From a virus: a DNA stretch of 45,982 nucleotides. A program made the position numbers and the translations under genes. This document shows positions 1-45,982 of this stretch, piece after piece. The notes under the pieces were generated by a model. That model saw only the letters and a list, made by a program, of their open reading frames with translations. It did not search any database and was not told the origin of the DNA. Numbering within the stretch: position 1 is the first letter of the stretch; the number at the start of each line of letters is the position of its first letter. The stretch lies in the UHGV virus genome UHGV-0170246; one strand, 5' to 3'.

Positions 1-38
1 TGGTTTTTCTGTAATGCGCCAGAAGCCTTGTTTATCGT

Positions 39-64
39 TTCCTGCAAACCGAGGTTTTTGCGAA
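39..64. other. gix/cix-like crossover site for a serine DNA invertase (TTCCTGCAAACCGAGGTTTTTGCGAA)
   Basis: Read from sequence; about 22/26 identical to the Mu gix site as I recall it; sits ~65 bp upstream of the invertase gene; nt 1-55 are the exact reverse complement of nt 45928-45982. Confidence 0.7.
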
Positions 65-128
65 TTGCCTCTGTGTCGTCTGAACGATATTTTTTCCCGC
101 TTTTAGCAACAATCGTGGTTTAGAAAGT

Positions 129-683
129 ATGCAATATGGTTATGCGAGGGTGTCAACTTTTGACCAGAATTTGGAATTACAACTGGAGGCGCTCAGGAGT
201 TCAGGATGTGACCGGATTTTTGAAGATAAAATATCCGGTGCTAAATCAAAACGACCAGGACTTGATAAGCTACTGAAGGTGTTACGACCGGGCGATACGG
301 TTATTGTCTGGAAGCTGGACCGAATGGGGCGTTCTCTGATTCATCTTGTTGATTTACTTAACCATTTTTTATCAAACGACATTGAGTTTATTTCGATTAC
401 GGAAGGGATAAAAATTAGCACTTCAATTGGCCGCTTTGCCTACACGATGCTGAGTGCAGTCGCAGAGATGGAGCGGGAAAATATGATTGAAAGAACGCGT
501 GCAGGATTGGCGGTGGCAAGGGCTAACGGCAGGATAGGAGGACGCCGCTCAAAGCTGGCACCAGAGCAATGGGAACAGATCGGAAGGCTTATTGCGAATG
601 GTGTTTCACGTAAGCGGATAGCGATTATCTTCGATGTTACCTTATCCACGCTTTACCGCAGGTTTCCGGCTGGGAATCATTGA
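129..683 (+). CDS. Serine recombinase, DNA invertase of the Gin/Cin/Pin/Hin family
   Basis: 184 aa; N-terminal YARVST..Q motif with catalytic Ser, GRIGGR and C-terminal HTH; close to phage Mu Gin from recalled sequence. Confidence 0.9.
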   Translation: MQYGYARVSTFDQNLELQLEALRSSGCDRIFEDKISGAKSKRPGLDKLLKVLRPGDTVIVWKLDRMGRSLIHLVDLLNHFLSNDIEFISITEGIKISTSIGRFAYTMLSAVAEMERENMIERTRAGLAVARANGRIGGRRSKLAPEQWEQIGRLIANGVSRKRIAIIFDVTLSTLYRRFPAGNH

Positions 684-805
684 CTGGAGTTAGGCCAGTA
701 GTATGATGCTCGCAAAACGAGATCCAATTTAGATCCTTTTACTGGTGGATTATCGTTCGATCAGTGAGAGACTTCGTGCATGACCGAAAGTGTTGTGGTA
801 GAGTT

Positions 806-834
806 CTCTTAAAACCACGTAAAGTGGTTATAAT
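806..834 (+). promoter_or_regulatory. Candidate repA promoter: perfect -10 TATAAT (829-834) overlapped by a repressor-type operator palindrome
   Basis: TATAAT read directly; -35 is weak; the palindrome at 813-829 abuts and overlaps the -10. Confidence 0.4.
813..829. promoter_or_regulatory. Operator-like palindrome AACCAC-N5-GTGGTT (AACCACGTAAAGTGGTT)
   Basis: Perfect 6-5-6 inverted repeat; same half-sites as the palindromes in the cI/cro-like intergenic region (10533-10652) and at 9781-9797. Confidence 0.55.
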
Positions 835-870
835 TGTGGGTGTCTGGTTGAAAAGTGACCAGATATGGAA

Positions 871-953
871 ACAAAAAGCCCGCAGATAAATCTGCGGGCT
901 TCTTGCGACATCCACGGAAAGGAAAACCAACAACTAACCATGGGCGCCTCGAC
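871..953 (-). ncRNA. Candidate CopA-like antisense RNA of the repA leader
   Basis: Minus-strand promoter (rc of 983-988 gives TTGCGT -35, 16-nt spacer, rc of 961-966 gives a perfect TATAAT -10) followed by a 9-bp GC-rich hairpin (877-900) and a U-run on the minus strand; geometry matches IncFII copA/copT, but coordinates are inferred. Confidence 0.4.
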
Positions 954-998
954 TACTCCCATTATACGTTGGTTTTCCGTGGACGCAAGAGCGAACAT

Positions 999-1847
999 AT
1001 GGATAGACCAATGCCGTCTCTACGTTCAGCTTACGTTTGTAATTTGTCGCCGGAGTTCCAGCCTCCAAAGCACCATACGCACAAGCTGCCGCTGGTGTTA
1101 TCTGATGCTTTACAGCGCATTAATGGTCGTGATCTTACGTGTGAGGTTGCGTTCTACGTTAATCAACCGTCAGAGCGGAAACGCCGGATAAACGAGCATC
1201 GTCGTCGGGCGATTAATGCTGTGATTGCTGCGATTTTGCACCATGTAAACATCATTTCTAAGCGGGTTCTGGCCAGTGCTGAGGCGTTGGCTGATTTTTG
1301 CGGCCTGTCTACCGTATCCGAAGCTGGGAACAAGTCTATAACGCGCTGTACAAGGGCGTTGTCGCAACTGAAAGAGTTAGGTTTTATTGATTATGAACGT
1401 CGCTGGGATCGGGTGAATAAACAGTATTGGCCAGCGAAAATCGAGATTCGTGATCAACTGCTGGAAACAGTTGGTATTACTGAACAAGCATGGAGACGTG
1501 CGGTTAGCCAGAAACTTAATTACTTCAATGCGAAGAATAGCGAACGGCTTAAAAAAGCGATAACGGAGGCTGATTATAAGCGTATTGTTATTCAGGAGCA
1601 GATGGAGAATGTATGGCGTCAGAGGAAGACGGCCAGAGAGATAAAGGCAAAACAGAAAGCAGCGGAGAGAGCTGCGCGTCTTGTTCAGGAAAAGGGAGAG
1701 GCCGAACTTCGTCATCAAATCACTAGAGAGGTTAGCCAGGAATTTGCTGATGGCATGTATCCTGGTGCTGACCTTGCATATTTACGCTCCCTCGTTGAGC
1801 AGCGTTATAACAGGCTAAGAAAGACCTGGAAATCACTCCAACATTAA
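999..1847 (+). CDS. repA: Plasmid replication initiator, IncFII RepA1-like
   Basis: In-frame ATG inside ORF 855-1847 gives 282 aa, close to RepA1 length; motif GLSTVSEAGNKSITRCTRALSQLKELGFIDY resembles the R100 RepA1 region as recalled. The GTG at 855 is probably an ORF-finder extension. Confidence 0.7.
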   Translation: MDRPMPSLRSAYVCNLSPEFQPPKHHTHKLPLVLSDALQRINGRDLTCEVAFYVNQPSERKRRINEHRRRAINAVIAAILHHVNIISKRVLASAEALADFCGLSTVSEAGNKSITRCTRALSQLKELGFIDYERRWDRVNKQYWPAKIEIRDQLLETVGITEQAWRRAVSQKLNYFNAKNSERLKKAITEADYKRIVIQEQMENVWRQRKTAREIKAKQKAAERAARLVQEKGEAELRHQITREVSQEFADGMYPGADLAYLRSLVEQRYNRLRKTWKSLQH

Positions 1848-1859
1848 CCCACCTGAATG

Positions 1860-2300
1860 ATGAATCCGGTTTTACCGGAGGATTATCTACGTCGCAATAA
1901 AATATCTGTTCAAAAAACAATCTAAATTAATTTTCTCTAAACCTGAACACAGCAAAAATATCGCCTTTACAGGTATCGGATAATAAAGTTATCCACAGTT
2001 TTGATATGTATATGCAAATGGTTTTTTATAATAGATGCACTAAACAAATAAATGCAAAATTACTTTCTTTTATTAAAACTTTCTTTATTTAACTTACGCA
2101 GGCTTTGCCTGTGAATATGTTCGCCCTTGCAGCGAGCTAAAGCTCGCGCCGGTTCGAGTCGCTACGCTCAAATATACCTCCTCCGGCACTTGCCGGAGGC
2201 ATGGAGCAGCCTGATCATCCTTTTCGAAACGGCGCGTTTCGAACTATACAAAATCAATTTATATAAGGCCGAAATAAGGCCTACGGCCGGGCTTTGCAGG
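1860..2300. other. Candidate replication origin (oriR-like): consensus DnaA box TTATCCACA at 1989-1997, AT-rich tract and several perfect palindromes
   Basis: DnaA box read directly; AT-rich 1920-2100; palindromes GCGAGCTAAAGCTCGC (~2132-2147) and TTCGAAACGGCGCGTTTCGAA (~2224-2244); position just downstream of repA as in IncFII replicons. Confidence 0.5.
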
Positions 2301-2490
2301 AGGAAGGGGCGAGCCTTATCAATAAACGTCGATAAATACGCACACAGTAGCCATCAGAACGCGATAAAACGTAAGAAACATCGTTTCCTATTAGACATAG
2401 AAAACTTGTCTTATACGCAATGTAGTAAATTTCTATTGCCACATAGGAAAAGATTTCCTACCATCGTAGATATAATAAATGGAGATGGTT

Positions 2491-2778
2491 ATGGATAAAG
2501 ATACTGTTTTAAAAATGTTGAATCCGGCTTGTTTAAAAAAAGCGGATGAATGGGAATCTCCTACATGTGGAGAAGTTCGGGCAGTCATTGGCCTGACCGG
2601 AATGAGCGGATCGCAGTTGGCCAAAAAACTTGGCTTAAAAGATAGTCGCAATGTTCGCAACTGGCAGATGTTAAAGGAGTCCACATCCAGATCCAGCATT
2701 CCGTATGCAGCCTGGGCGCTGCTGTGTTACTTCGCTGGGTTAGGGTTAATCTTCATTGATAACAAAACAGATGTTTGA
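2491..2778 (+). CDS. Hypothetical protein, possible HTH DNA-binding protein
   Basis: ORF 2479-2778; GGAG RBS 6 nt before ATG 2491; HTH-like segment GSQLAKKLGLKDSRNVRNWQ. Confidence 0.4.
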   Translation: MDKDTVLKMLNPACLKKADEWESPTCGEVRAVIGLTGMSGSQLAKKLGLKDSRNVRNWQMLKESTSRSSIPYAAWALLCYFAGLGLIFIDNKTDV

Positions 2779-2801
2779 AACATGCAAATATGAGGTTTGT
2801 T

Positions 2802-3065
2802 ATGGAACTTGTACGCAAAACACGCAAAGAGTTCTTGGACCTGTATCGCATGGGAGCTTTCACTTGTGTTGTGGCTACCCAGGACGAAGTGACAAAAAGC
2901 TGGCGGCTTTTTGCTCTCAATAAAAAAGGGATTGCCGTTTTCATTGAAAAAGCCCGTGGTGGTATCCGCGAATGGGCGGGATTGAATTATGTGGCTGATT
3001 TTTGCGCAGCTATGGGGATTCGTCGCTGGGAAGTCCATATGCCAGGAGTAAAGTCACAAAAATAG
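2802..3065 (+). CDS. Hypothetical protein
   Basis: ORF 2775-3065; GAGG RBS before ATG 2802; directly follows the HTH-like gene, so a possible two-gene module. Confidence 0.35.
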   Translation: MELVRKTRKEFLDLYRMGAFTCVVATQDEVTKSWRLFALNKKGIAVFIEKARGGIREWAGLNYVADFCAAMGIRRWEVHMPGVKSQK

Positions 3066-3303
3066 GGCTTTCGCGTCGAAAATGAGGCGAAACTGAAAAC
3101 GAGATTTCATTAACAAATAAGCAACATAAAAAACGGTGGAAAACGCCCAGGAAAACATGATCTTTTGAGCGGATTTTTTAGATCCGACAATGAACGGTGA
3201 TCCGGTGGTGCCGATAACGTCCATTATGTTAAATAGCCCCGTTTTTCTTGAAATTATAACCCACAGGTTATATAGTTAGTGATATAAACTACAGGTTATA
3301 GGA

Positions 3304-3657
3304 TTGAGCATGTGGACGGTACTTTTTAGCCAGCGATTTGACGACTGGCTAAATGAGCAAGAAGACGCTCTTCAGGAAAAGGTTTTGGCTGATTTGAAAA
3401 AGCTACAGGTTTACGGACCTGAGTTACCCAGGCCATATGCCGATACCGTAAAAGGTTCTCGGTACAAAAATATGAAAGAGCTTCGCGTTCAGTTTTCTGG
3501 CCGTCCGATAAGAGCCTTTTATGCGTTCGATCCGATTCGCCGGGCCATCGTTCTTTGTGCAGGAGACAAAAGTAACGATAAACGGTTTTATGAAAAACTG
3601 GTGCGTATAGCTGAGGATGAGTTTGCAGCACATCTGAACACACTGGAGAGCAAGTAA
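3304..3657 (+). CDS. RelE/ParE-superfamily toxin, HigB-like (phage Gp49-like)
   Basis: 117 aa; toxin precedes an HTH antitoxin with TAATGA stop/start overlap at 3655-3660; family assignment from recalled pattern. Confidence 0.6.
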   Translation: MSMWTVLFSQRFDDWLNEQEDALQEKVLADLKKLQVYGPELPRPYADTVKGSRYKNMKELRVQFSGRPIRAFYAFDPIRRAIVLCAGDKSNDKRFYEKLVRIAEDEFAAHLNTLESK

Positions 3658-3956
3658 TGAGAACATTAGATGAGGTGATTGCCAGCCGTTCACCTGAAAG
3701 CCAGGCGCGAATTAAAGAAATGGCAGATGAGATGATTCTTGAGGTCGGCTTGCAGATGATGCGTGAAGAACTCCAGTTATCACAAAAACAGGTTGCTGAG
3801 GCGATGGGTATAAGCCAGCCAGCAGTAACAAAGCTGGAGCAGCGCGGAAATGATTTAAAGCTGGCGACATTAAAGCGTTACGTTGAAGCTATGGGAGGCA
3901 AATTAAGCCTGGATGTTGAGCTTCCCACAGGAAAACGAATAGCGTTTAACATCTGA
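3657..3956 (+). CDS. HTH XRE-family antitoxin, HigA-like
   Basis: 99 aa; HTH segment LSQKQVAEAMGISQPAVTKLE; translationally coupled to the upstream toxin. Confidence 0.6.
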   Translation: MRTLDEVIASRSPESQARIKEMADEMILEVGLQMMREELQLSQKQVAEAMGISQPAVTKLEQRGNDLKLATLKRYVEAMGGKLSLDVELPTGKRIAFNI

Positions 3957-3971
3957 TCAGAACGAATGATA

Positions 3972-3997
3972 AGCCCCTGTTGCAAAGGGGCTTTTTT
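3972..3997 (+). terminator. Rho-independent terminator
   Basis: 7-bp stem AGCCCCT/AGGGGCT with a 7-nt loop followed by TTTTTT. Confidence 0.65.
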
Positions 3998-4003
3998 GTG
4001 CTC

Positions 4004-4119
4004 ATAGAATTATATAATTATATATTTATATAAAAAATGCTTTACAGGTGGGAAAAAATTTCCTAAGGTTATAACCGAAACCGAGCGATACCCGCCCTGG
4101 TTAAACCGGAGATAACCCG
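4004..4119 (+). repeat. Conserved promoter/leader cassette, copy A (AT-rich repeat, TTTACA -35 at 4041-4046, ~70-nt leader, GGAG RBS)
   Basis: Near-identical to 13072-13190 and 20695-20812; ends at the ATG of the downstream gene. Confidence 0.7.
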
Positions 4120-4500
4120 ATGAGCATGATTAAAATCCGCAAAAATGCTTTCCTTAAAATTCAAACTATCCTGGCTGGTTCTGTTGGCGTGATTTGCCGT
4201 TCTTCTTCAAGCCGCATCGATGACGGCTACGATGATGAGTACCGTGTGTCCTCGTGCGATGAGGCTTTAACCTGGCTGAAGGAGAATCAGGAACGTGCCC
4301 AGGTATATCTGGAAACAGAGAACGGCAATCAGATGCTGCGTATTAGCGGTCGTTATGGATTTGAAACTACATTCATGGCCTATTTTAATCAGGCTTACTT
4401 TGACAAGGAGCTGGCCTGGTACACTGATCGCATGAGCAAAAGCGAGCCAGCCCCGATTACACCGCCGAACAATAAACCATTTTTATTCCTCGTTAAGTAA
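4120..4500 (+). CDS. Hypothetical protein, first gene after cassette A
   Basis: 126-aa ORF with GGAG RBS inside the conserved leader. Confidence 0.5.
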   Translation: MSMIKIRKNAFLKIQTILAGSVGVICRSSSSRIDDGYDDEYRVSSCDEALTWLKENQERAQVYLETENGNQMLRISGRYGFETTFMAYFNQAYFDKELAWYTDRMSKSEPAPITPPNNKPFLFLVK

Positions 4501-4506
4501 ACACAA

Positions 4507-4533
4507 TGCGCAAAGTGTCATTTTGACACTTTG
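4507..4533. promoter_or_regulatory. Perfect 27-bp palindrome CGCAAAGTGTCA-TTT-TGACACTTTGCG
   Basis: Read directly; upstream of the HTH gene at 4564; a partial copy (AAAGTGTCATTTTGA) is at 13021-13035. Confidence 0.45.
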
Positions 4534-4563
4534 CGAGTGTTAATATTGTGCGAGGAGGATGCT

Positions 4564-4836
4564 ATGACGGGTTATGAATTGAAATTATGGCGTCGTGGGA
4601 TGAACTGGACGCAGGAGCGAGCCGCCGAAGAATTTGGGATATCGTTGGCTACATATAAGCGATATGAGAAGGGGGAGCCGCCGAGGGTCATTGAGATGGC
4701 CATTCGCGTTCTGTCGTTTGACGATATGGTTAAGGATCTTTCACACCTTGATAAAGATGCGATTCTGTTAAGGCTGCAAACCCTTGTATGGGAAAAGGTT
4801 AAAGTGTCGTCAGAATTGGAACAAGGGATCAAATGA
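4564..4836 (+). CDS. HTH XRE-family transcriptional regulator
   Basis: Internal ATG of ORF 4531-4836 preceded by GAGGAGG; HTH segment WTQERAAEEFGISLATYKRYE. Confidence 0.5.
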   Translation: MTGYELKLWRRGMNWTQERAAEEFGISLATYKRYEKGEPPRVIEMAIRVLSFDDMVKDLSHLDKDAILLRLQTLVWEKVKVSSELEQGIK

Positions 4837-4884
4837 TCCTTTACGGATCGTTTTATGGTGGTGTAATGTAAGCGCCAGAAAGAC

Positions 4885-4910
4885 AAAAACCGCCTTGCCG
4901 GGCGGTTTTC
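4885..4910 (+). terminator. Possible rho-independent terminator
   Basis: Hairpin CCGCC-ttgccg-GGCGG extended by A-T pairs, then TTTT. Confidence 0.35.
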
Positions 4911-5607
4911 AGTCTGAAATTTAAATCTTGCTTGGTAGGCTGGATTTAAAAAGACACCTCTTGATTGGGGCGGCTTTCTTGCGTCTAAAGATAATCAAAT
5001 CTTTTTGCGCCTGCAACCCCTTTTTTACTGGTGCCTGTTTCAGACTCACGCTCGCGTCGTTGTCTTTGCCACTTCGTTGGGTTCGGTGTTTTTGGGCGGA
5101 GTGGCGCGCGGGTATGCGTACAAGGGGAAAGTGTGCTGACGCAAGCTAGGAACAGCGATCTAAACTAAGTCGAGTCTGAGAAAGGCAGGAGTGCGACAAC
5201 TCGCCTGTGCTCAATGAGCAGAAGAAGGTATATCAGACGACCAATGGCATGATTGTGGGCCACAGGGCGCACACGGCGGCGAAGCATTGGAAACGATGTG
5301 GAGCTATCTGGTGGCATGAGTTCCGGTACTCGATCTCGAGCTTTTTTTGATGCTTTTGAGAAGGGGCCGGAACTCCGGTAAAGGGCACCCTGTATGGGGG
5401 GAGGGGGGGTTGTGTCTGAAGGGTGGCTATCGGTTATGGTGGAATTATGATGCGTAGAAAAGCGAGTTTGCTGCAAGCTATTGGGTCCATTATTTCTTTG
5501 TTTCCGGCAGTTGATCATTTTCGTCATATGGCGACACGTTCGAGTATGGGCTTGGCGCGTGACGCTGACGCTATTCGAAAGGATTTTCAGAAAGTCTCTG
5601 GTGTTGA

Positions 5608-5641
5608 TAAGAGAGAAAAGAGTAAGGGGCCGTAGCCCCTT
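5608..5641 (-). terminator. Rho-independent terminator for the antirepressor gene
   Basis: Hairpin AGGGGC-cgta-GCCCCT just downstream of the stop at 5646; minus strand has a U-rich run after the hairpin. Confidence 0.5.
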
Positions 5642-5645
5642 GTAG

Positions 5646-6791
5646 TTATGGTCTGCTTTTCTGTGCCAGCTTATCAGCACATGTTTTTATCAGATCCTGT
5701 AGTGTCCTGGCTGGCAGGTTTGCATCCAGTACGCTGAGTATGCTGTTGTGTTCTGCTTGGTCGACTACTTTGCCTGTCGGTGGTAGTAGCTTGAGCTGAG
5801 GATTCAGGTTTTCGTCAAAGCTGATAAGTGCTCTGGCGTTTCTGAGCAGATCAAGAAGTAAGGCTGATATCACATTTTCCTGAGTCATTGCTGGCAGACT
5901 TAGCGCCGCTTTGGTTTTCCCTGTTGCCTTGTCAAACTCCTTGATTAGTTCCTTCCTGTAGTTCGGTTCCGTTAATAGCCGATTATGCTCTGTTGCCGCG
6001 CGGATAATCGTTTTTTCCTGGTATAGTCGTTTAGCCAGATCACGCTCGTACTGTGTTTTTAACACGCTGCTGATAGCGTTAAAGGCTTCAATGTAGGCCA
6101 GCTTGATATCTTTCACGCTTGGACCGTCGATGCTCTCCATGAGCAAGGTAAATCCGTCTTTTGTCATGCGATAGATTGTTATTTCGCGGTCGCTTCCTTC
6201 CAGCGGTCGTTGCTCTTTAAAGAAGTGACGCGCCGCAGCTGTGCGAGGAATGCGTAACGCATCGATGGCCATAACGATGGAATTGTTTGTGGTGCTGAAT
6301 GCCTGGGCAACATCGGCTGAGGTTGTGAGTGGCTCGTTGTTGCACACCTTAATGTAATACATTGGTTTAGCGTTGAGCGTATCGACAACCTCACGAGCAT
6401 TGTTTGGTGAGACGGTTACGGTCGCGGCCGTTTGCGCGTTCTGGTTGAAGTAGCAGTCTTCCAGCCGTTCGAATACATCCCACGCCTGATCGGTTTCGAG
6501 CATTTTAGCGTGACGTGCAGCCCCGCGTTCTGTCCAGAGGATGAGGGAGCGGACTTTAGGTGAAACTGGATTTTGAGAGTAGTTTAAAGCTACCCGCAAT
6601 TCTTTAAGGTCATTACCAACAACTTTGAAAAAGTGTTTCCCTTCAACGAAACGTGCTTTGTTCTCATGATGATTCTGGCGAATACGCACCGGCTCAGTGC
6701 CGTAAAGCTGTGCTAGTAACTCGGTAGTAATGACAGGGATTTGGTTATGCAGGATAGGCTGTAGGGTGTTAACGGTCGGAAGCGTTTTCAT
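5646..6791 (-). CDS. Antirepressor-like protein (ORF6N-type N-terminus, Rha-like central region)
   Basis: 381 aa; N-terminal pattern PVITTELLAQLYGTEPVRIRQNHHENKARFVEGKHFFK and internal TTSADVAQAF segment typical of phage Ant/Rha-type regulators (recalled domain patterns). Confidence 0.55.
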   Translation of the reverse strand: MKTLPTVNTLQPILHNQIPVITTELLAQLYGTEPVRIRQNHHENKARFVEGKHFFKVVGNDLKELRVALNYSQNPVSPKVRSLILWTERGAARHAKMLETDQAWDVFERLEDCYFNQNAQTAATVTVSPNNAREVVDTLNAKPMYYIKVCNNEPLTTSADVAQAFSTTNNSIVMAIDALRIPRTAAARHFFKEQRPLEGSDREITIYRMTKDGFTLLMESIDGPSVKDIKLAYIEAFNAISSVLKTQYERDLAKRLYQEKTIIRAATEHNRLLTEPNYRKELIKEFDKATGKTKAALSLPAMTQENVISALLLDLLRNARALISFDENLNPQLKLLPPTGKVVDQAEHNSILSVLDANLPARTLQDLIKTCADKLAQKSRP

Positions 6792-6979
6792 TTTGCACCT
6801 CCCATAACTACTTTGGTTACGAGGGAGATTTTTGCGTCAGAAACAGCGTTATCGTTGCTGGCGATGCGCATAGCTTCGCGCTCGATGATTTCAGCCAGGC
6901 GGAATTTATCGGCGTATGAGGCTTTCTTGAGAAGGATCTTTACGAGGTTGACGTAATAGTCATGGGGTAAGTTTGTCAT
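6788..6979 (-). CDS. Small hypothetical protein, first gene of the antirepressor operon
   Basis: 63-aa ORF; its stop overlaps the antirepressor start (ATGA). Confidence 0.35.
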   Translation of the reverse strand: MTNLPHDYYVNLVKILLKKASYADKFRLAEIIEREAMRIASNDNAVSDAKISLVTKVVMGGAK

Positions 6980-7394
6980 GGTGATAGTTCCCTTAAAGGT
7001 TAAGGATACTCACCACCGTCTGGTTCCAATCATTGGGTGGTGAGACGTACAGGGTTGGAACTACCGGTCACCATGGAATCCGGCGAGTCTTACGACTCCC
7101 CCGCACGCCCCACCATAATTTGGGTGTAGCAGTGCTTTACGCATAAAAAAACCGCTAACGCGGTATGCGCCATGATGATTATCGGGGTTCCAATCCCGAC
7201 CGTAGATTTTGCTACGGCTCGGAAAGTGTCCACCAATGGCGCATTTATGTCAATACAGAGGGATTTTAACAGAGACAACCACATAGCGTGGGTTTATTGG
7301 TAGGCAGAAACAAAAAAACCGCCCTATTGAGGACGGTTCTTTCGTGCTGATCGGATTCGCGGTCCTTTCAGCATAACGTCGTTGTACTAATACA

Positions 7395-7414
7395 ACCACG
7401 CAAGCACAAACAGC
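7395..7414. repeat. Direct repeat copy 1 (ACCACGCAAGCACAAACAGC)
   Basis: 19/20 identical to 7645-7664, about 250 bp downstream, in an ORF-poor region. Confidence 0.6.
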
Positions 7415-7644
7415 AACTACATTCTTACCCAACTGAGGTGAATAGTCCACTATTCATATAAAAAAATTTAGCTCATTAGCTCATGCAAAATGAAGGTTTT
7501 TAACTTATTTACGTGTAATCTCATGTAATAAAAGCGTTTTTTATTCCTTCATTATGAAGGGTATGACGTGTAATATGGCTTGGGGCCTTTCCGCCGATTC
7601 GCACCCGGGCACTGACTTTCAGGAAAGGATTATCCACTTGCCGT

Positions 7645-7664
7645 ACCACGCAGGCACAAACAGC
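7645..7664. repeat. Direct repeat copy 2 (ACCACGCAGGCACAAACAGC)
   Basis: See copy 1. Confidence 0.6.
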
Positions 7665-7728
7665 GTGCTTGCTCTCGCGTCATTTTCGTCGGTGGGGATG
7701 CCGTGAAACGGCCTGTAAGGGCCACACA

Positions 7729-7851
7729 ATGAAAAAATACTACATGTGTATTTTTATCGTTGTTACTGGAGCTTTGTTTACGCCACATGGGGAGGGTTGG
7801 AAGATTACTGATAACGCTCTGAATGTGACGATAAACATTAGCAGCAAGTAG
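7729..7851 (+). CDS. Possible small hydrophobic peptide (40 aa)
   Basis: In-frame ATG of ORF 7669-7851; one predicted transmembrane stretch (YYMCIFIVVTGALF); followed at once by a strong terminator; no recognisable family. Confidence 0.2.
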   Translation: MKKYYMCIFIVVTGALFTPHGEGWKITDNALNVTINISSK

Positions 7852-7856
7852 CGATT

Positions 7857-7880
7857 AGGCCCCTTCGGGGGCCTTTTTTA
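7857..7880 (+). terminator. Rho-independent terminator
   Basis: 7-bp stem AGGCCCC/GGGGCCT with TTCG tetraloop followed by TTTTTT. Confidence 0.75.
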
Positions 7881-8028
7881 CTGCAACCTGCATTTGATAG
7901 CTGTTTACCATTGCAGTAGCTTATATACCGTAAGAGCCACAAGATGTGGTTACGATTTCAATACGGGGTTGATATGAAAAAGCGGTATGACGAATTTGAT
8001 GGTTTCTAAGAGACGTTGACCTCTAATG

Positions 8029-8055
8029 AGGCGGGTTGGTTGCCCGCCTTTTTTA
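8029..8055 (+). terminator. Rho-independent terminator
   Basis: Stem GGCGGG/CCCGCC with a 7-nt loop followed by TTTTTT; second plus-strand terminator ~170 bp after the first. Confidence 0.7.
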
Positions 8056-8064
8056 TGGCTACAT

Positions 8065-8247
8065 TTAAACGCTGGAACGCATTAAACCTTTCAGAACTGC
8101 TTCACGTACCCATTCTGGCCTGGTTGATAGCAAGGCAAATAAACGCCCAGCTTTGAGTCGCTTGAGGTCTATTAGACGAGTTTTTAGTAACCGTGTATAT
8201 TGTTGTTCGGACATAACAAATTCCCCTTGTTGTGTCGCGACGGCCAA
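8065..8247 (-). CDS. Hypothetical small protein, distal gene of the partition operon
   Basis: 60-aa ORF directly downstream of the parG-like gene on the same strand. Confidence 0.3.
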   Translation of the reverse strand: MAVATQQGEFVMSEQQYTRLLKTRLIDLKRLKAGRLFALLSTRPEWVREAVLKGLMRSSV

Positions 8248-8276
8248 CAGTTGGCGCTGGAGGCCGTCACCTTCTC

Positions 8277-8525
8277 TTACTTCTGGTTGTATTGAGCCTT
8301 GAGTAACTCAAAAGATTTTGTCAGCACTTCTTTCAATGACATATCCATTGAACTGGCGAACGTTTTGTACTCGCGTTTAAATTCAGGGTCGACGTTAAAC
8401 GCCATTTGTGCCCCACCTGATTTGGTTCTGGTTGGCGTTTCAGTCGGGTCGAAAACCTGCGGTTGTTCGATCGATGGCGGTACGCCTTTGCTGTTCTTCT
8501 TTGGTGGTTTTGATGGTGCGGCCAT
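8277..8525 (-). CDS. ParG-like ribbon-helix-helix centromere-binding protein
   Basis: 82 aa, immediately downstream of parA; unstructured basic N-terminal tail and C-terminal RHH-like segment (FNVDPEFKREYKTFASSMDMSLKEVL). Confidence 0.6.
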   Translation of the reverse strand: MAAPSKPPKKNSKGVPPSIEQPQVFDPTETPTRTKSGGAQMAFNVDPEFKREYKTFASSMDMSLKEVLTKSFELLKAQYNQK

Positions 8526-8537
8526 GTGTATCCCCTC

Positions 8538-8570
8538 TTATATAAATCTATAAAACTATAATTATATATT
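8538..8570. repeat. AT-rich motif locus (TATAAATCTATAAAACTATAATTATATATT) downstream of parG
   Basis: Member of the dispersed TATAATTATATA(AAT) motif family. Confidence 0.55.
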
Positions 8571-9237
8571 ACGCGGCAGTAGTCAGAGCCTCAAGCTGGT
8601 TGATAATCCCCTGAATAACGTCGTCTGCCTTTTTGCGTGGCGCAACGTATGAGCATTCAATGAGGCTTAAGCCCTTATCCTGAGCTTTGCTCAGAGCTGG
8701 CTTGTGGGGAATGTACTTATCGACAACAAAGTATGGCGTATTAGCCAGGTACTCTTGGGCTTCAATATAGTCAGCTTCATTTTCAGCCGCGCCGGAAAAC
8801 ACCATGCAAATTTTCTTGATTGGCACACCCTTTTTAACGATGCCGTGAGCAGTGTTAACGGTGGTTTCCAGGTCATCGGTAGAGAATCGGGTTGGCAAAA
8901 TAACCATATCCAGAAATTCAGATAGCTTCGGTACTGATTCAGATGCGTAGGCACCGCCATCAACGATAACCAGGTCGTATACTTCTGATTCGATGATTTT
9001 CTGGACTTGTGATGGTGTGCCGCACGGCTGCGCCGCGATTGCTGGTTCGATATTGTTGGCCATTCTGCGTTGTACCCAACGCGTTACCGTTCCGTTAAGC
9101 ACATCCATATCGATCAGGCATACATTCCAGCCAGCCTTTGCATAAGCAACTGCTAAAGCACGGGCAATTGTTGATTTGGTTACGCCGCCTTTTCCGTTGA
9201 AAATACCTACAGAGATAGTCATTTGTCGAGACTCCAT
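8569..9237 (-). CDS. parA: ParA-family partition ATPase (small type Ib ParA/ParF-like)
   Basis: 222 aa; deviant Walker A GKGGVTKST near the N-terminus; followed by a small RHH protein gene. Confidence 0.8.
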   Translation of the reverse strand: MESRQMTISVGIFNGKGGVTKSTIARALAVAYAKAGWNVCLIDMDVLNGTVTRWVQRRMANNIEPAIAAQPCGTPSQVQKIIESEVYDLVIVDGGAYASESVPKLSEFLDMVILPTRFSTDDLETTVNTAHGIVKKGVPIKKICMVFSGAAENEADYIEAQEYLANTPYFVVDKYIPHKPALSKAQDKGLSLIECSYVAPRKKADDVIQGIINQLEALTTAA

Positions 9238-9246
9238 GTGTTTGGT

Positions 9247-9350
9247 TATATAATTCTATAAATCTATATTTATAGAACGAGGTAAGCATAACCAACTTTT
9301 TGGCGGATGGAAAGTGTTTTATATAATTATATAAATCTATAATCATATAA
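9247..9350. repeat. Two AT-rich motif blocks upstream of parA (candidate par promoter/centromere)
   Basis: TATATAATTCTATAAATCTATATTTATAGA and TTATATAATTATATAAATCTATAATCATATAA read directly. Confidence 0.55.
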
Positions 9351-9372
9351 GCGGGCGTTAGCCCGCTTGCAG

Positions 9373-9747
9373 TCAGAGGTCAGCTATCGTTGATATCAGT
9401 TGATTTGCTAGCTGTCGCTGTTTACGTGAGAGGGTTAGAGCAGCTTCTGAGCGGTCGCTAAGAGGGGTGTTTTCATCAAGAATCATGAGGCATACAGAAA
9501 TAATAGCCCTGTTATATGCCATCAATGGCTGGCACAGCTTCGATACCGCTGGCACATCGTATTGCAAGGCCGTTTTGAGGCAGACTTTTTGTTCTGATGC
9601 CAGATGAAGGATAGATTCTATCCAGTCGATATCTTTCTCATTATCAATGATTTGGCATAACATACACTCAATCGCTATGTTCAACGCTTGGATTTCGATT
9701 CCAGCAGTGATCAGAGTTTCATTTTTATTGGCTGTATGTAATTCCAT
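9373..9747 (-). CDS. Hypothetical protein downstream of the repressor gene
   Basis: 124-aa ORF, same strand as the repressor; an operator-type palindrome lies between the two genes. Confidence 0.45.
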   Translation of the reverse strand: MELHTANKNETLITAGIEIQALNIAIECMLCQIIDNEKDIDWIESILHLASEQKVCLKTALQYDVPAVSKLCQPLMAYNRAIISVCLMILDENTPLSDRSEAALTLSRKQRQLANQLISTIADL

Positions 9748-9780
9748 GCGTAGCCTCTTTTATACTTTTACATGTTGTCA

Positions 9781-9797
9781 AAACCACATAATGTGGT
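9781..9797. promoter_or_regulatory. Operator-like palindrome AACCACATAATGTGGTT
   Basis: Perfect 6-5-6 inverted repeat, same half-sites as 813-829. Confidence 0.55.
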
Positions 9798-9839
9798 TTT
9801 TTTGAGCGTAGAAATGCACGGCTTTCGCCGTGCTGTGTA

Positions 9840-10496
9840 TCATAACCAGTTGACAACACTAACTACGCGGCCAAGAACTTTATAACGCTTAAATTCCTCG
9901 TTATTCAGATGCTTAGTGTTCATTTCAGCATCCCTTTCGGTTGACAGCATAACAGCATTGTCACCCGGTATGACTCTACAGTGCCTCAAAACAACCAGGC
10001 CATTTCTGTCTTCAAGGGCATAGATCCCCTCATGAATCTCTGTATCGTCTGTATTAATCAGGACTTGGGAGCCAGGGGATATTGTTGGTGACATTAACTC
10101 ATCGTTGCTCTGGAGAACTGACAGAGACGATGGGTTGATGTTCTTGCTTCGTAGAATCTCCTGTTCTATCGCCAGCACTGGCTTTTCTCCGGCGTGCGAT
10201 GCTATGTCATTTTTTATAGCTACAAGCCCAGGAATAACAGGAGCGTTAGTATTCTGGGGTGGGAACGGGTTATCTGTTAAGCACGCGATATAAGGCGCTG
10301 ATGCTTTCAGGGCGTGCGCGATTTTCTTGATGGCAGGTATCGATGGTTGTCTTAATCCGGCCTCATAGTTCTGCAAGGTGCTTAAGCCTATTCCAGTGAC
10401 TTGCTGGAGATCTCCGGCAGTCATGCCGGATTGTTTCCGTAGAGTCTGAATGCGCAGACCTATTTCTTTCTTGATGTTCTCGTCGTTGCTTTTCAT
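9840..10496 (-). CDS. CI-like phage repressor (N-terminal HTH, C-terminal LexA/S24-like domain)
   Basis: 218 aa; HTH TAGDLQQVTGIGLSTLQNYEAG; C-terminal region has the overall S24 pattern but the GxSM catalytic motif is not obvious on hand alignment. Confidence 0.75.
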   Translation of the reverse strand: MKSNDENIKKEIGLRIQTLRKQSGMTAGDLQQVTGIGLSTLQNYEAGLRQPSIPAIKKIAHALKASAPYIACLTDNPFPPQNTNAPVIPGLVAIKNDIASHAGEKPVLAIEQEILRSKNINPSSLSVLQSNDELMSPTISPGSQVLINTDDTEIHEGIYALEDRNGLVVLRHCRVIPGDNAVMLSTERDAEMNTKHLNNEEFKRYKVLGRVVSVVNWL

Positions 10497-10532
10497 GTCT
10501 CATCAATCGTGAATGGTGGGTTATTTATACAT

Positions 10533-10652
10533 TACCACATTTAGTGGTTTTCACATGGTAAGACGAGAGGTGGACCACAAATAGAAGGTTATTTTTTGTT
10601 TCGCCCATTGAAAAACTCACGATATGTGGTTTTAATACCACATATCGTGGTT
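10533..10652. promoter_or_regulatory. Immunity-region operator cluster: three palindromes of the ACCAC-N5-GTGGT type
   Basis: TACCACATTTAGTGGTT (10533-10549), ACTCACGATATGTGGTT (10615-10631), TACCACATATCGTGGTT (10636-10652) between the divergent repressor and rightward early genes. Confidence 0.65.
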
Positions 10653-10670
10653 TTAACTGGAGTTCGTTAA

Positions 10671-11165
10671 ATGACCTTTCAGGAGTGGGTTGACGAAAAT
10701 GGAGGCCAAATTGGTGTTGCCAGAAAGTTTGGCTTTACGTCATCACTGATTGGTGCCTGGTATCGCTTCGAGAGATTCCCTCGTGCGGATAACCTGACGC
10801 TGCTGGTGGCGTATTCGGAAGGCCGGATTAACGTCCAGCAATGGGCGGCAGATTTTGCCGAACGTCAGCGCCAGCGTAGCGATGGCACATCGGTTCGGCA
10901 GAACAAGATCAAAGGGAATCTCCCTGTTAACTGCTTATCAAGGCTGAAAGCGGTTTTCTCTGAGCTGGGGATGCCTGCGGAGCGTTGCAATCTACGCGGT
11001 CCGCGATTCATTGCTCGCTGGAAACACTCACACGTAACCGTTTCAGAGGTTCGTGATGCGATTACCGTGCTGGAGCTTAAGAATAAAGATTCCAGCGATA
11101 TCGAGCTGATTCATAAGGAGATTAGCAACGCCCGGCGTTCAGCACTTGGGAGGCTTGAGGAATGA
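10671..11165 (+). CDS. Putative HTH regulator, first gene of the rightward early operon (Cro/CII position)
   Basis: 164 aa; divergent from the repressor across the operator cluster; function is by position only. Confidence 0.35.
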   Translation: MTFQEWVDENGGQIGVARKFGFTSSLIGAWYRFERFPRADNLTLLVAYSEGRINVQQWAADFAERQRQRSDGTSVRQNKIKGNLPVNCLSRLKAVFSELGMPAERCNLRGPRFIARWKHSHVTVSEVRDAITVLELKNKDSSDIELIHKEISNARRSALGRLEE

Positions 11166-11677
11166 TGATTCTGGCCTTCTTTGGTGATAATCACCAGATT
11201 CAATCGCAGGTGGTGCACTACCTTGATCAAACGATTAAAGGATTTGTTATCGATCATATTGATAACGATAGCAAACATCTATCTGTAGATCAGAAAATTG
11301 GACGTGTGCAGCGACTGGTTGCCAGCCGTAACAGACGTGACACCGTAACAGTAGTCACGGGGATAACGGAGGTCATGGAGTACCAGATGTTGCTGCATCG
11401 TGGAGCTGTTTTCTGCGTTCTTCCTGGCATTCTGCCAGCAATTCTTGCTCGTGGTTTTGTCCCTATTGATGAGTCGTTTTTATATGTAACCCCAAGCCGT
11501 TCCCTTCTGGATACGGAGGCGAAGCGTCGCATTTATATGATGCCGGACGAGGCATTTTCTGAATGTTACCGCCGTGAAATGAGGTTGGGTAAACGAGAAG
11601 TGTCTGTTGTTCGTGATGGCAGGTTTTTAAGAAGCCGCACGGTGAAAAGCACCAGAAATGACGGGGGCCATCAATGA
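11162..11677 (+). CDS. Hypothetical protein
   Basis: 171-aa ORF; ATGA overlap with the upstream gene. Confidence 0.45.
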   Translation: MMILAFFGDNHQIQSQVVHYLDQTIKGFVIDHIDNDSKHLSVDQKIGRVQRLVASRNRRDTVTVVTGITEVMEYQMLLHRGAVFCVLPGILPAILARGFVPIDESFLYVTPSRSLLDTEAKRRIYMMPDEAFSECYRREMRLGKREVSVVRDGRFLRSRTVKSTRNDGGHQ

Positions 11678-11907
11678 GTAGTTATGTTCGCGGTGCTGCG
11701 ATGCATTGCCAGAATCCCCAATTCTGGCGCTTTCTGACCAGTAAAACAGGGAAGAACGTTTCAAACAGTTCTGAGGCCTCTGTGATTCTGCGTGAGTTTT
11801 GCGGGATCTCATCCCGTAAAGAGCTGGCAAAGAACTACGCGGCCAGAAGCATGTATGTCCAGTTAATCAACGAGTTCAACCTCTTTATCAATGGTAAGGG
11901 GCGCTGA
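11674..11907 (+). CDS. Hypothetical protein
   Basis: 77-aa ORF in an operon of overlapping reading frames. Confidence 0.35.
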   Translation: MSSYVRGAAMHCQNPQFWRFLTSKTGKNVSNSSEASVILREFCGISSRKELAKNYAARSMYVQLINEFNLFINGKGR

Positions 11908-12311
11908 TGAACGGACGTACACCAACGAAGAAAGAGAAACTTTATATACAAGCGGTGCTCACTCACGTGGGTTGCATAGCTTGCATTATTGATGGCCGTG
12001 AAATTGAGAATCCAGAGCTGTGGACGGAGCTACATCACGATCCTGATTACGGCAGCGTTGATGAGAATTGCCACTTTCATAGCTTTGGATTGTGCGCACC
12101 ACATCATCGCGGTGTTGTGCCTGGTGGTGGGCGCGTGCCTCCGCATATCGCCGTTCGTCACCCTCCCCTGAGTAATTGTGCTCGCTTTGTTGAGCGTTAT
12201 GGCACCGATGAATTTTTGTGTGCGCAGACGTGGGAGCTGTTGCCGCAGTCAGTTAAAGACGAAATTGGGTTTGATCTTAGTCTTGGTGAAGTACCAGGGG
12301 ATACCAAATGA
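11907..12311 (+). CDS. Putative HNH-type nuclease, Ref-like
   Basis: 134 aa; Cys/His-rich with paired HH motifs (ELHHDPDYG, CAPHHRG) and GCIACI; resemblance to the P1 Ref/DUF968 family is a recalled pattern. Confidence 0.35.
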   Translation: MNGRTPTKKEKLYIQAVLTHVGCIACIIDGREIENPELWTELHHDPDYGSVDENCHFHSFGLCAPHHRGVVPGGGRVPPHIAVRHPPLSNCARFVERYGTDEFLCAQTWELLPQSVKDEIGFDLSLGEVPGDTK

Positions 12312-12640
12312 GATATACCGGCTTTCGCAAACCAGCGACCAGGAAAAGCAAATACGGCAATAAAAAAACGGTTGTCGATGATATCGCTTTTGATAGCAAA
12401 AAAGAGGCTGATTACTACTGCGAACTGAAGTTACTGAGAAAAGCTGGCCGCGTTGTGACGTTTCTTATGCAGGTGCCTTTTCATCTGCCTGGTGGTGTCG
12501 TTTATAAACTTGATTTCATGGTGTTTTATGACGATGGGACGATTGATTGTGTCGACACTAAAGGTGTGCGAACAGACGTCTACATCATGAAGAAAAAGCA
12601 GGTAGAGGCGCTTTATCCCGTCACGATACGGGAGATCTGA
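12308..12640 (+). CDS. DUF1064-like phage protein
   Basis: 110 aa; N-terminal RKSKYGNKKT..DDIAFDSKKEADYY pattern recalled as characteristic of DUF1064. Confidence 0.45.
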   Translation: MRYTGFRKPATRKSKYGNKKTVVDDIAFDSKKEADYYCELKLLRKAGRVVTFLMQVPFHLPGGVVYKLDFMVFYDDGTIDCVDTKGVRTDVYIMKKKQVEALYPVTIREI

Positions 12641-12643
12641 ACA

Positions 12644-13021
12644 GTGAGACGCGATCTGGATAGCTTGTTTGAGCTATGGGCGCTGTGGGTGCGCAATGGC
12701 TGCAACGCCCGTAGCGGTTTCGCGTCGATGTTAGAAATGATGATGGTTACGCGTTGCCAGTTTACCGGAGGGGGCGGCGCACCAAATGACTCACTGGAAA
12801 CCAGTATCGAGGGAGCTGTGACGGCCCTCACGGTAGTTGATGAGACTGCGGCGCTGGTTGTCCGAATTGAATACGGGGCGTGGGAGATTCGGGGCCTCGA
12901 CATAAATGCACCGCATATTGATAAAGCCCACGCCCTTTCTCTTAGTCTCAGACAGTATCGCCGGAAGCTGGCAAAAGCCAGGGCGTATGTTGTCGACTAT
13001 TTGAAAAAGCGAAGAGAGTGA
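12644..13021 (+). CDS. Possible Q-like antitermination protein
   Basis: 125 aa; N-terminal LWALWVRNG resembles the WGAW region of one Q family; weak and from memory only. Confidence 0.25.
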   Translation: MRRDLDSLFELWALWVRNGCNARSGFASMLEMMMVTRCQFTGGGGAPNDSLETSIEGAVTALTVVDETAALVVRIEYGAWEIRGLDINAPHIDKAHALSLSLRQYRRKLAKARAYVVDYLKKRRE

Positions 13022-13071
13022 AAGTGTCATTTTGAGCTGTTTTGATGGTGTGTAGACATCGGGAACATCGA

Positions 13072-13190
13072 AAATCTATAAATATATAATTATAGATTTA
13101 TATAAAAAGTGCTTTACAGGTGGGAAAAAATTTCCTAAGGTTATACCCGAAACCGAGCGATACCCGCCCTGGTTAAACCGGAGAAATCTG
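13072..13190 (+). repeat. Conserved promoter/leader cassette, copy B (TTTACA at 13113-13118)
   Basis: Near-identical to cassettes A and C; ends at ATG 13191. Confidence 0.7.
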
Positions 13191-14258
13191 ATGAATAAAC
13201 AAGTAATTATTTCTGACTGGATCAACAACCCTAACAGCCTGTTAAGCACTGATACTGGCTACCTATTACGCCATGTTAATGGTCGTATGGTCAAAAGCGA
13301 TGAGCACGAAACCTTTTTCTTTGTTGAAGACGATGGGCGTATCTATGAGGATGGTTACTCTTATGAAGCCCAAACTGGTTGTATCCCTGCGGAGCTGGTG
13401 GACGTAACAGAAGATCTGCGCAAAGCATGGCTTGAACAGCAGCAGCGCGGAGATGATTACGTAAACACCTATCAGGAACGCCAGAACGCGCGTCTTGCCC
13501 GATATATTGCTCGTGCAGAAAAAGCCAGAAAAGAAGGTGCGGTAGCGCATAAGCGAGCGCATGACCTGTTGGATGTGATCCCGTTAGGCCAGCCGATTTT
13601 AGTTGACCATTATAGCGCGAAAGGCCATCGCCGCCGTTTGTCTAAAGCTGATGCGTTATTCAGAAAAGCGTTTGTTGAATGCGAAAGTAAAGCATCACAC
13701 TACGAGAGCAAAGCCGCAGGTGTTGGTCGTAATGGAATTTCGTCTGATGATCCTGATGCGCTATTTAAGTTGCTTCGTAAGCTGCAAGGCTGCATGAAGT
13801 CACACGTCAAAATGAAGGCAGCAAATAAGGCCATTCGCAAATACAAAAAAGACCAATTACAGCAGCTTTCTGCATTAATCGATCTCAGGTTTACAGAAAG
13901 CGAAGCCAAAGAGTTACTGGCCGGAGATTTCTGTGGGCACATCGGATTCCCTTCATACGCACTGAGCAACAATAAGGCCGAAATCAAACGACTACAGAGC
14001 CGTATTAAGGAGCTTGAATCGGTCAAGTCTGTAACAGGAGCACAGCGCGAAGAATACGACGGCTTTTCTATGGAGATAGATCCAGAGGATAACCGCATCC
14101 TGTTTTATTTCCCTGGCAAACCAGAGGCAAACATTCGTTCGCTGCTTAAATCACGCGCCTTTAAGTGGAGTCCAACCCGTAATGCATGGGTTCGCAAGAT
14201 TACTCCAAACGCCCTGGCTGATGCCCGATATCTGAAAGAATCGCTATTGAAAGCCTGA
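13191..14258 (+). CDS. Hypothetical protein (355 aa), first gene after cassette B
   Basis: Long ORF with GGAG RBS in the conserved leader; family not recognised. Confidence 0.5.
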   Translation: MNKQVIISDWINNPNSLLSTDTGYLLRHVNGRMVKSDEHETFFFVEDDGRIYEDGYSYEAQTGCIPAELVDVTEDLRKAWLEQQQRGDDYVNTYQERQNARLARYIARAEKARKEGAVAHKRAHDLLDVIPLGQPILVDHYSAKGHRRRLSKADALFRKAFVECESKASHYESKAAGVGRNGISSDDPDALFKLLRKLQGCMKSHVKMKAANKAIRKYKKDQLQQLSALIDLRFTESEAKELLAGDFCGHIGFPSYALSNNKAEIKRLQSRIKELESVKSVTGAQREEYDGFSMEIDPEDNRILFYFPGKPEANIRSLLKSRAFKWSPTRNAWVRKITPNALADARYLKESLLKA

Positions 14259-14288
14259 CAGTAAGCCTACGGCGGGATATCTCCCGCC

Positions 14289-14320
14289 GTATATAGAATT
14301 ATATATTTATATAAATGTAT
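14289..14320. repeat. AT-rich motif locus (TATATAGAATTATATATTTATATAAATGTATA)
   Basis: Shares the ATAGAATTATATA core with cassettes A and C. Confidence 0.5.
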
Positions 14321-14335
14321 AAGGACGCCTCGACA

Positions 14336-14617
14336 ATGAAACGCAAAATTATTAACCCCCAAGATGTGATTAATTTCCTGACCGATCACCCATGTTCAAA
14401 AGTGGACGTAATCGCGGAGCACATTGGTGTGTCGCAGAACTCTATGCGTTGCAGACTGAGAAGCATGGTTGCCGAAGGACAGATAACAACCAGGAAAATA
14501 AATGGTTGCCTGTACTACTCCGCTAAACCGGAATTGCCATTTGGCATGAATCCTAACTCCATGTTGTTTAACACCTTATTAGCCAAAGTTAAGCCGTTGA
14601 GAGGGGCTGTGGCATGA
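14336..14617 (+). CDS. Hypothetical protein, possible winged-helix DNA-binding protein
   Basis: Internal ATG of ORF 14315-14617. Confidence 0.35.
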   Translation: MKRKIINPQDVINFLTDHPCSKVDVIAEHIGVSQNSMRCRLRSMVAEGQITTRKINGCLYYSAKPELPFGMNPNSMLFNTLLAKVKPLRGAVA

Positions 14618-14979
14618 GCATCAAAACCCATACCGGAATAATCATTACCAATGATGGTGAGAAAAGAGTGAAGTTGCGCGAAACGCCGACAACCTGGTGT
14701 GTTGGTCCGAAAGAAACATATCGCAAGGAAGATGGCCGTCGTTGTGGGGCACCACTTTCCCGCCGTCGCCTCCTTTTGAGCACGATAAAACCTATCGGGC
14801 AGGTTGAGCAACCAACGACTCCGGTAACGAAGATTTCAGACAAGAGTCTGGCAAACCTGATCGCCGATGCGGACAAGGTGCTGGAGCGGAACACCCCCGT
14901 TGCAGATGAGGAATGGTGGCAGGATTTCCGAGCCGCAATGCTAGAGCTTCAGGAACGTCGTCGGGAGGAGTTGAAGTGA
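14614..14979 (+). CDS. Hypothetical protein
   Basis: 121-aa ORF; ATGA overlap with the upstream gene. Confidence 0.4.
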   Translation: MSIKTHTGIIITNDGEKRVKLRETPTTWCVGPKETYRKEDGRRCGAPLSRRRLLLSTIKPIGQVEQPTTPVTKISDKSLANLIADADKVLERNTPVADEEWWQDFRAAMLELQERRREELK

Positions 14980-15167
14980 GCAAGAAAAATGCCGGATGGG
15001 TCAGGCCAATGAAGGCGAATAAACATCATTATTTTAATGAAGGTGAAGTAACCAGCATTTGCGGCCGTTGGATGTATTTTGGTGATTACCGTGAGCCAGA
15101 CACTTTTGAGAGTCCTGATGATTGCGTGTCTTGTCGCCGGAAATTGAACAAGGTGGCTTCTAAATGA
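14976..15167 (+). CDS. Small Cys-rich hypothetical protein
   Basis: GTG start overlapping the preceding stop; CxxxxC and CxxC pairs (CGRW, CVSC). Confidence 0.3.
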   Translation: MSKKNAGWVRPMKANKHHYFNEGEVTSICGRWMYFGDYREPDTFESPDDCVSCRRKLNKVASK

Positions 15168-15856
15168 AAGAACGTGGTGTTGTTTTTAATGACGATATGG
15201 TTAGGGCCATCCTCGAAGGAAGGAAGACGCAGACTCGCCGACCTGTAAAAAATGTCAGGGCCGATAACTGCCTGGTTATCCGTAAACCGACAAAGAAACG
15301 CAATGGTGTCTATACCCACGTTATGGATGCACCTGAACATGGTTTATGCCCGTTCGGTAACGTTGGTGATCGCATATGGGTCCGTGAGGCGTGGGCGATA
15401 TTAGGCAATGAGGATGGTTGCAGTGTGGACTGGAACGACAACCTTTGTCGTGGCGATGAGAAGAACGCAGCAAGGATTTATCGGGCCAGTTGTGAGCAAA
15501 AGCCGGGTGATTACGGCTTATGGTCGATACCCGATGATGCCGACTGGAAACCTCACACTGTGAATGAAAAGTTTGATGGCGGGTGGCGTCCATCAATTCA
15601 CATGCCGCGCTGGGCTTCGCGTATTTTGCTGGAAATTACCGACGTGCGTGTGGAACGGCTGCATGACATGAGCGAGGCAGATGCTAAAGCGGAAGGCGCA
15701 TCTCCGGCGACGTACAAGATTACACCGCCGGAAGCTGTTTATCGCGTTGGCTTTGGTGATATCTGGCGCGGTATTTACGGGCAAGAGAACTGGCTATCTA
15801 ACCCGTGGGTATGGGTAATTGAGTTTAAACGTATTCAGGGGGCAACCAGTGAGTAA
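15164..15856 (+). CDS. ASCH-like domain protein
   Basis: 230 aa; N-terminal MVRAILEGRKTQTRRP and GDRIWVREAW resemble the ASCH/PUA-like fold pattern (recalled). Confidence 0.4.
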   Translation: MKERGVVFNDDMVRAILEGRKTQTRRPVKNVRADNCLVIRKPTKKRNGVYTHVMDAPEHGLCPFGNVGDRIWVREAWAILGNEDGCSVDWNDNLCRGDEKNAARIYRASCEQKPGDYGLWSIPDDADWKPHTVNEKFDGGWRPSIHMPRWASRILLEITDVRVERLHDMSEADAKAEGASPATYKITPPEAVYRVGFGDIWRGIYGQENWLSNPWVWVIEFKRIQGATSE

Positions 15857-16106
15857 TTCCGCACGGCTACAGCTTGGTTTTTCACCGCTATCAAAAACCA
15901 TCGTGTTGGCCAAAATGCGCGATTTAGGTGACGGAACAAAACGCCGTGTAGGCAATGATCGCGGTCGTGATGTAACCAACGAGGCCGCACAACTCGTTTG
16001 GCATCTTGTCATGGCAGAATGCGGTGAAATCAATTGGGAGCTGGATGATGATTCTCGCATGGTGTTAAGGGCAGAAAAGCAGGGGGCAAACGATGAAAAA
16101 CCGTAA
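15849..16106 (+). CDS. Hypothetical protein
   Basis: ORF 15819-16106; GTG at 15849 preferred because of the AGGGGG RBS; start uncertain. Confidence 0.3.
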   Translation: MSNSARLQLGFSPLSKTIVLAKMRDLGDGTKRRVGNDRGRDVTNEAAQLVWHLVMAECGEINWELDDDSRMVLRAEKQGANDEKP

Positions 16107-16281
16107 AGCAAAGATTCTGTTAGTTCGTAGAAACGCTCCTGGCGTCTGGCAGTGGGTGAGACTCAGCAACCGACGGATGGGGTTGATGAAATATTACGGG
16201 ATGATGGATTGTGGTTTTTGCAAAAAGCCCAGCGCGGCGCAAAACCGCTGGAAAAACCACTTGCGCAATAAAGGAGAGTGA
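16093..16281 (+). CDS. Small hypothetical protein
   Basis: 62-aa ORF with AGGGGG RBS; overlaps the upstream stop. Confidence 0.3.
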   Translation: MKNRKAKILLVRRNAPGVWQWVRLSNRRMGLMKYYGMMDCGFCKKPSAAQNRWKNHLRNKGE

Positions 16282-16282
16282 T

Positions 16283-16648
16283 ATGGCACTGACGAAAAAA
16301 CAACGTGCAGAGCTGCGCATGAAGTTCGGCGGTCGCTGTGCTTATTGTGGCTGTGAACTTGGCGAAAAGTGGCATGCAGACCATGTAAAACCGGTCATTC
16401 GTTTTGCTGGAAATATGCTTCACCAGGAACGTGACGATATATCCAACATGGTTCCGGCATGCCACCCATGCAATCTGCACAAGCATTGCAGCAGCCTGGA
16501 AGATTATCGGCGAATTATCAGTGATGGTCGTCGTGAATTCCTTGCGTCCGGGAAAGGCAAAGCGCTGGTTCGTATGGGATTGGTTGAAATGAAATCTGAC
16601 CCGGTTGTGTTCTGGTTTGAAAAATATCAAGAAGGGGCTACGGCATGA
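16283..16648 (+). CDS. HNH endonuclease
   Basis: AAGGAGAG RBS before ATG 16283; CAYCGC..HADHVKP..CHPCNLHKH is a classic HNH Zn-finger layout. Confidence 0.7.
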   Translation: MALTKKQRAELRMKFGGRCAYCGCELGEKWHADHVKPVIRFAGNMLHQERDDISNMVPACHPCNLHKHCSSLEDYRRIISDGRREFLASGKGKALVRMGLVEMKSDPVVFWFEKYQEGATA

Positions 16649-17157
16649 CCACTATTACCAGAGAACAAGCTCTGAAAATTATTGAGGCAGCCGATGAGGT
16701 TATTAGTGCGCTTGCCGGAACTAACGAGGATGTTCACCTTGGTAGCGATAACATGCTACGTCTGTGGGATGACCTGAATGACCGTTACGCGCCGCCAGAA
16801 GTTGTGCGCGAACTGGCACGGATTGCACTGGCATCGCTGGAAGCGGAGCCTGTAGCGTGGCGATATCGCTACGTGAAAAAAGGCGTTACGGACTCTCAGG
16901 GGGAGCCGTGGGTTGGTGACTGGAAATATGTACCGACAAAAGAGGATTGCAACGACAGGCCGAACTATGAAATTCAGGCGTTATTCACGGCCCAGCCTGT
17001 GCCACTGACACCAGAAGGATTGATTAAAGCAGTGCGTTTCTATGAACAGGTAAAGCGTGAGAATCCGCCAGTCGAAACCGGAGCATGGAAAGACGCTGTT
17101 GATTGGGTACTCAAAGAGGCTTGCCAGGCTGTAAACATTGGTACCAAAGGAGATTGA
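16645..17157 (+). CDS. Hypothetical protein sharing an IALASLEAEPVAW motif with the next gene
   Basis: 170-aa ORF; ATGA overlap with the HNH gene. Confidence 0.45.
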   Translation: MTTITREQALKIIEAADEVISALAGTNEDVHLGSDNMLRLWDDLNDRYAPPEVVRELARIALASLEAEPVAWRYRYVKKGVTDSQGEPWVGDWKYVPTKEDCNDRPNYEIQALFTAQPVPLTPEGLIKAVRFYEQVKRENPPVETGAWKDAVDWVLKEACQAVNIGTKGD

Positions 17158-17158
17158 T

Positions 17159-17566
17159 ATGAGCACTTTTACCGACAAAGAAATGATTAAAGAAATCAAA
17201 GAGCGCATAGGCAGCCTGGACGTGAGAGACAATATTGAGCGCCGTGCTTATGAAATTGCTCTGGCATCGCTGGAAGCAGAGCCGGTAGCGTGGGAATGCG
17301 GTGAAAACATAATCCTGTTTAACCCTGACACAGTTGAAGCATACGCAAAACGTGCGGAAATATCACCTAAACCTCTATTCTCCGCGCCGCCAACGGCGGT
17401 AGTGCCGGATGATGGGCGCGAAAAGTTCGAAGCACTTGTCAGGTTTCATGCGGGTGATAAAAACCATGAAACATTATTGCTTCGTGCCAACGAAGGGATG
17501 AATTACCAAGACCCGAATGTTGATCTGGCGTGGATATTCTGGAAGTCCAGTCGTGAACATATATAA
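17159..17566 (+). CDS. Hypothetical protein, motif paralogue of the upstream gene
   Basis: AAGGAG RBS before ATG 17159; contains IALASLEAEPVAW. Confidence 0.45.
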   Translation: MSTFTDKEMIKEIKERIGSLDVRDNIERRAYEIALASLEAEPVAWECGENIILFNPDTVEAYAKRAEISPKPLFSAPPTAVVPDDGREKFEALVRFHAGDKNHETLLLRANEGMNYQDPNVDLAWIFWKSSREHI

Positions 17567-17908
17567 GCTGTAGTGAGAAGCCATGCGCTTACGAGCAGTA
17601 TTCAGATATTCAGAGCGGGTAATGAAGCACATACAACCGAAAACATGGCAGAAACTGGACTTTATGGGAGTTAAGTTGGAGAAGATTACTCAACTTAAGC
17701 AGTGGCATATTGGCGAATATTATGGAAGTCCTGGTCGGGATGTTCGTTTGGTAAAAAGTTGAGTATTGTTTTTTTATTGATCAATTAACCACAGAGTGAA
17801 GGTTTTTTTATGGGAAAGCCTTGTTTTAGGTGGTAACTGGGTGTAGTGTTTCATTTAACGTAGTAAAACTGCGTTAAGCGATTACCGCGTAATTTGTTGC
17901 TTTATGAA

Positions 17909-17939
17909 GCCCTGCCTTTTTCGGCGGGGCTTTTTTTTT
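17909..17939 (+). terminator. Rho-independent terminator just upstream of the lysis cassette
   Basis: 8-bp stem GCCCTGCC/GGCGGGGC (one G-U pair) followed by nine T. Confidence 0.7.
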
Positions 17940-17952
17940 AACGAGGATTTCA

Positions 17953-18348
17953 ATGTCAGCAGAACCAATTTCCGGTACGGCCGTTGCTGCTGGTGGCCTG
18001 ATGGGTGCCAGCGTTTTTGGTATTGCAACTGGTATTGATTACGGCGTTGTATTCGGGGCATTTGCTGGCGCTGTTTTCTATGTTGCTACAGCGGTGAATA
18101 TTAGCCGTCTCAAGCTGATTGGCTATTTCTTTACATCGTTCATTGTTGGAGTGATTGGAGCGCCGTTAGTTGGCTCATTTCTTGCCAAATGGACCAGCTA
18201 CAACGATCGTCCTCTGGATGCGCTTGGTGCGGTTATTGTGGCTGCATTGACCATTAAAATCCTCACGTTCGTAAACAGCCAGGATCTCGGTAGCATCTTT
18301 GGAATGCTTTCTCGCTTACGTGGAGGGGGTTCAAATGGTAAGCAGTGA
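17953..18348 (+). CDS. Putative holin
   Basis: 131 aa with several hydrophobic Gly/Ala-rich transmembrane segments; first gene of the lysis cluster. Confidence 0.55.
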   Translation: MSAEPISGTAVAAGGLMGASVFGIATGIDYGVVFGAFAGAVFYVATAVNISRLKLIGYFFTSFIVGVIGAPLVGSFLAKWTSYNDRPLDALGAVIVAALTIKILTFVNSQDLGSIFGMLSRLRGGGSNGKQ

Positions 18349-18631
18349 CCCGTCAGCACTGATTAATGCGGTGCTTTGCACAGTAATAGTAATGGCGCTG
18401 ATGCTTTATCGACGGAAAGACTCCAGGCATCGTCCATTTGTTTCCTTTCTGGCTTATATCTACGTCATTGTATACGCCAATGTTCCCTTCCGTTATGTGT
18501 TCGGTCTTTATCAAGAATCCCACTGGCTGGTGGTTATTGGAAATCTGATTATCTGCATCGTTGTTCTGTATTTCAGGGGCAATCTGGCGCGGATAGTTGA
18601 CGCATTAGGGTTTAATCATGACCAAAGATGA
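18335..18631 (+). CDS. Putative membrane protein (second holin or antiholin candidate)
   Basis: Internal ATG of ORF 18299-18631; two or three hydrophobic segments. Confidence 0.4.
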   Translation: MVSSDPSALINAVLCTVIVMALMLYRRKDSRHRPFVSFLAYIYVIVYANVPFRYVFGLYQESHWLVVIGNLIICIVVLYFRGNLARIVDALGFNHDQR

Positions 18632-19160
18632 GATTTTTAACAGCGTTCTTGGAAAAGAGGGCGGCTATGTGGATCACCCTGACGACAAGGGAGGCCCAAC
18701 AAAGTGGGGCATTACTCAGAACACTGCCCGTGCTCATGGATACCGTGGCGATATGCGCGATTTAACTCGCGAACAGGCTCTGGAAATCCTTGAGGCTGAT
18801 TACTGGTACGGCCCACGTTTTGACCAGATAGCAACTCTGTCGCCGGATATTGCCGCAGAACTGTGCGACACGGGCGTCAACATGGGGCCAACAGTGGCGT
18901 CAAAAATGCTTCAACGCTGGCTGAATGTGTTCAACCTGCGTGGGAAGCTGTATCCCGATTTGGATGCAGACGGACGAATCGGTCCACGTACCATTAATGC
19001 GCTGCGTGCTTATCTTGGGAATCGGGGAAAAGACGGCGAACGGGTGATGCTGACGTCGCTGAACTGTACGCAGGGCGAACGCTATCTGGAGTTGGCGGAG
19101 AAGCGCGAGGCTAATGAGTCGTTTGTCTACGGCTGGATGAAAGAGCGAGTGGTGGTATGA
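18618..19160 (+). CDS. Endolysin (GH108-like N-terminal domain with C-terminal peptidoglycan-binding domain)
   Basis: 180 aa; EGGYVDHPDDKGGPTKWGIT motif characteristic of GH108 lysozymes (recalled). Confidence 0.8.
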   Translation: MTKDEIFNSVLGKEGGYVDHPDDKGGPTKWGITQNTARAHGYRGDMRDLTREQALEILEADYWYGPRFDQIATLSPDIAAELCDTGVNMGPTVASKMLQRWLNVFNLRGKLYPDLDADGRIGPRTINALRAYLGNRGKDGERVMLTSLNCTQGERYLELAEKREANESFVYGWMKERVVV

Positions 19161-19435
19161 CTGGTTTGAAGGCCGTTTTGTCATTTATTGGCACAATTAT
19201 ATTGGTTGCATTTGGCGCGTTTGGTTTTGGTCGTATGAAGGGGCGAGAAAAGGCCGAAGATGAAGCTGAAAAGCAGCGCATTAATGAGAATGCAGCCGCC
19301 GTAAAAGCCACTGCGGAGCGGCGTATAGAAGTGACAAAAGAGGTGGGGAATGTACAGCAGAGTGTTAACCATATGGCTGATGACGATGTTGATCGCGAGC
19401 TGCGGGAGTCGTGGAAGCGTCCCGGTGGTGGTTGA
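19157..19435 (+). CDS. Putative i-spanin (Rz-like)
   Basis: 92 aa; N-terminal transmembrane segment then charged coiled region; follows the endolysin with ATGA overlap. Confidence 0.5.
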   Translation: MTGLKAVLSFIGTIILVAFGAFGFGRMKGREKAEDEAEKQRINENAAAVKATAERRIEVTKEVGNVQQSVNHMADDDVDRELRESWKRPGGG

Positions 19436-19559
19436 TACCGCCTGTGATTGGGTAAAGCCCATCTACCTGACTGATCACGACATCGATGTTATGGACCGAC
19501 AGACAAAGAAAGATATTCTGGCTCATAACAGGGCATGGGAAATCAACTGTCCAAAGTAA
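19350..19559 (+). CDS. Putative o-spanin lipoprotein (Rz1-like), overlapping the i-spanin gene in another frame
   Basis: 69 aa; signal peptide with lipobox LIASC. Confidence 0.5.
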   Translation: MYSRVLTIWLMTMLIASCGSRGSVPVVVDTACDWVKPIYLTDHDIDVMDRQTKKDILAHNRAWEINCPK

Positions 19560-19594
19560 TATATATTTCTATAATTATATAAATATATAGTTAC
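19558..19594. repeat. AT-rich motif locus (ATATATTTCTATAATTATATAAATATATAG)
   Basis: Contains the CTATAATTATATAAAT core shared with the par-flanking repeats. Confidence 0.5.
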
Positions 19595-19728
19595 AACATT
19601 CTATGCGCTTTTCTCATGGGCGCACGCATCAACCATGTTTGTCTGATATGCCGCCGCGCCCAAAAATCCTGAATTTATTGGCTGGGATTTTCGTGCGCGG
19701 CGCCACACCAGACAAACAAATCAAATAT

Positions 19729-19804
19729 GGCCCCTTAGCTCAGTGGTTAGAGCAGGCGACTCATAATCGCACGGTCATCGGTTCAAATCCGGTAGGGGCC
19801 ACCA
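19729..19804 (+). tRNA. tRNA with anticodon CAU (Met, or Ile2 if lysidine-modified)
   Basis: Hand-folded cloverleaf: 7-bp acceptor stem GGCCCCT/AGGGGCC, D arm, anticodon loop CTCATAA, T arm GGTTCAAATCC, encoded CCA; strongly resembles E. coli ileX as I recall it. Confidence 0.85.
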
Positions 19805-20111
19805 ATTCACTCTCACACATAAAGATAAGCGCGGTGGAGTTACTTCTTCGTGCTCATCTTTATGCGTGCCTGGTGCGCATTTCGGGCGAACGTGGGGCTA
19901 AGTTACAGGCAGGGCCTGTTATCCGCAAAGGGGTAAAAGCTGGAGCGGCACGGAACTGTAGCCGTGTTACCAAAACAGCGTTGTCGGGCGATATCCGGCA
20001 CACAACAGGCAAGGGCATTAATCAGTCTGGTTAGTGCCCTTTTCGTTGTGTTTGCTGTAGAGCTGGCCAGCGTTATGACTGCCGGAGATAAGCGCCGGAG
20101 GCACAATTAAC

Positions 20112-20699
20112 ATGGAGGCAATTGCATTGTTTAATCTGATTTATGCAGATCCCCCCTGGGAATACAAAGACAAGTGTAAGGATGGGAATCGTGGAGCTGG
20201 TTTTAAGTATCCAACGATGAAAGCTGAGGAGATTGCTCGTATTCCTGTCTGGCAGCTTGCTAATCCTGAATCGTGTTTGTTGGCCATGTGGTGGGTTCCG
20301 ACTCAGCCAGAAGAAGCGTTGCTGGTGGTTAAAGCATGGGGATTCAGGCTGATGACCATGAAGGGCTTCACATGGAACAAATGTGGTAGCCGACAACCAG
20401 ATAAGCTGGTGATGGGGATGGGGCATATGACTCGTGCAAACAGTGAAGATTGCTTGTTTGCGGTAAAAGGCAAACTGCCGACCCGTCTTGATGCGGGGAT
20501 CATTCAGTCGTTTACATCGCCTCGTCTGGAGCATTCTCGGAAGCCTGATGTGGTCCGTGACAAGCTGGTAAAGCTGTTAGGTGATGTTCCTCGTATTGAG
20601 CTGTTTGCTCGCGGTGATTTACCTGATGGCTGGCATGGCTGGGGCAACCAGTGCAATGGAGGTATCCAGTTGCATGATGCTCTCTGGCAAGTGGCATAG
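20112..20699 (+). CDS. MT-A70 family N6-adenine DNA methyltransferase
   Basis: 195 aa; DPPW catalytic motif (YADPPWEY) near the N-terminus. Confidence 0.8.
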   Translation: MEAIALFNLIYADPPWEYKDKCKDGNRGAGFKYPTMKAEEIARIPVWQLANPESCLLAMWWVPTQPEEALLVVKAWGFRLMTMKGFTWNKCGSRQPDKLVMGMGHMTRANSEDCLFAVKGKLPTRLDAGIIQSFTSPRLEHSRKPDVVRDKLVKLLGDVPRIELFARGDLPDGWHGWGNQCNGGIQLHDALWQVA

Positions 20700-20812
20700 A
20701 ATTATATAATTATAGATTTATATAAAAAGTGCTTTACAGGTGGGAAAAAAATTTCCTAAGGTTATACCCGAAACCGAGCGATACCCGCCCTGGTTAAACC
20801 GGAGATAACCCG
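20695..20812 (+). repeat. Conserved promoter/leader cassette, copy C (TTTACA at 20733-20738)
   Basis: Near-identical to cassettes A and B; ends at ATG 20813. Confidence 0.7.
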
Positions 20813-21082
20813 ATGAAAGTACAAGACCGTGAAGTAGTAAAAAACCTCCTGCAATACCTGACCTCAAAAAACCTGACGGGCAGCGTTGAGTTCCGTGAAG
20901 CGTTAAAACATTTCAACGTCACTACGGTTTATCGTTGGGAAAACGAACATTCTGAAAGACCGTATGTGGTGGATGTTTTTGCGCCTGATATTGAGTGCGG
21001 TTTTGAGCGTCATTCGTTCAAGGAGAAACATTCCGCTGATGTTTTTTGTGAGGTTGTATGTGCGGCAGGAGATGATGAGTGA
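20813..21082 (+). CDS. Hypothetical protein, first gene after cassette C
   Basis: 89-aa ORF with GGAG RBS in the conserved leader. Confidence 0.45.
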   Translation: MKVQDREVVKNLLQYLTSKNLTGSVEFREALKHFNVTTVYRWENEHSERPYVVDVFAPDIECGFERHSFKEKHSADVFCEVVCAAGDDE

Positions 21083-21279
21083 TGCGTATTTCCTTCAAAC
21101 GTGCGACTGAGCAGCAACGCAAAGAGTTCCTGGCTGATGATGTAGCGGCCGTTTATGACCTCATGAAAGAGGTTGTGGAATCAGGGAACTACACGGCGGC
21201 AAAGATGCTTAAACTGCAATTCTTGCTGGGCGACCTGAAATACAAATCCGAAGTTGTCGCCGGACGACGCGAGCATTAA
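21079..21279 (+). CDS. Hypothetical protein
   Basis: 66-aa ORF with ATGA overlap; followed by a terminator. Confidence 0.4.
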   Translation: MMRISFKRATEQQRKEFLADDVAAVYDLMKEVVESGNYTAAKMLKLQFLLGDLKYKSEVVAGRREH

Positions 21280-21302
21280 ACCGTAACGATAACGAACAAC
21301 GA

Positions 21303-21329
21303 GCCTCGGCAATTGCCGGGGCTTTTTTA
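21303..21329 (+). terminator. Rho-independent terminator
   Basis: Hairpin around the CCGGCAATTGCCGG palindrome followed by TTTTTT. Confidence 0.65.
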
Positions 21330-21353
21330 CATCCAGACAAAGGAGAACATGGG

Positions 21354-21809
21354 ATGCCTTCGACAAGCACCAAAAAAGAAATGGCGATTAGTGATGTGCT
21401 TTACGCGCTTTCGATTATGTGTGACGGAGCAATGATGAGGATGAAAGTCCTCCATGAAGCATACGGAAAAAGTCACGACGAGGCAGCCAAAGAGTGCCTG
21501 AATGAGATTGTGGACTTCATTGATAGCCATCGGTCGCTGATAGCTCTCGATAACCAGCCTCAAGCCGAAGAATGCCAGAAGCGCGAGTATAAAACGATAT
21601 ATGGGAATAAGTTCTCCTGTCTAAGCGAGTTGGCTGCAAAGGTGGCCGACATTCTGGAGAACAACGGCGGTCGAATGCGTCAGGTTAGCTATCAGTCTGA
21701 ATATGAAGCTCTAATCATGTTAGTTGATCAGTTAGTTGATACCGGAGCTTTACAGCTCAACTGCGTAAGGCTATCTGGTCATCCGATAAAAATGAATGGA
21801 AGGATATAA
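21354..21809 (+). CDS. Hypothetical protein
   Basis: 151-aa ORF. Confidence 0.45.
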   Translation: MPSTSTKKEMAISDVLYALSIMCDGAMMRMKVLHEAYGKSHDEAAKECLNEIVDFIDSHRSLIALDNQPQAEECQKREYKTIYGNKFSCLSELAAKVADILENNGGRMRQVSYQSEYEALIMLVDQLVDTGALQLNCVRLSGHPIKMNGRI

Positions 21810-21811
21810 CC

Positions 21812-22018
21812 GTGGACTTGCCGAGTGATTTGTTCTGGTTTCCGCTTCCAATAAGAGATTTGTTGGTATTTCTGGCTGGGGCTTACGTCTGGAGAAAAGC
21901 GAAAGACACCTCGTTATCTTTGAGGTTTGTCTTAGCTATATCGGTAGGAACCGCGCTGGGGACGGCGTATCTCTTGACATTACTGGAGATATTCATTGAA
22001 GAATGGATAGTTTCATGA
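21812..22018 (+). CDS. Small membrane protein
   Basis: 68-aa ORF with two hydrophobic stretches. Confidence 0.35.
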   Translation: MDLPSDLFWFPLPIRDLLVFLAGAYVWRKAKDTSLSLRFVLAISVGTALGTAYLLTLLEIFIEEWIVS

Positions 22019-22167
22019 ATGGTGTTGGCATTTTTCTGATGGTTGTGGCCGTGTGTTTTTGTATCTCGCTGGTGGTTATCGCTGGTGTCCTGTGGCGCAT
22101 CTTAGTGGCGCAGAGAGCTTTTCGGCGTAAGCGGGAGCAATTGCGCCTTGATTTCTATCGAAAGTAA
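22015..22167 (+). CDS. Small membrane peptide (50 aa; not in the supplied ORF track)
   Basis: Hand-translated as MNGVGIFLMVVAVCFCISLVVIAGVLWRILVAQRAFRRKREQLRLDFYRK; ATGA overlap with the upstream gene; stop TAA at 22165-22167. Confidence 0.3.
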   Translation: MNGVGIFLMVVAVCFCISLVVIAGVLWRILVAQRAFRRKREQLRLDFYRK

Positions 22168-22216
22168 CTCTTACAGCCTCGCGGTGTCGCGGGGCTTTTT
22201 ATTTTCAGGTGATGTT

Positions 22217-22627
22217 ATGGAAAAGAAAGAAGATAAACCGATTGCCATTGGTGCAGAGTCTGTTCCGTTTAAGTTTGAATTATCCCAACTGGTAACAATG
22301 CGTATCAGTGACGAATGGGGAGAAGTTCAAGCCCGTGCTCAGTATGCAAATGGCGAAAACCAGTATCTGATTCACTATCAGGCGGCTGATGGCCGTGCTA
22401 CCACAGAGTGGTTCGGTGAGTCGATGCTGATTGCGATGGAGGATAAACGTCATCCTGGCTGCCCTGTTTTTGCCTGTATTGATTTGCCAGAAGGCGCGGT
22501 ACTTGAAGACGACGAAGAAGAATGCTCATCTGATGGCGAACTTGTCATTACCGGAATCGTTGATGGTAAGCCGGAATACTCTCGTATTGAGGTAAATAAC
22601 GGCTGCCTCCGTTTGATCCCTGCGTAA
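22217..22627 (+). CDS. Hypothetical acidic protein
   Basis: Internal ATG of ORF 22148-22627 preceded by AGGTGA. Confidence 0.4.
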   Translation: MEKKEDKPIAIGAESVPFKFELSQLVTMRISDEWGEVQARAQYANGENQYLIHYQAADGRATTEWFGESMLIAMEDKRHPGCPVFACIDLPEGAVLEDDEEECSSDGELVITGIVDGKPEYSRIEVNNGCLRLIPA

Positions 22628-22861
22628 CGCATTACAGCAGCTCTTGTGCCTATCAGGGGCTGCGATAATGCGCAAACCAAAGCTGCCTCATTAACTCCAG
22701 CTCGCTGTGGAGTTAATGCTGGTGGCTTTTTTATTACTGGAAGGTGGGCGACCGCCGTCAGTTGCGACCTGACGACAGTCATTCATACCCACAGGGTGCC
22801 GTGGATACAAACCGAGGCCCACTTGCTTGCACAAGCGAGGGGATTTTAGCGGATAAACGGC

Positions 22862-23533
22862 ATGACAAAACATCTTAATGTGGTTTCTTTACCACTTTCT
22901 GTGTTGATTGGTTATGAAAAGAACGCTCGCACACACTCCGTGGAGCAGGTAGATCAGATTGTTGCCAGCATACAGGAGTACGGATGGACTAATCCGATCC
23001 TGATAGACGAGAACAACGTTGTAATTGCTGGTCATGGTCGAATTGTTGCGGCCACTCAGTTGGGGATGGATGACGTTCCCTGCATTGTTCTGGAAGGGCT
23101 AACGGAGAATCAGAAGAAGGCATATCGTCTGGCCGACAACCGTATTCCGCTGAATGCTGGTTGGGATGAAGAGTTGTTAAGCGCGGAACTTGCAGATCTT
23201 GCGGCCGATGATTTTGCTCTGGACTCAATTGGTTTTACTCAGCGCGAACTGGATAACTTATTGAGTGCGGCGGTCTACGATGACACAGAGGGTATGGATA
23301 TCCCATTTGAGAAGGATGAGGCCAAATCAGGCGTAAAAGTTCAGTACCTGTCATTTGGAGGTCATAAAATCCCAGCAACGGATGGGAAGCGGATCGTTTT
23401 GACTGCGCGGTATCTCGTTATGTTGATGATAATGGCAGCTATATCGGATTTGTATCCGCATTGCTGGCTGGGGAGGTGTGCTGATGCTTCATCTCAATTA
23501 CGACATAACGCACCTACGCGGCGCGGAATATAA
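22862..23533 (+). CDS. ParB-like nuclease domain protein (paralogue 1)
   Basis: 223 aa; ParB/Srx motif AGHGR; about 55% identical by eye to the protein at 26151-26741 over the N-terminal ~130 aa. Confidence 0.7.
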   Translation: MTKHLNVVSLPLSVLIGYEKNARTHSVEQVDQIVASIQEYGWTNPILIDENNVVIAGHGRIVAATQLGMDDVPCIVLEGLTENQKKAYRLADNRIPLNAGWDEELLSAELADLAADDFALDSIGFTQRELDNLLSAAVYDDTEGMDIPFEKDEAKSGVKVQYLSFGGHKIPATDGKRIVLTARYLVMLMIMAAISDLYPHCWLGRCADASSQLRHNAPTRRGI

Positions 23534-24857
23534 CCCGCGTTTTATCGGTGAGGATGATCTTGCGAGGCTGGCGGAAAGCGTCAGGGAGCTGGGGCTTGTG
23601 AAGCCATTGATAGTGCGCGGCGATTTGCTGGTGGCGGGACACCAAAGGACGAAGGCGCTACGTAAGTTGGGAATAACGCGTGCTGCGGTGTATGTGTTGC
23701 CCTGTGAAACGACGGTATACGACGAAGTACGGTTTAACCAACTGCATAACGGAACGGATTTTGACAGCGGAGATGAGCGTTGCAGGGTGTCAGGTCTGGA
23801 AGATAAGCATGGTTTTGTTCAGGTATCGGCAAGCCAGATCTCAGGCAATATGCGCGCGAAAATGGCATATGTTCGAAAGAACATAGCGGAACTGGTTATC
23901 AAGTATGGGCCGTGGGGTGGTTGTGTTGCTACTCAGTCTGGTGAGGTTATTCACTGTGCTCAGTATGCATTAGCAGCGAAGATGACGCGCACACCGCTAA
24001 CGGTGTTTGTGATCCCTGATGTTGAGAAGGAAAAATACCAAAGTTATCTGAATAAAACTTATGGTGTATTTGAGTATTCTCACCTGGAGAAAACAACATA
24101 CATCCAGACGTATGCGCAGCTTATGCGGTTGCGTAATGGTGGCAGCCTGAAATCAAACCTGTATGAGTCGTTGATCCTCCCGATCATTGCCAAGACGCCA
24201 AGAGGAATTGATTTTGGTTCGGGGCAGGGAGACTACGCGCGAATGCTCAGGGCAAAGGGATATAACCTGCATGATCTAGAGCTTTTCCGCCGTAAGGGCG
24301 CTGGAAACACTCTGGATAGGACTGCAACAAACCGGATGATTGATACGCTGGTGGACGACTTAAAAACGCGAGGGCGTTACGACTACGTGATTTGCGATAG
24401 CGTTTTGAACTCGGTCGATAGTGTCGAGGCTGAATGGTCCGTTCTAACGGTTCTGAAAGGCCTGTGTAAAGCTGGTGGGTCAATATTCTTTTCTGGTCGT
24501 AGCCGTGGAGAGCTGGAAACAGTCCTGAAGCAAACACAAGCGGCGAGTTCCAAAAGCCGGCTTTATTTTATTGATCATAACGGTTTTACCGCGTTGTACC
24601 GGAAGGGGCACTGGTTTTACCAGAAGTTTCACTCTGATGATGAAGTGAAGCAGTTGTGTCGTGTACATGGTTTCAGGATTAAGCGGTCAATATTCAACTG
24701 TAAGAGCTGGTATTTGCACGTCATTAACGATGATTCCCTTAGTTGGGCGAGTCTGGAGAAAGCTGTTCGTTTTGAGTTTGAGTTGCCGTTGCCTGGTGGT
24801 TCAACAATCGGACGATCTGATGATGTGCTGGCGGCTTTCCGGCCGTTGATTAAGTAG
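23484..24857 (+). CDS. ParB-like N-terminal domain fused to a class I SAM-dependent methyltransferase-like domain
   Basis: GGGAGG RBS before ATG 23484; N-terminus LLVAGHQRTKALRKLG is ParB-like; C-terminal region has motif I IDFGSGQG, acidic post-I, hhhhD (YDYVICD) and GG motif; no DPPY-type motif seen. Confidence 0.55.
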   Translation: MLHLNYDITHLRGAEYNPRFIGEDDLARLAESVRELGLVKPLIVRGDLLVAGHQRTKALRKLGITRAAVYVLPCETTVYDEVRFNQLHNGTDFDSGDERCRVSGLEDKHGFVQVSASQISGNMRAKMAYVRKNIAELVIKYGPWGGCVATQSGEVIHCAQYALAAKMTRTPLTVFVIPDVEKEKYQSYLNKTYGVFEYSHLEKTTYIQTYAQLMRLRNGGSLKSNLYESLILPIIAKTPRGIDFGSGQGDYARMLRAKGYNLHDLELFRRKGAGNTLDRTATNRMIDTLVDDLKTRGRYDYVICDSVLNSVDSVEAEWSVLTVLKGLCKAGGSIFFSGRSRGELETVLKQTQAASSKSRLYFIDHNGFTALYRKGHWFYQKFHSDDEVKQLCRVHGFRIKRSIFNCKSWYLHVINDDSLSWASLEKAVRFEFELPLPGGSTIGRSDDVLAAFRPLIK

Positions 24858-24873
24858 TCTGTAGGAGGCGCTG

Positions 24874-25593
24874 GTGGCTGACAGAATTGAGATAAAGATT
24901 GATTTTTCTTCTCAGGATATTCAACGACAACTCCAGCGCCTTGAAGAACGCGAATTGCCGTTCGCAATGGCGCTTGCGGCAACCAGAACGGCAAAGGCTT
25001 CTCAGGCTGCGATTAAGAATGAAATTAATCGGGTATTTGACAGGCCCACGCCGTGGATTCAGAACTCTACTTACGTTTTGGCCGCAAAGAAGAGTGATCC
25101 TACAGCCATTGTGTATGCTCGTGAATGGGGAGGAACGCCAGCCCCTGTAACGTTGACTCCGCAAATCGAAGGTGGCCAACGACAGTACAAACGCTCAGAA
25201 GGGGCGCTAAGGGCTGGTGGATATTTGCCTAACGGCTGGCAGCTTGCTCCTGGTCCCGGCGCAAAGCTGGACAAATACGGGAATATTTCGCGGGGGCAAT
25301 TACAGCAGGTCTTATCTGGCCTAAGAGTTCAGCGAGATGTGCATCAAAATCGCCGTCAGGGCAAGCCTACGGAGTTTTTTGTTGTTCGACCTGGTACAAG
25401 TAACCCGCTTCAACCAGGCGTCTGGCAGCGCGTTGGGCGGCGTCCTACGTTGATCCTTACGTTTATCCAGCAACCTAACTATTCGCAGCGTCTTGATTGG
25501 CATGGCGTGGCGCTGCGTGCTGGTGAGGATGCGTTTGCTGATGAAGTCACAAAGGCTATTGATGACATTCTTTCTAAGACCTTCTCTCGTTAA
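24874..25593 (+). CDS. Hypothetical protein (239 aa) between ParB-domain genes
   Basis: GTG start with AGGAGG RBS; family not recognised. Confidence 0.45.
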   Translation: MADRIEIKIDFSSQDIQRQLQRLEERELPFAMALAATRTAKASQAAIKNEINRVFDRPTPWIQNSTYVLAAKKSDPTAIVYAREWGGTPAPVTLTPQIEGGQRQYKRSEGALRAGGYLPNGWQLAPGPGAKLDKYGNISRGQLQQVLSGLRVQRDVHQNRRQGKPTEFFVVRPGTSNPLQPGVWQRVGRRPTLILTFIQQPNYSQRLDWHGVALRAGEDAFADEVTKAIDDILSKTFSR

Positions 25594-25599
25594 TCATCG

Positions 25600-26150
25600 T
25601 GTGGTTGATGGTGTTGTTATGCAGAGTGTATTCACTGTGTTCTGTAGTGTCGCTCGCTGGCTGTCTGTGGGGGAGCACGAGCATCGTTTCATCGTCCGGC
25701 AGAATTGGGTCCTTCTGGCCAAAAGCGTTGGATGCGGGTCATTCGAACCCCGATGTTCGGCTAGCTAAACGTGAAAAAAGTTAGGTTAAAAGTTTCGGTA
25801 AAAGAAATTTACTCATCTCATTGAAAAACATCGGGAAAACGTGATTTTTTGCTGTGCTTGTGATGGTGAAAAGAAAGTAGAGAATTTTCTTTTAGATCAT
25901 CAAGATACGCGCAGATCTTTAACCAATGTAAGGCTGTTTTGATAAAAATCGTTATAAATCATGCAAATACATCCAATCTTTTAACCAAAACACCATATCA
26001 AGATCCTTTTTACTTATAAAAACTTAATAAAATCAGATGATTATTCTGGTTTGTGTGATTTTTTATGAGTAAAAAGATCGTCATTTTTCTCTTTTAGTAT
26101 CAATAAGTTAAACAGTTTTCTTTAACCTGTTGTGTTATGGCGGTTAAAAA
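25600..26150. promoter_or_regulatory. ORF-free AT-rich intergenic region with three copies of (A)TCTTTAACC; candidate late promoter and/or packaging (cos/pac) region
   Basis: Repeats at about 25916-25930, 25973-25990 and 26113-26125; lies upstream of the ParB-like and terminase genes. Confidence 0.3.
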
Positions 26151-26741
26151 ATGGCTCTAAAAATCGAATATTTACCAGTCGGTAAGCTGCTCAGATACGC
26201 CAAAAATTCACGGACTCATTCAGATGAGCAAGTTGAACAGTTGGTGAACAGTATCCGTGAGTTCGGTTTCACTAATCCTGTGCTGATCGATGAAAAGAAT
26301 GAACTGATTGCGGGGCATGGGCGGCTTGCAGCAGCCGAAATTCTGGAAATGGATAAAGTTCCAGCGATTCGGTTGAGTAACCTTTCTGAAAAACAGAAGA
26401 AGGCTTACAGGATTGCAGATAACAAGCTGGCCTTAAATGCTGGCTGGGATATGCAGCTTCTGGCCGAAGAAGTCAAAGCGTTAATGGATGATGATTTTGA
26501 TATTGATCTGCTTGGGTTTAATGATGCAGAGCTTGACGAAATGTTAAGCGATGAACAGCCGCAGGAAGAAGACGATAATTCTTCCCCTGTTGTTCAAATT
26601 AAGTACCTGGCTATTGATAAAGAACGTATTCCCGCGACGGATATGGAAATTGCATTGTTGCTGGATGTTTATCGTCAGTACCACGACGCGCATGAAACGC
26701 ATGAGGGATTTGTTCAGTATCTTGCTAATGGTTGCAAGTAA
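26151..26741 (+). CDS. ParB-like nuclease domain protein (paralogue 2)
   Basis: 196 aa; AGHGR motif; paralogue of 22862-23533. Confidence 0.7.
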   Translation: MALKIEYLPVGKLLRYAKNSRTHSDEQVEQLVNSIREFGFTNPVLIDEKNELIAGHGRLAAAEILEMDKVPAIRLSNLSEKQKKAYRIADNKLALNAGWDMQLLAEEVKALMDDDFDIDLLGFNDAELDEMLSDEQPQEEDDNSSPVVQIKYLAIDKERIPATDMEIALLLDVYRQYHDAHETHEGFVQYLANGCK

Positions 26742-27292
26742 TGGCCATCGTCAGTAAGTCAGAGTTTGCCCGCCGAAAAGGTATTTCTCCGGCAATGGTT
26801 ACGAAGCTCTGTCGTTCCGGTCGCATTCCAGTGCTGAAAAGCGGCAAGCTGGATTTTGATAAAGCTAGTGCGGCTTATGAAGCGAGCCGACAGGTTGGTC
26901 GTGAGGTATCTGCTGAAAATGGAAAAAGAGGGCATGGGATATCTTCGGAACAACCAGAGTTACCCGCTGATGATGCCGGATTAGCTGGTGGTACTTCCGG
27001 TGTTGCGGTGCAATTCAACAAGGCTAAGACCGCAGAAAAAATTTATCAGGCAAAGCTGAAACGCCTTGAATTTGAAGAAAAGGAAGGCTCTCTCATCGCT
27101 AAAGATGCGGTCAGGGATGATGCATTTCTGGCAGCTAATGAATTGCGTAGCCGCTTATTTAGTATTGCTCCAAGAGCAGCTCCCCGTTGTGAAGGCAAAA
27201 CAGCCAGGGAGATCGAACGCATTATTGAAGACGAGATTAATTTTGCGCTTCAGGCGCTCCAGGAATCCCGATTTATTAAGCAGGAAGAATAA
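26741..27292 (+). CDS. Terminase small subunit (Nu1-like)
   Basis: ATG overlapping the upstream stop (TAATG); N-terminal HTH-like SKSEFARRKGISPAMVTK; immediately precedes the large subunit. Confidence 0.6.
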   Translation: MAIVSKSEFARRKGISPAMVTKLCRSGRIPVLKSGKLDFDKASAAYEASRQVGREVSAENGKRGHGISSEQPELPADDAGLAGGTSGVAVQFNKAKTAEKIYQAKLKRLEFEEKEGSLIAKDAVRDDAFLAANELRSRLFSIAPRAAPRCEGKTAREIERIIEDEINFALQALQESRFIKQEE

Positions 27293-27297
27293 ACCTC

Positions 27298-29154
27298 ATG
27301 GGCGAAACAGTATGGAGCACCGCTTTTTTCCGTGCGCTTCGCCCTAAATCACGGCTAACTGTTTCCGAATGGGCTGATAAGTATCGTCATGTAGCGCCGG
27401 GAACGTCTCCAGAGCCAGGGCCGTGGCGTACAAGCCGAGTGCCATATTTGCGTGAACCAATGGATGTTATTGGTGACGCTGATACAGAAACAGTAGTGAT
27501 GCAATGTAGCTCGCAAATTGGTAAATCCGAATTACAGCTAAATGTTATGGGTTACTTTGCAGATCAGGAGCCATCTCCTCAGTTGATGATTTATCCAACG
27601 GTAGAGGCGGCTGAGGCTTTTTCAAAAGAGCGTATTGATCCGACGTTCAAATATTCCCCTGGTTTGAAACACAAGCTGCATGAAGGGAAAGAGGGGCGCG
27701 GTGCAGCCAAAAAGTCCAGCACGACTATACGTATGAAGCATTACGCTGGTGGATATATAGCACTTGTTGGTGCTAATTCCCCAGCAGGTCTTGCATCCAG
27801 GCCAATTCGAATACTGTTAGCTGATGAGATTGATCGTTACGGTGTGACGCAGGAGGGCGACCCACTAAAACTAGGTATTCAGCGTACTACCAACTTTCAT
27901 AATCGTAAGAAAGTTTTTGTTTCTACTCCTGTTTTGGAGGAAACGAGCAAAATCCACAAGTGGTTTAAGCTCTCCGATCAGCGTTACTACCATGTTCCTT
28001 GCCCATGTTGTGGCACCATGCAGGTGATGAAATGGTCGCAAGTCAGATGGGATAAGAGCGATTCAGGTGAGGCGTTACCGGAAACGGCCAGATATGAGTG
28101 CTGTGAGTGCGGCGGGATTATGCGCGGATCTGGTAAACCAGACGTTGATTGGTTGGCGAAGGGGGTATGGATAGCTGAACATACTGGAATTAAAGGTATT
28201 GTTGGTTTTCATATTAACAGTCTTTACTCCCCGTGGGTTGCATTGTCAGAGCTGGTTGAAGAGTTTACGGAAGCAACCAGAAACCGCGATAAAAATGGAT
28301 TAATGGAGTTTATTAACCTTAAGCTGGGTGAGCCATGGAAAGAGGATGCTAAAGACGATATCGATCCTGAATACTTGTTGCAACGCAGAATAAGGTTTGA
28401 AGAGTTTTTACCAGATGATGTTTTATTGTTAAGTGCTGGTGTTGACGTACAGGACACGTATTTAGTTTGTGAATTGGTCGGTTGGGGAAAAGGTAAGGAG
28501 TCATGGGGGATAGAATATAAAATATTCCCAGGTGATCCCGCACAAGATGTTGTCTGGAAACAACTTGATGAATACTTACTCCGTAGCTGGTCATTCCGTG
28601 ACGGTAGAAAATTACAGATTTCTTCCGTTTGTATTGACTCTGGTGGGCATTTTACGACAGAGGTATATCGCTTTACTAAGCCGAGAGAATCAAGGCGAAT
28701 ATACTCTATCAGGGGGCGTGGTGGGGTAGGTTTACCATTTATAGGAAAGCCAAGTAATAATAACCGTGTGGGTGCTATGTTGTTTAATTTGGGGGTTGAT
28801 GATGGTAAAGGGACCATCATGGCAAGAATTAAACTACATGATCCTGGTCCTGGTTATATGCATTTCCCATTAGATTCTGACAGAGGATATGATACCGAAT
28901 ACTTTAAAGGATTATTATCAGAGAAAAAAATATTTGAATATAAAAATGGGCAGACAAAAGAAAAGTGGGTGAAAGTCTACGAGCGTAACGAGCCTCTTGA
29001 TTGCCGTAACTATGCAACTGCCGCGATGGAAATTCTGAACCCTAATTTTAACTGGCTTGCCGAACAGGAAATGCGAGGTAATGTGTATGTGCAGAACTCG
29101 TCAGGTATACGTAGAAGACGCCGTAGAGTTATAAGTAAAGGCGTAACCATATAG
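27298..29154 (+). CDS. Terminase large subunit (lambda GpA family)
   Basis: 618 aa; N-terminal GpA-like pattern with P-loop CSSQIGKSE. Confidence 0.85.
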   Translation: MGETVWSTAFFRALRPKSRLTVSEWADKYRHVAPGTSPEPGPWRTSRVPYLREPMDVIGDADTETVVMQCSSQIGKSELQLNVMGYFADQEPSPQLMIYPTVEAAEAFSKERIDPTFKYSPGLKHKLHEGKEGRGAAKKSSTTIRMKHYAGGYIALVGANSPAGLASRPIRILLADEIDRYGVTQEGDPLKLGIQRTTNFHNRKKVFVSTPVLEETSKIHKWFKLSDQRYYHVPCPCCGTMQVMKWSQVRWDKSDSGEALPETARYECCECGGIMRGSGKPDVDWLAKGVWIAEHTGIKGIVGFHINSLYSPWVALSELVEEFTEATRNRDKNGLMEFINLKLGEPWKEDAKDDIDPEYLLQRRIRFEEFLPDDVLLLSAGVDVQDTYLVCELVGWGKGKESWGIEYKIFPGDPAQDVVWKQLDEYLLRSWSFRDGRKLQISSVCIDSGGHFTTEVYRFTKPRESRRIYSIRGRGGVGLPFIGKPSNNNRVGAMLFNLGVDDGKGTIMARIKLHDPGPGYMHFPLDSDRGYDTEYFKGLLSEKKIFEYKNGQTKEKWVKVYERNEPLDCRNYATAAMEILNPNFNWLAEQEMRGNVYVQNSSGIRRRRRRVISKGVTI

Positions 29155-29165
29155 AGGAAATATAA

Positions 29166-29405
29166 ATGAACAATGAAGCATTTTCTCTGACTGAAGCCAG
29201 AGAGATGTTATCTGTCTGGCGGGAAGCATATCGCGCTATTGCTATTGGCGGTCAGTCATATAAATTTGGTACGCGGCAGTTAACTCGTGCGGATTTATCA
29301 GAAGTCAGAAAAGAGATGGATTACTGGCGTAATGAAGTAGAAAGATTATCAGCAGGTATACGCCGAGGCCCACGAATTAAACGAGTGGTGATAAGAGATT
29401 TATGA
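29166..29405 (+). CDS. Head-tail joining protein (lambda gpW-like)
   Basis: 79 aa between terminase and portal, as in lambda. Confidence 0.5.
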   Translation: MNNEAFSLTEAREMLSVWREAYRAIAIGGQSYKFGTRQLTRADLSEVRKEMDYWRNEVERLSAGIRRGPRIKRVVIRDL

Positions 29406-30976
29406 ATATTCTTGATCGAGTTATTGCGCCGTTTTCACCTCAGAGGGCATTAAATCGAGCTTTGGCAAGAAAACGGTTAGAAGCACTTGAAGGTATTAAT
29501 AACCTTGGATATTCACGTCATGGTGCAAGCACTCATAAAAAATCATTAAGGGGTTGGTTTAGTAAAGCTGGTTCTCCTGATGATGATATTGTTAAAAATA
29601 TAGATAAATTGCGTGAGCGTTCTCGTGATCTCTTCATGGGAAACCCGCTATCGGTTGGCGCAATAAAAACTATCAGGACAAACGTTGTTGGTTCCGGTTT
29701 AAAACTAAATGCGAACATTGATGCCGATTTCTTGGGGATGACGCAGGAAGAAGCGCGAGCATGGGAAAAGCATGTTGAGCGTGAGTTTAGATTATGGGCT
29801 GATTCTCCAAATTGTGATGCATCAAGAATGTGTACTTTTGGACAATTGCAATCATTGGTCCAAATATCTGCGTTAACATCTGGCGATATATTTGCTGCGC
29901 TACCAGTTATTAAGCGTAAGGGTGTTATATATGATTTGTGCGTCTATTTAATTGAAGGTGATCGTGTTTGCAATCCAGAGGATCGTTTTATACCAAATCT
30001 TTACGGTGGCGTAGAGGTTGGTGAATTTAGCGAGCCTGTGGCGTACTGGGTTGCAAAACATCACCCAGCCGGGACTTCTGGTTTTGTAACCCGCAAGTGG
30101 GAACGTATTCCCGCATATGGGAGTAAAACAGGAAGAAGAAATATTCTGCATGTCATGCAGGATTTTGAAAGGCCTGGGCAACGCCGTGGCGTTCCTGTCC
30201 TTGCTCCTGTAATTGAAGCATTGAAGCAGTTAGGACGATACACCGATGCTGAATTGGTTGCTGCGGTTGTGTCAGGGATGTTTACTGTCTTTATTAAAAC
30301 AGACGCTCCTGATGGACCAGTCGGTGAATCGGGTATCCCTCAGTACGAGCAGATCGATAACCATGATGATAACACCCAAGAAATGGGGAATGGCTCCATA
30401 GTAAGTTTGGGTGAAGGTGAGTCGATAGATACAGCAAATCCCGGGCGACCAAATACGGCATTTGATGGTTTTGTTGTCGCCATATGCCGTCAAATTGGGG
30501 CTGCTTTAGAACTCCCTTACGAACTCTTGGTAAAGCATTTTACAGCAAGTTATAGCGCTAGCAGGGCCGCATTACTTGAAGCCTGGAAAATGTTCCGTAT
30601 GCGACGTGACTGGATGGTTCAGTCATTTTGCCAACCGATCTATGAGGAATGGTTGGCCGAAGCCGTTGCAAAAGGCCGTGTTATTGCCCCTGGTTTTTTT
30701 TATGGTCCTGAATATCGCGCTGCATGGAGCGGCGCCCAATGGTATGGCCCATCACAAGGCCAATTAGATCCCCTTAAAGAAGTTAAAGCTGCAAAACTGC
30801 GTGTTGAGGAAACATTCTCTACCCGTGAAAAGGAAGCGGCTGAAATGTCAGGTCTTAACTGGGAAGAAACCGCACAAATCTGTGGCAGAGAAGAGAATGC
30901 TCGCCGTGAGTTGGGGCTTATTACACCTCCTGTTTCTGAGGTAAATGAACAAAATATGGAGACTGATGATGCCTAA
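29402..30976 (+). CDS. Portal protein (lambda gpB family)
   Basis: 524 aa; position and length; ATGA overlap with the upstream gene. Confidence 0.8.
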   Translation: MNILDRVIAPFSPQRALNRALARKRLEALEGINNLGYSRHGASTHKKSLRGWFSKAGSPDDDIVKNIDKLRERSRDLFMGNPLSVGAIKTIRTNVVGSGLKLNANIDADFLGMTQEEARAWEKHVEREFRLWADSPNCDASRMCTFGQLQSLVQISALTSGDIFAALPVIKRKGVIYDLCVYLIEGDRVCNPEDRFIPNLYGGVEVGEFSEPVAYWVAKHHPAGTSGFVTRKWERIPAYGSKTGRRNILHVMQDFERPGQRRGVPVLAPVIEALKQLGRYTDAELVAAVVSGMFTVFIKTDAPDGPVGESGIPQYEQIDNHDDNTQEMGNGSIVSLGEGESIDTANPGRPNTAFDGFVVAICRQIGAALELPYELLVKHFTASYSASRAALLEAWKMFRMRRDWMVQSFCQPIYEEWLAEAVAKGRVIAPGFFYGPEYRAAWSGAQWYGPSQGQLDPLKEVKAAKLRVEETFSTREKEAAEMSGLNWEETAQICGREENARRELGLITPPVSEVNEQNMETDDA

Positions 30977-32033
30977 TTGGTGGGAAATAAAAAATAGCAC
31001 GGGTGAAGATGACTCTCCGGCTGAACTTTTAATTTACGGGTATATTGGTGAATTTGATGAGGTTTCTTCTTCTGACATAGTTAATAAATTAAAGGATATT
31101 TCATCAAATACTATCAACGTAAAAATTAATAGTTATGGTGGGTCTGTTTTTACTGCTCAAGCTATTCTTTCATCATTAAAGCGTCATAAGGCGAATATTA
31201 CGATTTATATCGACGGGATTGCTGCATCGGCTGCAACTATTATTGCAATGGCGGGTGATAAAATTATTATCCCATCTAATGCTATGATGATGATCCATAA
31301 TCCGTGGACATTTGCTGCTGGCGATGCGGATGAATTGCGTGATATTGCTGAGATGATGGATAAGATACGCAATAGTATTTTATCTGTATATAAGGAGAAA
31401 ACAGGGCTTTCTGAGGATAAATTAATTGAACTAATGGATCAGGAAACATGGCTAAATGCAGAAGAGGCTGTAGAGCTTGGATTTGCTGACGAAGTTGAAA
31501 AACCAATGCGCTTATCCGCTTCTATAAAGGAAGGGATGCTTTCGCTTAATGGAATAACTTTTGAAGCATCAAGGTTTTCAAAATTACCTGATTCACTCGC
31601 AAAGTTGCCGCAAAATAAAAATGAGTTATCTACTGAATCAAATGAACAAAATGAGGACGATATTGTGACTCTTGATGAATTAAAAAATAAATATCCAGAA
31701 TTATACAATCAGGTTTTTAATGCTGGTAAAGACGAGGGCGTTAAATCAGAACGCGAGCGCATTGAAACAATCGAGAATAGCGTGATTCCTGGTCATGACG
31801 ACCTGGTTAAGAATGCAAAATTCAAAACAGGAGTTTCTGCGGCTGAACTTGCTTTGGAAATTATGAATGCAGAGCGAGCGCGTAACAAAAACTTTCTTAA
31901 TCAACGGCAAGAAGACGCAAGTGAGGTGAATGATTCAGTTGATGTTAATCAACCAGAAAACAACGGCAACAAACAGGCTGAAGCAGTAAAAAATGTTATT
32001 GGGTCAGTATTTAAAAACCGCGATAAAAATTAA
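30966..32033 (+). CDS. Prohead protease, ClpP/S49-like, with C-terminal scaffold-like acidic region
   Basis: ClpP-like core (IDGIAASAATIIAMAGDK, MMMIHNPW) then a Glu/Asn-rich helical tail; start 30966 or 30969. Confidence 0.8.
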   Translation: MMPNWWEIKNSTGEDDSPAELLIYGYIGEFDEVSSSDIVNKLKDISSNTINVKINSYGGSVFTAQAILSSLKRHKANITIYIDGIAASAATIIAMAGDKIIIPSNAMMMIHNPWTFAAGDADELRDIAEMMDKIRNSILSVYKEKTGLSEDKLIELMDQETWLNAEEAVELGFADEVEKPMRLSASIKEGMLSLNGITFEASRFSKLPDSLAKLPQNKNELSTESNEQNEDDIVTLDELKNKYPELYNQVFNAGKDEGVKSERERIETIENSVIPGHDDLVKNAKFKTGVSAAELALEIMNAERARNKNFLNQRQEDASEVNDSVDVNQPENNGNKQAEAVKNVIGSVFKNRDKN

Positions 32034-32042
32034 GGTGAGTTT

Positions 32043-32426
32043 ATGCGAGAGTCTTTTTCATTTGAACCAGATAATCTGATTATTTCTGGTGGTATGCCAG
32101 CAATTCCAACAAGTATTAAACTTGCCAGCGGTAAAGTAAAACGGGGTGAGTTACTTGCTTTTGTCAGTATTGATCAGACAACAAATGTTGTCACTGTGGC
32201 GCCAATAAATCTCTCTGGTGAAGGGGAGGCAAAAGAACCGTATTGTATCGCTCAACACAATATTGATGCGACTGATTCAGCGCAAGTCGGAACAGCATGG
32301 CTGACCGGAATGTTCAATGCACATGCGGTTATCCTTCCTGAATCAGCAAAAGTTGCCGATGTATATCTGGCTTGCCGGAAGGTTGGAATATTCCTTAATA
32401 CCGCACAACAAAATCCATCTGCATAA
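32043..32426 (+). CDS. Head decoration protein (lambda gpD-like)
   Basis: 127 aa between protease and major capsid gene. Confidence 0.5.
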   Translation: MRESFSFEPDNLIISGGMPAIPTSIKLASGKVKRGELLAFVSIDQTTNVVTVAPINLSGEGEAKEPYCIAQHNIDATDSAQVGTAWLTGMFNAHAVILPESAKVADVYLACRKVGIFLNTAQQNPSA

Positions 32427-32446
32427 TATAAAGAGGTCGTATTTTT

Positions 32447-33490
32447 ATGCCGAATATTGATATTTTTGAACGACGTACAATGCTTGAGCCTGTTATTCAG
32501 AATTTCAAGGCTCGTCGTTTTCTTCTTCGTACCTTTTTCCCTGGTGTTCAGACCTTTAATACAAAGAAAGTTGATCTGGATTTTGTTCGCGGTGGCCGTA
32601 CTATGGCTCCGTTTGTTGGTAAAGGTTTTGGCTCAAAAACCGTTGAGCGACGCGGCTTTGTAACGAGAACTCTGGAGCCACCACTTGTTGCACCTGATTT
32701 GGTAACAACAGCCGAGCTGCTTTTAAACAGGCTTCCGGGTGAGAATATTTACAACGCAAAATCGCCAGCAGAACGAGCCGCCGAGCAATTAGGTAAAGAT
32801 TTGCTTGAGCTTGATGAAATGGTTAACCGCCGTGAAGAATGGATGTGTGCACAGGTCTTGTTTACGGGACAGGTTGATATTGTTGGTGAAGGAGTAGATG
32901 ACACAGTTTATTTTTGGCCTGAAGAGGAAGGTGATAAACCATACCTTGAACTGACAGGTGATGATTTATGGAGTGCCGCAAAATCAGATCCGTTGGTCAA
33001 TATCCGCAACTGGAAGCGCCGGGTATCACTAACATCAGGTTTTACACCTCGTACTGCTGTAATGGGTGCAAAAGTTGTTGATGCATTCGTTAAAAATGAA
33101 GCAGTAACTAAATATCTTGATAATCGTCGAAAAGAGTTTGGGTATATTAAGCCAGAGGACTTAGAAGAAGGAGTTACTCATTATGGTAATATTGAGGGGC
33201 TCGATTTTTATGGTTACGACGAACTTATTCTTAGTGATAAAACAGGAAAACCAGAACCATTAGTGCCGGAGGATAAGATTCTCCTTGGCTCTCCGGGGCG
33301 GGGAACTATGTTGTATGGTGCTGTAGAGCTTGTAGATGAAGCTGAAAAGACTCTGACGATTGTTGAGTCACCACGAGTTCCAGATACTTGGGTATCTCGT
33401 AAGCCGGGAGGTCGTTATGTTGCCATGAAGTCGTCTCCACTGCCTAATCCTGGCGTGGCTGACGCCTATCTGGTGGCTAAGGTGGTTTAA
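32447..33490 (+). CDS. Major capsid protein (lambda gpE family)
   Basis: 347 aa; N-terminal pattern resembles lambda gpE (recalled); position after the decoration gene. Confidence 0.8.
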   Translation: MPNIDIFERRTMLEPVIQNFKARRFLLRTFFPGVQTFNTKKVDLDFVRGGRTMAPFVGKGFGSKTVERRGFVTRTLEPPLVAPDLVTTAELLLNRLPGENIYNAKSPAERAAEQLGKDLLELDEMVNRREEWMCAQVLFTGQVDIVGEGVDDTVYFWPEEEGDKPYLELTGDDLWSAAKSDPLVNIRNWKRRVSLTSGFTPRTAVMGAKVVDAFVKNEAVTKYLDNRRKEFGYIKPEDLEEGVTHYGNIEGLDFYGYDELILSDKTGKPEPLVPEDKILLGSPGRGTMLYGAVELVDEAEKTLTIVESPRVPDTWVSRKPGGRYVAMKSSPLPNPGVADAYLVAKVV

Positions 33491-33883
33491 ATGGCCAGAC
33501 TGGTTAAAAACATCGATACGATAAGCCACGGCTCGCTAAAAGCGGGCCGTTTGCTTAATGGGCTAATGGATAACTCCAGAATTGCCGAACTGATTGCGTC
33601 AGGACATGCTATTGCCACCGAAGAGGATGGTGATTTGGCATCGGCTGGGGGCTATGATGCTGCTAAGTTAGCTTTTGAGCACGGATACGCATCTGCTGTT
33701 AATGATGCTGTGGACGCGGGGTTGATTACGCGAACGGAGGCGGGTAGCTGTGTATTCGAGGTTGAGTTTGAGGATGATGGCGGCAATGAGGAAATGGTTG
33801 CTGATGATTCATCTGAATCTGTAGCTACTTCTGATACCAGTAATGCGAAAAAATCAACGCAAAAAAAAGGTAATAAGAAGTAA
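33491..33883 (+). CDS. Hypothetical acidic head-associated protein (lambda FI position)
   Basis: 130 aa; by size and position only. Confidence 0.3.
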   Translation: MARLVKNIDTISHGSLKAGRLLNGLMDNSRIAELIASGHAIATEEDGDLASAGGYDAAKLAFEHGYASAVNDAVDAGLITRTEAGSCVFEVEFEDDGGNEEMVADDSSESVATSDTSNAKKSTQKKGNKK

Positions 33884-34227
33884 TGAACTCCTTCAAAGAG
33901 GTTATAGCGCAAGATATTTCTGCAATATTCCTCAATGAAAAAGAGTTTGCCGATACATATAACATAGACGGCAAGGATATCCTTGCCGTTATTGATACAG
34001 ACCTTATTCATGAGCGTAATAAACGCTCATATGCTGAGTTTGCAGAGGGAATAAATCAGGGACAAATAATATTATTTGTTTCAAGAAAAGATTTTCCTGT
34101 TATCCCTGTCAAAGACCAGTCAATGAAAATCAACGGTAAAAATTATATTGTTGATGAAGTATCAGATAATGTTGGTGTATTGGAAATAACTCTCACTGTT
34201 AATACTAACAGAGGAATGCCGATTTGA
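33883..34227 (+). CDS. Putative head-tail connector (lambda FII-like)
   Basis: 114 aa; by size and position, weak pattern similarity. Confidence 0.35.
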   Translation: MNSFKEVIAQDISAIFLNEKEFADTYNIDGKDILAVIDTDLIHERNKRSYAEFAEGINQGQIILFVSRKDFPVIPVKDQSMKINGKNYIVDEVSDNVGVLEITLTVNTNRGMPI

Positions 34228-34709
34228 TTAATCTTTTGATAGATGCAATAAAAAATCGGTTGGAACATGAGGTTTTCCATGATTTATTAGTGCAGGGGCC
34301 TCCTTATGATGAAACAGACAGCGATATTAAATTGTTTGTTCCAACAATATTTAAAGGGTACTTGCCTCCTAAATCACAACCATCTCCAGATAAACCGCCA
34401 GAATTTCCTCATGTGATTATCAGACCCACGGAAGGAGGAATGCAGCCTGAAACGGATGAAGTTAAGGTTAAGTTTCTTCTAGGTGGTTTTTGTGAGGACC
34501 ATACTGGATATGAATGGGTAATGGCTCTTCTTGAAAGGATGATGTTTCATTTTCAGGAGAAGCCTTTACTTGAAGAGAAATTTCTCTTTCAGGGTGATAT
34601 CAGATGGCGAATGTTTGATGATCAACCATATCCATATTGGATAACGGAAGCAACTGGAACGTGGCTAGTATTAAAGCCTCAGAATATTCAGTCTCAGGAG
34701 TTTATCTAA
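34224..34709 (+). CDS. Hypothetical protein, likely neck/tail completion
   Basis: 161 aa between head and sheath genes. Confidence 0.3.
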   Translation: MINLLIDAIKNRLEHEVFHDLLVQGPPYDETDSDIKLFVPTIFKGYLPPKSQPSPDKPPEFPHVIIRPTEGGMQPETDEVKVKFLLGGFCEDHTGYEWVMALLERMMFHFQEKPLLEEKFLFQGDIRWRMFDDQPYPYWITEATGTWLVLKPQNIQSQEFI

Positions 34710-35000
34710 ATGGCTAATAAGAAAAGTAGTAAAGAAGATATAGAAAAGAAGGAAGATGTTGCTCAAACATTTGTATATATAGGACCAACAATCCCTCAAC
34801 TCTCAATTTTGAAGCATAAACTATTTAAGAATGGTTTATCTCCAGAGTGTGAAAAATTAATATCACATATTCCTGGTGCAAAGTGTTTGTTTGTGGCAAC
34901 CAGTGATTTTGCAGATGCAGAAAAAAGACTTTCTGATAAAACCAGTGTCGAGTATGTAATGTACTCTAGAGTTTCTTCTTCTATCATGGAGATTAAATAA
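34710..35000 (+). CDS. Hypothetical protein
   Basis: 96-aa ORF directly upstream of the sheath gene. Confidence 0.3.
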   Translation: MANKKSSKEDIEKKEDVAQTFVYIGPTIPQLSILKHKLFKNGLSPECEKLISHIPGAKCLFVATSDFADAEKRLSDKTSVEYVMYSRVSSSIMEIK

Positions 35001-36463
35001 TGGGATATCGCCACGGTATTTATATATCTGAGCTGGCTACATCTATAACTCCTCCAGTACAAGTTAGTGCTGGGTTGATTGTCGCATTTGGTACAGCTCC
35101 TGTTAATCAGTTAGAAGATCCAGCCTCAGCGGTAAATAAACCTATCATTGCTTATACATACGCAGAGGCCGTATCTAAAATAGGATATAGCACAAACTTC
35201 GAGAAATATACTTTAAGCGAAGTAATTAAAGTCGCATTTGGAATATATGGTGTTGCGCCAGTTGTATTTATTAATGTGCTTGATCCAGCAAAGCATAAGA
35301 AAGACGTAACTGATGAGGTAGTAAAACTTTCTGGCGGGAAAGGTACGCTCTCTAACGATGGTGTCTTATATAAATCTGTTGTTGTGAAAAAAGCAGATGG
35401 TGATTCGGCAGGATTAACGGTTGATACCGATTATGTGCTGGCGCTGGATGATAATGGCTATACGGTCATTACCGCTATTAGCGGAGGAAAAATTACCGAA
35501 AAAGATGCTACTCTTAAGGTTAGTTATACGCATCTTGATCCCGGTGCCGTAACTAAAAATGACATTATCGGTGGTGTGGATTCCAACACTAAAGCCAATA
35601 CAGGGCTTGAGTTACTGTCTGATGTGTATCCCCGCTTCAAGTTGGTTCCTGGACAAGTGATTGCGCCTGGATTTAGTTCTGATAGTGAAGTTGGTCAGCT
35701 AATGGCGGCTAAAGCCGCGTTGATTAGTGAATTGTTCAAAGCAGAAGCCATAACTGATGCACCGACCGATAAATCTACTATCAGTGATTACTCGGCTGTT
35801 CCTGAATGGAAACAGAACAATAATCACATGGCCGCTAACCAGACAGTGTGCTGGCCGATGGTGAAACTTGGTGACAATATTTACCATCACTCAACCCATT
35901 TAGCGGCCGCAACATGCTTGCTGGATAGTCAGTATGGTGATATTCCATCACGTTCTCCGTCAAATATAAAACTACAGATGGACGGTGCTGTACGTAAAGA
36001 TGGCAGTGAAGTATGGCTTAACATTAGCCAGGCAAACTACTTAAATGGACAGGGGATTGTAACAAGCCTTAATTTTGATGGTTGGAAATCATGGGGAAAT
36101 CGTAATGCTATTTATCCAACATCTACAGACCCCAAAGACGCATTTCGTGTTTGCCGACGTATGTTTAACTGGGTGGGTAATACGTTAATTCTTTCGCATT
36201 GGTCAAAAATAGACAATCCTGCAAACCGTCGATTAATTGAATCGATTGTTACAAGTGCGAATATTTGGCTTAACGGCCTCACAGGTAATCAGGATATTGC
36301 AGGTGGTGTTGTTACCTTTGATCAGTCTGAAAACACGATTACGTCATTGATGGACGGGATTGTTAAATTCCATGTAAAAATGACACCATTCTCACCTGCC
36401 AGAGATATAGAGTTCGTCATGGAATATAATCCTGATTATCTGCTGAACTTGTTTTCTGAATAA
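35000..36463 (+). CDS. Contractile tail sheath protein
   Basis: 487 aa; N-terminal GIYISELATSITPPVQVSAGLIVAFGTAPVN pattern typical of myovirus sheath proteins. Confidence 0.8.
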   Translation: MGYRHGIYISELATSITPPVQVSAGLIVAFGTAPVNQLEDPASAVNKPIIAYTYAEAVSKIGYSTNFEKYTLSEVIKVAFGIYGVAPVVFINVLDPAKHKKDVTDEVVKLSGGKGTLSNDGVLYKSVVVKKADGDSAGLTVDTDYVLALDDNGYTVITAISGGKITEKDATLKVSYTHLDPGAVTKNDIIGGVDSNTKANTGLELLSDVYPRFKLVPGQVIAPGFSSDSEVGQLMAAKAALISELFKAEAITDAPTDKSTISDYSAVPEWKQNNNHMAANQTVCWPMVKLGDNIYHHSTHLAAATCLLDSQYGDIPSRSPSNIKLQMDGAVRKDGSEVWLNISQANYLNGQGIVTSLNFDGWKSWGNRNAIYPTSTDPKDAFRVCRRMFNWVGNTLILSHWSKIDNPANRRLIESIVTSANIWLNGLTGNQDIAGGVVTFDQSENTITSLMDGIVKFHVKMTPFSPARDIEFVMEYNPDYLLNLFSE

Positions 36464-36479
36464 ATAATAGGAGGTTGCT

Positions 36480-37001
36480 TTGAGCAATCAAATTCCTGAG
36501 AGACTTATTAACTTTACAGTATACGGTGAGGGAAACCGTATTATCGGTGTTGCTGACGCAAAGCTGCCATCAATTGAGATGATGACAGAAACTGTTAGTG
36601 GTGCAGGTATCGCTGGAGAGCTTGAGAGCGGAACGCTGGGGCATTTCAAACCAATGACTGTCTCTCTTAAATGGCGAACTCTGACCTCTGCTGGTACAAA
36701 ATTATTTCTATCCTCATCGCATCAGGTAGATTTTCGCGGTAGCCAGCAGGTTTATGATGCAGGAACAGGAAAATATAAAACGGTTCCTATTCGGGCTTCA
36801 ATGAAGCTAAACCCTAAAAAACTGGATTTAGGTTCGCTACAGGTGGCAAAGGCTACTGATTCAGAGAATGAATTTGAAGTTCTCTATATCAAATTATTTA
36901 TTGATGGAAAAGAAGTCTTGGAAATTGATAAGTTGAACTTTATTTGTATCTTTGATGGTGAAGATATATTAAAAAGCGTTCGTGATGATTTAGGTTTATA
37001 A
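36480..37001 (+). CDS. Tail tube protein (P2 FII-like)
   Basis: 173 aa; TTG start 7 nt after AGGAGG; N-terminal NFTVYGEG pattern. Confidence 0.7.
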   Translation: MSNQIPERLINFTVYGEGNRIIGVADAKLPSIEMMTETVSGAGIAGELESGTLGHFKPMTVSLKWRTLTSAGTKLFLSSSHQVDFRGSQQVYDAGTGKYKTVPIRASMKLNPKKLDLGSLQVAKATDSENEFEVLYIKLFIDGKEVLEIDKLNFICIFDGEDILKSVRDDLGL

Positions 37002-37010
37002 GGTGACAAA

Positions 37011-37292
37011 ATGGAAACCGTTAAATTAAGTAAAGAATATCGTTTTGAAGACTTTGAGCCGGTGACTGAACTCAACCTTGATTTAGACAACCTAAAAGGC
37101 AGTGATATTTTAGAGGTATCGGACTTACTGCAATCTCAAGGGCATGTTTCAGTTCAAACATCACTTGATAATAAAGTCCATGCAGCCTTGGCTGCTCGCT
37201 GTATTGGCCGTCCAATAGAGTATCTGAATGGATTGCCAGCGAAAGACTTTATTAAAGTTTGTCAAAAGGTACAGAATTTTTTGCTCTCGTAG
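37011..37292 (+). CDS. Tail assembly chaperone (P2 gpE-like), frame-0 product
   Basis: 93 aa between tube and tape-measure genes; ends just after a slippery heptamer. Confidence 0.6.
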   Translation: METVKLSKEYRFEDFEPVTELNLDLDNLKGSDILEVSDLLQSQGHVSVQTSLDNKVHAALAARCIGRPIEYLNGLPAKDFIKVCQKVQNFLLS

Positions 37293-37441
37293 GTTTTGAT
37301 GAGCAAAAACCTATTGATAAGCAAATAATGAGGGCCGCGAGTTCTCTATCTCAATCATCTCAATCAACACCTATATCCTACTGGCTTTCGCTTCGGTTGA
37401 GGCGAATCGTCGCATGGATTGATGTGTTTAATGAGGATTAA
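37259..37441 (+). CDS. Frameshift extension of the tail chaperone (E'-like), made only as a fusion with 37011-37283
   Basis: -1 frame relative to the chaperone; continues 52 codons past the slip site. Confidence 0.5.
   Translation: MSKGTEFFALVGFDEQKPIDKQIMRAASSLSQSSQSTPISYWLSLRLRRIVAWIDVFNED
37277..37283 (+). other. Candidate -1 programmed ribosomal frameshift site, slippery heptamer T-TTT-TTG
   Basis: In frame 0 the heptamer is aaT TTT TTG; the overlapping ORF 37259-37441 is in the -1 frame. Confidence 0.6.
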
Positions 37442-37446
37442 TACTA

Positions 37447-40239
37447 ATGGCCAGCAATAAGAACTTTAAGCTGGCTTTTGAAATTGGCGGCAAAGTTGCC
37501 GCCTCTCTCCCCAAAAGTTTTACTACAGCTAATCAGGCTGTTGCTAAATTAAATGCCGAGCTTGCTGGATTAACGAAAGAACATGGGGAAATTCAAAAGC
37601 TACAATCTGTAAAAGTAAAGGTTGGACAGACTGCCCTCGAATATCATAAAGCTGCCGCTCGCGTTGAAGAGTTACAGAAGCAAATAAAAAACACGGCCAA
37701 TCCAACCAGAGCGATGCTTCGTGACTTTGAGAAGGCAAAAACACATTCATCAAATTTACGAGCATCACTACGTTCTCAGCGTGAAGAACTGGCCGCTTTA
37801 AAGTCTGCGTATCAGGGAGCTGATACATCTGCCAGAGCTTTGGCCTCAAGAGAGAAAGAGCTTAAAGCAAGCATTGATCGTAATCGTGAGGCTCAGGCCC
37901 GTAGCGTTGAGCAGGTTAACCGCTACAGAACGGCTTTGGCTTTAGCCAGAGCAAATGTTCAGCAAGTGAAAAAACAGCAGGAGGAACTTAACCGGGCATT
38001 AGAAAAACAACGTATTGATAAAATTAACAGTTATAAAAATGCGTTGGCTGAAGCACGGAAAAATGTTCTTGCAGTAAAACGTGCTCAGGAGGAGTTAAAC
38101 CGCGCGTTGGAAAGGCAGCGTGAATTGAAGCGAGAGCATCTTGGTGAGGCAAAGAGTCAACTTGTAAGGTCAGGATTACAAACTGGTGCTGTAGCGGCTG
38201 GTGCATTTGCTGCTGCTAACAATGCAGCAAATTTCAATCGTGAAAACAAAATGATTGGTCTTACGGCAGATATGAAGCCGGAAGAAGTTCAGGCGATGGG
38301 GCAGGCGATGCTTGTTACCGGAACGGCCACCAACCAGTTTGCATCTGATATTCAGGCCGCTCAGGGTTTTCTCGTCGCTGCTGGGCAGGATTATAAAGAG
38401 GCTCAGGCGAATCTACTAACTATTGGGCGAACAGCTACAGCTACTGGCTCTGATATCCTCGATGTCTCGAAAGCATCATTTACATTAAGTGACTCATTGA
38501 AGATTGATCCATCTCAAATGAAGTCTGCAATGGGGATTCTGGTTCAGGCAGGGAAAGAGGGAAACTTTGAATTTAAAGATATGGCCAAAAATCTTCCTGT
38601 GCTTGGTGCTCAGTTCCAGGCATTAAAAATGGGAGGTAAAGAAGCCGCCGCGACGATGGGGGCAGCTTTGCAGATAGCTCGCAAAGGTGCTGCAACTTCG
38701 GATGAGGCTGCTAATAATATGAACAACTTTTTGGCAAAAATACTTTCCCCTGAAACACTAAAAAAAGCAAAGAAAAATTTCGGTGTAGATTTATATAAAA
38801 TTGTCACAACAGCGCAGAAAAAAGGGAAGAATCCATTCGAAGCTGCAATGCATTCTGTCATGAAAATGACTAAGAACGGAGATCAGAAGTTACTTGGTGA
38901 ACTATTTGGCGATATGCAGGTTCAGAACTTTGTTCGTCCGATGATTCAAAACTGGAAGGAATACCAGAGAATCAAAGCAACATCTCTTGGAGCTGGAAGT
39001 GCTGTTATTGACCGCGATTTTGCCAACATAACGAAAGATAATGCGGAGCGATTGAAACAATTACGTATTCAGGCTAGCAATGCATCATTAAGTTTTGGTC
39101 AGGCCTTGCAACCTGCTTTGAATGCCGCGCTTAGTGTTTTGGTTCCGCTGATTACAAAAATTAGTGAATTTGTAGCTAACAACCCCAATTTTGTGTCTCA
39201 GATAGTGATGGCGGCAGGTGCGTTTCTAACCATGAAAAGTGTGGTTATAGCGTGTAGGGTAGCTATGCTGGCTTTATCTGTAGCGACAAAGCTAACACCC
39301 TTCGGGTGGATTCAGATGGCTATATCTGCGCTGGTTGCCGCAGGAATATTGCTCTATCAGAACTGGGATAAGATCAGAGATTATGCTGTCAGAGTTTGGC
39401 CTTCTGTTAAGGAATATACAGTTAAATCGTTTGAGACTATAAAAAACTTTATCTTAAACTTTGATCTCAATGGATGGATTATATCTATATTTGGTAAAGC
39501 ATGGGATTATCTTTCCAACATAAACTGGAGTTCGGCAGGAGTAAGAATTTACAGTACATTAATTAGTGCTTTTAAATGGATGTCTCCGCTTCCGTTCTTA
39601 ATTAAAGCATTTAAACTTACAACAAATTACCTTTCTGGCATTAACTGGAGCGAAACAGGAAAGAAAATCATAGATACACTGGTATCTGTTTTTATGCGTT
39701 TTTCGCCAGTTGGACTCTTTATAAGAGCATTCCAATCTGTAACGGCTTATTTATCTGGAATAAACTGGAGTGAGTCAGGTGCAAAAATAATTGAGACGTT
39801 AATCATTGGGATAAAATCAAAAGCAAATGCTTTAATTAATGAAGTGAAAGGCGTTTTTTCTTCTGTACGTGAGTATTTACCGTTCTCTGACGCGAAAAAA
39901 GGTCCATTCTCACAGCTAACAAAGTCAGGTGGTGCAATAATGACTACTCTGGCATCAGGTGTTAGCAGGAATAACAGCTTACAGAATGCAATAGCAACCA
40001 AGTTCGGGCAATCAAATTTATCACCTCACGGGATATCTGCCGCCGGGACTTCTGGACCTCGCCAGAACGTTAATGCTGTGACTGGTGGAATAACCTATTC
40101 ACCTGTAATCAATCTTCCGGCTGGTTCACCAAAGGAAACTGAGGCGGCAGCTAAAAGAGCATTAGATGCGGGATATTCTGATTTTGAGAAGAAATTGAGT
40201 GCTCATATGTTCCAACAACGGAGATTAAGTTTTGGATGA
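37447..40239 (+). CDS. Tail tape measure protein
   Basis: 930 aa; coiled-coil N-terminal region, central hydrophobic segments, W-containing repeats (GINWSE x3). Confidence 0.85.
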   Translation: MASNKNFKLAFEIGGKVAASLPKSFTTANQAVAKLNAELAGLTKEHGEIQKLQSVKVKVGQTALEYHKAAARVEELQKQIKNTANPTRAMLRDFEKAKTHSSNLRASLRSQREELAALKSAYQGADTSARALASREKELKASIDRNREAQARSVEQVNRYRTALALARANVQQVKKQQEELNRALEKQRIDKINSYKNALAEARKNVLAVKRAQEELNRALERQRELKREHLGEAKSQLVRSGLQTGAVAAGAFAAANNAANFNRENKMIGLTADMKPEEVQAMGQAMLVTGTATNQFASDIQAAQGFLVAAGQDYKEAQANLLTIGRTATATGSDILDVSKASFTLSDSLKIDPSQMKSAMGILVQAGKEGNFEFKDMAKNLPVLGAQFQALKMGGKEAAATMGAALQIARKGAATSDEAANNMNNFLAKILSPETLKKAKKNFGVDLYKIVTTAQKKGKNPFEAAMHSVMKMTKNGDQKLLGELFGDMQVQNFVRPMIQNWKEYQRIKATSLGAGSAVIDRDFANITKDNAERLKQLRIQASNASLSFGQALQPALNAALSVLVPLITKISEFVANNPNFVSQIVMAAGAFLTMKSVVIACRVAMLALSVATKLTPFGWIQMAISALVAAGILLYQNWDKIRDYAVRVWPSVKEYTVKSFETIKNFILNFDLNGWIISIFGKAWDYLSNINWSSAGVRIYSTLISAFKWMSPLPFLIKAFKLTTNYLSGINWSETGKKIIDTLVSVFMRFSPVGLFIRAFQSVTAYLSGINWSESGAKIIETLIIGIKSKANALINEVKGVFSSVREYLPFSDAKKGPFSQLTKSGGAIMTTLASGVSRNNSLQNAIATKFGQSNLSPHGISAAGTSGPRQNVNAVTGGITYSPVINLPAGSPKETEAAAKRALDAGYSDFEKKLSAHMFQQRRLSFG

Positions 40240-40450
40240 TTATAGAACGGTTCAAGGGGACTCATGGGATAGTATCGCGTTAAAGTTGTATGGTAATGAG
40301 TACCTGTCTTATCTTCTTATTGATGCTAATACTGAGCACCGCTTTACGGTGCTTTTTTCTGCGGGAATTATTCTTAAAGTTCCTGATGCTCCGGTTATGC
40401 CAATATCAGTAAACAATTTGCCTCCGTGGAGACGCAATAGTGTTACGTAA
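40232..40450 (+). CDS. Tail protein X-like (LysM-like)
   Basis: 72 aa; LysM-like N-terminus; position after the tape measure gene. Confidence 0.5.
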   Translation: MDDYRTVQGDSWDSIALKLYGNEYLSYLLIDANTEHRFTVLFSAGIILKVPDAPVMPISVNNLPPWRRNSVT

Positions 40451-41441
40451 AACGCTTTTTGATGTTATATATCAGAATGTAAATATTACCGCTCATATGT
40501 CACCTGATGTTTTGTCAATGTCTTATACAGATAATGAAGATGGTCAGGTCGATGATATTTCTATTATATTAAAAAATGATGATGGGAAATGGTCTGGAGA
40601 CTGGACACCTAAAAAGGGTGATTTTATTGATTTGAGCTTTAAGCCTATAAATCAAATCGTCCTTGAGTGCGGGAAATTCCAGGTAGATGGCATAACTTGC
40701 TCTGGACCACCTTCTGTTGTTGAGGTGACTGCTGTTTCTGTTCCTGTTTCATCAGGCATTAGACGTGATTTAAAAAGTAATGCATGGGAAAAAACAACTC
40801 TTAAAGATATAGCAACCTCTATAGCTAAATTAGCTAACCTTGAACTGTTGTTTCTTATTGATGGTGATAGTAATCCATATTATGCGCGTGAAGATCAAAT
40901 GGAGGAAAGCGATTTAAAATTTCTCCATCGACTATGCCAGGATGAAGGGTTGTCGTTAAAGGTCACTGATAGCCAATTAATAATATTTGCTCAAGAGATG
41001 TTTGAGCAAAAAGATCCTATCGCTACGCTTACGTTAGGTATTGATGAGATAATCAGATATAGCTTTAGCACACAATCTACAGATTTGTATAAAAGTTGCA
41101 CGTGCAAATATCGCGTACCTAAAAAAAGAAAGTCGCTTTCGTATACTTGGGTAGATCCATCCGTAGAAGAAGGGTCGAATCTTAAGATAAGAAAACTGGT
41201 AGCTAATTTAGATGAAGCAAAACGTAAGGCAAAGGCTGCTTTGCGGCTTAAAAATAGATATCAAAATACAGGATCTTTAGTATTGGTTGGAGACACCAGA
41301 TTGGTAGCTGGTGTAACTATAAATCTGGACGGATTCGGTTCATTTTCTGGAAAATATCTTATATCGAAAGCTGTGCATTCAATTGGGGCTAGTGGTTATA
41401 CCACCTCGATTGATGTCCGAAGAGTAATTAATGGGTATTAA
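40440..41441 (+). CDS. Tail protein, P2 gpD-like (late control D / baseplate hub)
   Basis: 333 aa; position between X-like and V-like genes. Confidence 0.55.
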   Translation: MLRKTLFDVIYQNVNITAHMSPDVLSMSYTDNEDGQVDDISIILKNDDGKWSGDWTPKKGDFIDLSFKPINQIVLECGKFQVDGITCSGPPSVVEVTAVSVPVSSGIRRDLKSNAWEKTTLKDIATSIAKLANLELLFLIDGDSNPYYAREDQMEESDLKFLHRLCQDEGLSLKVTDSQLIIFAQEMFEQKDPIATLTLGIDEIIRYSFSTQSTDLYKSCTCKYRVPKKRKSLSYTWVDPSVEEGSNLKIRKLVANLDEAKRKAKAALRLKNRYQNTGSLVLVGDTRLVAGVTINLDGFGSFSGKYLISKAVHSIGASGYTTSIDVRRVINGY

Positions 41442-41443
41442 TT

Positions 41444-42064
41444 ATGAATGATTTAGAAACATTATTACGTCAGACTATAAGAGTTGGCGTTGTTTCTGAT
41501 ATTGATGATGGTGATGTTACAGCAAGAGTTACTTTCGATGATCAGGATAACGTCACTTCGGCAAAGTTATCAGTTATTGTGAAAAATACGGATAAGAATG
41601 CTGATTACTGGATGCCAGATATTGGTGAGCAAGTTTTGTGTATCTTTCATCCCGCAGGGCCGCAACAAGGTTTTATTCTTGGTAGTTTTTATGATGAAAC
41701 ACAGAAGCCGCCATCTAATACTGTTAATAAACGCGTCATTAGATTTAATAACGGAACTCGTATTGAGGTAGACAGAGAATCTAATTTACTCCTTGTTGAT
41801 GCTGTCGGAGATGTAACCGTTAAGGCTACAGGAACCGTAACTATTGATGCTCCAGAAACCATCATTACCGGAAATGCTACAGTTGAAGGATTACTAACCT
41901 TCAAAGGTGGAATGAAAGGATCTTCTGCTGGAGGTGTTGCAGCTACAATTTCTGGGGATGTTAAGGTTGTTGGTGGTGATATAGATGTTGATGGGATTAA
42001 ATCTAAAGGCCACCATCACACGGCTCAGGGGGAATACGCTCCGACAACGGAGGCTCAGGCATGA
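41444..42064 (+). CDS. Baseplate assembly protein V-like (spike)
   Basis: 206 aa; N-terminal OB-fold-like region and Gly/Val-rich beta C-terminus. Confidence 0.6.
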   Translation: MNDLETLLRQTIRVGVVSDIDDGDVTARVTFDDQDNVTSAKLSVIVKNTDKNADYWMPDIGEQVLCIFHPAGPQQGFILGSFYDETQKPPSNTVNKRVIRFNNGTRIEVDRESNLLLVDAVGDVTVKATGTVTIDAPETIITGNATVEGLLTFKGGMKGSSAGGVAATISGDVKVVGGDIDVDGIKSKGHHHTAQGEYAPTTEAQA

Positions 42065-42528
42065 TTGTGGGTATGCTTGGTACAATGCCTTTTGTTGCCT
42101 CATCAATAGTGGTGAATACGTTCAACAATTTTAAAAGGACGTCAAAGCGTCGTGTAGCGCGCCATGATGTTATTGGGCTTAAACCTGTTCTGGAGGATAT
42201 AGGTCCAGATCTGGATGAAGTTAGTTTTAATATGCGGTTGGATACAACACTTGGCATTGTTCCATTGGCTGCGCTTTCATTACTTAGGACAATGCAATCA
42301 ATTCAGGAAGTAAATCCTGTTGTAATTGGTATTCAGTATTTTGGTAATTTTATAATTACAGATATAGAGGAATCATGGACTTATTTCGGTCCAACTGGGA
42401 ATCCACGAGTGATTATCGTCGGCATTAAATTACAGGAAGTCGGACAGACCTCTCTGAAAGAAGCATTAGTTGATATTGCTGGCAATATAGAGTCAAAAAC
42501 TAGAAGTGCGTTAGGTAAATTATTATGA
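42061..42528 (+). CDS. Hypothetical baseplate-associated protein
   Basis: 155 aa between V-like and W-like genes. Confidence 0.35.
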   Translation: MIVGMLGTMPFVASSIVVNTFNNFKRTSKRRVARHDVIGLKPVLEDIGPDLDEVSFNMRLDTTLGIVPLAALSLLRTMQSIQEVNPVVIGIQYFGNFIITDIEESWTYFGPTGNPRVIIVGIKLQEVGQTSLKEALVDIAGNIESKTRSALGKLL

Positions 42529-42845
42529 ATAATACGTTTACCATATCATCACCTTCTTACTCGATTGATTGGTCACCCAAAACAGTTGTAGAAGAAGTTT
42601 TGCAAAATGTCTCTACTATTATTAATACTCAGATTGGCACTGTACCATATGCCAGAAAATTAGGAGTTAATTCAAGTCTTGTTGATAGCCCTAGCCCAAT
42701 TTTTATTGCTACAGCAACACGAGAAATAATTCAAAAAATTAGTGAGTTTGAGCCTAGAGCGATTATCCATTCTGTTACTTTTGAAAGAACGGACGTTTCT
42801 GATGGTTTTATTAGGCCAAAACTTGTGATAGGAGTTAGAGAATGA
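42525..42845 (+). CDS. Baseplate wedge protein, GPW/gp25-like
   Basis: 106 aa; EEVLQNVSTIINTQIGTVPYARKLG fits the gp25/GPW pattern. Confidence 0.65.
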   Translation: MNNTFTISSPSYSIDWSPKTVVEEVLQNVSTIINTQIGTVPYARKLGVNSSLVDSPSPIFIATATREIIQKISEFEPRAIIHSVTFERTDVSDGFIRPKLVIGVRE

Positions 42846-43966
42846 CGTTGCCGCGCGGTGGTTTGCCAGATATTACTTTCGCAGATTCTAACCCGACTGA
42901 TATAACAACTCGTTCAATCAGGGCTTTTGAGAGTATAACAGGTGAAACATTAGCACCTGCTGATCCACGTAGATTATTCATCTTGTCATTGTGTGAGATT
43001 ATTATACAGCAAAGAAAAGCTATCGATTTTTCTGCAAAACAAAACCTTCTTACATATGGTGGGGGTGAATATCTCGACCATATAGGCTATCTGACGGATA
43101 CGCCTAGGCTGGAAGCTCAATCTGCCTTGACTACATTTGAGTTTAATCTGTCAACAAAATTATCGGGGATATATACAATACCTGCTGGCACTCAAATTTC
43201 AACTGGAAATAGTGTTATTTTCCAAACAGATGTTTTGTTGGAAATACCAGCTGGGAAAACAGTTGGTACAGTCTCAGGATATGCTGTTATACCTGGCTTA
43301 TCGGGGAATGGATTTTTACCTGGGCAAATAAACGAGTTGGTGACTCCGTTGCCGTATGTTTCCAGCGTAAGGAATCTAACAACATCTAATTCTGGTGCTG
43401 ATACAGAGTCAGATGATAATTATGCTGAAAGAATAAAACTGTCGCCGGAAAAACTGTCTACAGCAGGGCCGGAGGATTCTTATAAATATTGGACAAGAAC
43501 AGCCAATCAGAATATAAAAGATGTGAATGTATATACACCATCGCCCGGAACTGTAGAAATCCGTTCTTTGTTAGAGAACGGGGATATACCTTCTGATGAA
43601 CTATTAGAGCAGATAAATAGCGTTCTCTCTGCAACTAATATTCGACCATTCACAGATAAAGTTCTTGTTAAGAAACCAGAGAGCATTGAATACGATATAA
43701 TAATTAAATACTGGATTAACTCATCGGACAAAAACAGAACAACGTTAATTCAAAGTGAGGTTGAGAAAGCTCTTGATGAGTATAAACAATGGCAACGTTC
43801 GGTTATGGGAAGAGATATAAATCCAGATGAAATTATTCAACGTTTAAAAAATGCCGGGGCTAAAAGATTAGAAATATCAAGTCCTGTATTTACTGTAGTT
43901 GGAGAGACGCAGGTCGCCAGAGAGAGAAATATAAATTGCCAGTATGCGGGGTTAGAGGATGGCTGA
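42842..43966 (+). CDS. Baseplate protein J-like
   Basis: 374 aa; position and size match P2 gpJ. Confidence 0.7.
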   Translation: MTLPRGGLPDITFADSNPTDITTRSIRAFESITGETLAPADPRRLFILSLCEIIIQQRKAIDFSAKQNLLTYGGGEYLDHIGYLTDTPRLEAQSALTTFEFNLSTKLSGIYTIPAGTQISTGNSVIFQTDVLLEIPAGKTVGTVSGYAVIPGLSGNGFLPGQINELVTPLPYVSSVRNLTTSNSGADTESDDNYAERIKLSPEKLSTAGPEDSYKYWTRTANQNIKDVNVYTPSPGTVEIRSLLENGDIPSDELLEQINSVLSATNIRPFTDKVLVKKPESIEYDIIIKYWINSSDKNRTTLIQSEVEKALDEYKQWQRSVMGRDINPDEIIQRLKNAGAKRLEISSPVFTVVGETQVARERNINCQYAGLEDG

Positions 43967-44540
43967 TATCTTTAATGTTAGCTTGTTGGATGTTTTACCT
44001 CCTAACTTAGCTAGAGATCCCAACGTGATAGCTATGTCGAAAGCTATTGATGATGAACTACAAGCAATTAACAATTTAATATATAAGACAGAAATATATA
44101 GCGTTGTTGATAACCTGGACTCAGTTGTTCTCGATCATTTAGCTTGGCAATGGAATGCTGATACATGGAGGGATAGTTGGCCTGTATCGTTAAAGCGTTC
44201 TGTTTTTAAATCAATAATACGAACAAAGCGAATAAAGGGTACAAGGGCAGCGGTTGACGATGTAGTAAATAGCTTGGGTGGAGAGGTAAACATAACAGAA
44301 TGGTTTGAAACATCACCACCTGGCGAACCATATACAGCCTCAATTGTTGCTTCGATTAACTCTTTTGATGGTGCCGTTCCTTCGAAAGAGATGTTGGAAG
44401 ATACGTTAAGAAGTATCAAGAGCGCAAAGTCGGCAAGAACATTATTTACATTTTCGCAAGCAGCCAATGTTTCTGGTGGTGTCGGTATTGTTGGTGCTTG
44501 TCAGCCTGTGTCTTATGTACGATTAATTGGCGAGTGCTAA
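43959..44540 (+). CDS. Tail protein I-like
   Basis: 193 aa; follows the J-like gene with overlap. Confidence 0.65.
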   Translation: MADIFNVSLLDVLPPNLARDPNVIAMSKAIDDELQAINNLIYKTEIYSVVDNLDSVVLDHLAWQWNADTWRDSWPVSLKRSVFKSIIRTKRIKGTRAAVDDVVNSLGGEVNITEWFETSPPGEPYTASIVASINSFDGAVPSKEMLEDTLRSIKSAKSARTLFTFSQAANVSGGVGIVGACQPVSYVRLIGEC

Positions 44541-44570
44541 TTCGCAATTTGTTAATTCAAGGAATTAAGC

Positions 44571-45982
44571 GTGAGTAAATTATTATTTACGATGACTGAC
44601 GCCGGGCGTCAGGAGCTGGTTAATGCCAACAAAACAGGAACAAATAAAGTTGAGATTGTTTCTGTTGGTTTAGGTAGTAGATATTATGTCACGTCAACTT
44701 CACAAACAAATATAACAAACGAAATAAAACGACTTACCACAATAGGTGGCAAAGTTGTTTCCCCTGATACAATTCATGTAACAGCGAAGGATGATAGTAA
44801 AGATGAGTATGTTGTCCATACAATAGGATTGTATACGAATAAGGGTACGTTGTTTGCTGTATACTCACAAGAACAAGCAATAATAAATAAAGCATCATCT
44901 ACTATCGCTTTAATATCAAGTGATATAGCAATTAAAACTCTTGATACTAAAAATATTACATTTGGTGATATTGAGTTTATTAATCCTCCCGCGACCGAAA
45001 CTGTTGTTGGGGTGGCAAGATTTGCTAATGAACAAGAAATTGATGCAGGTACAGATGATTCCCTTGCTGTTTCAGCAAAACGGCTTAAGCAAGCCATTGT
45101 GAAACATGAGCAATCACGTAATCATCCTGATGCAACTTTAACCTCAAAAGGCTTTGTTCAACTTAGCAGCGCCACCAATAGCGCGTCTGAAACGCTTGCT
45201 GCGACGCCTAAGGCTGTTAAGGCAGCATATGACCTGGCTAATGCTAAATACACCGCACAGGACGCTACCACAGCGCGAAAAGGGATTGTTCAGCTCAGTA
45301 GTGCCACCAACAGCACGTCTGAAACGCTGGCAGCAACACCAAAGGCTGTTAAGGCAGCGTATGATCTTGCGGCCGGAAAGGCTCCGTCCAATCACACGCA
45401 TTCGTGGGAGCAGATAACAAATGTGCCTGTAGCTTCACTGACTGTAAGGGGAATAACTCAGCTCAGTAGTGCCACCAACAGCACGTCTGAAACACTGGCC
45501 GCGACATCGAAAGCTGTAAAGGTGGTAATGGATGAAACGAACAAGAAAGCGCCCCTGAACAGTCCGGCGCTGACCGGAACACCAACAACACCAACTGCGC
45601 CAAAAGGTACTAACAATACTCAGATCGCAAGCACGGCTTATGTTATGGCTGCGATTGCCGCCCTTGTAGATTCGTCACCTGACGCACTGAATACGCTGAA
45701 CGAGTTAGCGGCGGCGCTGGGAAACGACCCGAATTTTGCGACCACCATGACTAACGCGCTTGCGGGTAAGCAACCGAAAGATGCCACCCTGACGGCGCTG
45801 GCCGGGCTTGCTACTGCGGCAGACAGGTTTCCGTATTTTACGGGGAATGATGTCGCCAGCCTGGCAACTCTGACAAAAGTCGGGCGGGATATTCTTGCGA
45901 AATCGACCGTTGCCGCCGTTATCGAATACCTCGGTTTGCAGGAAACGATAAACAAGGCTTCTGGCGCATTACAGAAAAACCA
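44571..45982 (+). CDS. Tail fibre protein (P2 gpH / Mu S-like constant part), 3'-truncated by the window edge
   Basis: GTG start; open frame to the window end, absent from the ORF track because there is no stop; three tandem fibre repeats; reading frame runs through the gix-like site at 45919-45944. Confidence 0.8.
   Translation, partial: MSKLLFTMTDAGRQELVNANKTGTNKVEIVSVGLGSRYYVTSTSQTNITNEIKRLTTIGGKVVSPDTIHVTAKDDSKDEYVVHTIGLYTNKGTLFAVYSQEQAIINKASSTIALISSDIAIKTLDTKNITFGDIEFINPPATETVVGVARFANEQEIDAGTDDSLAVSAKRLKQAIVKHEQSRNHPDATLTSKGFVQLSSATNSASETLAATPKAVKAAYDLANAKYTAQDATTARKGIVQLSSATNSTSETLAATPKAVKAAYDLAAGKAPSNHTHSWEQITNVPVASLTVRGITQLSSATNSTSETLAATSKAVKVVMDETNKKAPLNSPALTGTPTTPTAPKGTNNTQIASTAYVMAAIAALVDSSPDALNTLNELAAALGNDPNFATTMTNALAGKQPKDATLTALAGLATAADRFPYFTGNDVASLATLTKVGRDILAKSTVAAVIEYLGLQETINKASGALQKN
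45150..45535 (+). repeat. Three tandem ~90-bp coding repeats inside the tail fibre gene (GxVQLSSATNSxSETLAATPKAVKAAYDLA)
   Basis: Read directly at ~45150-45242, 45280-45372 and 45446-45535. Confidence 0.8.
45919..45944. other. gix/cix-like crossover site (TTATCGAATACCTCGGTTTGCAGGAA), inverted partner of 39-64
   Basis: About 23/26 identical to the Mu gix site as recalled; lies inside the tail fibre reading frame. Confidence 0.7.

Follow-up and report, generated by a model that had tools for sequence, protein, structure and literature searches.

Inverted repeats at the ends of a phage-plasmid contig probably flank a missing Gin/Cin-type invertible tail-fibre cassette

The window, by which is meant the whole stretch of 45,982 nucleotides recorded as UHGV virus genome UHGV-0170246, is in all probability (roughly 0.9) the contig of a circular plasmid prophage of ~49 kb from which a ~3-kb invertible fibre cassette, resembling the G and C segments and bounded by inverted 26-bp sites, has been left out. 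The terminal repeat, the paired sites and the genes beside them are observed in the window, and the corresponding architecture, together with a real inversion, is observed in relatives. The mechanism is the classic host-range switch of Mu and P1 in another temperate element; it is a well-known mechanism and introduces no new principle. The features at the two ends are as follows.

1-55, minus strand: left repeat arm, exact reverse complement of the right arm, truncated at the contig end
39-64, plus strand: invertase-proximal 26-bp crossover site (equivalent of gixR), TTCCTGCAAACCGAGGTTTTTGCGAA, with two 12-bp half-sites and the core GA at 51-52
129-683, plus strand: serine DNA invertase of the Gin/Cin/Pin/Hin type, 184 aa, with Pfam Resolvase and HTH_7 domains
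44571-45982, plus strand: constant N-terminal part of the tail fibre (Sc-like), open over 470 codons up to the contig end
45919-45944, minus strand: fibre-proximal 26-bp crossover site (equivalent of gixL), TTCCTGCAAACCGAGGTATTCGATAA (read from 45944 to 45919), inside the fibre ORF
45928-45982, plus strand: right repeat arm, start of the currently expressed variable part of the fibre, truncated at the contig end

A first-pass annotation, made from the letters of the window and its open reading frames, had described the two ends as exact inverted repeats, and direct comparison confirmed this: read as the reverse complement, 45928-45982 equals nucleotides 1-55 without exception, position 56 (T versus A) being the first mismatch, and a repeat search of the window extended the match to 58 nt at 98% identity. 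Because both contig ends cut the repeat, its true length is at least 55 nt, which is a lower bound rather than a length. The Gin/Cin/Hin-like sites that had been proposed at 39-64 and 45919-45944 were recovered by pattern search and by homology to phage D108. The left site divides as TTCCTGCAAACC-GA-GGTTTTTGCGAA and the right site, on the reverse complement, as TTCCTGCAAACC-GA-GGTATTCGATAA; the half facing the contig end is common to both and the halves facing the interior differ, as had been noted at first pass, and the central GA is also common to both. The two sites lie in inverted orientation, with the identical GA core on opposite strands. A 20-nt site pattern allowing up to 3 mismatches was matched in the window at these two places only, against an expectation of 0.01, and none of 100 shuffles gave two matches. 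Nucleotides 1-58 are also 91-95% identical to the G-segment boundary of the Mu-like phages D108, SfMu, PhiR68_1 and vB_YpM_5/6; the identity to D108 is 93%, the matching stretch being annotated there as 'related to inverted repeat in Mu', and the D108 site, TTCCTGTAAACCGAGGTTTTAGATAA, is homologous to the window sites.

The positions of the neighbouring genes likewise agree with what had been reported from the sequence, with a Gin-like invertase gene near the left end, its ORF starting 65 nt past the site, and a tail-fibre gene that reads through the right-hand site and stays open to the last base. The fibre ORF crosses that site as ...IEYLGLQETINKASGALQKN, and the core dinucleotide (45931-45932) supplies the second and third bases of a leucine codon. 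On the minus strand, the left arm corresponds to the first 55 nt of a silent alternative variable part of the fibre (Sv'-like) and codes for (L)GLQETINKASGALQKN. The fibre part present in the window is matched by Pfam Phage_fiber_2 in three stretches (1.3e-58), and the gene runs on in relatives to 725-817 aa. Within the constant part, three tandem-like 93-nt copies occupy 45146-45538, the later two being 83% and 66% identical to the first; these are the three Phage_fiber_2 repeats (KGxVQLSSATNSxSETLAATPKAVKAAYDLA).

What lies between the two ends can be read from relatives of the window. A stretch of 2.9-3.1 kb joins them in each of the three Yersinia phages, in the four plasmids examined from E. 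coli (C311 p2, pP136-7 and ATCC 25922 being among these) and in nine of ten contigs that encode the identical invertase protein, with CP098182 as the exception. On its plus strand this segment carries the remainder of the fibre and a Caudo_TAP chaperone, and on its minus strand a second chaperone and a promoter-less, silent fibre C-terminus; past the segment follow the invertase and then repA, an order that matches the D108 annotation S-U-U'-S'-IR-gin. The earlier proposal of a short invertible fibre segment just outside the window is therefore supported by the relatives, and the alternative fibre C-termini and the chaperones in opposite orientations, suggested at first pass as a check, were found in every relative examined. 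The 6.6-kb gap in CP098182 was considered as a possible multi-site (Min/shufflon-like) system and this was rejected, as the gap represents a Tn5403 insertion in the silent fibre copy; the Tn5403-family transposon (resolvase and transposase) occupies 5077-8674 of NZ_CP098182.1, within the invertible segment, which it enlarges to 6.6 kb.

The window's own cassette was sought with an exact 55-mer in viral contigs and with an exact 40-mer in metagenome contigs, with 0 matches in each. Megablast of nucleotides 1-128 against complete E. coli genomes and plasmids returned full-length matches of at best 97.7%, the identical arm being absent; the 55-mer was likewise absent from all ten contigs encoding the identical invertase, and the phage, plasmid and E. 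coli collections held no record identical to the window. The content of the window's own cassette and the true length of its repeat are accordingly given here as extrapolations from the relatives.

Inversion at these sites occurs in the family, and this is established for the family rather than for the window molecule itself. CP009073 and CP158444 are independent assemblies of the 48,488-bp ATCC 25922 plasmid, and over 11.2 kb they differ solely by a block of 3,048 bp that is exactly reverse-complemented. The core ACCTCGGTTT/AAACCGAGGT, 10 nt at the centre of the 26-bp sites, is the narrowest interval to which its breakpoints can be assigned. Two arm polymorphisms move with the segment, and it is the inversion with these travelling polymorphisms that accounts for records derived from ATCC 25922 falling into two identity classes. 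The fibre is intact in both states, at 795 and 816 aa; the two versions have the first 494 residues in common and are ~28% identical past the site. Many pairs of segments from other isolates match only when one is inverted, for example the contigs L011 and L018 over 2,972 of 3,051 nt. A further record of the plasmid (NZ_CP032086.1, ATCC 25922) is 94,204 bp long and has three matching places, and it is possibly a dimer or a mis-joined assembly.

The Yersinia phages vB_YpM_41 and vB_YpM_44 were also considered as flip states of one segment; this was rejected, their segments being 88% identical in the same orientation versus 65% when flipped. The two phages do differ by an inner inversion of ~1.2 kb that covers both chaperone genes (vB_YpM_41, OR545054, ~3516-4720; vB_YpM_44, OR545055, ~3514-4717) and is flanked by a 216-nt, 95% identical inverted repeat formed by the fibre 3' ends and the chaperone 5' ends. 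Such a rearrangement, which reflects either homologous recombination or mis-assembly, would pair each fibre C-terminus with the other chaperone.

The replicon to which the window belongs is a phage-plasmid, i.e. a circular plasmid prophage of ~49 kb. Two of its plasmid maintenance genes are the following.

855-1847, plus strand: IncFII-type RepA replication initiator (Pfam IncFII_repA, 5.5e-44), with repA annotated in relatives
8569-9237: ParA, plasmid partition

Past RepA lie genes for ParA, a ParB-like protein and a HigB/HigA-like pair. The virion genes encode terminase GpA, a lambda-type portal, a ClpP-type protease, capsid E, the tape measure and baseplate proteins J, I, V and D, with a head of lambda type and a tail of P2/Mu type. 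Replication and partition genes thus stand beside a full set of virion genes, and the 23 ORFs scanned contain no integrase domain, a combination that defines phage-plasmids. Relatives at ~98% identity include three circular Yersinia phage genomes of 49.0-49.1 kb (vB_YpM_39, 41 and 44) as well as circular plasmids of ~46-52 kb in E. coli and E. fergusonii, among them the ATCC 25922 plasmid. A literature search under the names vB_YpM_39 or ATCC 25922 phage-plasmid returned nothing specific on this family. The window makes up ~94% of the circle, and its 45,982 nt plus ~3 kb give the family size of 48.1-49.1 kb. The first-pass annotation had favoured a circular or permuted genome of which the window is the large arc: RepA, ParA and the relatives bear out the circle and the large arc, and a single contig can be such an arc because the element is a phage-plasmid, whereas the terms 'permuted' and 'lysogen' used there are better replaced by circular plasmid prophage.

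On the plus strand of the whole window, G outnumbers C (11,666 versus 8,880), and most of the longer ORFs lie on that strand. Accessory genes occur at 3304-3956, 5646-6791, 20112-20699 and 23478-24857, their products being a Gp49/HigB-like toxin with an HTH antitoxin, an ORF6N/Rha-type antirepressor-like protein (not an integrase), an MT-A70 methyltransferase and a second protein with a methyltransferase domain.

It is proposed that the fibre gene (44571 onward) supplies the constant N-terminal part and reads over the right-hand site into the cassette, which would present, in the expressed orientation, one of two alternative C-terminal receptor-binding parts together with its chaperone. Dimers of the invertase would bind both sites and assemble into a synaptic tetramer, probably with host Fis bound to an enhancer in the 5' end of the invertase gene itself, and cleavage at the central GA followed by a 180-degree rotation of subunits would flip the cassette. 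By homology, these steps are those of the Gin/Hin pathway, in which the Fis-bound enhancer helps the synaptic tetramer to assemble, the central dinucleotide is cleaved and subunits rotate by 180 degrees (PMC3798978). The flip would fuse the other C-terminus in frame, and progeny virions with a different host range would be expected. The outcome is fixed as an inversion because both sites hold the identical non-palindromic GA core, and both orientations are in frame because the crossover falls in the leucine codon of the shared peptide ...YLGLQET...; the two variable parts begin with one common peptide, which is why the repeat arms run past the sites into the cassette. A de Bruijn assembler working on short reads would be unable to choose a path through this repeat, especially with both orientations in the sample, so that the large-arc contig would end on the shared k-mer at both sides and display an exact terminal inverted repeat of length k.

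The exact length of 55 nt appears to be a matter of assembly. Repeat arms in the family come in several sequence types, and exact repeat lengths of 10, 25, 27, 37 and 73 nt were found; arms of unlike type match exactly over just 10-27 nt. A circular model genome was put together from the window and the inner part of the C311 segment, and was represented as a SPAdes-style graph with k-mers as vertices and (k+1)-mers as edges. A first simulation, begun from mid-window, stopped at an internal 60-nt repeat, and the simulation was rerun from near the ends. At k=55 the outgoing edges end exactly at positions 1 and 45982, and this holds for input of a single orientation as well as of both. With k=21 and k=33 the left edge ends inside the window, at 35 and 23, respectively, and the right edge ends at the internal repeats of the fibre gene, at 45478 and 45490; at k of 77 or more, edges stop only with both orientations present, and then at the true end of the repeat. 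The value 55 is a default k of SPAdes and metaSPAdes. The most likely explanation, which we infer from these graphs, is that a true repeat of at least 55 nt was cut at k=55, its observed length and terminal position having been set by the assembler and not by biology. The concern raised at first pass that the repeat might be a contig-end artefact is thereby divided: the repeat is real, and it is its 55-nt length and terminal place that were most probably set in assembly.

The same biology could also produce a true exact repeat of 55 nt, if a population of mixed orientation had been assembled at k of 77 or more and the contig ends ran to the point at which the cassette sequences diverge. The behaviour of the mixed-orientation graph at such k and the variation of exact repeat lengths across the family both accord with this alternative, which carries some weight but is unlikely: in four of four relatives in which both arms are of the window's type (C311 p2, L012, L020 and L021) the repeat is 73 nt and exact, without any difference through positions 56-73, and the agreement with a standard k value would have to be accidental. 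Length by itself does not explain why the assembly broke, because the assembler did cross a 60-nt exact direct repeat (13125-13184 and 20746-20805) that also breaks the k=55 graph; with that repeat traversed, the break at the ends calls for a further cause, either mixed orientation or weak read-pair support. This hints that conflicting read-pair evidence from mixed orientations may have stopped the assembler there. The same break is seen in another assembly, where the terminal base of contig L021 (JANALK010000030.1) is precisely the first one shared by the repeat arms.

Two further readings of the ends would dispense with a cassette that is merely missing from the assembly. A linear phage genome that is complete and bears true inverted terminal repeats of 55 bp, of the protein-primed or telomere phage type, would place an exact repeat at the very termini, as is seen here, and CheckV accepts such contigs as closed, its rule counting an inverted terminal repeat of at least 20 bp; only 33% of contigs with such repeats are of high quality by the same source (PMC8116208). 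This reading is hardly credible for the window, in which the fibre ORF lacks a stop codon and is not followed by a chaperone gene, all close relatives being circular with ~3 kb more between these very ends, and neither a protein-primed polymerase nor a protelomerase having been seen among the 23 ORFs scanned. The other reading, that the cassette was deleted in the window genome or that one arm was wrongly copied from the other in a fold-back mis-assembly, would accord with the failure to find a contig that combines the cassette with the exact arm variant among viral and metagenome contigs. It is nevertheless very improbable. Recombination between inverted sites inverts and does not delete, and a deletion would leave one site and a direct, not inverted, terminal overlap; joining the present ends would create a perfect palindrome of 110 bp and a fibre gene without a C-terminus. 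In relatives, moreover, homologous arms occur at both junctions and match each of the two arms separately.

With the fibre cassette of a circular phage-plasmid left out at assembly as the preferred reading, contig ends that mirror each other exactly over one k-mer length are a signature of an unresolved invertible segment and not of a complete linear genome. A rule of the CheckV type would call the window closed, though it is without the receptor-binding end of the fibre and both chaperones, and any host-range prediction from the window would be blind because that end is missing. The problem may be common: the identical 184-aa invertase is indexed in 820 blocks of a public collection, and the longest contigs bearing it gather in two size classes, 2-5 kb (320 blocks) and 20-50 kb (311 blocks), a clustering which suggests that many assemblies may be interrupted in the same way, at the terminal repeat as well as at the dispersed repeat near 4.0-4.1 kb.

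The invertase itself has the features of its family. Its Pfam matches are Resolvase at 3.6e-44 and HTH_7 at 2.9e-13, and its alignment to 3UJ3 and 4M6F, both structures of Mu Gin, needs no gaps and has E=1e-61, as compared with 1e-30 for gamma-delta resolvase, the bit score against the Gin structures being twice that against resolvases. The catalytic residues Arg7, Ser9, Asp64, Arg65 and Arg68 are kept; the active-site serine is Ser9 in Gin and Ser10 in Hin. The invertase-specific residues that contact Fis in Hin are Gln151, Arg154 and Leu155 (PMC3798978), and their counterparts Gln150, Arg153 and Leu154 are kept as in Gin and Cin. Two intervals of the gene may bear on its coupling to Fis.

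147-214, plus strand: candidate Fis-dependent recombinational enhancer, nt 19-86 of the invertase ORF, the same interval as the annotated enhancer of P7 cin
264-266, plus strand: codon of helix-B Asp46, at the position of Hin Lys47

In the candidate enhancer, Fis-like 15-bp cores are centred at ~158 and ~206 (+29 and +77 of the ORF), with a spacing of 48 bp and at a distance of ~106 bp from the centre of the site, and D108 gin and P7 cin have G-N13-C cores at conserved positions. The Fis-like motif is degenerate, with 26 occurrences per kb in the window, and the same DNA also codes for conserved residues; a generic scan for the motif is too unspecific alone and becomes informative only once anchored to the annotated P7 enhancer. 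The interval 147-214 is consistent with a Fis enhancer, but this does not amount to proof.

For helix B of Hin, residue 47 has been described as 'always lysine', contacting enhancer DNA and invariant in 15 invertases, with lysine or arginine at 48 and 51 (PMC3798978). With Hin numbering taken as window numbering plus 1, an offset derived from the catalytic serine and not from a full-length alignment of Hin, the corresponding patch of the window invertase is Asp46, Lys47 and Lys50, i.e. two of the three positions are basic and aspartate stands where lysine is the rule. Aspartate occupies this position in the whole clade (YpM_39, ATCC 25922, C311 and SJ46 pin), and lysine in Gin, Cin, Cartapus and mEp237. 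Lysine at Hin position 47 is not indispensable here, because the aspartate-bearing ATCC 25922 plasmid inverts. That the aspartate marks a re-wired or relaxed coupling to Fis and the enhancer, with a different switching rate or partial independence of the enhancer, in a widespread E. coli phage-plasmid family, and, separately, that the window's own cassette could hold something other than the usual set of two fibres, is a speculative suggestion that we regard as rather improbable.

By the features tested, the window system belongs to the Gin/Cin/Pin/Hin family of invertible segments, with a layout like that of Mu and a lifestyle like that of P1. With the G segment of Mu and D108 it shares the type of 26-bp site with a GA core, the fibre frame in which the site lies (GLQET...), an invertase gene pointing away from the segment and an invertase that aligns to Gin over its full length, and, going by the cassettes of relatives, also the gene order Sc-Sv, U, U', Sv', repeat and a segment of ~3 kb. 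It differs in that Mu and D108 are transposable phages, whereas the window represents a RepA/ParA plasmid prophage with a lambda-type head; D108 Gin is only 54% identical to the window invertase, which has aspartate in place of the helix-B lysine, and the repeat arms are at least 55 nt (73 nt in relatives) as against 34-36 nt annotated in Mu and D108. The P1 C segment has 0.6-kb repeats. P1, P7 and D6, with their C segment and Cin, are also plasmid prophages that switch fibre C-termini by inversion, and P7 has its enhancer in the 5' end of cin, annotated at nt 19-86; in P7, unlike the window, cin points towards the segment and cixL overlaps the 3' end of cin. The genomes of these phages are twice as large and otherwise unrelated, and Cin is 56% identical. 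In D6-like plasmids the tail-fibre inversion region has been described as the most variable one (PMC6799933), and tail fibres have already been documented as a frequent target of inversion (PMC9881135).

The closest named invertase is 'pin' of SJ46 (NC_031129), a P1-like Salmonella phage-plasmid, with 88% amino acid and 89.7% nucleotide identity and the same aspartate at the position of Hin Lys47. The SJ46 genome is P1-like and 103 kb in size, and the invertase module alone is common to it and the window (31-637 of the window versus 33078-33684), which suggests that a module of invertase and site may have been exchanged between unrelated phage-plasmid families. Salmonella Hin/hix has a recombinase of the same subfamily, the same layout of the 26-bp site and a Fis enhancer ~100 bp from one site (PMC3798978), but it is chromosomal and flips a promoter and not a coding cassette.

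The 60-nt direct repeat mentioned above is part of a dispersed cassette of ~108 nt that occurs at 4005-4112, 13077-13184 and 20697-20804, directly upstream of three plus-strand gene blocks, with ORFs that begin at 4120, 13191 and 20813. Its parts are an AT-rich palindromic stretch (ATAGAATTATATAATTATAGATTTATATAA), a promoter-like TTTACA...TAAGGT and a near-identical 5' leader ending in GGAGA-N-ATG. The AT-rich part alone, inverted and shorter, is found at 8525-8570 and 9320-9350, near parA, and at 19560-19608. The dispersed cassette looks like a shared repressor operator and promoter, comparable to the dispersed C1 operators of P1.

Follow-up and report, generated by a model that had tools for sequence, protein, structure and literature searches.

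Phage-plasmids are frequent carriers of accessory and resistance genes, and the control of their replication has been solved for very few of them (P1, N15). In P1, the C1 repressor recognises an asymmetric operator; the replicon under its control is the lytic one, repL, and not that of the plasmid. N15 is linear and its RepA is a large primase/helicase-type protein. For plasmid replicons with the leader type described by the Rfam family PK-repBA, the antisense RNA RNAI has been shown experimentally. The CB repressor of N15 acts with OL operators at repA, and the copy number is tied to the lysogenic state (PMC4488713). In plasmid R1, higher transcription of repA leads to runaway replication (PMC5717011, PMC3495755). 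The staphylococcal plasmid pSK41 encodes RNAI, an antisense RNA of about 83 nt whose complementary target in the leader lies well ahead of the initiation region and whose binding was proposed to induce a stem-loop hiding the ribosome-binding site (PMC5703833).

Here, the region upstream of repA was analysed in the virus genome UHGV-0170246, the whole analysed stretch of 45,982 nucleotides being referred to as the window. This upstream region probably controls the IncFII-superfamily replicon of a myovirus-type phage-plasmid of about 48 kb. The phage-plasmid family is present in 71 of 5,426 complete E. coli genomes (about 1%), as a plasmid in every case, and also occurs in Salmonella, Klebsiella, Citrobacter and three sequenced phages with Yersinia pestis as recorded host. 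The worldwide quality-control strain E. coli ATCC 25922 carries the element, which makes the predictions below cheap to test. The MOB-suite typing line of the element in PLSDB gives no replicon type, so that the family may go unnoticed in plasmid surveys, and a description of the replicon was not found in the literature on Yersinia phages, on accession CP009073 or on phage-plasmid group names. pSLy3 was rejected as a relative because it belongs to the unrelated SSU5 group.

The repA gene and its predicted origin

1011 to 1847, plus strand: repA of the IncFII RepA family, start at ATG 1011 or at the in-frame ATG 999
1989 to 1997, plus strand: DnaA box TTATCCACA, located past the end of repA in A+T-rich sequence, identified by sequence reading only

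The deduced RepA protein matches the Pfam family PF02387 (E=5.5e-44) over profile positions 2 to 272 of 275, with profile position 2 at nt 1023. The Salmonella annotation uses the equivalent of the start at 1011, and CP099184 uses 999. An extended start (PGAP, near 867; ORF 855-1847) was rejected due to leader indels of 2, 4 and 5 nt between relatives, and is also ruled out by the start of the Pfam homology at nt 1023. The identity to the classical IncFII RepA is about 32-37% over part of the length (about 32% over 45%). The closest non-phage RepA relatives belong to IncL/M, IncB and IncI-type replicons (63% identity for L040 and 37% for p3K44), and these carry the PK-repBA leader.

As in R1 and other IncFII plasmids, RepA belongs to the Pfam family IncFII_repA and a probable origin with a DnaA box lies downstream of the gene; the region at 1989-1997 is presumably placed like oriR of these plasmids. 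Unlike N15, the element is circular and has an IncFII-family initiator. The assumption that RepA is its only replication function was weakened by a DUF3560 protein (13191-14258), which matches a PHROG annotated as primase.

Candidate promoters and a predicted operator upstream of repA

680 to 707, plus strand: P_up, TTGACT-16 nt-TATGAT, best candidate for the main repA promoter, overlapping the hin stop codon
721 to 735: two GATC(C) sites, shortly after the P_up start
813 to 829, no strand: predicted operator AACCAC-GTAAA-GTGGTT, candidate for a CI-like repressor, from motif enrichment and invariant half-sites
829 to 834, plus strand: P_op, TATAAT, weak proximal promoter candidate with a poor -35 (CTCTTA), overlapping the right half-site
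7277 to 7293: predicted operator upstream of an isrK-like RNA, a C4-like RNA and an antirepressor operon
9782 to 9798: perfect match to the operator upstream of a 124-aa ORF and the parA operon, predicted to belong to the same regulon
10533 to 10549, 10615 to 10631 and 10636 to 10652: three predicted immunity-region operators, separating the repressor gene from the early operon

The sequence at 813-829, AACCACGTAAAGTGGTT, is a perfect 6-bp inverted repeat with a 5-nt non-palindromic spacer in between; the "perfect palindrome" reported in an initial annotation of the window is therefore confined to the arms. The same annotation had equated the half-sites with those of the immunity region, and the sites at 10533, 10615 and 10636 indeed carry this motif with 1, 2 and 1 mismatches, respectively, and are syntenic in relatives. 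In the whole window, six sites fit the operator pattern with at most one mismatch (0.06 expected), two of them perfectly, and nine with at most two mismatches (1.5 expected). The perfect site at 9782-9798 is conserved in L001, L002, L003 and L010. At repA, the half-sites are invariant across lineages and the spacer varies (GTAAA, GTAAC, GTTGT, GATGT), GTAAA being private to this window among 38 copies from relatives and GTAAC being found in the nearest ones.

Promoters were scored by a position-weight scan, which was used in place of a consensus scan. P_up is the sole site that the consensus scan listed, and with 13.2 bits in the position-weight scan it is among the two best sites of the whole window. 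Its equivalent ranks top in the Salmonella lineage L003 (13.2 bits) and likewise in the phage-plasmid relatives L045 and L041, where it reads TTGACG-16-TAGAAT (14.1 bits). A corresponding GATC cluster has been retained in the Salmonella lineages, L018, L041 and L045, in an unchanged position. The perfect TATAAT that had been said to overlap the operator is present at 829-834, where its first T is shared with the right half-site. However, it is private to this window among the 38 copies from relatives, which have TATGAT (the closest ones), TACGAT, TATGAA or TAAGTA, and the score of 7.1 bits in the window decreases to 4.9 for TATGAT and turns negative in the L018 and Salmonella lineages, the lowest value being -4.1. 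The conserved strong promoter is that at 680-707, and the earlier placement of the operator on the repA promoter is consequently considered improbable. As a separate observation, the proximal promoter P_op is unusually good in this window.

It is unlikely that the operator lies on the main repA promoter (TATAAT 829-834) and acts by simple occlusion, combined with an IncFII-style antisense block of a tap-like coupled peptide. This arrangement would account for the perfect -10 of the window, for its register, which is that of a PR-like promoter at 10608-10637 (GTGGT+TTTAAT, 10627-10637), and for a covarying hairpin starting at 840, where a transcript from this hexamer would begin. The decay of the hexamer in relatives, its poor -35 and the much stronger conserved promoter upstream argue against it. 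Since this strong conserved promoter lies about 110 bp upstream of the operator, which is thus located at about +107 relative to P_up, the repressor more likely hits transcripts under way, or a weak second promoter, rather than the main promoter. Two observations count against this preferred explanation: a position about 107 nt downstream of a promoter is unusual for a CI-type repressor, and the P_op overlapped by the operator is weak or absent in most relatives. The combination of a distal constitutive promoter with a repressor-controlled site nearer to the gene would resemble the PcopB and CopB-repressed PrepA layout of R1 and other IncFII plasmids.

A predicted antisense RNA gene in the repA leader

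961 to 988, minus strand: P_anti, candidate promoter TTGCGT (988-983)-16 nt-TATAAT (966-961), 11.1 bits
869 to 954, minus strand: predicted antisense RNA of about 85 nt, consisting of 5' tail, stem-loop I and terminator
878 to 899, minus strand: predicted intrinsic terminator hairpin of the antisense RNA, from sequence reading, with the complement of 869-877 as U-tract
918 to 937, no strand: hypervariable A/C-rich, (CAA)n-like stretch forming the loop of antisense stem-loop I
940 to 1191, plus strand: possible leader ORF MGASTTPIIRW(F/I)SVDARAN..., translation putative

The minus-strand promoter motif and the 9-bp hairpin of G+C pairs noted in the initial annotation were both found again, the hairpin being followed by UUUUUGUUU on the minus strand. 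The promoter described as near-consensus has a perfect TATAAT and a -35 that matches only three of six consensus positions; for this reason the site is absent from the consensus-scan list. Its score is reached in only 19 position/spacer combinations on both strands of the 46-kb window. In each of the four lineages tested, the two highest scores belong to P_up and P_anti. In L045 and L041 the hexamers of P_anti are retained (TTGCAT-18-TATAAT, 11.5 bits) around an unrelated spacer, and a perfect minus-strand TATAAT was read by eye at the same relative position of the L040 leader.

The terminator scan missed the hairpin at 878-899, probably because an extension of the stem through A/U pairs consumes the U-run. 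Weak, sub-threshold hits to Rfam families that contain terminators fall without exception on this hairpin, in minus-strand orientation. One pair of the stem is changed from A-U to G-C in L018, and L045 and L041 have another stem sequence, GGCCCGCTA, in unchanged orientation. The predicted antisense RNA folds with -40.6 kcal/mol (z-score -6.3), and in 12 variants all of the 288 pair cells of its helices are paired. Two of the pairs are compensatory, and 48 cells hold G·U, which would turn into a mismatch on the plus strand. Between invariant flanks, the stretch at 918-937 ranges from 11 to 20 nt in the 12 variants; the length differences are not multiples of 3, which marks it as non-coding on both strands. 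Minus-strand ORFs of 56-64 aa in 708-900 were rejected, their frames not being conserved (alignments read by eye). Lineages in which the RepA identity falls to as little as 60% still possess the minus-strand unit. The prediction of a small countertranscript gene within the leader of an IncFII-family repA is supported by these sequence features.

A CopA-like nature of this unit, as suggested initially, was rejected at the level of the RNA family. The Rfam model CopA (RF00042) gave no match in 600-1150 even at E<=10, and none over the entire window with the gathering threshold, although the same model scores 98.3 bits on the classical IncFII plasmid pMEX01, just upstream of tap. According to a codon-by-codon reading, no tap-type ORF that has a start codon terminates at 999-1013; in pMEX01, tap (729-803) overlaps repA at 796. 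For copB, no conserved ORF was found in 708-812, candidate frames there having stops in the Salmonella relatives (alignments read by eye), and a CopB-like plus-strand protein in 708-900 was likewise rejected for lack of a conserved frame. The tap-like coupled peptide of the occlusion arrangement could be sought in the ORF at 940, since its first 19 codons are conserved with four of five substitutions being synonymous and its start codon lies within the antisense target. However, no ORF ends at the repA start, and this one has a variable stop (32, 51, 65 or 83 codons) and crosses the repA start out of frame.

Membership in PK-repBA (RF01089) was rejected as well, since neither the window nor the phage-plasmid relatives L041 and L045 gave a match and the positive controls L021 (56.7 bits) and L040 (49.3 bits) did. 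All other Rfam families gave only the sub-threshold terminator matches on the leader, and the predicted antisense RNA appears to be of an uncatalogued type. Read by eye, the L040 leader has the same layout, i.e. a hairpin with a minus-strand U-tail and a minus-strand TATAAT 50-60 nt further on. The IncL/M-IncB-IncI type and the leader analysed here moreover share traces of sequence similarity, AAACAAAGCCCCG and GGATTATACC (L040, by eye). Unlike the PK-repBA type, the phage-plasmid leaders are without a long stem-loop I bearing a UUGGCG loop. As in R1 and other IncFII plasmids, the predicted countertranscript of about 85-90 nt would originate from a promoter between its target and repA. Unlike in R1, the predicted antisense RNA would begin within the loop of its target helix and would therefore cover one arm only, and copB is missing, the phage repressor appearing to stand in for it.

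Alternative structures of the sense-strand leader

840 to 866, plus strand: leader hairpin, several pairs of which change on both sides across three lineages
901 to 931, plus strand: region 1, 5' arm of the predicted long-range helix H3, inside the antisense target
968 to 990, plus strand: region 2, 3' arm of H3, identical in sequence to a part of the antisense RNA, with region 3 as alternative partner
997 to 1013, plus strand: region 3, translation-initiation region with the conserved AUGGA and the repA AUG

The hairpin at 840-866 contains four G·U pairs, which exist on the plus strand only (read from the alignment), and a hairpin is found at the equivalent place in L041 and, read by eye, in L045. 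H3 was recovered by RNAalifold with compensatory changes, and its region 1 holds the inverted repeats I2, I4 and I7. Matched H3 arms reach -26 to -39 kcal/mol, compared with -13 for arms mixed between lineages.

Due to the location of the P_anti -35 inside the 3' arm of H3, its conservation may stem from RNA structure rather than from promoter function. That 869-990 is altogether a structured cis-acting leader for mRNA stability or translation, with the minus-strand promoter and terminator likenesses as by-products and with no antisense RNA, is nevertheless very improbable. Covariation backs H3 and the sense-strand hairpins well, and the spacer of P_anti falls within the same arm as its -35, but the predicted sense fold leaves the TATAAT at 966-961 unpaired, and this hexamer is nonetheless invariant and recurs in L041, L045 and (by eye) L040. 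Furthermore, in the family of the window as in that of L045/L041 a U-tract follows the hairpin on the minus strand only, stem-loop I requires G·U pairs that are available on this strand only, and related replicons carry the PK-repBA leader type with its established RNAI.

Assuming an antisense RNA, its effect on the leader was modelled by blocking 869-954 in the folding. In the E. coli types, region 3 then pairs with 967-981 and the probability of an unpaired AUG falls from 0.95 to 0.02; with the same block, no drop occurred in Salmonella (0.44 to 0.47) or L041 (0.41 to 0.66). Compared with shuffled sequences, the complementarity of regions 2 and 3 gave p values from <0.0003 to 0.09 in five lineages. 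The helix H4, formed by region 2 and the initiation region, is marginal as a simple duplex in single lineages (p = 0.07-0.3) and reached p <0.0003 to 0.02 after L045, L041 and whole-hairpin tests had been added, because of which it was kept as a hypothesis. For a pseudoknot of the conserved loop near the ribosome-binding site, partners of only 4-5 bp were seen by eye, none of them convincing.

The covarying alternative helices of the leader suggest an antisense-induced refolding of the mRNA, similar to that of pSK41, rather than IncFII-style tap coupling. From the originally assumed IncFII-style antisense control, the predicted countertranscript gene in an IncFII-family repA leader is retained, and the mode of action would be replaced by refolding. 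A switch between regions 1, 2 and 3 would follow the same logic as pSK41, the likeness being functional and here a prediction; pSK41 differs in its unrelated RepA_N initiator and host and shows no sequence homology. As an alternative to refolding, the conserved ORF at 940 could provide leader-peptide coupling.

The CI-like repressor and its predicted operators

9840 to 10496, minus strand: CI-like repressor of 218 aa with Pfam HTH_3 and PHROG 4 matches, the presumed operator-binding protein

The repressor matches HTH_3 with E=4.5e-11 and PHROG 4 ('transcriptional repressor') over its full length with E=1e-26; it also matches PHROG 6201 ('CI-like repressor'), and an S24 match of 18.4 bits lies under the Pfam cut-off. 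An HTH and S24-like repressor, a divergent early operon and three predicted operators within 10533-10652 represent a lambda-type CI/operator layout, and the operator upstream of repA shares the sequence of the immunity-region operators. As in N15 and phiKO2, predicted repressor operators are thus located both in the immunity region (three in this case) and upstream of the plasmid replication gene. Unlike in N15, there is one operator instead of two at this gene, the conserved promoter is some 107 nt upstream of it, and a predicted antisense RNA layer is added. P1 likewise has the operators of one repressor distributed over the genome, including one before a C4-type antisense RNA/antirepressor operon, but the operator predicted here has the symmetry and the 17-bp length of a lambda-type site.

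The strongest evidence comes from a comparison between lineages. In the Citrobacter relative L045, RepA is 60% identical, the repressor only 27% identical, and the half-sites are of the ACTAC type. The site syntenic with the repA operator is ACTACAAAACGTAGC and carries the immunity motif of L045 itself: the 7-mer TTGTAGT occurs in six copies in 20.8 kb, five of which lie between cI and the early genes, the sixth being at repA. The comparison covers one second lineage, and its operator type differs by one core base of five (ACCAC vs ACTAC). Because the motif tracks repressor specificity across lineages, it is very probable that 813-829 serves as an operator for the CI-like repressor of the element itself, and the N15-like control of the initiator by a lysogeny repressor that had been proposed gains in credibility. 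Binding by another protein instead, be it a Cro-like early protein, another HTH protein of the element or an autoregulating RepA, is quite improbable, although Cro-type proteins usually share operators with CI and several further helix-turn-helix proteins are encoded, since the motif clusters where operators of this kind are classically found, with the repressor gene and the early operon diverging on either side, and shifts along with the 27%-identical repressor in L045 at a RepA identity of still 60%; IncFII RepA proteins, moreover, are not known for autoregulation.

Proposed control of repA and its significance

From the motifs, their conservation and the covariation of operator and helices, we infer repressor binding, antisense transcription, a transcriptional roadblock and a refolding switch. 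The main transcription of repA would start at P_up (680-707), the strong and conserved promoter. At about nt 107 of the transcript, the CI-like repressor bound to the operator would reduce transcription into repA, either by blocking the elongating polymerase or by occluding the weak proximal promoter, and inactivation of the repressor would result in more repA mRNA. The constitutive minus-strand promoter at 988-961 would give rise to an RNA of about 85 nt, which ends at the terminator 899-878 and is complementary to 869-954. Without this RNA, regions 1 and 2 would form H3 and the repA start would be open; if the antisense RNA takes region 1 first, region 2 would pair with 997-1013 and translation would be turned off. 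This model, combining repressor operator, antisense RNA and refolding switch, is in our judgement the likely one. With a predicted operator and a predicted countertranscript gene both upstream of repA, the two layers of replication control put forward in the initial annotation are a reasonable reading.

A more far-reaching interpretation is offered tentatively and has the lower probability. The locus might represent a natural runaway-replication switch, in which one IncFII-type replicon serves both plasmid maintenance and lytic amplification. Loss of the repressor would let repA transcription outrun a constitutive antisense RNA of an uncatalogued class, whose target would be guarded by the 3' arm of H3 as a copy of the antisense sequence in the mRNA. 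Whichever partner pairs first with region 1 would then decide the outcome, the loss of this contest freeing region 2 to close the repA start.

The hypervariable loop of the predicted antisense RNA is a candidate determinant of incompatibility subtypes. If the likely model of operator, antisense RNA and refolding switch is true, the IncFII-IncB-IncL/M superfamily gains a new leader/antisense architecture. Repressor site and antisense RNA together would couple plasmid copy-number control to the lysis-lysogeny switch, and on the same condition a phage has wired the copy-control circuit of a plasmid into this switch, with the phage repressor replacing CopB.

Genomic context of the repA control region

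The 46-kb window shares, over its repA region, about 98% identity with the 48.5-kb circular plasmid of E. coli ATCC 25922, with some 60 further non-mobilizable plasmids of about 48 kb and with the Yersinia phages vB_YpM_39, 41 and 44. Since genes for contractile tail, baseplate, head, terminase and lysis functions co-occur with ParA and RepA in annotated relatives, the element is, by gene content, a myovirus-type phage-plasmid. The queried region was present in 71 of 5,426 complete E. coli genomes and was plasmid-borne every time. The control region studied here is flanked by the tail-fibre invertase gene (129-683) and repA. In the relative L018, tail sheath, tube and assembly genes directly precede this region (L018 positions 1-3000) and the -35 hexamer of the upstream promoter is absent; L018 may have arisen by deletion or by rearrangement.

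No replication initiator other than RepA is annotated. RepA is not claimed as the sole replication function, because a DUF3560 protein of the early operon (13191-14258) has, in its C-terminal half, a match to a PHROG annotated as primase (E=3e-36); this protein is a possible extra replication function. A perfect DnaA box (TTATCCACA, 1989-1997) is located downstream of repA in an A+T-rich stretch (1848-2100), a probable origin, placed as in IncFII plasmids. A tRNA gene was detected at 19729-19801 (67 bits).

Probable operator motif and repressor specificity

The initial annotation had described a palindrome upstream of repA with the half-sites of the immunity-region operators, and this was confirmed in the sequence. 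The pattern AACCAC-N5-GTGGTT has nine matches in the window at up to two mismatches (1.5 expected) and six at up to one mismatch (0.06 expected). The following sites were recorded:

813-829, upstream of repA: AACCAC-GTAAA-GTGGTT, arms forming a perfect inverted repeat, spacer non-palindromic
7277-7293, upstream of an isrK-like RNA, a C4-like RNA and an antirepressor operon
7935, AGCCAC-N5-GTGGTT, then TACGAT
9782-9798, perfect site upstream of a 124-aa ORF and parA
10533, 10615 and 10636, between the gene of a 218-aa CI-like repressor and the early operon

Upstream of repA, the half-sites are invariant in E. coli, two Salmonella lineages and the L018 lineage, with a spacer that is free to vary (GTAAA, GTAAC, GTTGT, GATGT), a pattern typical of a protein-dimer site. 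The Citrobacter freundii relative L045 has the same gene order, with a RepA of 60% identity and a CI-like repressor of only 27% identity, and its spot syntenic to 813-829 carries ACTACAAAACGTAGC. The 7-mer TTGTAGT/ACTACAA occurs six times in the 20.8 kb of L045; five of these copies lie in the intergenic region of repressor and early genes, and the remaining one is the repA site. Because the L045 repA site thus has this lineage's own intergenic motif, the palindrome upstream of repA is regarded as a candidate repressor operator that tracks each lineage's immunity motif, in a comparison of two motifs differing by one core base and with L045 as the one second lineage available. To this extent the proposed lysogeny-repressor control of repA, of the N15 kind, is upheld as a predicted operator; its seat on a conserved promoter is not.

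Promoters upstream of repA

The hexamer adjoining the operator is:

829-834, plus strand, TATAAT, -10-like hexamer of the proximal promoter, with a poor -35 (CTCTTA)

No compared relative shares the window's TATAAT or its GTAAA spacer; the closest relatives have GTAAC and TATGAT, and others TACGAT, TATGAA or TAAGTA. Relative to the closest relatives, the window carries two private single-base changes, at 825 (GTAAC to GTAAA) and 832 (TATGAT to TATAAT), of which the latter may be a promoter-up variant creating a perfect -10 that overlaps the operator. In a simple position-weight scan the proximal promoter scored 7.1 bits in the window, 4.9 with TATGAT and below 0 in the Salmonella and L018 types. 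By the same scan, TTGACT-16-TATGAT at 680-707 scored 13.2 bits and is among the two best sites of the whole window; its counterpart is top-scoring in the Salmonella, L045 and L041 lineages (TTGACG-16-TAGAAT, 14.1 bits, in L045 and L041) and is kept even where the preceding gene differs. The perfect TATAAT aimed at repA exists in the window as initially described, but the promoter conserved elsewhere is that at 680-707.

The operator centre lies at about +107 relative to the upstream promoter in the window and at about +115 in L045. From this layout, the repressor would most likely act as a roadblock on transcripts from the upstream promoter, on the weak proximal promoter, or on both. A covarying sense-strand hairpin starts at 840, the exact expected start of a transcript from the hexamer 829-834, which favours a proximal transcription start.

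Just 3′ of the upstream promoter, a GATC cluster (window 721-735; L045 9186-9215; L041 5493-5525) is kept in all lineages and may point to an effect of Dam methylation or SeqA on repA expression. The block directly upstream of the operator (760-812, AGACTTCGTGCA…TAGAGTTCT) is almost invariant, L018 included, and TAGAGTTC from it is retained in L045 and L041; neither an ORF nor a promoter was found to explain this block.

Predicted antisense unit

All antisense elements initially annotated in the leader are present in the sequence:

988-961, minus strand, promoter: TTGCGT (988-983), 16-nt spacer, TATAAT (966-961)
878-899, minus strand, terminator hairpin: 9-bp G+C stem followed, on the minus strand only, by the U-run UUUUUGUUU

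The predicted RNA has a fold (-40.6 kcal/mol, z = -6.3) in which a 5′ tail is followed by stem-loop I and then the terminator. Among 12 distinct versions of minus-strand 954-869, taken from plasmids, viral contigs and metagenomes, 288 of 288 pair cells are paired, with compensatory changes in two pairs. On the sense strand, 48 of these cells would turn from G·U pairs into C·A mismatches, which places the constraint on the predicted minus-strand RNA. Stem-loop I has a hypervariable loop of 11-20 nt, (CAA)n-like when read on the sense strand, with invariant flanks; because loop lengths differ by numbers not divisible by three, coding across it is excluded.

The unit recurs in L045 and L041 with another terminator stem (GGCCCGCTA), the U-tract again on the minus strand, and with the promoter TTGCAT-18-TATAAT (11.5 bits), in which the hexamers are kept and the spacer is unrelated. 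The plasmid relatives L040 (RepA 63%) and p3K44 (RepA 37%) have the Rfam PK-repBA leader, and by our own reading L040 carries a perfect TATAAT on the minus strand at the same relative place.

The proposed CopA-like, IncFII-style character of the unit was not borne out. The Rfam CopA model gave no match in the leader even at E≤10, against 98 bits directly upstream of tap on a classical IncFII plasmid used as positive control, and the PK-repBA model matched neither the leader nor the phage-plasmid relatives. Our own reading of the frames found no tap-like ORF whose end falls at the repA start; the ORF that begins at ATG 940 has 19 codons conserved, with most changes synonymous, but runs through the repA start in another frame and stops 32 to 83 codons on. 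By these searches the predicted antisense RNA is neither CopA nor tap-coupled.

RepA start and lost upstream ORF

Annotations of the RepA start conflict (window 855-1013): it is placed at about 867 in ATCC 25922, at 999 in CP099184 and, in Salmonella, at the counterpart of 1011. The longest of these versions spans the non-coding hypervariable stretch, and the PGAP start near 867 was rejected as wrong because of the non-triplet loop lengths. In the more distant phage-plasmid relatives L045 (9516-10004) and L042 (9528-10004) an ORF of 158-162 aa precedes repA, 3′ of the antisense unit; that of L042 matches Pfam IncFII_repA, that of L045 overlaps the repA start (ATATGA), and that of L041 (about 5824-6012) is truncated to 64 aa. 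By this comparison the window family has lost the ORF, and the in-frame ATG 999 (MDRP) looks like a remnant of its start.

Proposed refolding of the leader

901-907 with 984-990 and 911-931 with 968-983, plus strand, H3, long-range helix of the sense leader

H3 shows compensatory changes (G916A with C978T; AAAACC/GGTTTT versus AAATCC/GGATTT), and its arms fit their own lineage's partner best (-26 to -39 kcal/mol matched, -13 kcal/mol for window arms crossed with those of L045). The 3′ arm and the antisense promoter's spacer and -35 occupy the same stretch; the arm is therefore identical in sequence to part of the antisense RNA, which would give the mRNA an internal competitor for the target. 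When 869-954 was blocked in silico, the freed 3′ arm paired with the initiation region and the unpaired probability of the repA AUG fell from 0.95 to 0.02 in the E. coli types; this burial was not seen in Salmonella or L041. All five lineages have equivalent alternative hairpins, formed from differing sequences (against shuffled sequences, p <0.0003 in L045, 0.01-0.02 in L041, 0.012 in E. coli, 0.02 in Salmonella and 0.09 in L018). It is plausible from this modelling that binding of the antisense RNA to its leader target would free the H3 3′ arm to pair with, and hide, the repA initiation region. The three-region design resembles that of pSK41, in which binding of the antisense RNAI was proposed to induce a stem-loop hiding the ribosome-binding site (PMC5703833).

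Immunity and partition loci

The minus-strand region 5646-7293 resembles a P1-type immI module, in the order:

7277-7293, minus strand, operator
7218-7145, minus strand, isrK-like RNA
7120-7033, minus strand, C4 antisense RNA
6979-6788, minus strand, 63-aa ORF
6791-5646, minus strand, 381-aa antirepressor

L045 has the same isrK-like and C4 RNAs and a match to the c4-a1b1 target family. The S24 peptidase match of the CI-like repressor (9840-10496) is under the Pfam cut-off, and visual inspection suggests that the usual catalytic residues, Ser and Lys, are replaced (…DELMSP…, …LGRVV…), so that the repressor may lack self-cleavage and be induced via the antirepressor instead. A full-length ryfA match (7581-7879, 134.6 bits; 173 bits in L045) contains a small hydrophobic ORF (MKKYYMCIFIVVTGALF…) and may be a small-toxin locus. 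The operator at 7935 is followed by an 11-codon ORF (7975-8010) and, near 8029-8055, by a strong terminator-like hairpin; segment 7935-8055 is missing from the ATCC 25922 plasmid. Because a perfect operator (9782-9798) lies upstream of the 124-aa ORF, parA and an 82-aa ORF (8277-9798), the repressor may control partition as well. Motifs resembling TATAAATCTATAA recur on both sides of parA (about 8530-8570 and 9240-9350) and may be centromere-like sites.

Model of repA control

In the model proposed from sequence analysis, a strong constitutive promoter would drive repA, with a phage repressor site downstream of it and the antisense RNA as second layer. The layout echoes the circuit of R1 with PcopB, CopB-repressed PrepA and CopA (PMC5717011), the phage repressor replacing CopB, and the candidate operator echoes N15, where CB binds OL operators at repA (PMC4488713). 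The initial proposal of two control layers was partly right: two layers, including a candidate repressor operator of the N15 kind, are retained as a variation on already known control types; the operator's placement on a conserved promoter and the CopA/tap type of the antisense RNA are not. In R1, more repA and less copA transcription lead to runaway replication, with copy numbers reaching about 2,000 per chromosome (PMC3495755), and by analogy de-repression could plausibly drive lytic amplification of the phage-plasmid from the same replicon.

Follow-up and report, generated by a model that had tools for sequence, protein, structure and literature searches.

The question raised by this locus is whether an IncFII-like replicon lying inside a complete phage genome maintains that genome as a plasmid and, if so, through which parts. 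The window, by which we mean the whole 45,982-nt stretch of virus genome UHGV-0170246 analysed here, had been read in a first-pass annotation as an extrachromosomal, low-copy prophage on the strength of a RepA1-like initiator, a DnaA-box origin, an adjacent partition operon, and a full set of virion and lysis genes. We consider it highly probable that the window represents a temperate myovirus (with a Mu/P2-like tail) kept as a circular phage-plasmid in Enterobacteriaceae, in which positions ~680-2300 form an RNA-controlled basic replicon of the kind proposed below.

The initiator is encoded by repA (1011-1847, plus strand), whose 278-aa product is a member of the IncFII_repA family. A profile search gave a near full-length match to Pfam IncFII_repA (PF02387; E=3.2e-44, profile positions 2-272 of 275) and a score of 233 bits against NCBIfam NF040977 (RepA_IncFII_LM), well above the cut-off of 70, which bears out the original description of a RepA1-like protein. 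The repA open reading frame, in the frame of position 855, contains ATG codons at 999 and 1011 and stops at 1847; the first of these codons is confined to the E. coli lineage and the second is kept across lineages, so that sequence comparison places the conserved start at 1011. Homologues are 274-283 aa long, and a dN/dS of ~0.03 indicates strong purifying selection. The 326-aa RepA of PGAP/RefSeq, which starts near 865 (~146 nt too early), was ruled out by indels between strains upstream of repA; these measure 2, 5, 6, and 9 nt, and those of 2 and 5 nt break the frame of the long ORF. No solved structure of RepA was found, and among GTDB species-representative genomes a scan yielded no RepA relative that could be confirmed.

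An ordered series of conserved elements follows repA on the plus strand. Just 3' of the stop codon, a CCGGT-TTT-ACCGG hairpin with an invariant GGAGG (1864-1882) precedes an A-run (TTCAAAAAAC, 1908-1917); 'C.GGAGG' and 'AAAAAA' are invariant in 7/7 aligned sequences, including the IncFII plasmid pEC_L8, and the hairpin stem covaries (CCGG/CCGG versus CCAG/CTGG). By analogy with R1, this hairpin region may be the counterpart of the 'CIS' region. The consensus DnaA box reported earlier, TTATCCACA, is indeed present at 1989-1997, within the conserved block GTTATCCACAGTTTT. Although TTATNCACA occurs only once in the 46-kb window, 142 nt past the repA stop, chance would give ~2.3 occurrences per window, and it is the placement and conservation of the box, not its count, that are significant. 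Its offset is +142 here, in lineage L009 (where it reads TTATTCACA), and in L010, +133/+132 in L020/L022, and +176 nt in pEC_L8; the box thus lies 132-142 nt past the stop in five lineages with saturated synonymous sites. The origin core (1998-2098), recognised by cross-lineage conservation, comprises the blocks TATATGCAAATGGTTTT, GATGCACTAAA, and ATAAATGCAAAATTACTTTCTTTTA, followed by the AT-rich tract. The blocks, which are kept across lineages with pS of 0.74-0.9, are candidate RepA-binding sites by comparison with R1. The AT-rich tract had also been noticed at first pass, and GC content is accordingly 21-29% over 1900-2100 and 21% at 2000-2099, the latter part being a candidate unwinding region; the tract carries a 15-nt direct repeat (2062-2076 and 2078-2092). 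A repeated 'ATGCA' RepA-box motif was tried as an iteron and rejected, its count in the window being at chance level.

Beyond the AT-rich tract lies a cluster of GC-rich hairpins (2099-2300, plus strand). It consists of 2099-2111 (CAGGC-TTT-GCCTG), 2132-2147 (7+7), 2180-2199 (9+9), and 2223-2243 (9+9), with GGCC repeats at 2268-2290; the last three hairpins correspond to perfect palindromes already pointed out at first pass. The inner stem of 2132-2147 occurs in four fully compensated forms (AGC/GCT, GAC/GTC, GCG/CGC, and ACG/CGT), and the stem of 2099-2111 covaries as well. Folded as single-stranded DNA, the region gives z=-2.7 on either strand and resembles the region past oriR in pEC_L8. 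The complete order of post-stop hairpin with GGAGG, A-run, DnaA box, three blocks, AT-rich tract, and covarying hairpins recurs in six lineages and holds down to 58-62% RepA identity.

Upstream of repA, a promoter-like TTGACT-16-TATGAT (680-707, plus strand) that overlaps the stop codon of the preceding invertase gene is a candidate promoter for the repA leader, and its counterpart in L009 reads TTGACT-16-TATCAT. The ~330 nt from the invertase stop (683) to the repA start contain no conserved ORF and no copB/repA2-like gene; none of the small leader ORFs is conserved across lineages, and just L010, L020, and L022 possess an ORF ahead of repA that ends in a TGA overlapping the repA ATG. A leader peptide from the ATG at 940, in a hairpin loop, was considered and rejected, given that it has no Shine-Dalgarno sequence and ends at variable points (32 to 84 codons), and that L020/L022 lack the ATG. 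The fold, covariance, and strand stability of 865-998 point to a putative structured countertranscript on the minus strand, in which a long 5' hairpin with a conserved apical loop (antisense GAGUnGUCGAGG) is succeeded by a terminator hairpin at 878-899 and, at 869-877, a U-run. The region folds with z=-7.5 to -8.3, and a covariance model finds full-length matches in L020/L022 (E~1e-12). Compensatory change is found in 19/44 pairs, and 96.3% of cells are paired, as against ~45% when the alignment is slid and a value reached in 0/500 shuffles, figures which derive from about four independent lineages and an alignment fitted to the model. Neither the window nor L009 nor L010 gave a match to Rfam CopA (RF00042) at E<=1, whereas the IncFII control L014 scores 106.3 bits, and PK-repZ and related Rfam models have no match; the putative countertranscript is analogous but unrelated to CopA.

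Downstream of the origin are modules suited to stable inheritance. A psi/dif-like XerCD core, GGTGCCGATAA-CGTCCA-TTATGTTAAAT (3207-3234, plus strand), fits the pattern of such sites (XerC and XerD arms of 11 bp each around a spacer of 6-8 bp), with 2 mismatches to the dif arms; by our calculation, chance would supply ~1e-5 such sites in the window. It is conserved in five lineages, lying downstream of repA/ori in L009, L010, L020, and L022 also, and is preceded by ~150 bp of candidate accessory sequence (3057-3206). Over 3057-3274, E. coli plasmids of 24-35 kb share 87-89% identity with the window, and from its sequence the site is a candidate for multimer resolution. It is followed by a HigB/RelE-type toxin gene (Gp49 family, E=5.7e-23) and an HTH antitoxin gene (HTH_3, E=3.9e-10; both Pfam) at 3304-3956 on the plus strand, on which RefSeq and phage annotations concur; this higBA-type pair is a candidate post-segregational killing module. 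The partition operon reported at first pass exists and is type Ib-like, but it is not beside repA: its genes (8277-9237, minus strand) lie 6.4-6.7 kb away, separated from it by the toxin-antitoxin pair and an immunity region. Its small ParA (8569-9237, 222 aa) matches Pfam CbiA/ParA/MipZ and a ParA-like PHROG (E=2e-39), scoring below the cut-off of NF041546 (78.5 versus 180). The 82-aa partner (8277-8525) has no family match in profile searches, and AT-rich repeats upstream of parA (9246-9350) extend the operon region to 8277-9350. Together with the analogy to R1, the partition, toxin-antitoxin, and Xer-site modules suggest that copy number is low.

The wider genome agrees with a phage maintained as a plasmid. 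The 48.5-kb circular plasmid NZ_CP009073.1 of E. coli ATCC 25922 is collinear with the window round the entire circle, and the sole part missing from the window is a ~3-kb invertible tail-fibre segment. The window is bounded by a perfect 55-bp inverted repeat (1-55 and 45928-45982) that matches the Mu/D108 'inverted repeat'; its copies are the crossover sites of the missing Gin/Hin-type segment, and the gap between window end and start is filled by bases 9247-12204 of the ATCC 25922 plasmid. The gene at 129-683 (plus strand), which directly adjoins repA, encodes a Hin/Gin/Pin-type serine DNA invertase (Pfam Resolvase, E=3.6e-44, with HTH_7), not an integrase, and is 89.7% identical at the nucleotide level to pin of phage SJ46. 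It is the sole recombinase noted; tyrosine integrase and transposase domains were absent from the RefSeq annotation and from Pfam/PHROG scans of the non-structural ORFs, in agreement with the earlier statement for the 46 kb. The lysis, head, and tail modules likewise named at first pass are annotated in the collinear plasmid record (terminase, portal, protease, capsid, tail, tape measure, baseplate, holins, and endolysin), again with no integrase. Infectious relatives are available in vB_YpM_39/41/44, phages of 49 kb isolated on Yersinia pestis EV76 that are 98.7% identical to the window, repA included. The element is thus autonomous and not integrated, carries complete virion and lysis genes, and has no integrase or transposase, the characters by which phage-plasmids are recognised.

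An integrating prophage, in which repA and the origin were a relic or served lytic growth only and the 'plasmid' records were excised or mis-assembled circles, would be an alternative to this picture. The window is a linear contig without circular closure, and the psi/dif-like site could in principle permit Xer integration into the chromosome at dif, as IMEX elements do. The break in the assembly is explained, however, by the contig ends being repeats of the invertible segment, and the distribution of the replicon is that of a plasmid. Among 5,426 complete E. coli genomes, 107 matched segment 684-3300; the 122 matching places were without exception on plasmids and never on a chromosome, such that flanking chromosomal DNA, the observation that would have spoken for integration, was not encountered. 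The full replicon is present in 69 of the 5,426 (~1.3%). PLSDB adds 62 independent plasmid records with the replicon, all non-mobilizable, 44-52 kb in size, and most of them circular. The lack of an integrase and the strong purifying selection on repA also argue against integration, and partition and toxin-antitoxin modules would have no role in an integrated prophage. This alternative is largely refuted, and we regard it as extremely improbable.

Two further alternatives concern parts of the replicon and not the plasmid state. The hairpins at 865-998 could be purely a cis-acting leader structure, a translational or transcriptional attenuator, with no antisense RNA and with copy number controlled otherwise, for example by RepA autoregulation. 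Watson-Crick covariation fits a helix on either strand, minimum-free-energy modelling indicates that the leader can refold over the region before the ATG, and the minus-strand promoter is weak, being absent from the consensus-scan output and having a -35 of merely TTGCGT. Against this, that promoter (TTGCGT-16-TATAAT, 988-983 and 966-961), which would give a ~90-nt RNA starting near 953, is conserved, and its perfect TATAAT is kept in every lineage, even where both stems are wholly changed. The U-run of the terminator exists on the minus strand alone, the plus-strand tail reading UUCUUGCG; the commonest pair is G-U at seven minus-strand positions, which become C-A mismatches on the plus strand; and in 8/8 sequences folding favours the antisense over the sense strand by 3-10 kcal/mol. 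Moreover, L021, from the same RepA clade, has a classic countertranscript with hairpin, U-run, and UUGGCG target loop. A purely cis-acting structure is therefore unlikely. The palindromes at 2099-2300 could likewise stand outside the origin as terminators, as protein operators, or as a centromere-like site of some neighbouring function. Their proposed priming role is pure analogy, DNA similarity to the region past R1 oriR is not demonstrable, and 2180-2199 scores as terminator-like on the minus strand. Nonetheless, they accompany repA and the DnaA box in six of six lineages, including the T4SS plasmid L021, although the downstream genes differ; no convergent gene terminates there; and the stems covary as the loops vary, a pattern more in keeping with a folded single strand than with a protein operator. 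A place outside the origin appears rather doubtful, if slightly less so than a leader acting only in cis.

Returning to the phage-plasmid with an RNA-controlled replicon, the observed RepA family, origin architecture, RNA structure, and plasmid-only occurrence can be joined into a mechanism with the help of the R1 model, which comprises copA antisense RNA, tap, a 188-bp oriR, and DnaA binding beside bound RepA (PMC5883639). The repA gene would be transcribed with a ~300-nt leader, to which the minus-strand countertranscript, ending at the terminator 869-899, would pair, thereby limiting RepA synthesis and setting copy number. RepA, probably acting in cis, would bind the conserved blocks beside the DnaA box and, with host DnaA, open the 21%-GC tract; host DnaB and DnaG would then prime synthesis, possibly at the covarying hairpins, which by the same analogy are candidate single-strand priming or primosome-loading signals, and replication would run as unidirectional theta. 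As in R1 (PMC5883639), RepA and DnaA binding, cis action, hairpin priming, RNA inhibition, and low copy number are thus expected here by analogy. Stable inheritance would be served by the XerCD site, the higBA-type module, and the ParA system 6.7 kb off. No second initiator, helicase, or polymerase was recognisable elsewhere in the window by Pfam and PHROGs. If RepA/ori were the sole initiator, the same IncFII-like origin must serve both the plasmid and the lytic state. Modelled refolding offers a conceivable switch, in that sequestration of the 5' arm and loop frees the 3' arm to cover the region before the start codon in 5/5 lineages. We advance only tentatively, as something that is probably not so, the idea that one origin provides both plasmid maintenance and lytic amplification through escape from a non-CopA leader-refolding RNA.

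The basic replicon of the IncFII plasmids R1 and NR1 is made up of repA, copA, tap, copB, CIS, and oriR. The replicon in the window is a distant relative of this theta replicon, sharing the Pfam RepA family (40% identity to R1-type RepA over a 105-aa core) and an origin downstream of repA. Like IncFII pEC_L8, it has the post-stop hairpin with GGAGG and the A-run; one repA-proximal consensus DnaA box (+142 versus +176 nt) precedes an AT-rich tract, beyond which lie GC-rich hairpins, and the putative countertranscript of the repA leader has a hairpin and U-run at its end. It differs in failing the strict equivalog TIGR03474 incFII_RepA (82 bits against a cut-off of 446.9, with the pEC_L8 control at 581.5), in lacking a CopA match, in its target loop (GCCUCGACnACU and not UUGGCG), in having neither a conserved tap-like ORF nor a copB gene, and in residing on a phage instead of a conjugative plasmid. 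Homology between the origin and R1 oriR at the DNA level was rejected, the best local alignment being not significant in a shuffle test (z~2.3). That alignment pairs the IncFII post-stop hairpin with 2181-2214 of the window, not with 1864-1882. IncB, IncI-alpha, and IncL-M replicons employ an RNAI/Inc RNA, a leader peptide, and a pseudoknot. RepA passes the NF040977 profile shared with them, and control by a single countertranscript would be a further likeness; the clade relative L021 has the UUGGCG loop and a CGCC near the start codon typical of these groups, whereas the lineage of the window has no UUGGCG loop, conserved leader ORF, or obvious pseudoknot partner.

Among phages, P1 carries an IncY RepA with iterons, ParAB, Cre-lox, and the immI c4-icd-ant region. 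In common with P1, SSU5/pHCM2, D6, and N15, the element described here is a temperate tailed phage living as a plasmid with replication, partition, and addiction functions and no integrase. It further shares with P1 an immunity region with a P1-type C4 antisense RNA and antirepressor, and an invertible tail-fibre segment with a Cin/Gin-type invertase. Unlike P1, it is half the size, its replicon is IncFII-like and, by analogy, RNA-controlled instead of iteron-controlled, and multimers appear to be resolved by host XerCD at the psi/dif-like site and not by Cre-lox. A literature search found no relevant published account of this ~48-kb family, which is absent from the ten typed phage-plasmid groups (PMC7969092) and from the tyPPing preprint (10.1101/2025.08.29.673033), and replicon typing assigned no type to it. 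The group name pSLy3 was rejected, since pSLy3 is a 114-kb SSU5-like element.

This element turns up often in public genomes, and the kind of finding is an ordinary one that is already known; its carriers include ATCC 25922, the universal control strain for susceptibility testing. The corrected map (RepA at 1011-1847, putative countertranscript at 865-998, origin at ~1860-2300, and Xer site at 3207-3234) provides a marker for surveillance and typing, as well as a candidate incompatibility determinant and a candidate compact mini-replicon. Should the tentative sole-initiator idea be true, the phage would possess an inbuilt 'runaway replication' switch, and Rfam would gain a new RNA family. More broadly, an IncFII-like replicon, RNA-controlled by analogy with R1, joins the means by which phages are known to persist as plasmids, and one and the same replicon clade is seen to move between phages and conjugative plasmids.

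The element occurs as a plasmid wherever it was found among complete E. coli genomes. Positions 684-3300 were matched in 107 of 5,426 such genomes (at least 80% of the query in 69), with 122 plasmid and no chromosomal places, which upholds the proposal of the first-pass annotation that this prophage is extrachromosomal and not integrated. Positions 1-4200 share 98-99% identity with about 50 complete plasmids of ~48 kb, mainly from E. coli, and 98.7% identity with three isolated Yersinia phages of 49 kb (vB_YpM_39, vB_YpM_41, and vB_YpM_44). Given this plasmid-only occurrence and the three virion isolates, the element is a phage-plasmid. The leader/repA segment is present in 62 PLSDB plasmids of 44-52 kb, all predicted to be non-mobilizable, from Escherichia (58), Salmonella (3), and Klebsiella (1). 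Low copy number is suggested by the maintenance modules.

The window is collinear with the entire circular 48,488-bp plasmid of E. coli ATCC 25922 (NZ_CP009073.1), the sole gap (plasmid positions 9247-12204) falling exactly between window end and start. The first and last 55 bp of the window (1-55 and 45928-45982) are perfect inverted copies of one another and match the Mu/D108 invertible-segment (G-segment) repeat; the window is therefore a complete circle minus a ~3-kb invertible tail-fibre segment, with the assembly broken at the 55-bp repeats. The plasmid record is annotated with holins, endolysin, terminase, portal, protease, capsid, tail, tape measure, baseplate, and tail fibres, and thus holds the full set of lysis, head, and tail modules previously noted. 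The reported absence of integrase and transposase genes likewise stands, as none was found in the ATCC 25922 record or on scanning the window's non-structural ORFs (among them those in 14980-17590, the stretch that is unlike the ATCC 25922 plasmid) against Pfam and PHROG. A Hin/Gin-type serine invertase gene (129-683), directly 5' of repA, does not encode an integrase. In family member p853EC2 (NZ_CP040921.1), which has neither an invertase gene nor an invertible segment, repA lies immediately 3' of a gene for tail-fibre assembly and one for a 'transferase'; the junction between tail-fibre genes and repA is thus a site of variable cargo.

The initiator gene is a plus-strand ORF with ATG codons at 999 and 1011 and a stop at 1847. 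Its assignment as RepA-like was confirmed by matches to Pfam IncFII_repA (PF02387; E=3.2e-44, nearly the entire profile covered) and to NCBIfam NF040977 'RepA_IncFII_LM' (233 bits, cut-off 70), while the strict IncFII equivalog TIGR03474 was not reached (82 vs 447 bits). Identity to the R1-type RepA of the IncFII control plasmid pEC_L8 is 40% over 105 core residues. The exact RepA cluster in a large protein collection comprises 525 member sequences from 505 contigs, and homologues within the clade are 274-283 aa long. Salmonella plasmid pAR-0407-1 (L009) and a further lineage, L010, have a single ATG, equivalent to window 1011. RefSeq/PGAP models of 326-327 aa (WP_228465520.1 and relatives) start near 865, ~146 nt 5' of the conserved ATG, and their N-terminal extension (window 855-1010) overlaps the antisense element described below. 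Between strains, indels of 2, 5, 6, and 9 nt occur 5' of position 940, and those of 2 and 5 nt shift the extension out of frame; the 326-aa start therefore cannot be right. Comparison of repA between the window and L009 (pN 0.085, pS 0.74, dN/dS ~0.03) indicates strong purifying selection and saturated synonymous sites.

The other origin features named in the first-pass annotation were located as well: a consensus DnaA box (TTATCCACA, 1989-1997), an AT-rich tract (GC down to 21-29% over 1900-2100), and three perfect palindromes (2132-2147, 2180-2199, and 2223-2243). The box is the sole TTATNCACA within the window, and since ~2.3 are expected by chance per 46 kb, its count alone is uninformative and its position and conservation carry the weight. 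Across six lineages (window, L009, L010, L020 from Citrobacter, L022, and L021; RepA identity as low as 58-62%), the order of elements in the non-coding DNA 3' of repA is kept: a hairpin and invariant GGAGG, TGTATAAAAAAC, ~60 variable nt, GTTATCCACAGTTTT (+132 to +142 from the repA stop), TATATGCAAATGGTTTT followed by GATGCACTAAA and ATAnATGCAAAATCACTTTCTTTTAA, an AT-rich spacer, a CAG-stem-CTGTGAATATG element, and finally CCCTTGCAGCG, a hairpin, and CGCGCCGGTTCG. In this last hairpin the inner stem is found as AGC/GCT, GAC/GTC, GCG/CGC, or ACG/CGT, all four versions being fully compensated. With synonymous sites saturated, conservation of the origin blocks must reflect constraint. Control plasmid pEC_L8 likewise has a hairpin with GGAGG, an A-run, a DnaA box (at +176), and, 3' of the box, an AT-rich tract and GC-rich hairpins; DNA homology between the two origins was not significant in a local-alignment shuffle test, and their likeness is architectural.

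Antisense to the repA leader, the minus strand of 865-998 is predicted to fold into a long hairpin, a terminator hairpin, and a U-run (fold z-score -7.5 to -8.3). A seven-sequence covariance model recovered this countertranscript element at full length in Citrobacter-type relatives (E~1e-12), in which both stems are completely different from those of the window. In an eight-sequence alignment 96.3% of cells are paired (~45% with partners slid) and 19 of 44 pairs show compensatory change, a number reached by none of 500 shuffles, although these values flatter the structure, given that the sequences were aligned by fitting to the model and amount to about four independent lineages. Three features favour the minus strand: it alone has the U-run, the commonest pair at seven positions would be G-U there (C-A on the plus strand), and its predicted fold is 3-10 kcal/mol more stable in all eight sequences. 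A minus-strand TTGCGT-16-TATAAT (988-983 / 966-961) is kept in all lineages, as TTGCAT-18-TATAAT in L020 and L022; this predicted promoter would give an RNA of ~90 nt starting near 953, a longer countertranscript of ~130 nt being equally possible. Rfam CopA had no match in the window (106 bits in the pEC_L8 control), no tap-like ORF was conserved across the lineages compared, and no copB gene was found at the replicon. With the leader hairpin blocked at its 5' arm and loop in MFE modelling, the freed 3' arm paired directly 5' of ATG 1011 in five of five lineages; such refolding is a speculative route of inhibition.

In plasmid R1 the basic replicon is made up of oriR, repA, copA, copB, and tap. 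Translation of RepA is limited there by CopA, DnaA occupies its box only with RepA bound immediately adjacent, and replication is by unidirectional theta mode (PMC5883639). For the window we infer a comparable scheme, in which the countertranscript would throttle RepA output from the leader, the conserved blocks adjoining the DnaA box would serve as RepA binding targets, RepA and DnaA would open the AT-rich tract before hand-over to host DnaB/DnaG, and the covarying hairpins may act as single-strand priming signals. The sequence data themselves establish RepA family membership, the conserved layout, the RNA structure, and occurrence on plasmids only, whereas every binding, priming, and inhibition step is carried over from R1 by analogy.

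The partition operon, described earlier as lying beside RepA, is ~6.7 kb away (8277-9237, minus strand). ORF 9840-10496 encodes a CI-like HTH/S24 repressor and not ParA. A psi/dif-like XerCD core, GGTGCCGATAA-CGTCCA-TTATGTTAAAT (3207-3234; two mismatches to the dif arms), is kept 3' of repA/ori in five phage-plasmid lineages, and its surroundings (3057-3274) share 87-89% identity with unrelated E. coli plasmids of 24-35 kb. It is probably a multimer-resolution site, which would explain how multimers are resolved in the absence of a Cre-like enzyme. Next comes a toxin-antitoxin pair of higBA type (3304-3956).

Elsewhere, a P1 immI-like immunity region (5646-7231, minus strand) contains an ORF6N plus Rha antirepressor (5646-6791), a C4 antisense RNA (7033-7120, 84 bits), and, at 7145-7231, isrK and c4 targets. 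Between it and the partition operon lies a full-length plus-strand match to Rfam ryfA RNA (7581-7879; 134.6 bits, gathering score 80). Three near-identical promoter/leader cassettes of ~115 bp (4003-4123, 13078-13195, and 20695-20817) carry TTTACA-17-TAAGGT with palindrome GGGAAAAAATTTCC, each ending in GGAGA(T)AA-4 nt-ATG immediately 5' of an operon. A similar AGGAAAAGATTTCCTA (2443-2460) precedes ORF 2479-2778 directly after the origin, and these palindromes are probably operators of a single phage regulator. Products of the early region (10671-17566) comprise a Ref-like nuclease, an HNH endonuclease, a DUF1064 protein, a DUF3560 protein that weakly matches a primase PHROG, and several unknowns. 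Neither a helicase or polymerase nor a further replication initiator was recognisable there.

Both phage-plasmids and replicons of IncFII type are familiar, and near-identical elements with a named repA are already in RefSeq; the earlier finding is correct and would not surprise a specialist. The ~48-kb group is not among typed phage-plasmid groups, and our literature search found no paper describing it. Added here are the countertranscript, the Xer site, a conserved origin map, and a corrected start for repA. The replicon is IncFII-like in its proposed working, sharing the broad RepA family and origin layout, but lies outside the strict IncFII group by its RepA equivalog, CopA, and copB results. 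Lineages L020 and L022 (RepA 60%) keep phage synteny (Mu-like tail, repA, toxin-antitoxin, Rha antirepressor, ParA, and cI). Between antisense module and repA they have a truncated second RepA-like ORF (L020 9516-10004, 162 aa, its TGA overlapping the repA ATG; L022 ~9823-10014, about 60 codons from ATG, extending a few codons beyond the repA start), an arrangement that looks like a recombinant replicon with an old control region joined to a new repA. The L021 RepA (63% identity; L021 9855-10852) is carried by a VirB-type T4SS plasmid with a classic countertranscript, the UUGGCG loop of which lies in the leader hairpin, and with CGCC near the start codon; the closest relative beyond the clade (36% identity) is from an Enterobacter T4SS plasmid. 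The RepA clade is thus not restricted to phages, and the replicon module is common to phages and conjugative plasmids.

Follow-up and report, generated by a model that had tools for sequence, protein, structure and literature searches.

The locus described here consists of two co-directional genes on the plus strand, a higB-like toxin gene followed by a higA-like antitoxin gene, with a sigma-70-type promoter and two palindromes in front of them, an intrinsic terminator behind them and a Xer recombination core site further upstream (Table 1). All positions refer to the window, by which we mean the whole stretch of 45,982 nucleotides of virus genome UHGV-0170246 that was analysed. An earlier note, made from the sequence alone, had proposed a HigBA-type toxin–antitoxin (TA) pair at this place, and both of its open reading frames are found there, the first open from a TTG at 3304 to 3657 and the second running from 3657 to 3956, in the toxin-first order that it had described. 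Here, we describe the two genes and their control elements, compare them with characterized relatives, and weigh what the pair may do for the element that carries it.

Table 1. Features of the higBA-like locus and neighbouring genes in the window
Feature	Position	Strand	Details
Hin-type invertase	129–683		neighbouring gene
IncFII-type RepA	855–1847		neighbouring gene
dif/cer-like XerC/XerD core site	3207–3234	+	GGTGCCGATAA-CGTCCA-TTATGTTAAAT
sigma-70-type promoter	3248–3276	+	-35 TTGAAA (3248–3253), 17-nt spacer, -10 TATAGT (3271–3276)
Putative operator O1	3255–3272		palindrome TATAACC-CACA-GGTTATA; in promoter spacer, overlaps -10
Putative operator O2	3283–3300		palindrome TATAAAC-TACA-GGTTATA; between -10 and ribosome-binding site
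higB-like toxin gene (probable start)	3310–3657	+	115 aa; Gp49 domain, RelE superfamily
higA-like antitoxin gene	3657–3956	+	99 aa; XRE/Cro-C1 helix-turn-helix (HTH) at about residues 32–83
Intrinsic terminator	3971–3999	+	stem AAGCCCCT/AGGGGCTT, 7-nt loop, T6 tract
ORF6N/Rha protein	5646–6791	-	neighbouring gene
ParA	8569–9237	-	neighbouring gene
HTH repressor-like gene	9840–10496	-	neighbouring gene

The toxin gene

The toxin probably starts at the ATG at 3310 and not at the upstream TTG, because an AGGA motif (3300–3303) lies 6 nt 5′ of this ATG and 43 homologues start with MWTV at the same place. The HMM search that the earlier note had suggested as a check was positive for both genes: the antitoxin matches HTH_3 (see below), and the toxin matches Pfam Gp49 (PF05973, RelE superfamily) over 89 of the 90 profile positions, with an E-value of 5.4e-23 and 81.3 bits against a cutoff of 23.9 bits. 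The toxin also matches PHROG 3445, annotated as ‘toxin’ (E 2e-33), and it is identical to RefSeq WP_000269912.1, annotated as a ‘type II toxin-antitoxin system RelE/ParE family toxin’. Its match to NCBIfam TIGR02683 (upstrm_HI1419 RelE/ParE toxin) reached 18.9 bits, under the curated cutoff of 62.85 bits, and the canonical HigB profile PF05015 (HigB-like_toxin) was not among the Pfam matches at E≤0.01. By its sequence, the toxin is thus a HigB in the Gp49-domain sense and not a member of the canonical HigB family of Rts1 and Escherichia coli. With the family clustered at 50% identity, an exhaustive profile search returned 3,249 clusters at E≤1e-3, of which 1,182 had E≤1e-10.

A RelE/ParE-type α/β fold, whose absence would by the earlier note have refuted the TA reading, is predicted for the toxin by an AlphaFold2 model built with 43 homologues (pLDDT 89.6, pTM 0.83), with a modelled β-α-α-β4 topology and a long C-terminal helix. 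When the model was compared with the PDB by Foldseek, Thermus thermophilus RelE, Streptococcus pneumoniae HigB and Vibrio cholerae HigB2 came out on top, and Mycobacterium tuberculosis RelE1, E. coli RelE, HP0894 and YoeB were further matches, all with probability 1.0. TM-scores to the solved RelE-fold toxins were 0.54–0.72, the highest being to S. pneumoniae HigB, with E-values down to 5e-5. The fold resembles that of S. pneumoniae HigB (6AF3/6AF4), V. cholerae HigB2 (5JAA) and the RelE proteins of T. thermophilus and E. coli (2KHE and 4FXE), while the sequence identity to these solved toxins is only 14–20%.

Searches of PDB sequences with the toxin alone, with a profile of close homologues and with a diverse 65-sequence profile gave no true match. 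As no solved relative of the toxin is detectable by sequence, candidate catalytic residues were taken from conservation and not from superposition. In an alignment of 65 family members (33–57% identity), Y94 is invariant, and conservation reaches 90% or more at K56, E57, L58, R59, R68, F73, D74, R77 and K87. The active-site set of E. coli RelE comprises K52, K54, R61, R81 and Y87. The conserved K56, R59, R68, K87 and Y94 of the window toxin resemble such a RelE-type active site and may serve the same role.

The antitoxin gene and the gene junction

The second gene encodes an HTH antitoxin, as had been proposed, with a match to Pfam HTH_3 (PF01381) at an E-value of 3.9e-10 and 40 bits against a cutoff of 23 bits. 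Sequence matches in the PDB include M. tuberculosis HigA3 (6LTY, E 4.6e-5) and HigA2 (7EWC) and S. pneumoniae HigA (6AF3_B). The protein is identical to RefSeq WP_001259436.1, which carries the annotation ‘helix-turn-helix domain-containing protein’.

The antitoxin opens with an ATG at 3657–3659, 8 nt downstream of a Shine–Dalgarno-like GGAG (3645–3648), and the toxin stop codon TAA occupies 3655–3657. The junction therefore reads TAATG with an overlap of 1 nt, and not of 4 bp as the earlier note had it; a 4-bp overlap does occur in relatives that are about 75% identical at the DNA level (annotated as 1311..1661 and 1658..1957). This and the Gp49-type rather than canonical nature of the HigB are the two corrections that we make to the initial description.

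Promoter, palindromes and terminator

The promoter matches at 10 of 12 positions and is the only promoter-like site within 2700–4600. Its -35 hexamer and spacing are kept in the Yersinia pestis plasmid pPCP1 and in the ~75%-identical relatives. The two 18-bp palindromes O1 and O2 are near-repeats of each other, each imperfect and placed 28 bp apart, and they are the sole good matches to the pattern TATAAC-N6-GTTATA in 46 kb (0 mismatches for O1 and 1 for O2). In relatives with about 75% identity in the coding DNA (L006/L008), both palindromes read TATAAG...CTTATA, a symmetric change from C to G in one arm and from G to C in the other; the O2 counterpart there is TATAAGC-TATA-ACTTATA. Their antitoxins carry the changes E48D and K59Q in the HTH region. 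Given the overlap with the promoter and the co-varying arms in these few diverged relatives, the two palindromes are probably HigA operators. The sequence GGTTATAACC at 4067–4076 was considered as a third HigA operator and rejected, as it belongs to a separate promoter/leader element of 115–120 nt that is present in three copies in the window, two of which read GGTTATACCC. By eye, the region 3240–3305 holds no LexA-box-like CTGT-N8-ACAG, a motif that might have accounted for an induction by ciprofloxacin like that of IncC.

The operon ends in a terminator, in agreement with the initial description. Its hairpin (3971–3993) begins fourteen bases past the antitoxin stop codon and reads AAGCCCCT-GTTGCAA-AGGGGCTT, followed by TTTTTTGT, with an 8-bp stem that includes 5 GC pairs. 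The folding energy is -13.9 kcal/mol (z -2.97), and an equal stability was reached in 1 of 200 shuffles. Relatives have hairpins of differing sequence at the same position (-19.4 kcal/mol in L009 and -15.4 kcal/mol in L006), which speaks for a terminator function that has been conserved.

Characterized and other known relatives

Two experimentally studied systems are close to the window pair, their HigB toxins being 55–57% identical to the window toxin, which supports the HigBA-type reading. The first is HigBA of the IncC (IncA/C2) plasmids, a Tad-Ata system (pEc158), in which HigB is 55% and HigA 45% identical to the window proteins. As in the window, a Gp49-domain toxin comes first and an XRE antitoxin second, and the genes lie on a plasmid backbone amid maintenance genes. 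In IncC, a few bases lie between the two genes (1501..1851 and 1856..2158), whereas the window genes overlap, and IncC is a large conjugative plasmid. IncC HigB is toxic and has been reported to be a ribosome-dependent endoribonuclease, and the TA pair stabilizes its plasmid (Qi et al. 2021, PMC8265657). The toxicity is abolished by a G64V substitution (PMC8265657), and the corresponding Gly64 (FSG64RP), which the window toxin has in common with IncC HigB, is invariant in a four-way alignment.

The second system is found on an 11-kb Acinetobacter baumannii plasmid (L005), whose toxin is 57% and antitoxin 61% identical to those of the window, with the operon order likewise reversed; among characterized antitoxins, this HigA is the closest to that of the window. 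By sequence, the Acinetobacter pair is of the pAB120 HigBA2 type, since its identity to the IncC pair is 52% and 51% and a value of 51% has been published for pAB120 against IncC; only this agreement links it to pAB120 itself. In pAB120 HigBA2, HigB is toxic and acts as an RNase in vitro, the two proteins form a tight complex, and HigA represses its own operon with HigB as a co-repressor (Armalyte et al. 2018, PMC5906591). As judged from the sequences, the window pair falls into the same subgroup as IncC HigBA (Tad-Ata) and pAB120 HigBA2.

More distant is gp49/gp48 of phage N15, the founder of Pfam Gp49 and a TA pair of the Tad-Ata type (Dziewit et al. 2007, as cited in PMC5906591). Like the window pair, it is carried by a phage-plasmid and has its toxin gene first, with a 1-nt overlap. 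The N15 antitoxin HTH is 35% identical to the window antitoxin over 57 aa. BLASTP detected no similarity between N15 gp49 and the window toxin, and hhalign aligned them with a probability of 90% and 26% identity over 84 columns; gp49 is hence not a close relative but a remote homologue at the profile level. The canonical HigBA pairs (Rts1 of Proteus vulgaris and E. coli K-12) resemble the window pair in their reverse gene order, RelE-superfamily toxin and HTH antitoxin, but differ from it in belonging to PF05015.

Genomic setting and distribution

The TA genes lie between RepA and ParA, consistent with the plasmid-like location given in the earlier note. The remainder of the window is matched at 98–99% by ~48-kb plasmids, and among its genes are those for a terminase, a portal, a sheath and a tape measure protein; from these matches and genes together, we take the element to be a phage-plasmid. 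The phage-plasmid surveys that we consulted do not describe it, and the published Y. pestis phage HQ103 is an unrelated 32-kb phage.

The same cassette is present on 138 plasmid records, and this recurrence, like the Gp49 match of the toxin, goes far past what chance would give. At ≥95% identity, 117 plasmid records contain an 851-bp region of it, as do 103 of the 5,426 complete E. coli genomes, and nearly all of these copies are on the ~48-kb non-mobilizable plasmids, including those in ATCC 25922 assemblies. The backbones that carry the cassette are varied and comprise phage-plasmids, the ColE1-type pPCP1 and plasmids of 24–30 kb. It is also carried by the Yersinia phages vB_YpM_39/41/44, where it is annotated as higB2. 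In a tblastn search against plasmids, the toxin family was found on 1,986 records, chiefly from Acinetobacter, Klebsiella, Escherichia and Salmonella. With an annotation of this kind on more than 100 plasmids, the pair is already known and is an ordinary cassette.

The Xer site upstream

The XerC/XerD core site differs at 2 positions from E. coli dif (GGTGCGCATAATGTATATTATGTTAAAT, a string found for example in PMC3025954), and a comparable site was found in 0 of 100 shuffles. It lies fourteen bases 5′ of the -35 hexamer, next to the TA operon but outside it. The site is identical in all phage-plasmid copies, and on the 24–30-kb plasmids it is identical or one base off (L007), although the toxins there have diverged to 67% amino acid identity. 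Plasmid pPCP1 has a cer-type site at the same position, reading GGTGCGTACAA-(9 nt)-TTATGTTAAAT, and two plasmids match the site and its surroundings only, without the TA genes. Most simply, the site would be the multimer-resolution site of the element.

A. baumannii L005 has pdif-like Xer sites on both flanks of its pair, whereas the window has one, upstream only: the site at 3207–3234 is unique, and no second Xer-like site was found in the whole window. An inverted downstream site was considered at 3952–3959 (TTTAACAT) and rejected, as these bases are codons for F-N-I and are not accompanied by a XerC arm. With a single site instead of two inversely oriented flanking ones, the locus falls outside the definition of an Acinetobacter-style pdif module.

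The orthologous cassette of Yersinia pestis pPCP1

A relative on a different backbone is the orthologue on pPCP1 (YPO_RS00045/YPO_RS00040), a 9.6-kb, ColE1-type, non-phage plasmid on which the same cassette adjoins pla. DNA identity is 95% over window positions ~3221–3946, the toxin is 98% and the antitoxin 95% identical, and the promoter/operator layout is alike. The homology sets in within the Xer site and ends 10 nt ahead of the antitoxin stop codon. The last antitoxin residues differ (RRVAFHV in pPCP1 against KRIAFNI in the window), and the terminator is not common to the two. The Xer site thus forms the left edge of the DNA common to the window and pPCP1. The pPCP1-type cassette occurs across 52 Yersinia records, and some of the E. 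coli phage-plasmids combine an antitoxin tail of the pPCP1 type with an extra 94-aa gene on the minus strand. The pPCP1 antitoxin gene probably corresponds to the older locus tag YPPCP1.08c, as PMC5148098 places a pla-flanking primer in YPPCP1.08c. Our literature search found no experiment on the exact window pair or on its pPCP1 orthologue, and the pPCP1 pair is mentioned only incidentally.

From this distribution, one could propose that the Xer core site, the promoter and higBA together form a discrete stability module, recently moved between E. coli phage-plasmids and pPCP1 by exchange inside the XerC/XerD site, and that it corresponds in enterobacteria to the pdif modules of Acinetobacter. 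We put this forward as a speculation that is unlikely to be correct.

A proposed self-repressed addiction operon

Taken as a whole, the pair is very probably a functional Gp49-domain HigBA type II TA operon, which would be self-repressed and translationally coupled, and would act in plasmid addiction through a RelE-fold mRNA endonuclease and a labile HTH antitoxin. That HigB is toxic and cuts RNA, that the two proteins form a complex, and that the operon represses itself and acts in addiction, we infer by homology to the characterized pairs. In such an operon, the single sigma-70 promoter would give a bicistronic higB–higA mRNA that ends at the hairpin and U-tract terminator, and translation of the antitoxin would be coupled to that of the toxin through the TAATG junction and the GGAG 8 nt upstream. 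A HigA dimer, probably with HigB as a co-repressor, would bind the two palindromes (one over the spacer and -10, the other over the region of +1 and the ribosome-binding site) and switch the operon off, and HigA would also bind and neutralize HigB. Once the phage-plasmid is lost or transcription is halted, the labile HigA would be degraded, and free HigB, as a RelE-fold endoribonuclease, would cut mRNA and cause growth arrest. Plasmid-free segregants would thereby be removed, stabilizing the low-copy prophage-plasmid alongside RepA, the Xer site and ParA.

Of the alternatives to plasmid addiction, the one that survives best is that the pair acts mainly in anti-phage abortive infection or superinfection exclusion, where an infecting phage that shuts off host transcription would deplete HigA and free HigB, and plasmid stabilization would be a by-product. 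This is compatible with the addiction reading, and as the main role of the pair we hold it to be unlikely. The element that carries the cassette is a temperate phage-plasmid, and weak PADLOC matches link the toxin to NsnC, a candidate defence protein, in its C-terminal domain (E 6e-7) and the antitoxin to HTH_VI; taken together, however, the two proteins match none of the defence-system models. HigB-type toxins in toxin–antitoxin–chaperone systems have been reported to be defensive (bioRxiv 10.1101/2024.02.24.581848), whereas the nearest tested homologue of the window pair is reported to stabilize its plasmid (PMC8265657). Furthermore, small plasmids that are not phages also have the cassette, for example the 9.6-kb pPCP1, and in the window it adjoins replication, Xer and partition functions.

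A second alternative concerns the target of the toxin, which could be a ParE-like gyrase poison instead of an mRNA endonuclease; we consider this very improbable. RelE and ParE share the same fold, and the PGAP name of the protein is just ‘RelE/ParE family’. However, no ParE-family Pfam model matches the toxin at E≤0.01, and no ParE structure is among the Foldseek PDB matches with E<0.02, where the matches are RNase toxins; the top 17 are all RelE-superfamily RNase toxins (RelE, HigB, HigB2, YoeB and HP0894). The likeness of K56, R59, R68, K87 and Y94 to the E. coli RelE set also speaks against a gyrase poison. The IncC homologue is reported to elongate cells and to be induced by ciprofloxacin (PMC8265657), which would suit a gyrase poison, but both characterized homologues have been reported to reduce or cleave RNA (PMC5906591, PMC8265657).

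It is equally hard to credit that the toxin is inactive or domesticated and that the HTH protein is chiefly a transcription factor for other phage-plasmid genes: GGTTATAACC, with its operator half-site, does lie upstream of the next gene, but it sits in the separate repeated element described above, the full operator pattern is well matched only at 3255 and 3283, and the toxin, with a dN/dS of 0.07 against its pPCP1 orthologue (7 synonymous and 2 non-synonymous changes; 0.11 for the antitoxin), is by this measure strongly constrained by purifying selection and retains its key residues.

Implications

Post-segregational killing is one among several documented roles of TA modules. As an addiction operon, the higBA cassette would account for part of the persistence of a common ~48-kb E. 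coli phage-plasmid without selection. The Xer site as the left boundary of the cassette bears on how stability modules may move between plasmids. The analysis also leads to the cassette beside pla on pPCP1, which has apparently never been tested in the literature. On the speculative reading of a mobile module given above, each antitoxin should neutralize the toxin of the other, because the pPCP1 and phage-plasmid proteins are 95–98% identical. If this is true, then in a pPCP1-bearing cell lysogenized by such a phage-plasmid (for example vB_YpM_39/41/44, isolated on Y. pestis) each element would cancel the addiction to the other.

Xer site and mosaic divergence of the higBA cassette

The HigBA-type toxin-antitoxin cassette is preceded by a dif/cer-like XerC/XerD site (GGTGCCGATAA-CGTCCA-TTATGTTAAAT) that has two mismatches to E. 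coli dif and occurs only once within the window. The cassette promoter starts 14 nt downstream of this site, and the homology with the Yersinia pestis plasmid pPCP1 begins within it. The site stays nearly invariant even where plasmid higB is down to 67% amino-acid identity, and is probably the multimer-resolution site of the phage-plasmid. On the Acinetobacter baumannii plasmid pYFY27.2 (L005), homologous higBA genes and a small downstream ORF lie between oppositely oriented, pdif-like XerC/XerD sites, an arrangement that matches the layout of a pdif module.

When window 3200-3956 is compared with three 24-30-kb plasmids carrying a diverged cassette (L006, L007 and L008), divergence is mosaic along the cassette. 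Upstream, the Xer/promoter DNA shows almost no differences, and the antitoxin retains ~88-90% identity (dS 0.8-1.3). Divergence is greatest in the toxin gene, with only 67% amino-acid identity and saturated synonymous sites. Furthermore, certain phage-plasmids that are near-identical in other respects change to a different sequence at position 3946 of the window (e.g. pP136-7, L009, 2247-2843, compared with window 3946-4003). These have an antitoxin C-terminus of the pPCP1 type (I95V, N98H, I99V), a terminator that differs from that of the window, and an additional 94-aa minus-strand gene ahead of the repeated promoter element, which together point to recombination with a breakpoint at the higA 3′ end.

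Repeated elements, antisense RNAs and a possible second toxin

Three copies of an intergenic element (~115-120 nt each, 93-97% identity) contain, in order, AT-rich TATA palindromes, TTTACA-N17-TAAGGT and a conserved leader with GGAG. Every copy stops exactly at the ATG of a plus-strand gene (4120, 13191 and 20813), and the element looks like one type of promoter/operator/leader serving three operons. At the start of the window, a serine invertase gene adjoins tail-fibre DNA.

Matches to C4 antisense RNA and isrK lie directly upstream of a gene with an ORF6N/Rha domain, resembling the antisense-controlled antirepressor arrangement of P1/P7 immI. The full-length ryfA match contains a hydrophobic 40-aa ORF (MKKYYMCIFIVVTGALF...). 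TimP, a small toxin, is the product of chromosomal ryfA, and the ryfA match in the window may thus represent a second toxin locus on the element, this one of type I.

Features of the window and of plasmid pYFY27.2
Feature	Position	Strand	Match
Hin/Pin-type serine invertase gene	129-683		
dif/cer-like XerC/XerD site	3207-3234		
Intergenic element, three copies	4003-4123; 13077-13194; 20695-20816		
ORF6N/Rha-domain gene	5646-6791	-	
C4 antisense RNA	7033-7120	-	Rfam, 84 bits
isrK	7145-7218	-	Rfam, 70 bits
ryfA	7581-7879	+	Rfam, full-length, 134.6 bits
Hydrophobic ORF in ryfA	7729-7851		
Shorter AT-rich pieces	8538-8570; 9246-9350; 14292-14326; 19552-19608		
tRNA gene	19729-19801		67 bits
pdif-like sites, pYFY27.2	~567-605; ~951-979 (-); ~2352-2390

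Follow-up and report, generated by a model that had tools for sequence, protein, structure and literature searches.

The DNA analysed here, the virus genome UHGV-0170246 (45,982 nt at full length, referred to as the window), is approximately 99% identical to the Yersinia phages vB_YpM_39/41/44, which have circular genomes of 49 kb. Its structural genes are of myovirus type and lie alongside plasmid functions, and an IncFII-type RepA is encoded at 855-1847. Since both kinds of function are found in one genome, the window is an enterobacterial phage-plasmid of approximately 48 kb. It also encodes a HigB/HigA toxin-antitoxin pair, a CI-like repressor and an Ant/Rha-like gene that is preceded by a C4/isrK antisense region.

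Three places in the window, all read from the plus strand, carry nearly the same promoter and leader: cassette 1 at 4004-4119, cassette 2 at 13076-13190 and cassette 3 at 20696-20812, which end at the ATG codons at 4120, 13191 and 20813, respectively. In a self-BLAST of the window, the cassettes are 96.7%, 95.1% and 93.3% identical over 119-122 nt (E 1e-44 to 1e-52), and in the alignment the identity extends from an AT-rich block up to the ATG, with unrelated flanks on either side. The original prediction of three near-identical cassettes at these places, each ending at a start codon, was thus borne out. A script check also found every element that it had named, namely the AT-rich block, TTTACA, the GGGAAAAAATTTCC mini-palindrome, the leader and GGAG. 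Its estimate of the leader length has to be corrected from approximately 70 nt to approximately 45-50 nt of transcribed leader, with 58-59 nt between the start of the -10 hexamer and the ATG.

The order of elements is the same in all three copies. Four 8-bp AT-rich units, which together make up the AT-rich block of each cassette (the array), are followed after 3-5 nt by the -35 hexamer, a 17-nt spacer with an inverted repeat that enters the -10 hexamer, approximately 10 nt, a bipartite hairpin of 24 nt, 5 nt, a GGAG Shine-Dalgarno (SD) sequence, 8 nt and the ATG. In cassette 1, the array occupies 4004-4035, the -35 hexamer (TTTACA) 4041-4046, the inverted repeat 4049-4065, the -10 hexamer (TAAGGT) 4064-4069, the hairpin 4079-4102 and the SD sequence (GGAG) 4108-4111. 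The corresponding elements of cassette 2 lie at 13076-13107, 13113-13118, 13121-13137, 13136-13141, 13151-13174 and 13180-13183, and those of cassette 3 at 20696-20727, 20733-20738, 20741-20758, 20757-20762, 20772-20795 and 20801-20804 (all sub-coordinates were verified by script). Cassette 2 deviates in the first unit of its array and over the final 8 nt. In cassette 3, an additional A within the mini-palindrome lengthens the spacer to 18 nt. Tests for a MITE or other transposable repeat found neither terminal inverted repeats nor a target-site duplication at the cassette edges. A scan with Rfam 15 at the gathering score gave no match in the cassettes, the only matches in the window being ryfA, C4, isrK and tRNA.

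The cassette units are insulated by terminators, one before cassette 1 (3971-3993) and another, a strong intrinsic terminator, that closes the operon of cassette 3 (21301-21324). The genes behind the cassettes, referred to here as cargo, all lie on the plus strand: cargo A (126 aa, 4120-4500, phrog_8090), cargo B (355 aa, 13191-14258, DUF3560) and cargo C (89 aa, 20813-21082), the last with a further ORF of 66 aa (21079-21279). The earlier statement that these genes are unrelated holds within the window; it has to be qualified in that several of them have cassette-driven homologues in other lineages, as exemplified by the homologues of cargo A (96-98 aa) in clade L017-L021. Across lineages, at least 11 unrelated families of small proteins are found behind cassettes, six of which recur in more than one lineage, and cargo outside the window includes a 103-aa family, an 80-86-aa family and DUF1391. 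Comparison of the cargo with Pfam, NCBIfam, PHROGs and the PDB returned only DUF3560/DUF1391 and PHROG names, no solved homologue and no known anti-defence match. In IncF plasmids, DUF3560 genes have been found within the leading region, where ssb lies on one side and a SAM-methyltransferase gene on the other (PMC11781037). The cargo is small and variable, as expected of anti-defence or establishment genes, and an anti-defence function is a serious possibility, if somewhat short of a probable one.

The search of related elements that the original prediction had proposed uncovered more cassettes in Salmonella, Serratia and IMG/VR relatives. The full phage genome OR545053 also has exactly three copies. 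In PLSDB, the cassette occurs in 66 plasmids, nearly all of them non-mobilisable E. coli replicons of approximately 48 kb with three copies each, among them a plasmid of E. coli ATCC 25922. Three cassettes each are present in the Salmonella and in two Serratia phage-plasmids, and the IMG/VR relatives have 2-4 within 10 kb of parA. In the divergent relatives (Salmonella, Serratia and IMG/VR contigs), where ParA is only 52-56% identical, the anatomy is kept and the cassette sequence has diverged. A covariance model scan did not find the cassette at the distant ParA loci L024-L027 (35% identity), and the structural and lysis operons are not preceded by it. The phage vB_YpM_HQ103, which has been called 'pseudolysogenic', does not belong to this group; it is an unrelated P2-like phage of 32 kb.

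Promoter, inverted repeat and the Aca-like gene

The -35 and -10 hexamers and the mini-palindrome keep their positions in every relative. Within the family, the -35 hexamer (TTTACA, TTGCAG or TTGCGC) and the -10 hexamer (TAAGGT, TATGGT, TAATAT or TATTAT) are 17 nt apart. The window cassettes fail a consensus sigma-70 rule (at least four of six matches in each hexamer, spacing of 16-18 nt), with five of six for TTTACA and three of six for TAAGGT, and it is because of this weak -10 hexamer that a consensus promoter scan called no promoter at any of the three. Relatives satisfy the rule (TTGCAG-17-TAATAT), and both TTGCAG/TAATAT and TTGCGC/TATTAT, at 17-nt spacing, are near consensus. We kept the promoter assignment because these relatives have good hexamers at matching positions.

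The spacer contains an inverted repeat of the TAGGA-N7-TCCTA type, the last two bases of which begin the -10 hexamer. Filling the spacer and overlapping the -10 hexamer is a repressor position. A motif search detected a fourth copy of the repeat in every genome, inside the promoter of a gene for a 95-aa helix-turn-helix (HTH) protein. In the window, this promoter lies on the plus strand at 2436-2464, with TTGCCA at 2436-2441, TAGGAAAAGATTTCCTA at 2444-2460 in a 17-nt spacer and the -10 hexamer TACCAT at 2459-2464. The gene itself (2491-2778, plus strand, ATG at 2491 in an ORF that spans 2479-2778) is followed by a conserved gene for an 87-aa protein (2802-3065). The promoter of the HTH gene has the inverted repeat without array and without hairpin, the par promoter has arrays without the inverted repeat, and array and inverted repeat occur together only in the cassettes.

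Pfam gave no match for the 95-aa protein. Searched with a profile of its homologues, the PDB yielded AcrIF24, through its C-terminal HTH (residues 154-218, E=6.7e-8), and Aca3 (E=0.005), with no other sequence below E=0.9. Its AlphaFold2 (AF2) model has a pLDDT of 84; Foldseek placed AcrIF24 first (33% identity) and Aca1 next, both with probability 1.0, followed at lower ranks by Aca2, controller proteins and antitoxin HTHs. Judged by sequence homology and best structural match, the closest known proteins are therefore the HTH ('body') domain of AcrIF24 and Aca3 (PDB 7dtr, 7elm, 9vt3), and the 95-aa protein is homologous to known Aca-type HTH proteins. It differs from AcrIF24 in that it stands alone, without Acr domains, and operator sequence and hosts are different as well. 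AcrIF24 represses its own promoter by means of this HTH domain, which recognises a short inverted repeat there (PMC9638941). We regard it as likely that the 95-aa protein similarly binds the inverted repeat, the candidate DNA target being TGGGAAAAAATTTCCTA.

The gene for the 95-aa protein is present in every cassette-bearing lineage. In clade L017-L021 it is the second gene of an operon in which a cassette precedes a 103-aa cargo gene, which is the classical acr-aca layout. The protein family comprises about 470 clusters at 50% identity and extends beyond the cassette-bearing elements. One homologue, from Paraburkholderia, has an ArdB/KlcA antirestriction gene, DUF932 and DUF3717 on its upstream side, and another lies just upstream of kleE-incC-korB-kfrB. 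Like the occurrence of DUF3560 in IncF leading regions, the ArdB/KlcA neighbourhood is no more than an indirect hint of anti-defence cargo. A search of genome contigs with the HTH alignment retrieved two Paraburkholderia loci only, neither with a cassette.

Two other DNA-binding candidates were considered and rejected. The CI-like repressor is not a plausible binder of the inverted repeat, as the palindromes of the cI-cro region are of a different type (ACCACA...TGTGGT). The 90-aa HTH protein encoded downstream of cargo A (4564-4836) was rejected as a general regulator because only the lineages of E. coli and Salmonella have it, in contrast to the 95-aa protein, which occurs in every lineage.

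AT-rich arrays and the partition locus

A detector for AT-rich arrays with a period of 8 found exactly eight arrays in the window. The cassettes contain three of them, another three surround the par genes and two lie at further gene starts, with none elsewhere. A repeat finder placed the cassette-type AT-rich unit at ten overlapping positions. The par locus, on the minus strand, contains a gene for a small Walker-type ParA of type Ib (8569-9237, a 222-aa ORF with a likely start at 9222), which has Pfam CbiA/ParA/MipZ matches from residue 10 onwards, belongs to phrog_164 and lacks an N-terminal DNA-binding domain. Downstream of it lies a gene for an 82-aa protein (8277-8525, minus strand), a candidate ParG-like centromere-binding protein. 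In the AF2 model of this protein, the basic N-terminal tail is disordered and leads into a short extended segment and two helices; the protein is a ribbon-helix-helix candidate for which structure and profile searches were uninformative.

The parA promoter region (9243-9353, minus strand) has the -35 hexamer TTTCCA and the -10 hexamer TATGCT, 17 nt apart. Its first array (9317-9353) lies upstream of the -35 hexamer and its second (9243-9277) in the 5' UTR, and the third par array (8537-8572) is located between parA and the ParG-like gene, all on the minus strand. The two remaining arrays are on the plus strand, one (14291-14324) directly upstream of the SD sequence of a gene at 14315-14617, the other (19557-19596) upstream of a tRNA gene (19729-19801). 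The product of the gene at 14315-14617 resembles MarR/winged-HTH proteins, and its translation-initiation region resembles that of parA.

The distance between the end of the array and the -35 hexamer is 3 nt at the parA promoter and 5 nt in the window cassettes. Across lineages, and for par promoter and cassettes together, it is mostly 1-6 nt, with approximately 10 nt in clade L017. The sequence of the array unit follows lineage dialects: in four lineage groups, it is identical at the par locus and at the cassettes of one genome, and different between groups. The dialect tracks the short extended segment of the 82-aa protein, a predicted beta-strand on the N-terminal side of the two helices. 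In E. coli and Salmonella, the unit TATAGAWT goes with the segment QMAFNV; in Serratia, TAAATAWT and TAAAGAWT go with xMNFNV; in L022, TAAAGAWT goes with LMNFNV; and in L017-L021, GATATAWW goes with QLLLRL. A protein and the site that it binds would be expected to co-vary in this way, and the ParG-like protein probably binds the arrays. For ParG of TP228, boxes with an 8-bp period, in direct and inverted orientation, serve both as the centromere and as the operator at which parFG is repressed (PMC3130281).

The par locus of the window resembles the type Ib partition system of TP228 (PMC3130281). In the window, too, the gene next to that of a small ParA encodes a small protein whose N-terminal tail is flexible, and arrays of short units with an 8-bp period, in direct and inverted orientation, surround the par promoter. 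There are also differences, since the ribbon-helix-helix fold of the 82-aa protein is putative, its putative target units are purely AT-rich 8-mers, and arrays are found at three non-par promoters as well, where they are combined with a second, unrelated operator.

Together, the comparisons support two separate operator-type elements per cassette, each shared with the promoter of the candidate cognate regulator gene. The idea that the three cassettes answer to one regulatory input, be it a repressor, an activator or a leader RNA, thereby gains comparative support from two putative operators and from the covarying leader hairpin described below.

Leader hairpin and cassette evolution

The distance from the -10 hexamer to the ATG is constant at 57-60 nt across the family. 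Within this interval lies the 24-nt hairpin, in which one or two unpaired bases separate a lower stem from a covarying upper stem. It begins approximately 3-5 nt past the predicted start site, with 5 nt between its 3' end and the SD sequence and approximately 20 nt between that end and the start codon. RNAalifold, run on 25 distinct leaders, returned it as the consensus hairpin, and folds of single sequences recovered the consensus hairpin in each lineage. Its stability is not unusual, with z-scores of -0.6 to -1.5. A covariance model of the leader, applied to 382 kb of related and unrelated loci, found the known cassettes only.

Covariance analysis of the leader, which had been suggested as a check, detected compensatory changes that keep the hairpin paired. 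In the eight-pair hairpin, 90.5% of the cells pair, compared with 12-40% when the partners are slid; GC, AU and GU are exchanged at three pairs (17-40, 18-39 and 23-33), and none of 500 shuffles reached the observed covariation score. The lower stem changes in step on both sides, from AACC:GGUU in E. coli to GGCC:GGCC in Serratia and GACC:GGUC in L022. Copies within one genome are not independent of each other. The covariation comes from roughly four or five independent lineages, and because these are few, the support is good but not overwhelming. In clade L017 the hairpin (GGAC...GUC) resembles an operator half-site, as would an RNA mimic of the operator DNA; the likeness is absent from the other lineages, and for this reason we consider it a coincidence.

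According to a preprint (bioRxiv 10.64898/2026.07.27.740549), purified Aca1 binds a 5'-UTR RNA motif of acr-aca1 operons, and one prediction made there is that Aca proteins govern several operons in their neighbourhood. The geometry of the cassette hairpin is very close to that of the Aca1 RNA motif described there. By this analogy, the hairpin may be an RNA-level regulatory target, an assignment that we make tentatively.

Copies of the cassette are more similar to each other within a genome than to their orthologues. Within the window genome they are 91-96% identical and within the Salmonella plasmid 95-98%, whereas orthologous cassettes of the two are 81-87% identical. In other lineages, copies within one genome are 71-90% identical, and across divergent lineages cassette identity drops to only about 50-68%, with the spacing preserved. 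The higher similarity within genomes speaks for lineage-specific homogenisation of an old, constrained module, and we infer that gene conversion over an old architecture would account for the near-identity in the window genome. Whole units of cassette plus cargo differ between relatives that are otherwise syntenic, as in the case of unit E, which is present in L020 and absent in L017. Gain and loss of this kind suggests that the cassette repeats probably also aid the turnover of cargo.

Proposed regulation, alternatives and known systems

What the comparison shows is how the cassette is built, that this anatomy is conserved and that each DNA element has a candidate regulator gene to go with it. 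On this basis, we consider it reasonably probable that the cassette is a self-contained sigma-70 expression module, probably subject to two repressors and with an RNA element in its leader. In this model, neither regulator would be present when phage DNA enters a cell, and for that reason the three cassette promoters would fire and the small cargo proteins, which are candidates for anti-defence or establishment functions, would be made. Dimers of the Aca-like protein would then bind the inverted repeat between the -35 and -10 hexamers and block RNA polymerase, shutting their own promoter and all three cassettes. The ParG-like adaptor would coat the arrays just upstream of the -35 hexamer, as at the par promoter, which would add repression and tie the regulon to the plasmid state, and the cassette arrays may double as extra centromere sites. 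The hairpin could be either a second target of the Aca-like protein, mediating translational repression as reported for Aca1/Aca2, or a 5' stabiliser of the mRNA.

The most far-reaching version of this model has the partition adaptor and the Aca-like protein jointly gate a dispersed regulon of anti-defence or establishment genes, the cassette being at once a doubly repressed burst promoter, an Aca-bound RNA target, an extra centromere and a landing pad for cargo. In its entirety, this version is rather doubtful. If it were true, expression of the cargo would depend on whether the element has newly arrived or is established as a plasmid, and plasmid segregation, copy state and counter-defence would be joined in one module.

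Alternatively, the promoters might be repressed by the Aca-type protein only, with the arrays acting as dispersed centromere sites or as UP-like or bent DNA without effect on transcription. AT-rich DNA upstream of a -35 hexamer can stimulate transcription without a specific protein, the arrays at 14291 and 19557 adjoin no recognisable promoter, and the phage-plasmid N15 has centromere sites, four natural ones, spread over its genome. However, the distance from array to -35 hexamer is short and similar in every lineage and corresponds to the position of ParG-type repression (PMC3130281), and the array dialect tracks the ParG-like protein, which argues for a specific binding site rather than generic AT-rich DNA. 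We therefore consider this reading unlikely. Much less probable is that the cassettes are middle or late phage promoters at which a phage-encoded activator binds the inverted repeat or the array. The weak -10 hexamer of the window, the missing call in the consensus scan and the location of cassette 3 near the start of the late region would fit an activated promoter, but relatives have near-consensus hexamers at 17-nt spacing, the inverted repeat sits where a repressor would, the structural and lysis operons have no cassette, and the proteins most closely related to the HTH protein act as autorepressors.

The repetition itself could mean that the cassette serves recombination or mobility in the first place, as a recurring landing pad for cargo comparable to the promoter and stem-loop cassettes (PeSLs) of T4-type phages, and that regulation is incidental. 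This is consistent with the diversity of the cargo (at least 11 families), with the gain and loss of cassette-plus-cargo units between syntenic relatives, and with the greater identity of copies within genomes (91-98%) than between orthologues (81-87%). The cassette edges, however, have neither terminal inverted repeats nor target duplications, and recombination alone would not suffice to explain why the positions of the sub-elements are conserved and why changes in the two operators go together with changes in a candidate trans-acting partner. As the main function, mobility is improbable; it is more aptly regarded as something that the cassette does in addition to regulation. A recent functionless duplication, which the original prediction had named as a refuting outcome and which the near-identity of the three window copies might suggest, is hardly credible, since the architecture recurs with preserved spacing and compensatory hairpin substitutions at cassette identities of approximately 50-68% and in relatives whose ParA is only 52-56% identical.

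Each part of the proposed expression module is already known in kind: its upstream half resembles ParG and omega targets, and the rest resembles an Aca-controlled acr promoter. With the Aca1/Aca2-controlled acr-aca promoters, the cassette system has in common an HTH regulator (an autorepressor in those systems), a promoter that contains an inverted repeat, a bipartite hairpin directly past the start site (a predicted one in our case) with a covarying upper stem and an end approximately 20 nt before the start codon, and the prediction that one regulator governs several operons of small uncharacterised genes. In contrast to acr-aca systems, none of the cassette cargo is a validated Acr, the HTH gene of the window has its own promoter without hairpin, the operons under its putative control lie up to 18 kb away rather than adjacent to it, every cassette adds a partition-type array, and the 95-aa protein is not a named member of an Aca family.

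In the literature searched, we did not find the combination of partition array, Aca-type operator and RNA motif, dispersed over a genome with a stand-alone AcrIF24-like HTH protein. A limited search of work on phage-plasmids with anti-defence, Aca or partition functions likewise did not turn up a description of the cassettes. The wiring of a partition adaptor into Aca-type promoters, which our data suggest, was not found reported in the literature searched either. The recently described Aca logic of promoter operator, leader RNA motif and control of several operons would be extended to a new HTH family and to phage-plasmids. The cassette flags at least 11 families of small proteins as candidate anti-defence or establishment genes, in a group of phage-plasmids that clinical E. 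coli, Salmonella, Serratia and Yersinia commonly carry.

Partition proteins that act at dispersed promoters have precedents. Omega of pSM19035, like ParG a type Ib partition adaptor that also represses transcription, binds heptad arrays at several promoters, which serve copy control, partition and a toxin-antitoxin system. In IncP plasmids, the partition protein KorB and the small HTH repressor KorA jointly repress many dispersed operons, with a burst of expression at entry into a new host. The neighbourhood of one homologue of the 95-aa protein, beside kleE-incC-korB-kfrB, is a further likeness to this regulon. KorB, however, is of ParB type rather than a small ParG-like adaptor, and operators and proteins are unrelated in sequence. 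N15 is comparable as a phage-plasmid whose centromere-type sites are spread rather than clustered, but these sites are single SopB inverted repeats, not arrays, and lie outside any repeated promoter and leader cassette. T4-type phages have PeSLs, repeats of approximately 50 bp with a promoter and a stem-loop that precede variable small ORFs and show signs of modular gene shuffling. Unlike the cassettes, PeSLs are without repressor operators or partition arrays, and they belong to a different type of phage and are unrelated in sequence.

Par-type arrays and a second repeated unit

Arrays of the 8-bp par-type units are not confined to the cassettes. After the array at 14291 comes GGACGCCTCGACAATG (window 14291-14340), which is closely similar to the translation-initiation region of parA, GGAGTCTCGACAAATG (9215-9280, minus strand). 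A second, smaller repeated unit, made up of an array and an SD region, thus stands before both parA and a MarR/winged-HTH-like gene (14315-14617). Some 130 nt before a tRNA gene (19729-19801), which is annotated as tRNA-Met in OR545053, there is another par-type array (19557-19596). The 143-aa ORF at 19603-20034 overlaps this tRNA gene and is probably spurious.

Regulators and their probable operators

The intergenic region between cI and cro (10500-10660) contains several palindromes of the ACCACA-N-TGTGGT type, presumably CI operators, and the cassette operator is unrelated to them. Between the 126-aa cargo gene of the first cassette and the 90-aa HTH gene, there is a perfect palindrome with 12-bp arms, CGCAAAGTGTCA-TTT-TGACACTTTGCG (4509-4535), which is probably the operator of the 90-aa HTH protein itself rather than a terminator.

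In one IMG/VR relative (L019), a further two inverted repeats of the Aca type surround a TTTACA promoter (20560-20640), approximately 5 kb beyond the cassettes of that genome, so that in some lineages the regulon may extend further. Among distant homologues of the Aca-like HTH protein, one is encoded immediately before kleE-incC-korB-kfrB in an IncP-like contig (L042, 238-561), and another forms the C-terminal domain of a 237-aa protein whose gene adjoins Dot/Icm-type T4SS genes (L039, 4001-4714). These homologues suggest a broader regulator family carried by mobile elements.

RNAs matched in Rfam

The Ant/Rha-like gene (5646-6791, minus strand) is preceded by Rfam matches to a C4 antisense RNA (7033-7120, minus strand) and to isrK (7145-7218, minus strand), an arrangement that resembles the immI anti-repressor control region of P1. 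A third match, ryfA (7581-7879, plus strand), is full-length; at this site, relatives instead have the gene for a 190-aa HTH regulator.

A MITE-like insert, the window ends and the tail genes

In vB_YpM_41 and vB_YpM_44, the 90-aa HTH gene has at its start codon an insert of about 323 bp (1266-1588 in L003, the vB_YpM_41 locus OR545054), which is not present in the window at the equivalent point, 4566. The ends of the insert are inverted repeats of about 30 nt, GGGGTTCCGTGGGAATTTCTGCGATAACAC ... GTGTATTATCGCAGAAATGCCCACGGAACCCC, and a duplicated GCTATG stands on either side, which gives it the look of a MITE.

The window ends (1-58 and 45925-45982) form an inverted repeat with 98% identity. 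Together with a Hin-like invertase gene (129-683) and tail-fibre genes at the opposite end, this would fit an invertible segment of tail-fibre genes. In-frame tandem repeats (39504-39788 and 45146-45538), whose periods are 120 nt and about 132-168 nt, occur within the tape-measure and tail-fibre genes.

Follow-up and report, generated by a model that had tools for sequence, protein, structure and literature searches.

What is the function of the perfect-armed palindrome that separates a small helix-turn-helix (HTH) gene from the gene upstream of it, named here cassette A? The window analysed (the whole 45,982-nucleotide stretch of UHGV virus genome UHGV-0170246) was described in an earlier note from its sequence alone, and three options were named there for the palindrome: an autoregulatory operator, a transcription attenuator hairpin, or a recombination junction that marks module boundaries. 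The window shares more than 99% identity with Yersinia phages vB_YpM_39, _41, and _44, and about 72 complete E. coli genomes, ATCC 25922 included, contain ~48-kb non-mobilizable plasmids that match it. It encodes an IncFII-type RepA, a Hin-like invertase, a HigB/HigA pair, and a ParA-like protein, together with a CI-like repressor, an Ant/Rha anti-repressor, and P2-like tail genes. By its IncFII-type RepA and its ParA-like, CI-like, Ant/Rha, and P2-like tail genes, the window is a phage-plasmid, the ~48-kb Escherichia/Yersinia type. More distant versions were found in Salmonella (about 71% DNA identity here), Klebsiella aerogenes, Citrobacter, and Yokenella. Near and distant searches of the phage collection returned only the three near-identical Yersinia phages, which made that collection useless for comparison, and vB_YpM_HQ103 was discarded as a relevant relative as it is an unrelated 32-kb phage. 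A paper on ETEC phage-plasmids covers the P1 and SSU5 types, and the literature search found no paper on the regulator of this phage-plasmid.

The 27-mer CGCAAAGTGTCATTTTGACACTTTGCG occurred once in the window, at 4509–4535. The repeat reported earlier is real, and its place is two bases to the right of the 4507–4533 given for it. Both arms of the repeat (CGCAAAGTGTCA-TTT-TGACACTTTGCG) are 12 bp long, as had been claimed, with 100% complementarity. The description as a perfect palindrome is right for the arms; the 3-nt TTT centre is not symmetric, so the 27-mer differs from its own reverse complement and the element is strictly an inverted repeat. Inside it, the 21-bp conserved core AAAGTG-N9-CACTTT (4512–4532) contains the two half-sites of a family-wide motif. 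The window was simulated 60 times with a first-order Markov model: perfect inverted repeats (arms of at least 12, loops of at most 10) had a mean of 0.033 per simulated 46-kb sequence, and 2 of the 60 simulations had any. Because the simulated mean was so low, the inverted repeat is not a chance feature. Its location between the cassette-A ORF (4120–4500) and the HTH gene at 4564 was confirmed on the sequence: the palindrome starts 8 nt past the stop codon of the former (TAA, 4498–4500), and 28–29 bp separate its end from the ATG of the latter. The 27-bp repeat was kept in the Salmonella, Klebsiella, Yokenella, and Citrobacter relatives, and the full-motif scan gave one site in the window and one per relative genome. 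Scanning the window with the half-site AAAGTGTCA at one mismatch or fewer gave 13 matches against 12.7 expected, i.e., no enrichment. A half-site-like AAAGTGTC(G/A) was observed within the HTH coding sequence at 4801–4809, in the codons of a conserved VKVSS motif, and again within the HTH gene at L137 24583 and L138 18414 (L numbers denote the loci of our collection), being exact in Salmonella; this is probably a coincidence.

HTH-relative loci were gathered from genome, viral, and metagenome contigs, and their upstream regions were inspected without a preset sequence. AAAGTG-N9-CACTTT was present at 10 or more of 12 positions in 40 of the 83 distinct upstream regions. This level was reached in 9 of 1776 control windows taken from these loci and in 0.5% of the upstream regions after shuffling. 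With the proteins collapsed into lineages below 90% identity, 17 of 41 lineages had a site at 9 or more of 12 positions, and further lineages showed the variant ATGTG-N9-CACAT. Several lineages had two copies of the motif about 57 bp apart, resembling distal and proximal operators. The motif preceded HTH homologues in many unrelated contexts. On the Providencia chromosome, a stand-alone HTH gene between pyrD and pepN is preceded by AAAGTGACATATTGGCACTTT within a palindrome with 21–24-bp arms. Many metagenomic lineages have AAAGTGCAGAATCTGCACTTT, AAAGTGCAATTATTGCACTTT, or AAAGTGTCATTTTGTCACTTT upstream of the HTH gene, Serratia-type lineages have the variant ATGTGACAAAATGACACAT right after a TATAAT box, and in Yokenella (L021) a divergent gene lies upstream of the HTH operator. 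Near the start of that divergent gene, at about 1325–1390 of the L021 contig, two copies of another short palindrome (ATGTGACACAT / ATGTGTCACAT) were also visible, which may be the sites of a second regulator. About half of the lineages had no recognisable site, mostly those with the gene inside an operon or with less than 45% identity.

The upstream gene did not account for this distribution. In 37 loci where tblastn detected no cassette-A homologue, a site at 10 or more of 12 positions was located within 140 nt of the HTH start, while the four loci with a cassette-A homologue only had no such site anywhere in them. The Citrobacter relatives (L146/L147) lack the cassette-A gene and keep both the palindrome and the HTH gene. 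As the site is kept without the cassette-A gene and is absent where that gene occurs alone, the motif belongs to the HTH gene. It co-occurs with the regulator gene independently of the neighbours, as expected for an operator, and the cassette-A gene (4120–4500, + strand; 126 aa, phrog_8090) showed no functional tie to the palindrome. On comparative grounds the autoregulatory-operator option is well supported, and this support is unusually clean.

The site profile gave conserved sequence at positions ±5 to ±10, with variable positions at 0 and ±1 that were only 33% complementary. The profile sites were chosen by their outer-hexamer pattern, which inflates the information content; because of this selection, the enrichment over controls is the independent evidence. 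Asymmetric half-sites were tolerated, as in Salmonella and E. coli L043, where a TGATAC right half stands against a TGACA-complement left half. Wobble-compatible changes fell on opposite strands in different relatives, and the Yokenella mismatch would wobble only on the opposite strand. Among near-identical copies, substitutions were located in the flanks, the outer arms, and position 4527, with none in AAAGTG, ACTTT, or the −10-like element described below. Judged from the sequences, this conservation pattern is the one that a protein site would leave.

A different reading takes the palindrome as an RNA hairpin, acting on the + strand as a terminator, attenuator, or 3′-end stabiliser of the cassette-A transcript, or on the − strand as a back-up terminator for transcription from the ant operon or from inserted modules. 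The cassette-A leader (4004–4122, + strand) combines an AT-rich palindrome with a promoter-like site (TTTACA-17-TAAGGT) and a conserved 5′ leader. Transcripts initiated there could extend into the 27-bp palindrome, which begins directly past the stop codon of the gene as an intrinsic terminator would. The predicted RNA fold is stable on both strands (−22.2 kcal/mol, z −3.2 on the + strand; −20.5 kcal/mol, z −5.0 on the − strand). The − strand version, a 12-bp stem followed by CATTGTGTTT with a weak T-tract, passed a simple terminator scan. Convergent genes flank the palindrome in the L011 variant. The outer arms differ within the close clade yet still pair (CGC/GCG, GCTC/GAGC, GTGG/CCAC, CATGCGG/CCGCATG), with pairing that reaches 13–16 bp. 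This co-variation extends beyond the family-wide protein core, which counts against a pure operator, and it could point to selection for a hairpin. Template-switch correction of quasi-palindromes can also yield arm co-variation, and the outer arms were imperfect in L020 and L021 and absent in Citrobacter.

Several observations disagree with the hairpin reading. After the stem the + strand continues with AGUGUUAAUAUUG and has no U-tract, and none is present in Salmonella either; the stem followed by AGTGTTAATATTG was not flagged by the terminator scan on this strand. The palindrome also departs from an intrinsic terminator in the AT-rich core of its stem and in the conservation of its sequence, and not only of its pairing, across unrelated contexts, including lineages without a co-directional upstream gene. 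The central positions are frequently non-complementary, and the minimum-free-energy fold of Yokenella L021 leaves the palindrome unused. Cassette-A homologues in L031–L034, which have neither the motif nor the HTH gene, are followed by an ordinary GC-rich terminator. In the window, a good terminator already exists at 4884–4911, a GC-rich stem with T-runs on both sides that was detected as a terminator-like site on the − strand; it is likely bidirectional, ending both the HTH transcript and the convergent ant operon. Rfam 15 gave no match at 4509–4535 or 13021–13035, the only matches in the window being ryfA, C4, isrK, and a tRNA. The attenuator option of the earlier note is thus weak, and a hairpin as the explanation of the palindrome is unlikely. 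A hairpin role could coexist with operator function, as a possible secondary role that is not required.

The proposed binder of the palindrome is the 90-aa Xre/Cro-type protein encoded at 4564–4836 (+ strand; phrog_6962). Residues 6–40 matched Pfam HTH_3 (PF01381) with 29.8 bits against a gathering cut-off of 23, which places the protein in the Xre/Cro-C1 group. The AlphaFold model (pLDDT 82.8) gave helices at 3–12, 17–24, and 28–35, followed by two long C-terminal helices (41–61 and 64–88) that, in the model, look suited to dimerisation. Fold matches were HipB, HigA2, Aca2, RsaL, Aca1, and C.Esp1396I, all with E-values of 0.15 or more and generic Xre folds only. HipB was the best local match, with 1.2–1.5 Å over 33–35 residues and about 36% identity. 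The PDB sequence search gave only marginal HipB/MqsA matches (E of 0.06 or more). In NCBIfam, the protein fell below the cut-off of every named family, the top being RstR (NF041951; 34.1 bits against 80), and it scored 20 bits against a cut-off of 71.65 for the HipB/Y4mF antitoxin profile and 25.4 against 61.8 for MqsA, which places it outside both. The label in all sources was only ‘helix-turn-helix domain-containing protein’. In 21 representative loci, no conserved partner gene (a toxin or a divergent target) was found beside the HTH homologues. A toxin–antitoxin pair made of the cassette-A gene and the HTH gene was considered and rejected because most lineages have the HTH gene without the cassette-A gene. 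The HTH gene was often convergent with an unrelated downstream gene (L049, L077, L086, and others), and the 3′ ends sometimes overlapped by 4 nt.

Between the palindrome and the HTH gene we observed a putative extended −10 element, TGtTAATAT (4538–4546, + strand), and a Shine–Dalgarno sequence read as GAGGAGG (4552–4558, + strand). Each of the six versions in the close clade has TGnTAnnnT exactly 5 nt past the core, with divergent sequence in that 5-nt gap and in the leader. The other versions read TGtTAAAAT in Klebsiella, TGaTAAAAT in Salmonella, TGaTAAATT in Yokenella, and TGtTAGCGT and TGtTAGCAT in Citrobacter. This fixed spacing is seen directly, as are the anatomy of the repeat and the joint occurrence of motif and gene throughout the family. 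Elsewhere in the family, a TATAAT, TAAAAT, or TATAAA box directly borders the site or is overlapped by it, so that the site covers the start of transcription. A consensus sigma-70 −35/−10 scan of 3900–5300 detected no promoter, the scan being blind to extended −10 promoters, so the promoter proposal rests on the conserved extended −10-like motif. TTGACA in the right arm was rejected as a −35 element, since its spacing to the −10-like hexamer is 12 nt and the position at 17 nt reads TTGTGC. A two-fold symmetric site thus lies by the regulator's own predicted promoter, as an operator should.

From these data we infer that the palindrome is bound by the HTH protein, and the stoichiometry, promoter, start site, and direction of regulation that follow are of the same kind. 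A dimer of the 90-aa protein would read the half-sites AAAGTG and CACTTT, with the GTGnCA cores about one helical turn apart. The transcript would start near 4553, which would place the operator centre (4522) near −31. With the site occupied, the −35/spacer region would be blocked and the HTH protein would repress its own gene (negative autoregulation); the bound protein could also impede read-through from the cassette-A promoter. Whether the site covers the −35/spacer region, as here, or the start site, as in other lineages, both geometries predict negative autoregulation. Considering the comparative sequence data together, we assign a probability of about 0.75 to the palindrome being the autoregulatory operator of the downstream Xre-type HTH protein; that the operator is repressive rather than activating is probable and less certain than operator function itself. 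The start position predicted above fits this model poorly in one respect, as it leaves a leader of only ~11 nt with the Shine–Dalgarno sequence at its 5′ end.

The window encodes several other HTH proteins, and the palindrome might instead be the operator of one of them, such as the HigA-like antitoxin (3657–3956) or the CI-like repressor (9840–10496), or of a host factor. The motif co-occurs with the small HTH gene where all other phage-plasmid genes are absent, as on the Providencia chromosome and on Serratia plasmids, the CI-like repressor has its own candidate operators at 10613–10654, and the AT-rich palindromes in the cassette leaders form a repeated motif of their own. Binding by another protein is accordingly improbable.

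Structural variants of the locus bear on the junction option. In L011-type E. coli (L011 1947–2531, CP099184.1; about a dozen loci), a ~567-bp module with a reverse-strand 141-aa gene that has no Pfam match is inserted directly after TAATAT (window 4546) and moves the HTH coding sequence away from the operator and the −10 element. Because of this module, adjacency of the palindrome and the HTH gene is not essential, and since it sits exactly after the −10-like hexamer, any transcription starting at the HTH promoter would cross the 141-aa gene in the antisense direction. In vB_YpM_41 and _44, a 318-bp MITE-like element lies between the Shine–Dalgarno sequence and the HTH ATG; it is absent in _39 and in the window. 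In vB_YpM_41 (L002 3567–3884, OR545054.1) its target corresponds to window 4560–4564, with a 5-bp duplication (GCTAT). The element has 38-bp terminal inverted repeats of Tn3 family type (GGGGTTCCGTGGG…ACGCTAAG, 35 of 38 identical), and unannotated copies of its relatives were found on 368 enterobacterial plasmids. The insertion probably lowers translation of the HTH protein.

Such differences cluster near both the palindrome and a short matching sequence at 13021, as would be expected if the two sites were recombination junctions marking module boundaries in a mosaic phage-plasmid: besides the two insertions, the cassette-A gene is missing in Citrobacter, and a gene is present or absent at 13021. 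However, comparison with related genomes, which the earlier note had suggested, placed the breakpoints 11 to 25 bp downstream of the palindrome, or upstream, and never within it, as expected of any intergenic region. A boundary motif should occur in at least two homologous copies, whereas the full motif was found once in the window and once per relative. The site has no associated recombinase, and the motif is also found with the HTH gene at chromosomal loci that are not mobile.

The junction option also takes in the sequence at 13021. It had been described as the left arm plus spacer of the palindrome, recurring at 13021–13035 as a half-copy upstream of cassette B. An exact 15-mer, AAAGTGTCATTTTGA, is present there (+ strand), but only 9 nt of it come from the left arm, whose outer CGC is missing; the 3-nt centre and 3 nt of the right arm follow. 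A shared 15-mer was observed in about 0.2% of random windows (8 of 4000; chance about 0.002). The placement is correct, about 50 bp before the AT-rich start of the leader at 13072–13193; the term half-copy is misleading. All non-Escherichia relatives have an extra gene of 146–152 aa that overlaps the stop of a 125-aa gene, and in its place the Escherichia type has about 50 nt of filler before the cassette-B leader. The segment 13012–13042 aligned to the interior of this extra gene with scores of 39 in Salmonella (L138), 40 in Klebsiella (L142), and 30 in Citrobacter (L146), against shuffle maxima of 32, 33, and 32, respectively. The homologous place in the relatives reads AAAGGCTCATTTTGA, AAAAGGTCATTTTGA, or AAAAGCTCATTTTGA, 12–13 of 15 positions being identical to the operator 15-mer and none having the GTG core, so the 15-mer was not made by a junction event involving the palindrome. 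Since it corresponds to coding sequence from within a gene that the Salmonella, Klebsiella, and Citrobacter relatives still have intact, the 15-mer is a deletion remnant outside the operator system. On this alignment, it reached identity through about two substitutions and is not a copied operator arm or a junction signal. The 15-mer was invariant in divergent Escherichia copies. It was also considered as a weak second operator and rejected, since its 21-mer matched at only 8 of 12 positions, a level common in controls, and the relatives lack the GTG core. The alignment to internal coding sequence largely refutes the junction option, and that the two sites are recombination junctions is highly improbable.

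The autoregulatory operator proposed here can be compared with known systems. HipB is a negatively autoregulated Xre-family protein, and the hipBA operators are TATCC-N8-GGATA. The HTH protein resembles HipB as a small Xre-type HTH protein with weak sequence matches and a HipB-like local fold. The sites are alike in being palindromic, with conserved outer half-sites, 8–9 non-conserved bp between them, and overlap with the own promoter (predicted here), and some lineages have multiple operator copies as hipBA does. The differences are the lack of a partner toxin gene (the HTH gene is stand-alone in most lineages), another half-site sequence, and two long C-terminal helices in place of the HipB tail. 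The lambdoid 434 Cro/CI proteins use 14-bp ACAAG-N4-CTTGT operators. The likeness to them lies in an HTH_3 protein of a temperate phage, a two-fold symmetric site overlapping a promoter, and autoregulation (proposed here). Unlike the tripartite OR, a single and longer operator (21–27 bp) is present here, and it is located away from the main immunity switch, which apparently consists of the CI-like gene (9840–10496) with 10613–10654 plus a P1-like C4/ant region. Restriction–modification C proteins and Aca1/Aca2 are likewise small stand-alone HTH autoregulators with inverted repeats at their own promoter on mobile elements. However, here no restriction–modification gene is adjacent, no anti-CRISPR gene is recognisable, the fold matches are weak (E of 0.15 or more), and the proposed operator separates the HTH gene from the gene before it rather than preceding a whole operon.

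Phage-plasmids, plasmids, and chromosomes all yielded the HTH gene with its proposed operator, and unrelated cargo genes often converge on it. An extension of the operator reading, which we regard as unlikely, is that the gene and AAAGTG-N9-CACTTT form a self-contained, horizontally mobile regulatory module, perhaps with a target in trans, and that in this phage-plasmid the palindrome also serves as a protein roadblock or hairpin gating read-through from the repeated cassette promoter. If the module part were true, it might, for example, silence or exclude related incoming phage-plasmids bearing the same operator; if the gating part were true, the co-varying outer arms would reflect a dual DNA/RNA role. 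An autoregulated HTH gene with a palindromic operator is commonplace, so the element is not conceptually new. For one uncharacterised family of small regulators of the Xre type, widespread on enterobacterial phage-plasmids, plasmids, and chromosomes and not named specifically by any source, the analysis supplies an operator consensus that can be tested (AAAGTG-N9-CACTTT) together with a promoter geometry. It also aids annotation of the accessory region of a common ~48-kb E. coli phage-plasmid, including the plasmid of the reference strain ATCC 25922, and it removes a misleading lead, as the ‘half-copy’ is a gene-deletion scar and not a module-boundary signal.

Other repeated and structured elements were visible in the window. 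Three near-identical cassette leaders of ~115 bp (4004–4122, 13072–13193, and 20696–20815) directly precede the genes at 4120, 13191 (DUF3560), and 20813. Each has the AT-rich palindrome ATAGAATTATATAATTATAGATTTATAT, TTTACA-17-TAAGGT, and a conserved 5′ leader of ~55 nt (…ACCCGAAACCGAGCGATACCCGCCCTGGTTAAACCGGAG…). The AT-rich part alone was also seen near 8557, 9243–9342, 14299–14322, and 19560–19589. The Salmonella, Klebsiella, and Citrobacter relatives have kept these cassette leaders, which probably act as co-regulated early promoters, and the ~55-nt part may be an RNA element. An inverted repeat with 21-nt arms (AAACTCACGATATGTGGTTTT / AATACCACATATCGTGGTTTT) at 10613–10654, between the divergent CI-like HTH gene (9840–10496, − strand) and the gene at 10671 (+ strand), is a candidate for the main immunity operator. 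Convergent with the HTH gene lies a P1-like ImmI-type immunity region (7033–7120, 7145–7218, 6788–6979, and 5646–6791, all on the − strand), in which a small ORF and the ORF6N/Rha anti-repressor gene are preceded by two Rfam matches, the C4 antisense RNA (84 bits) and isrK (70 bits). A full-length match to ryfA RNA (Rfam RF00126, 134.6 bits) was located at 7581–7879 on the + strand. The two longest imperfect inverted repeats of the window, with 34-nt and 27-nt arms (19636–19868), flank the tRNA gene at 19729–19801.
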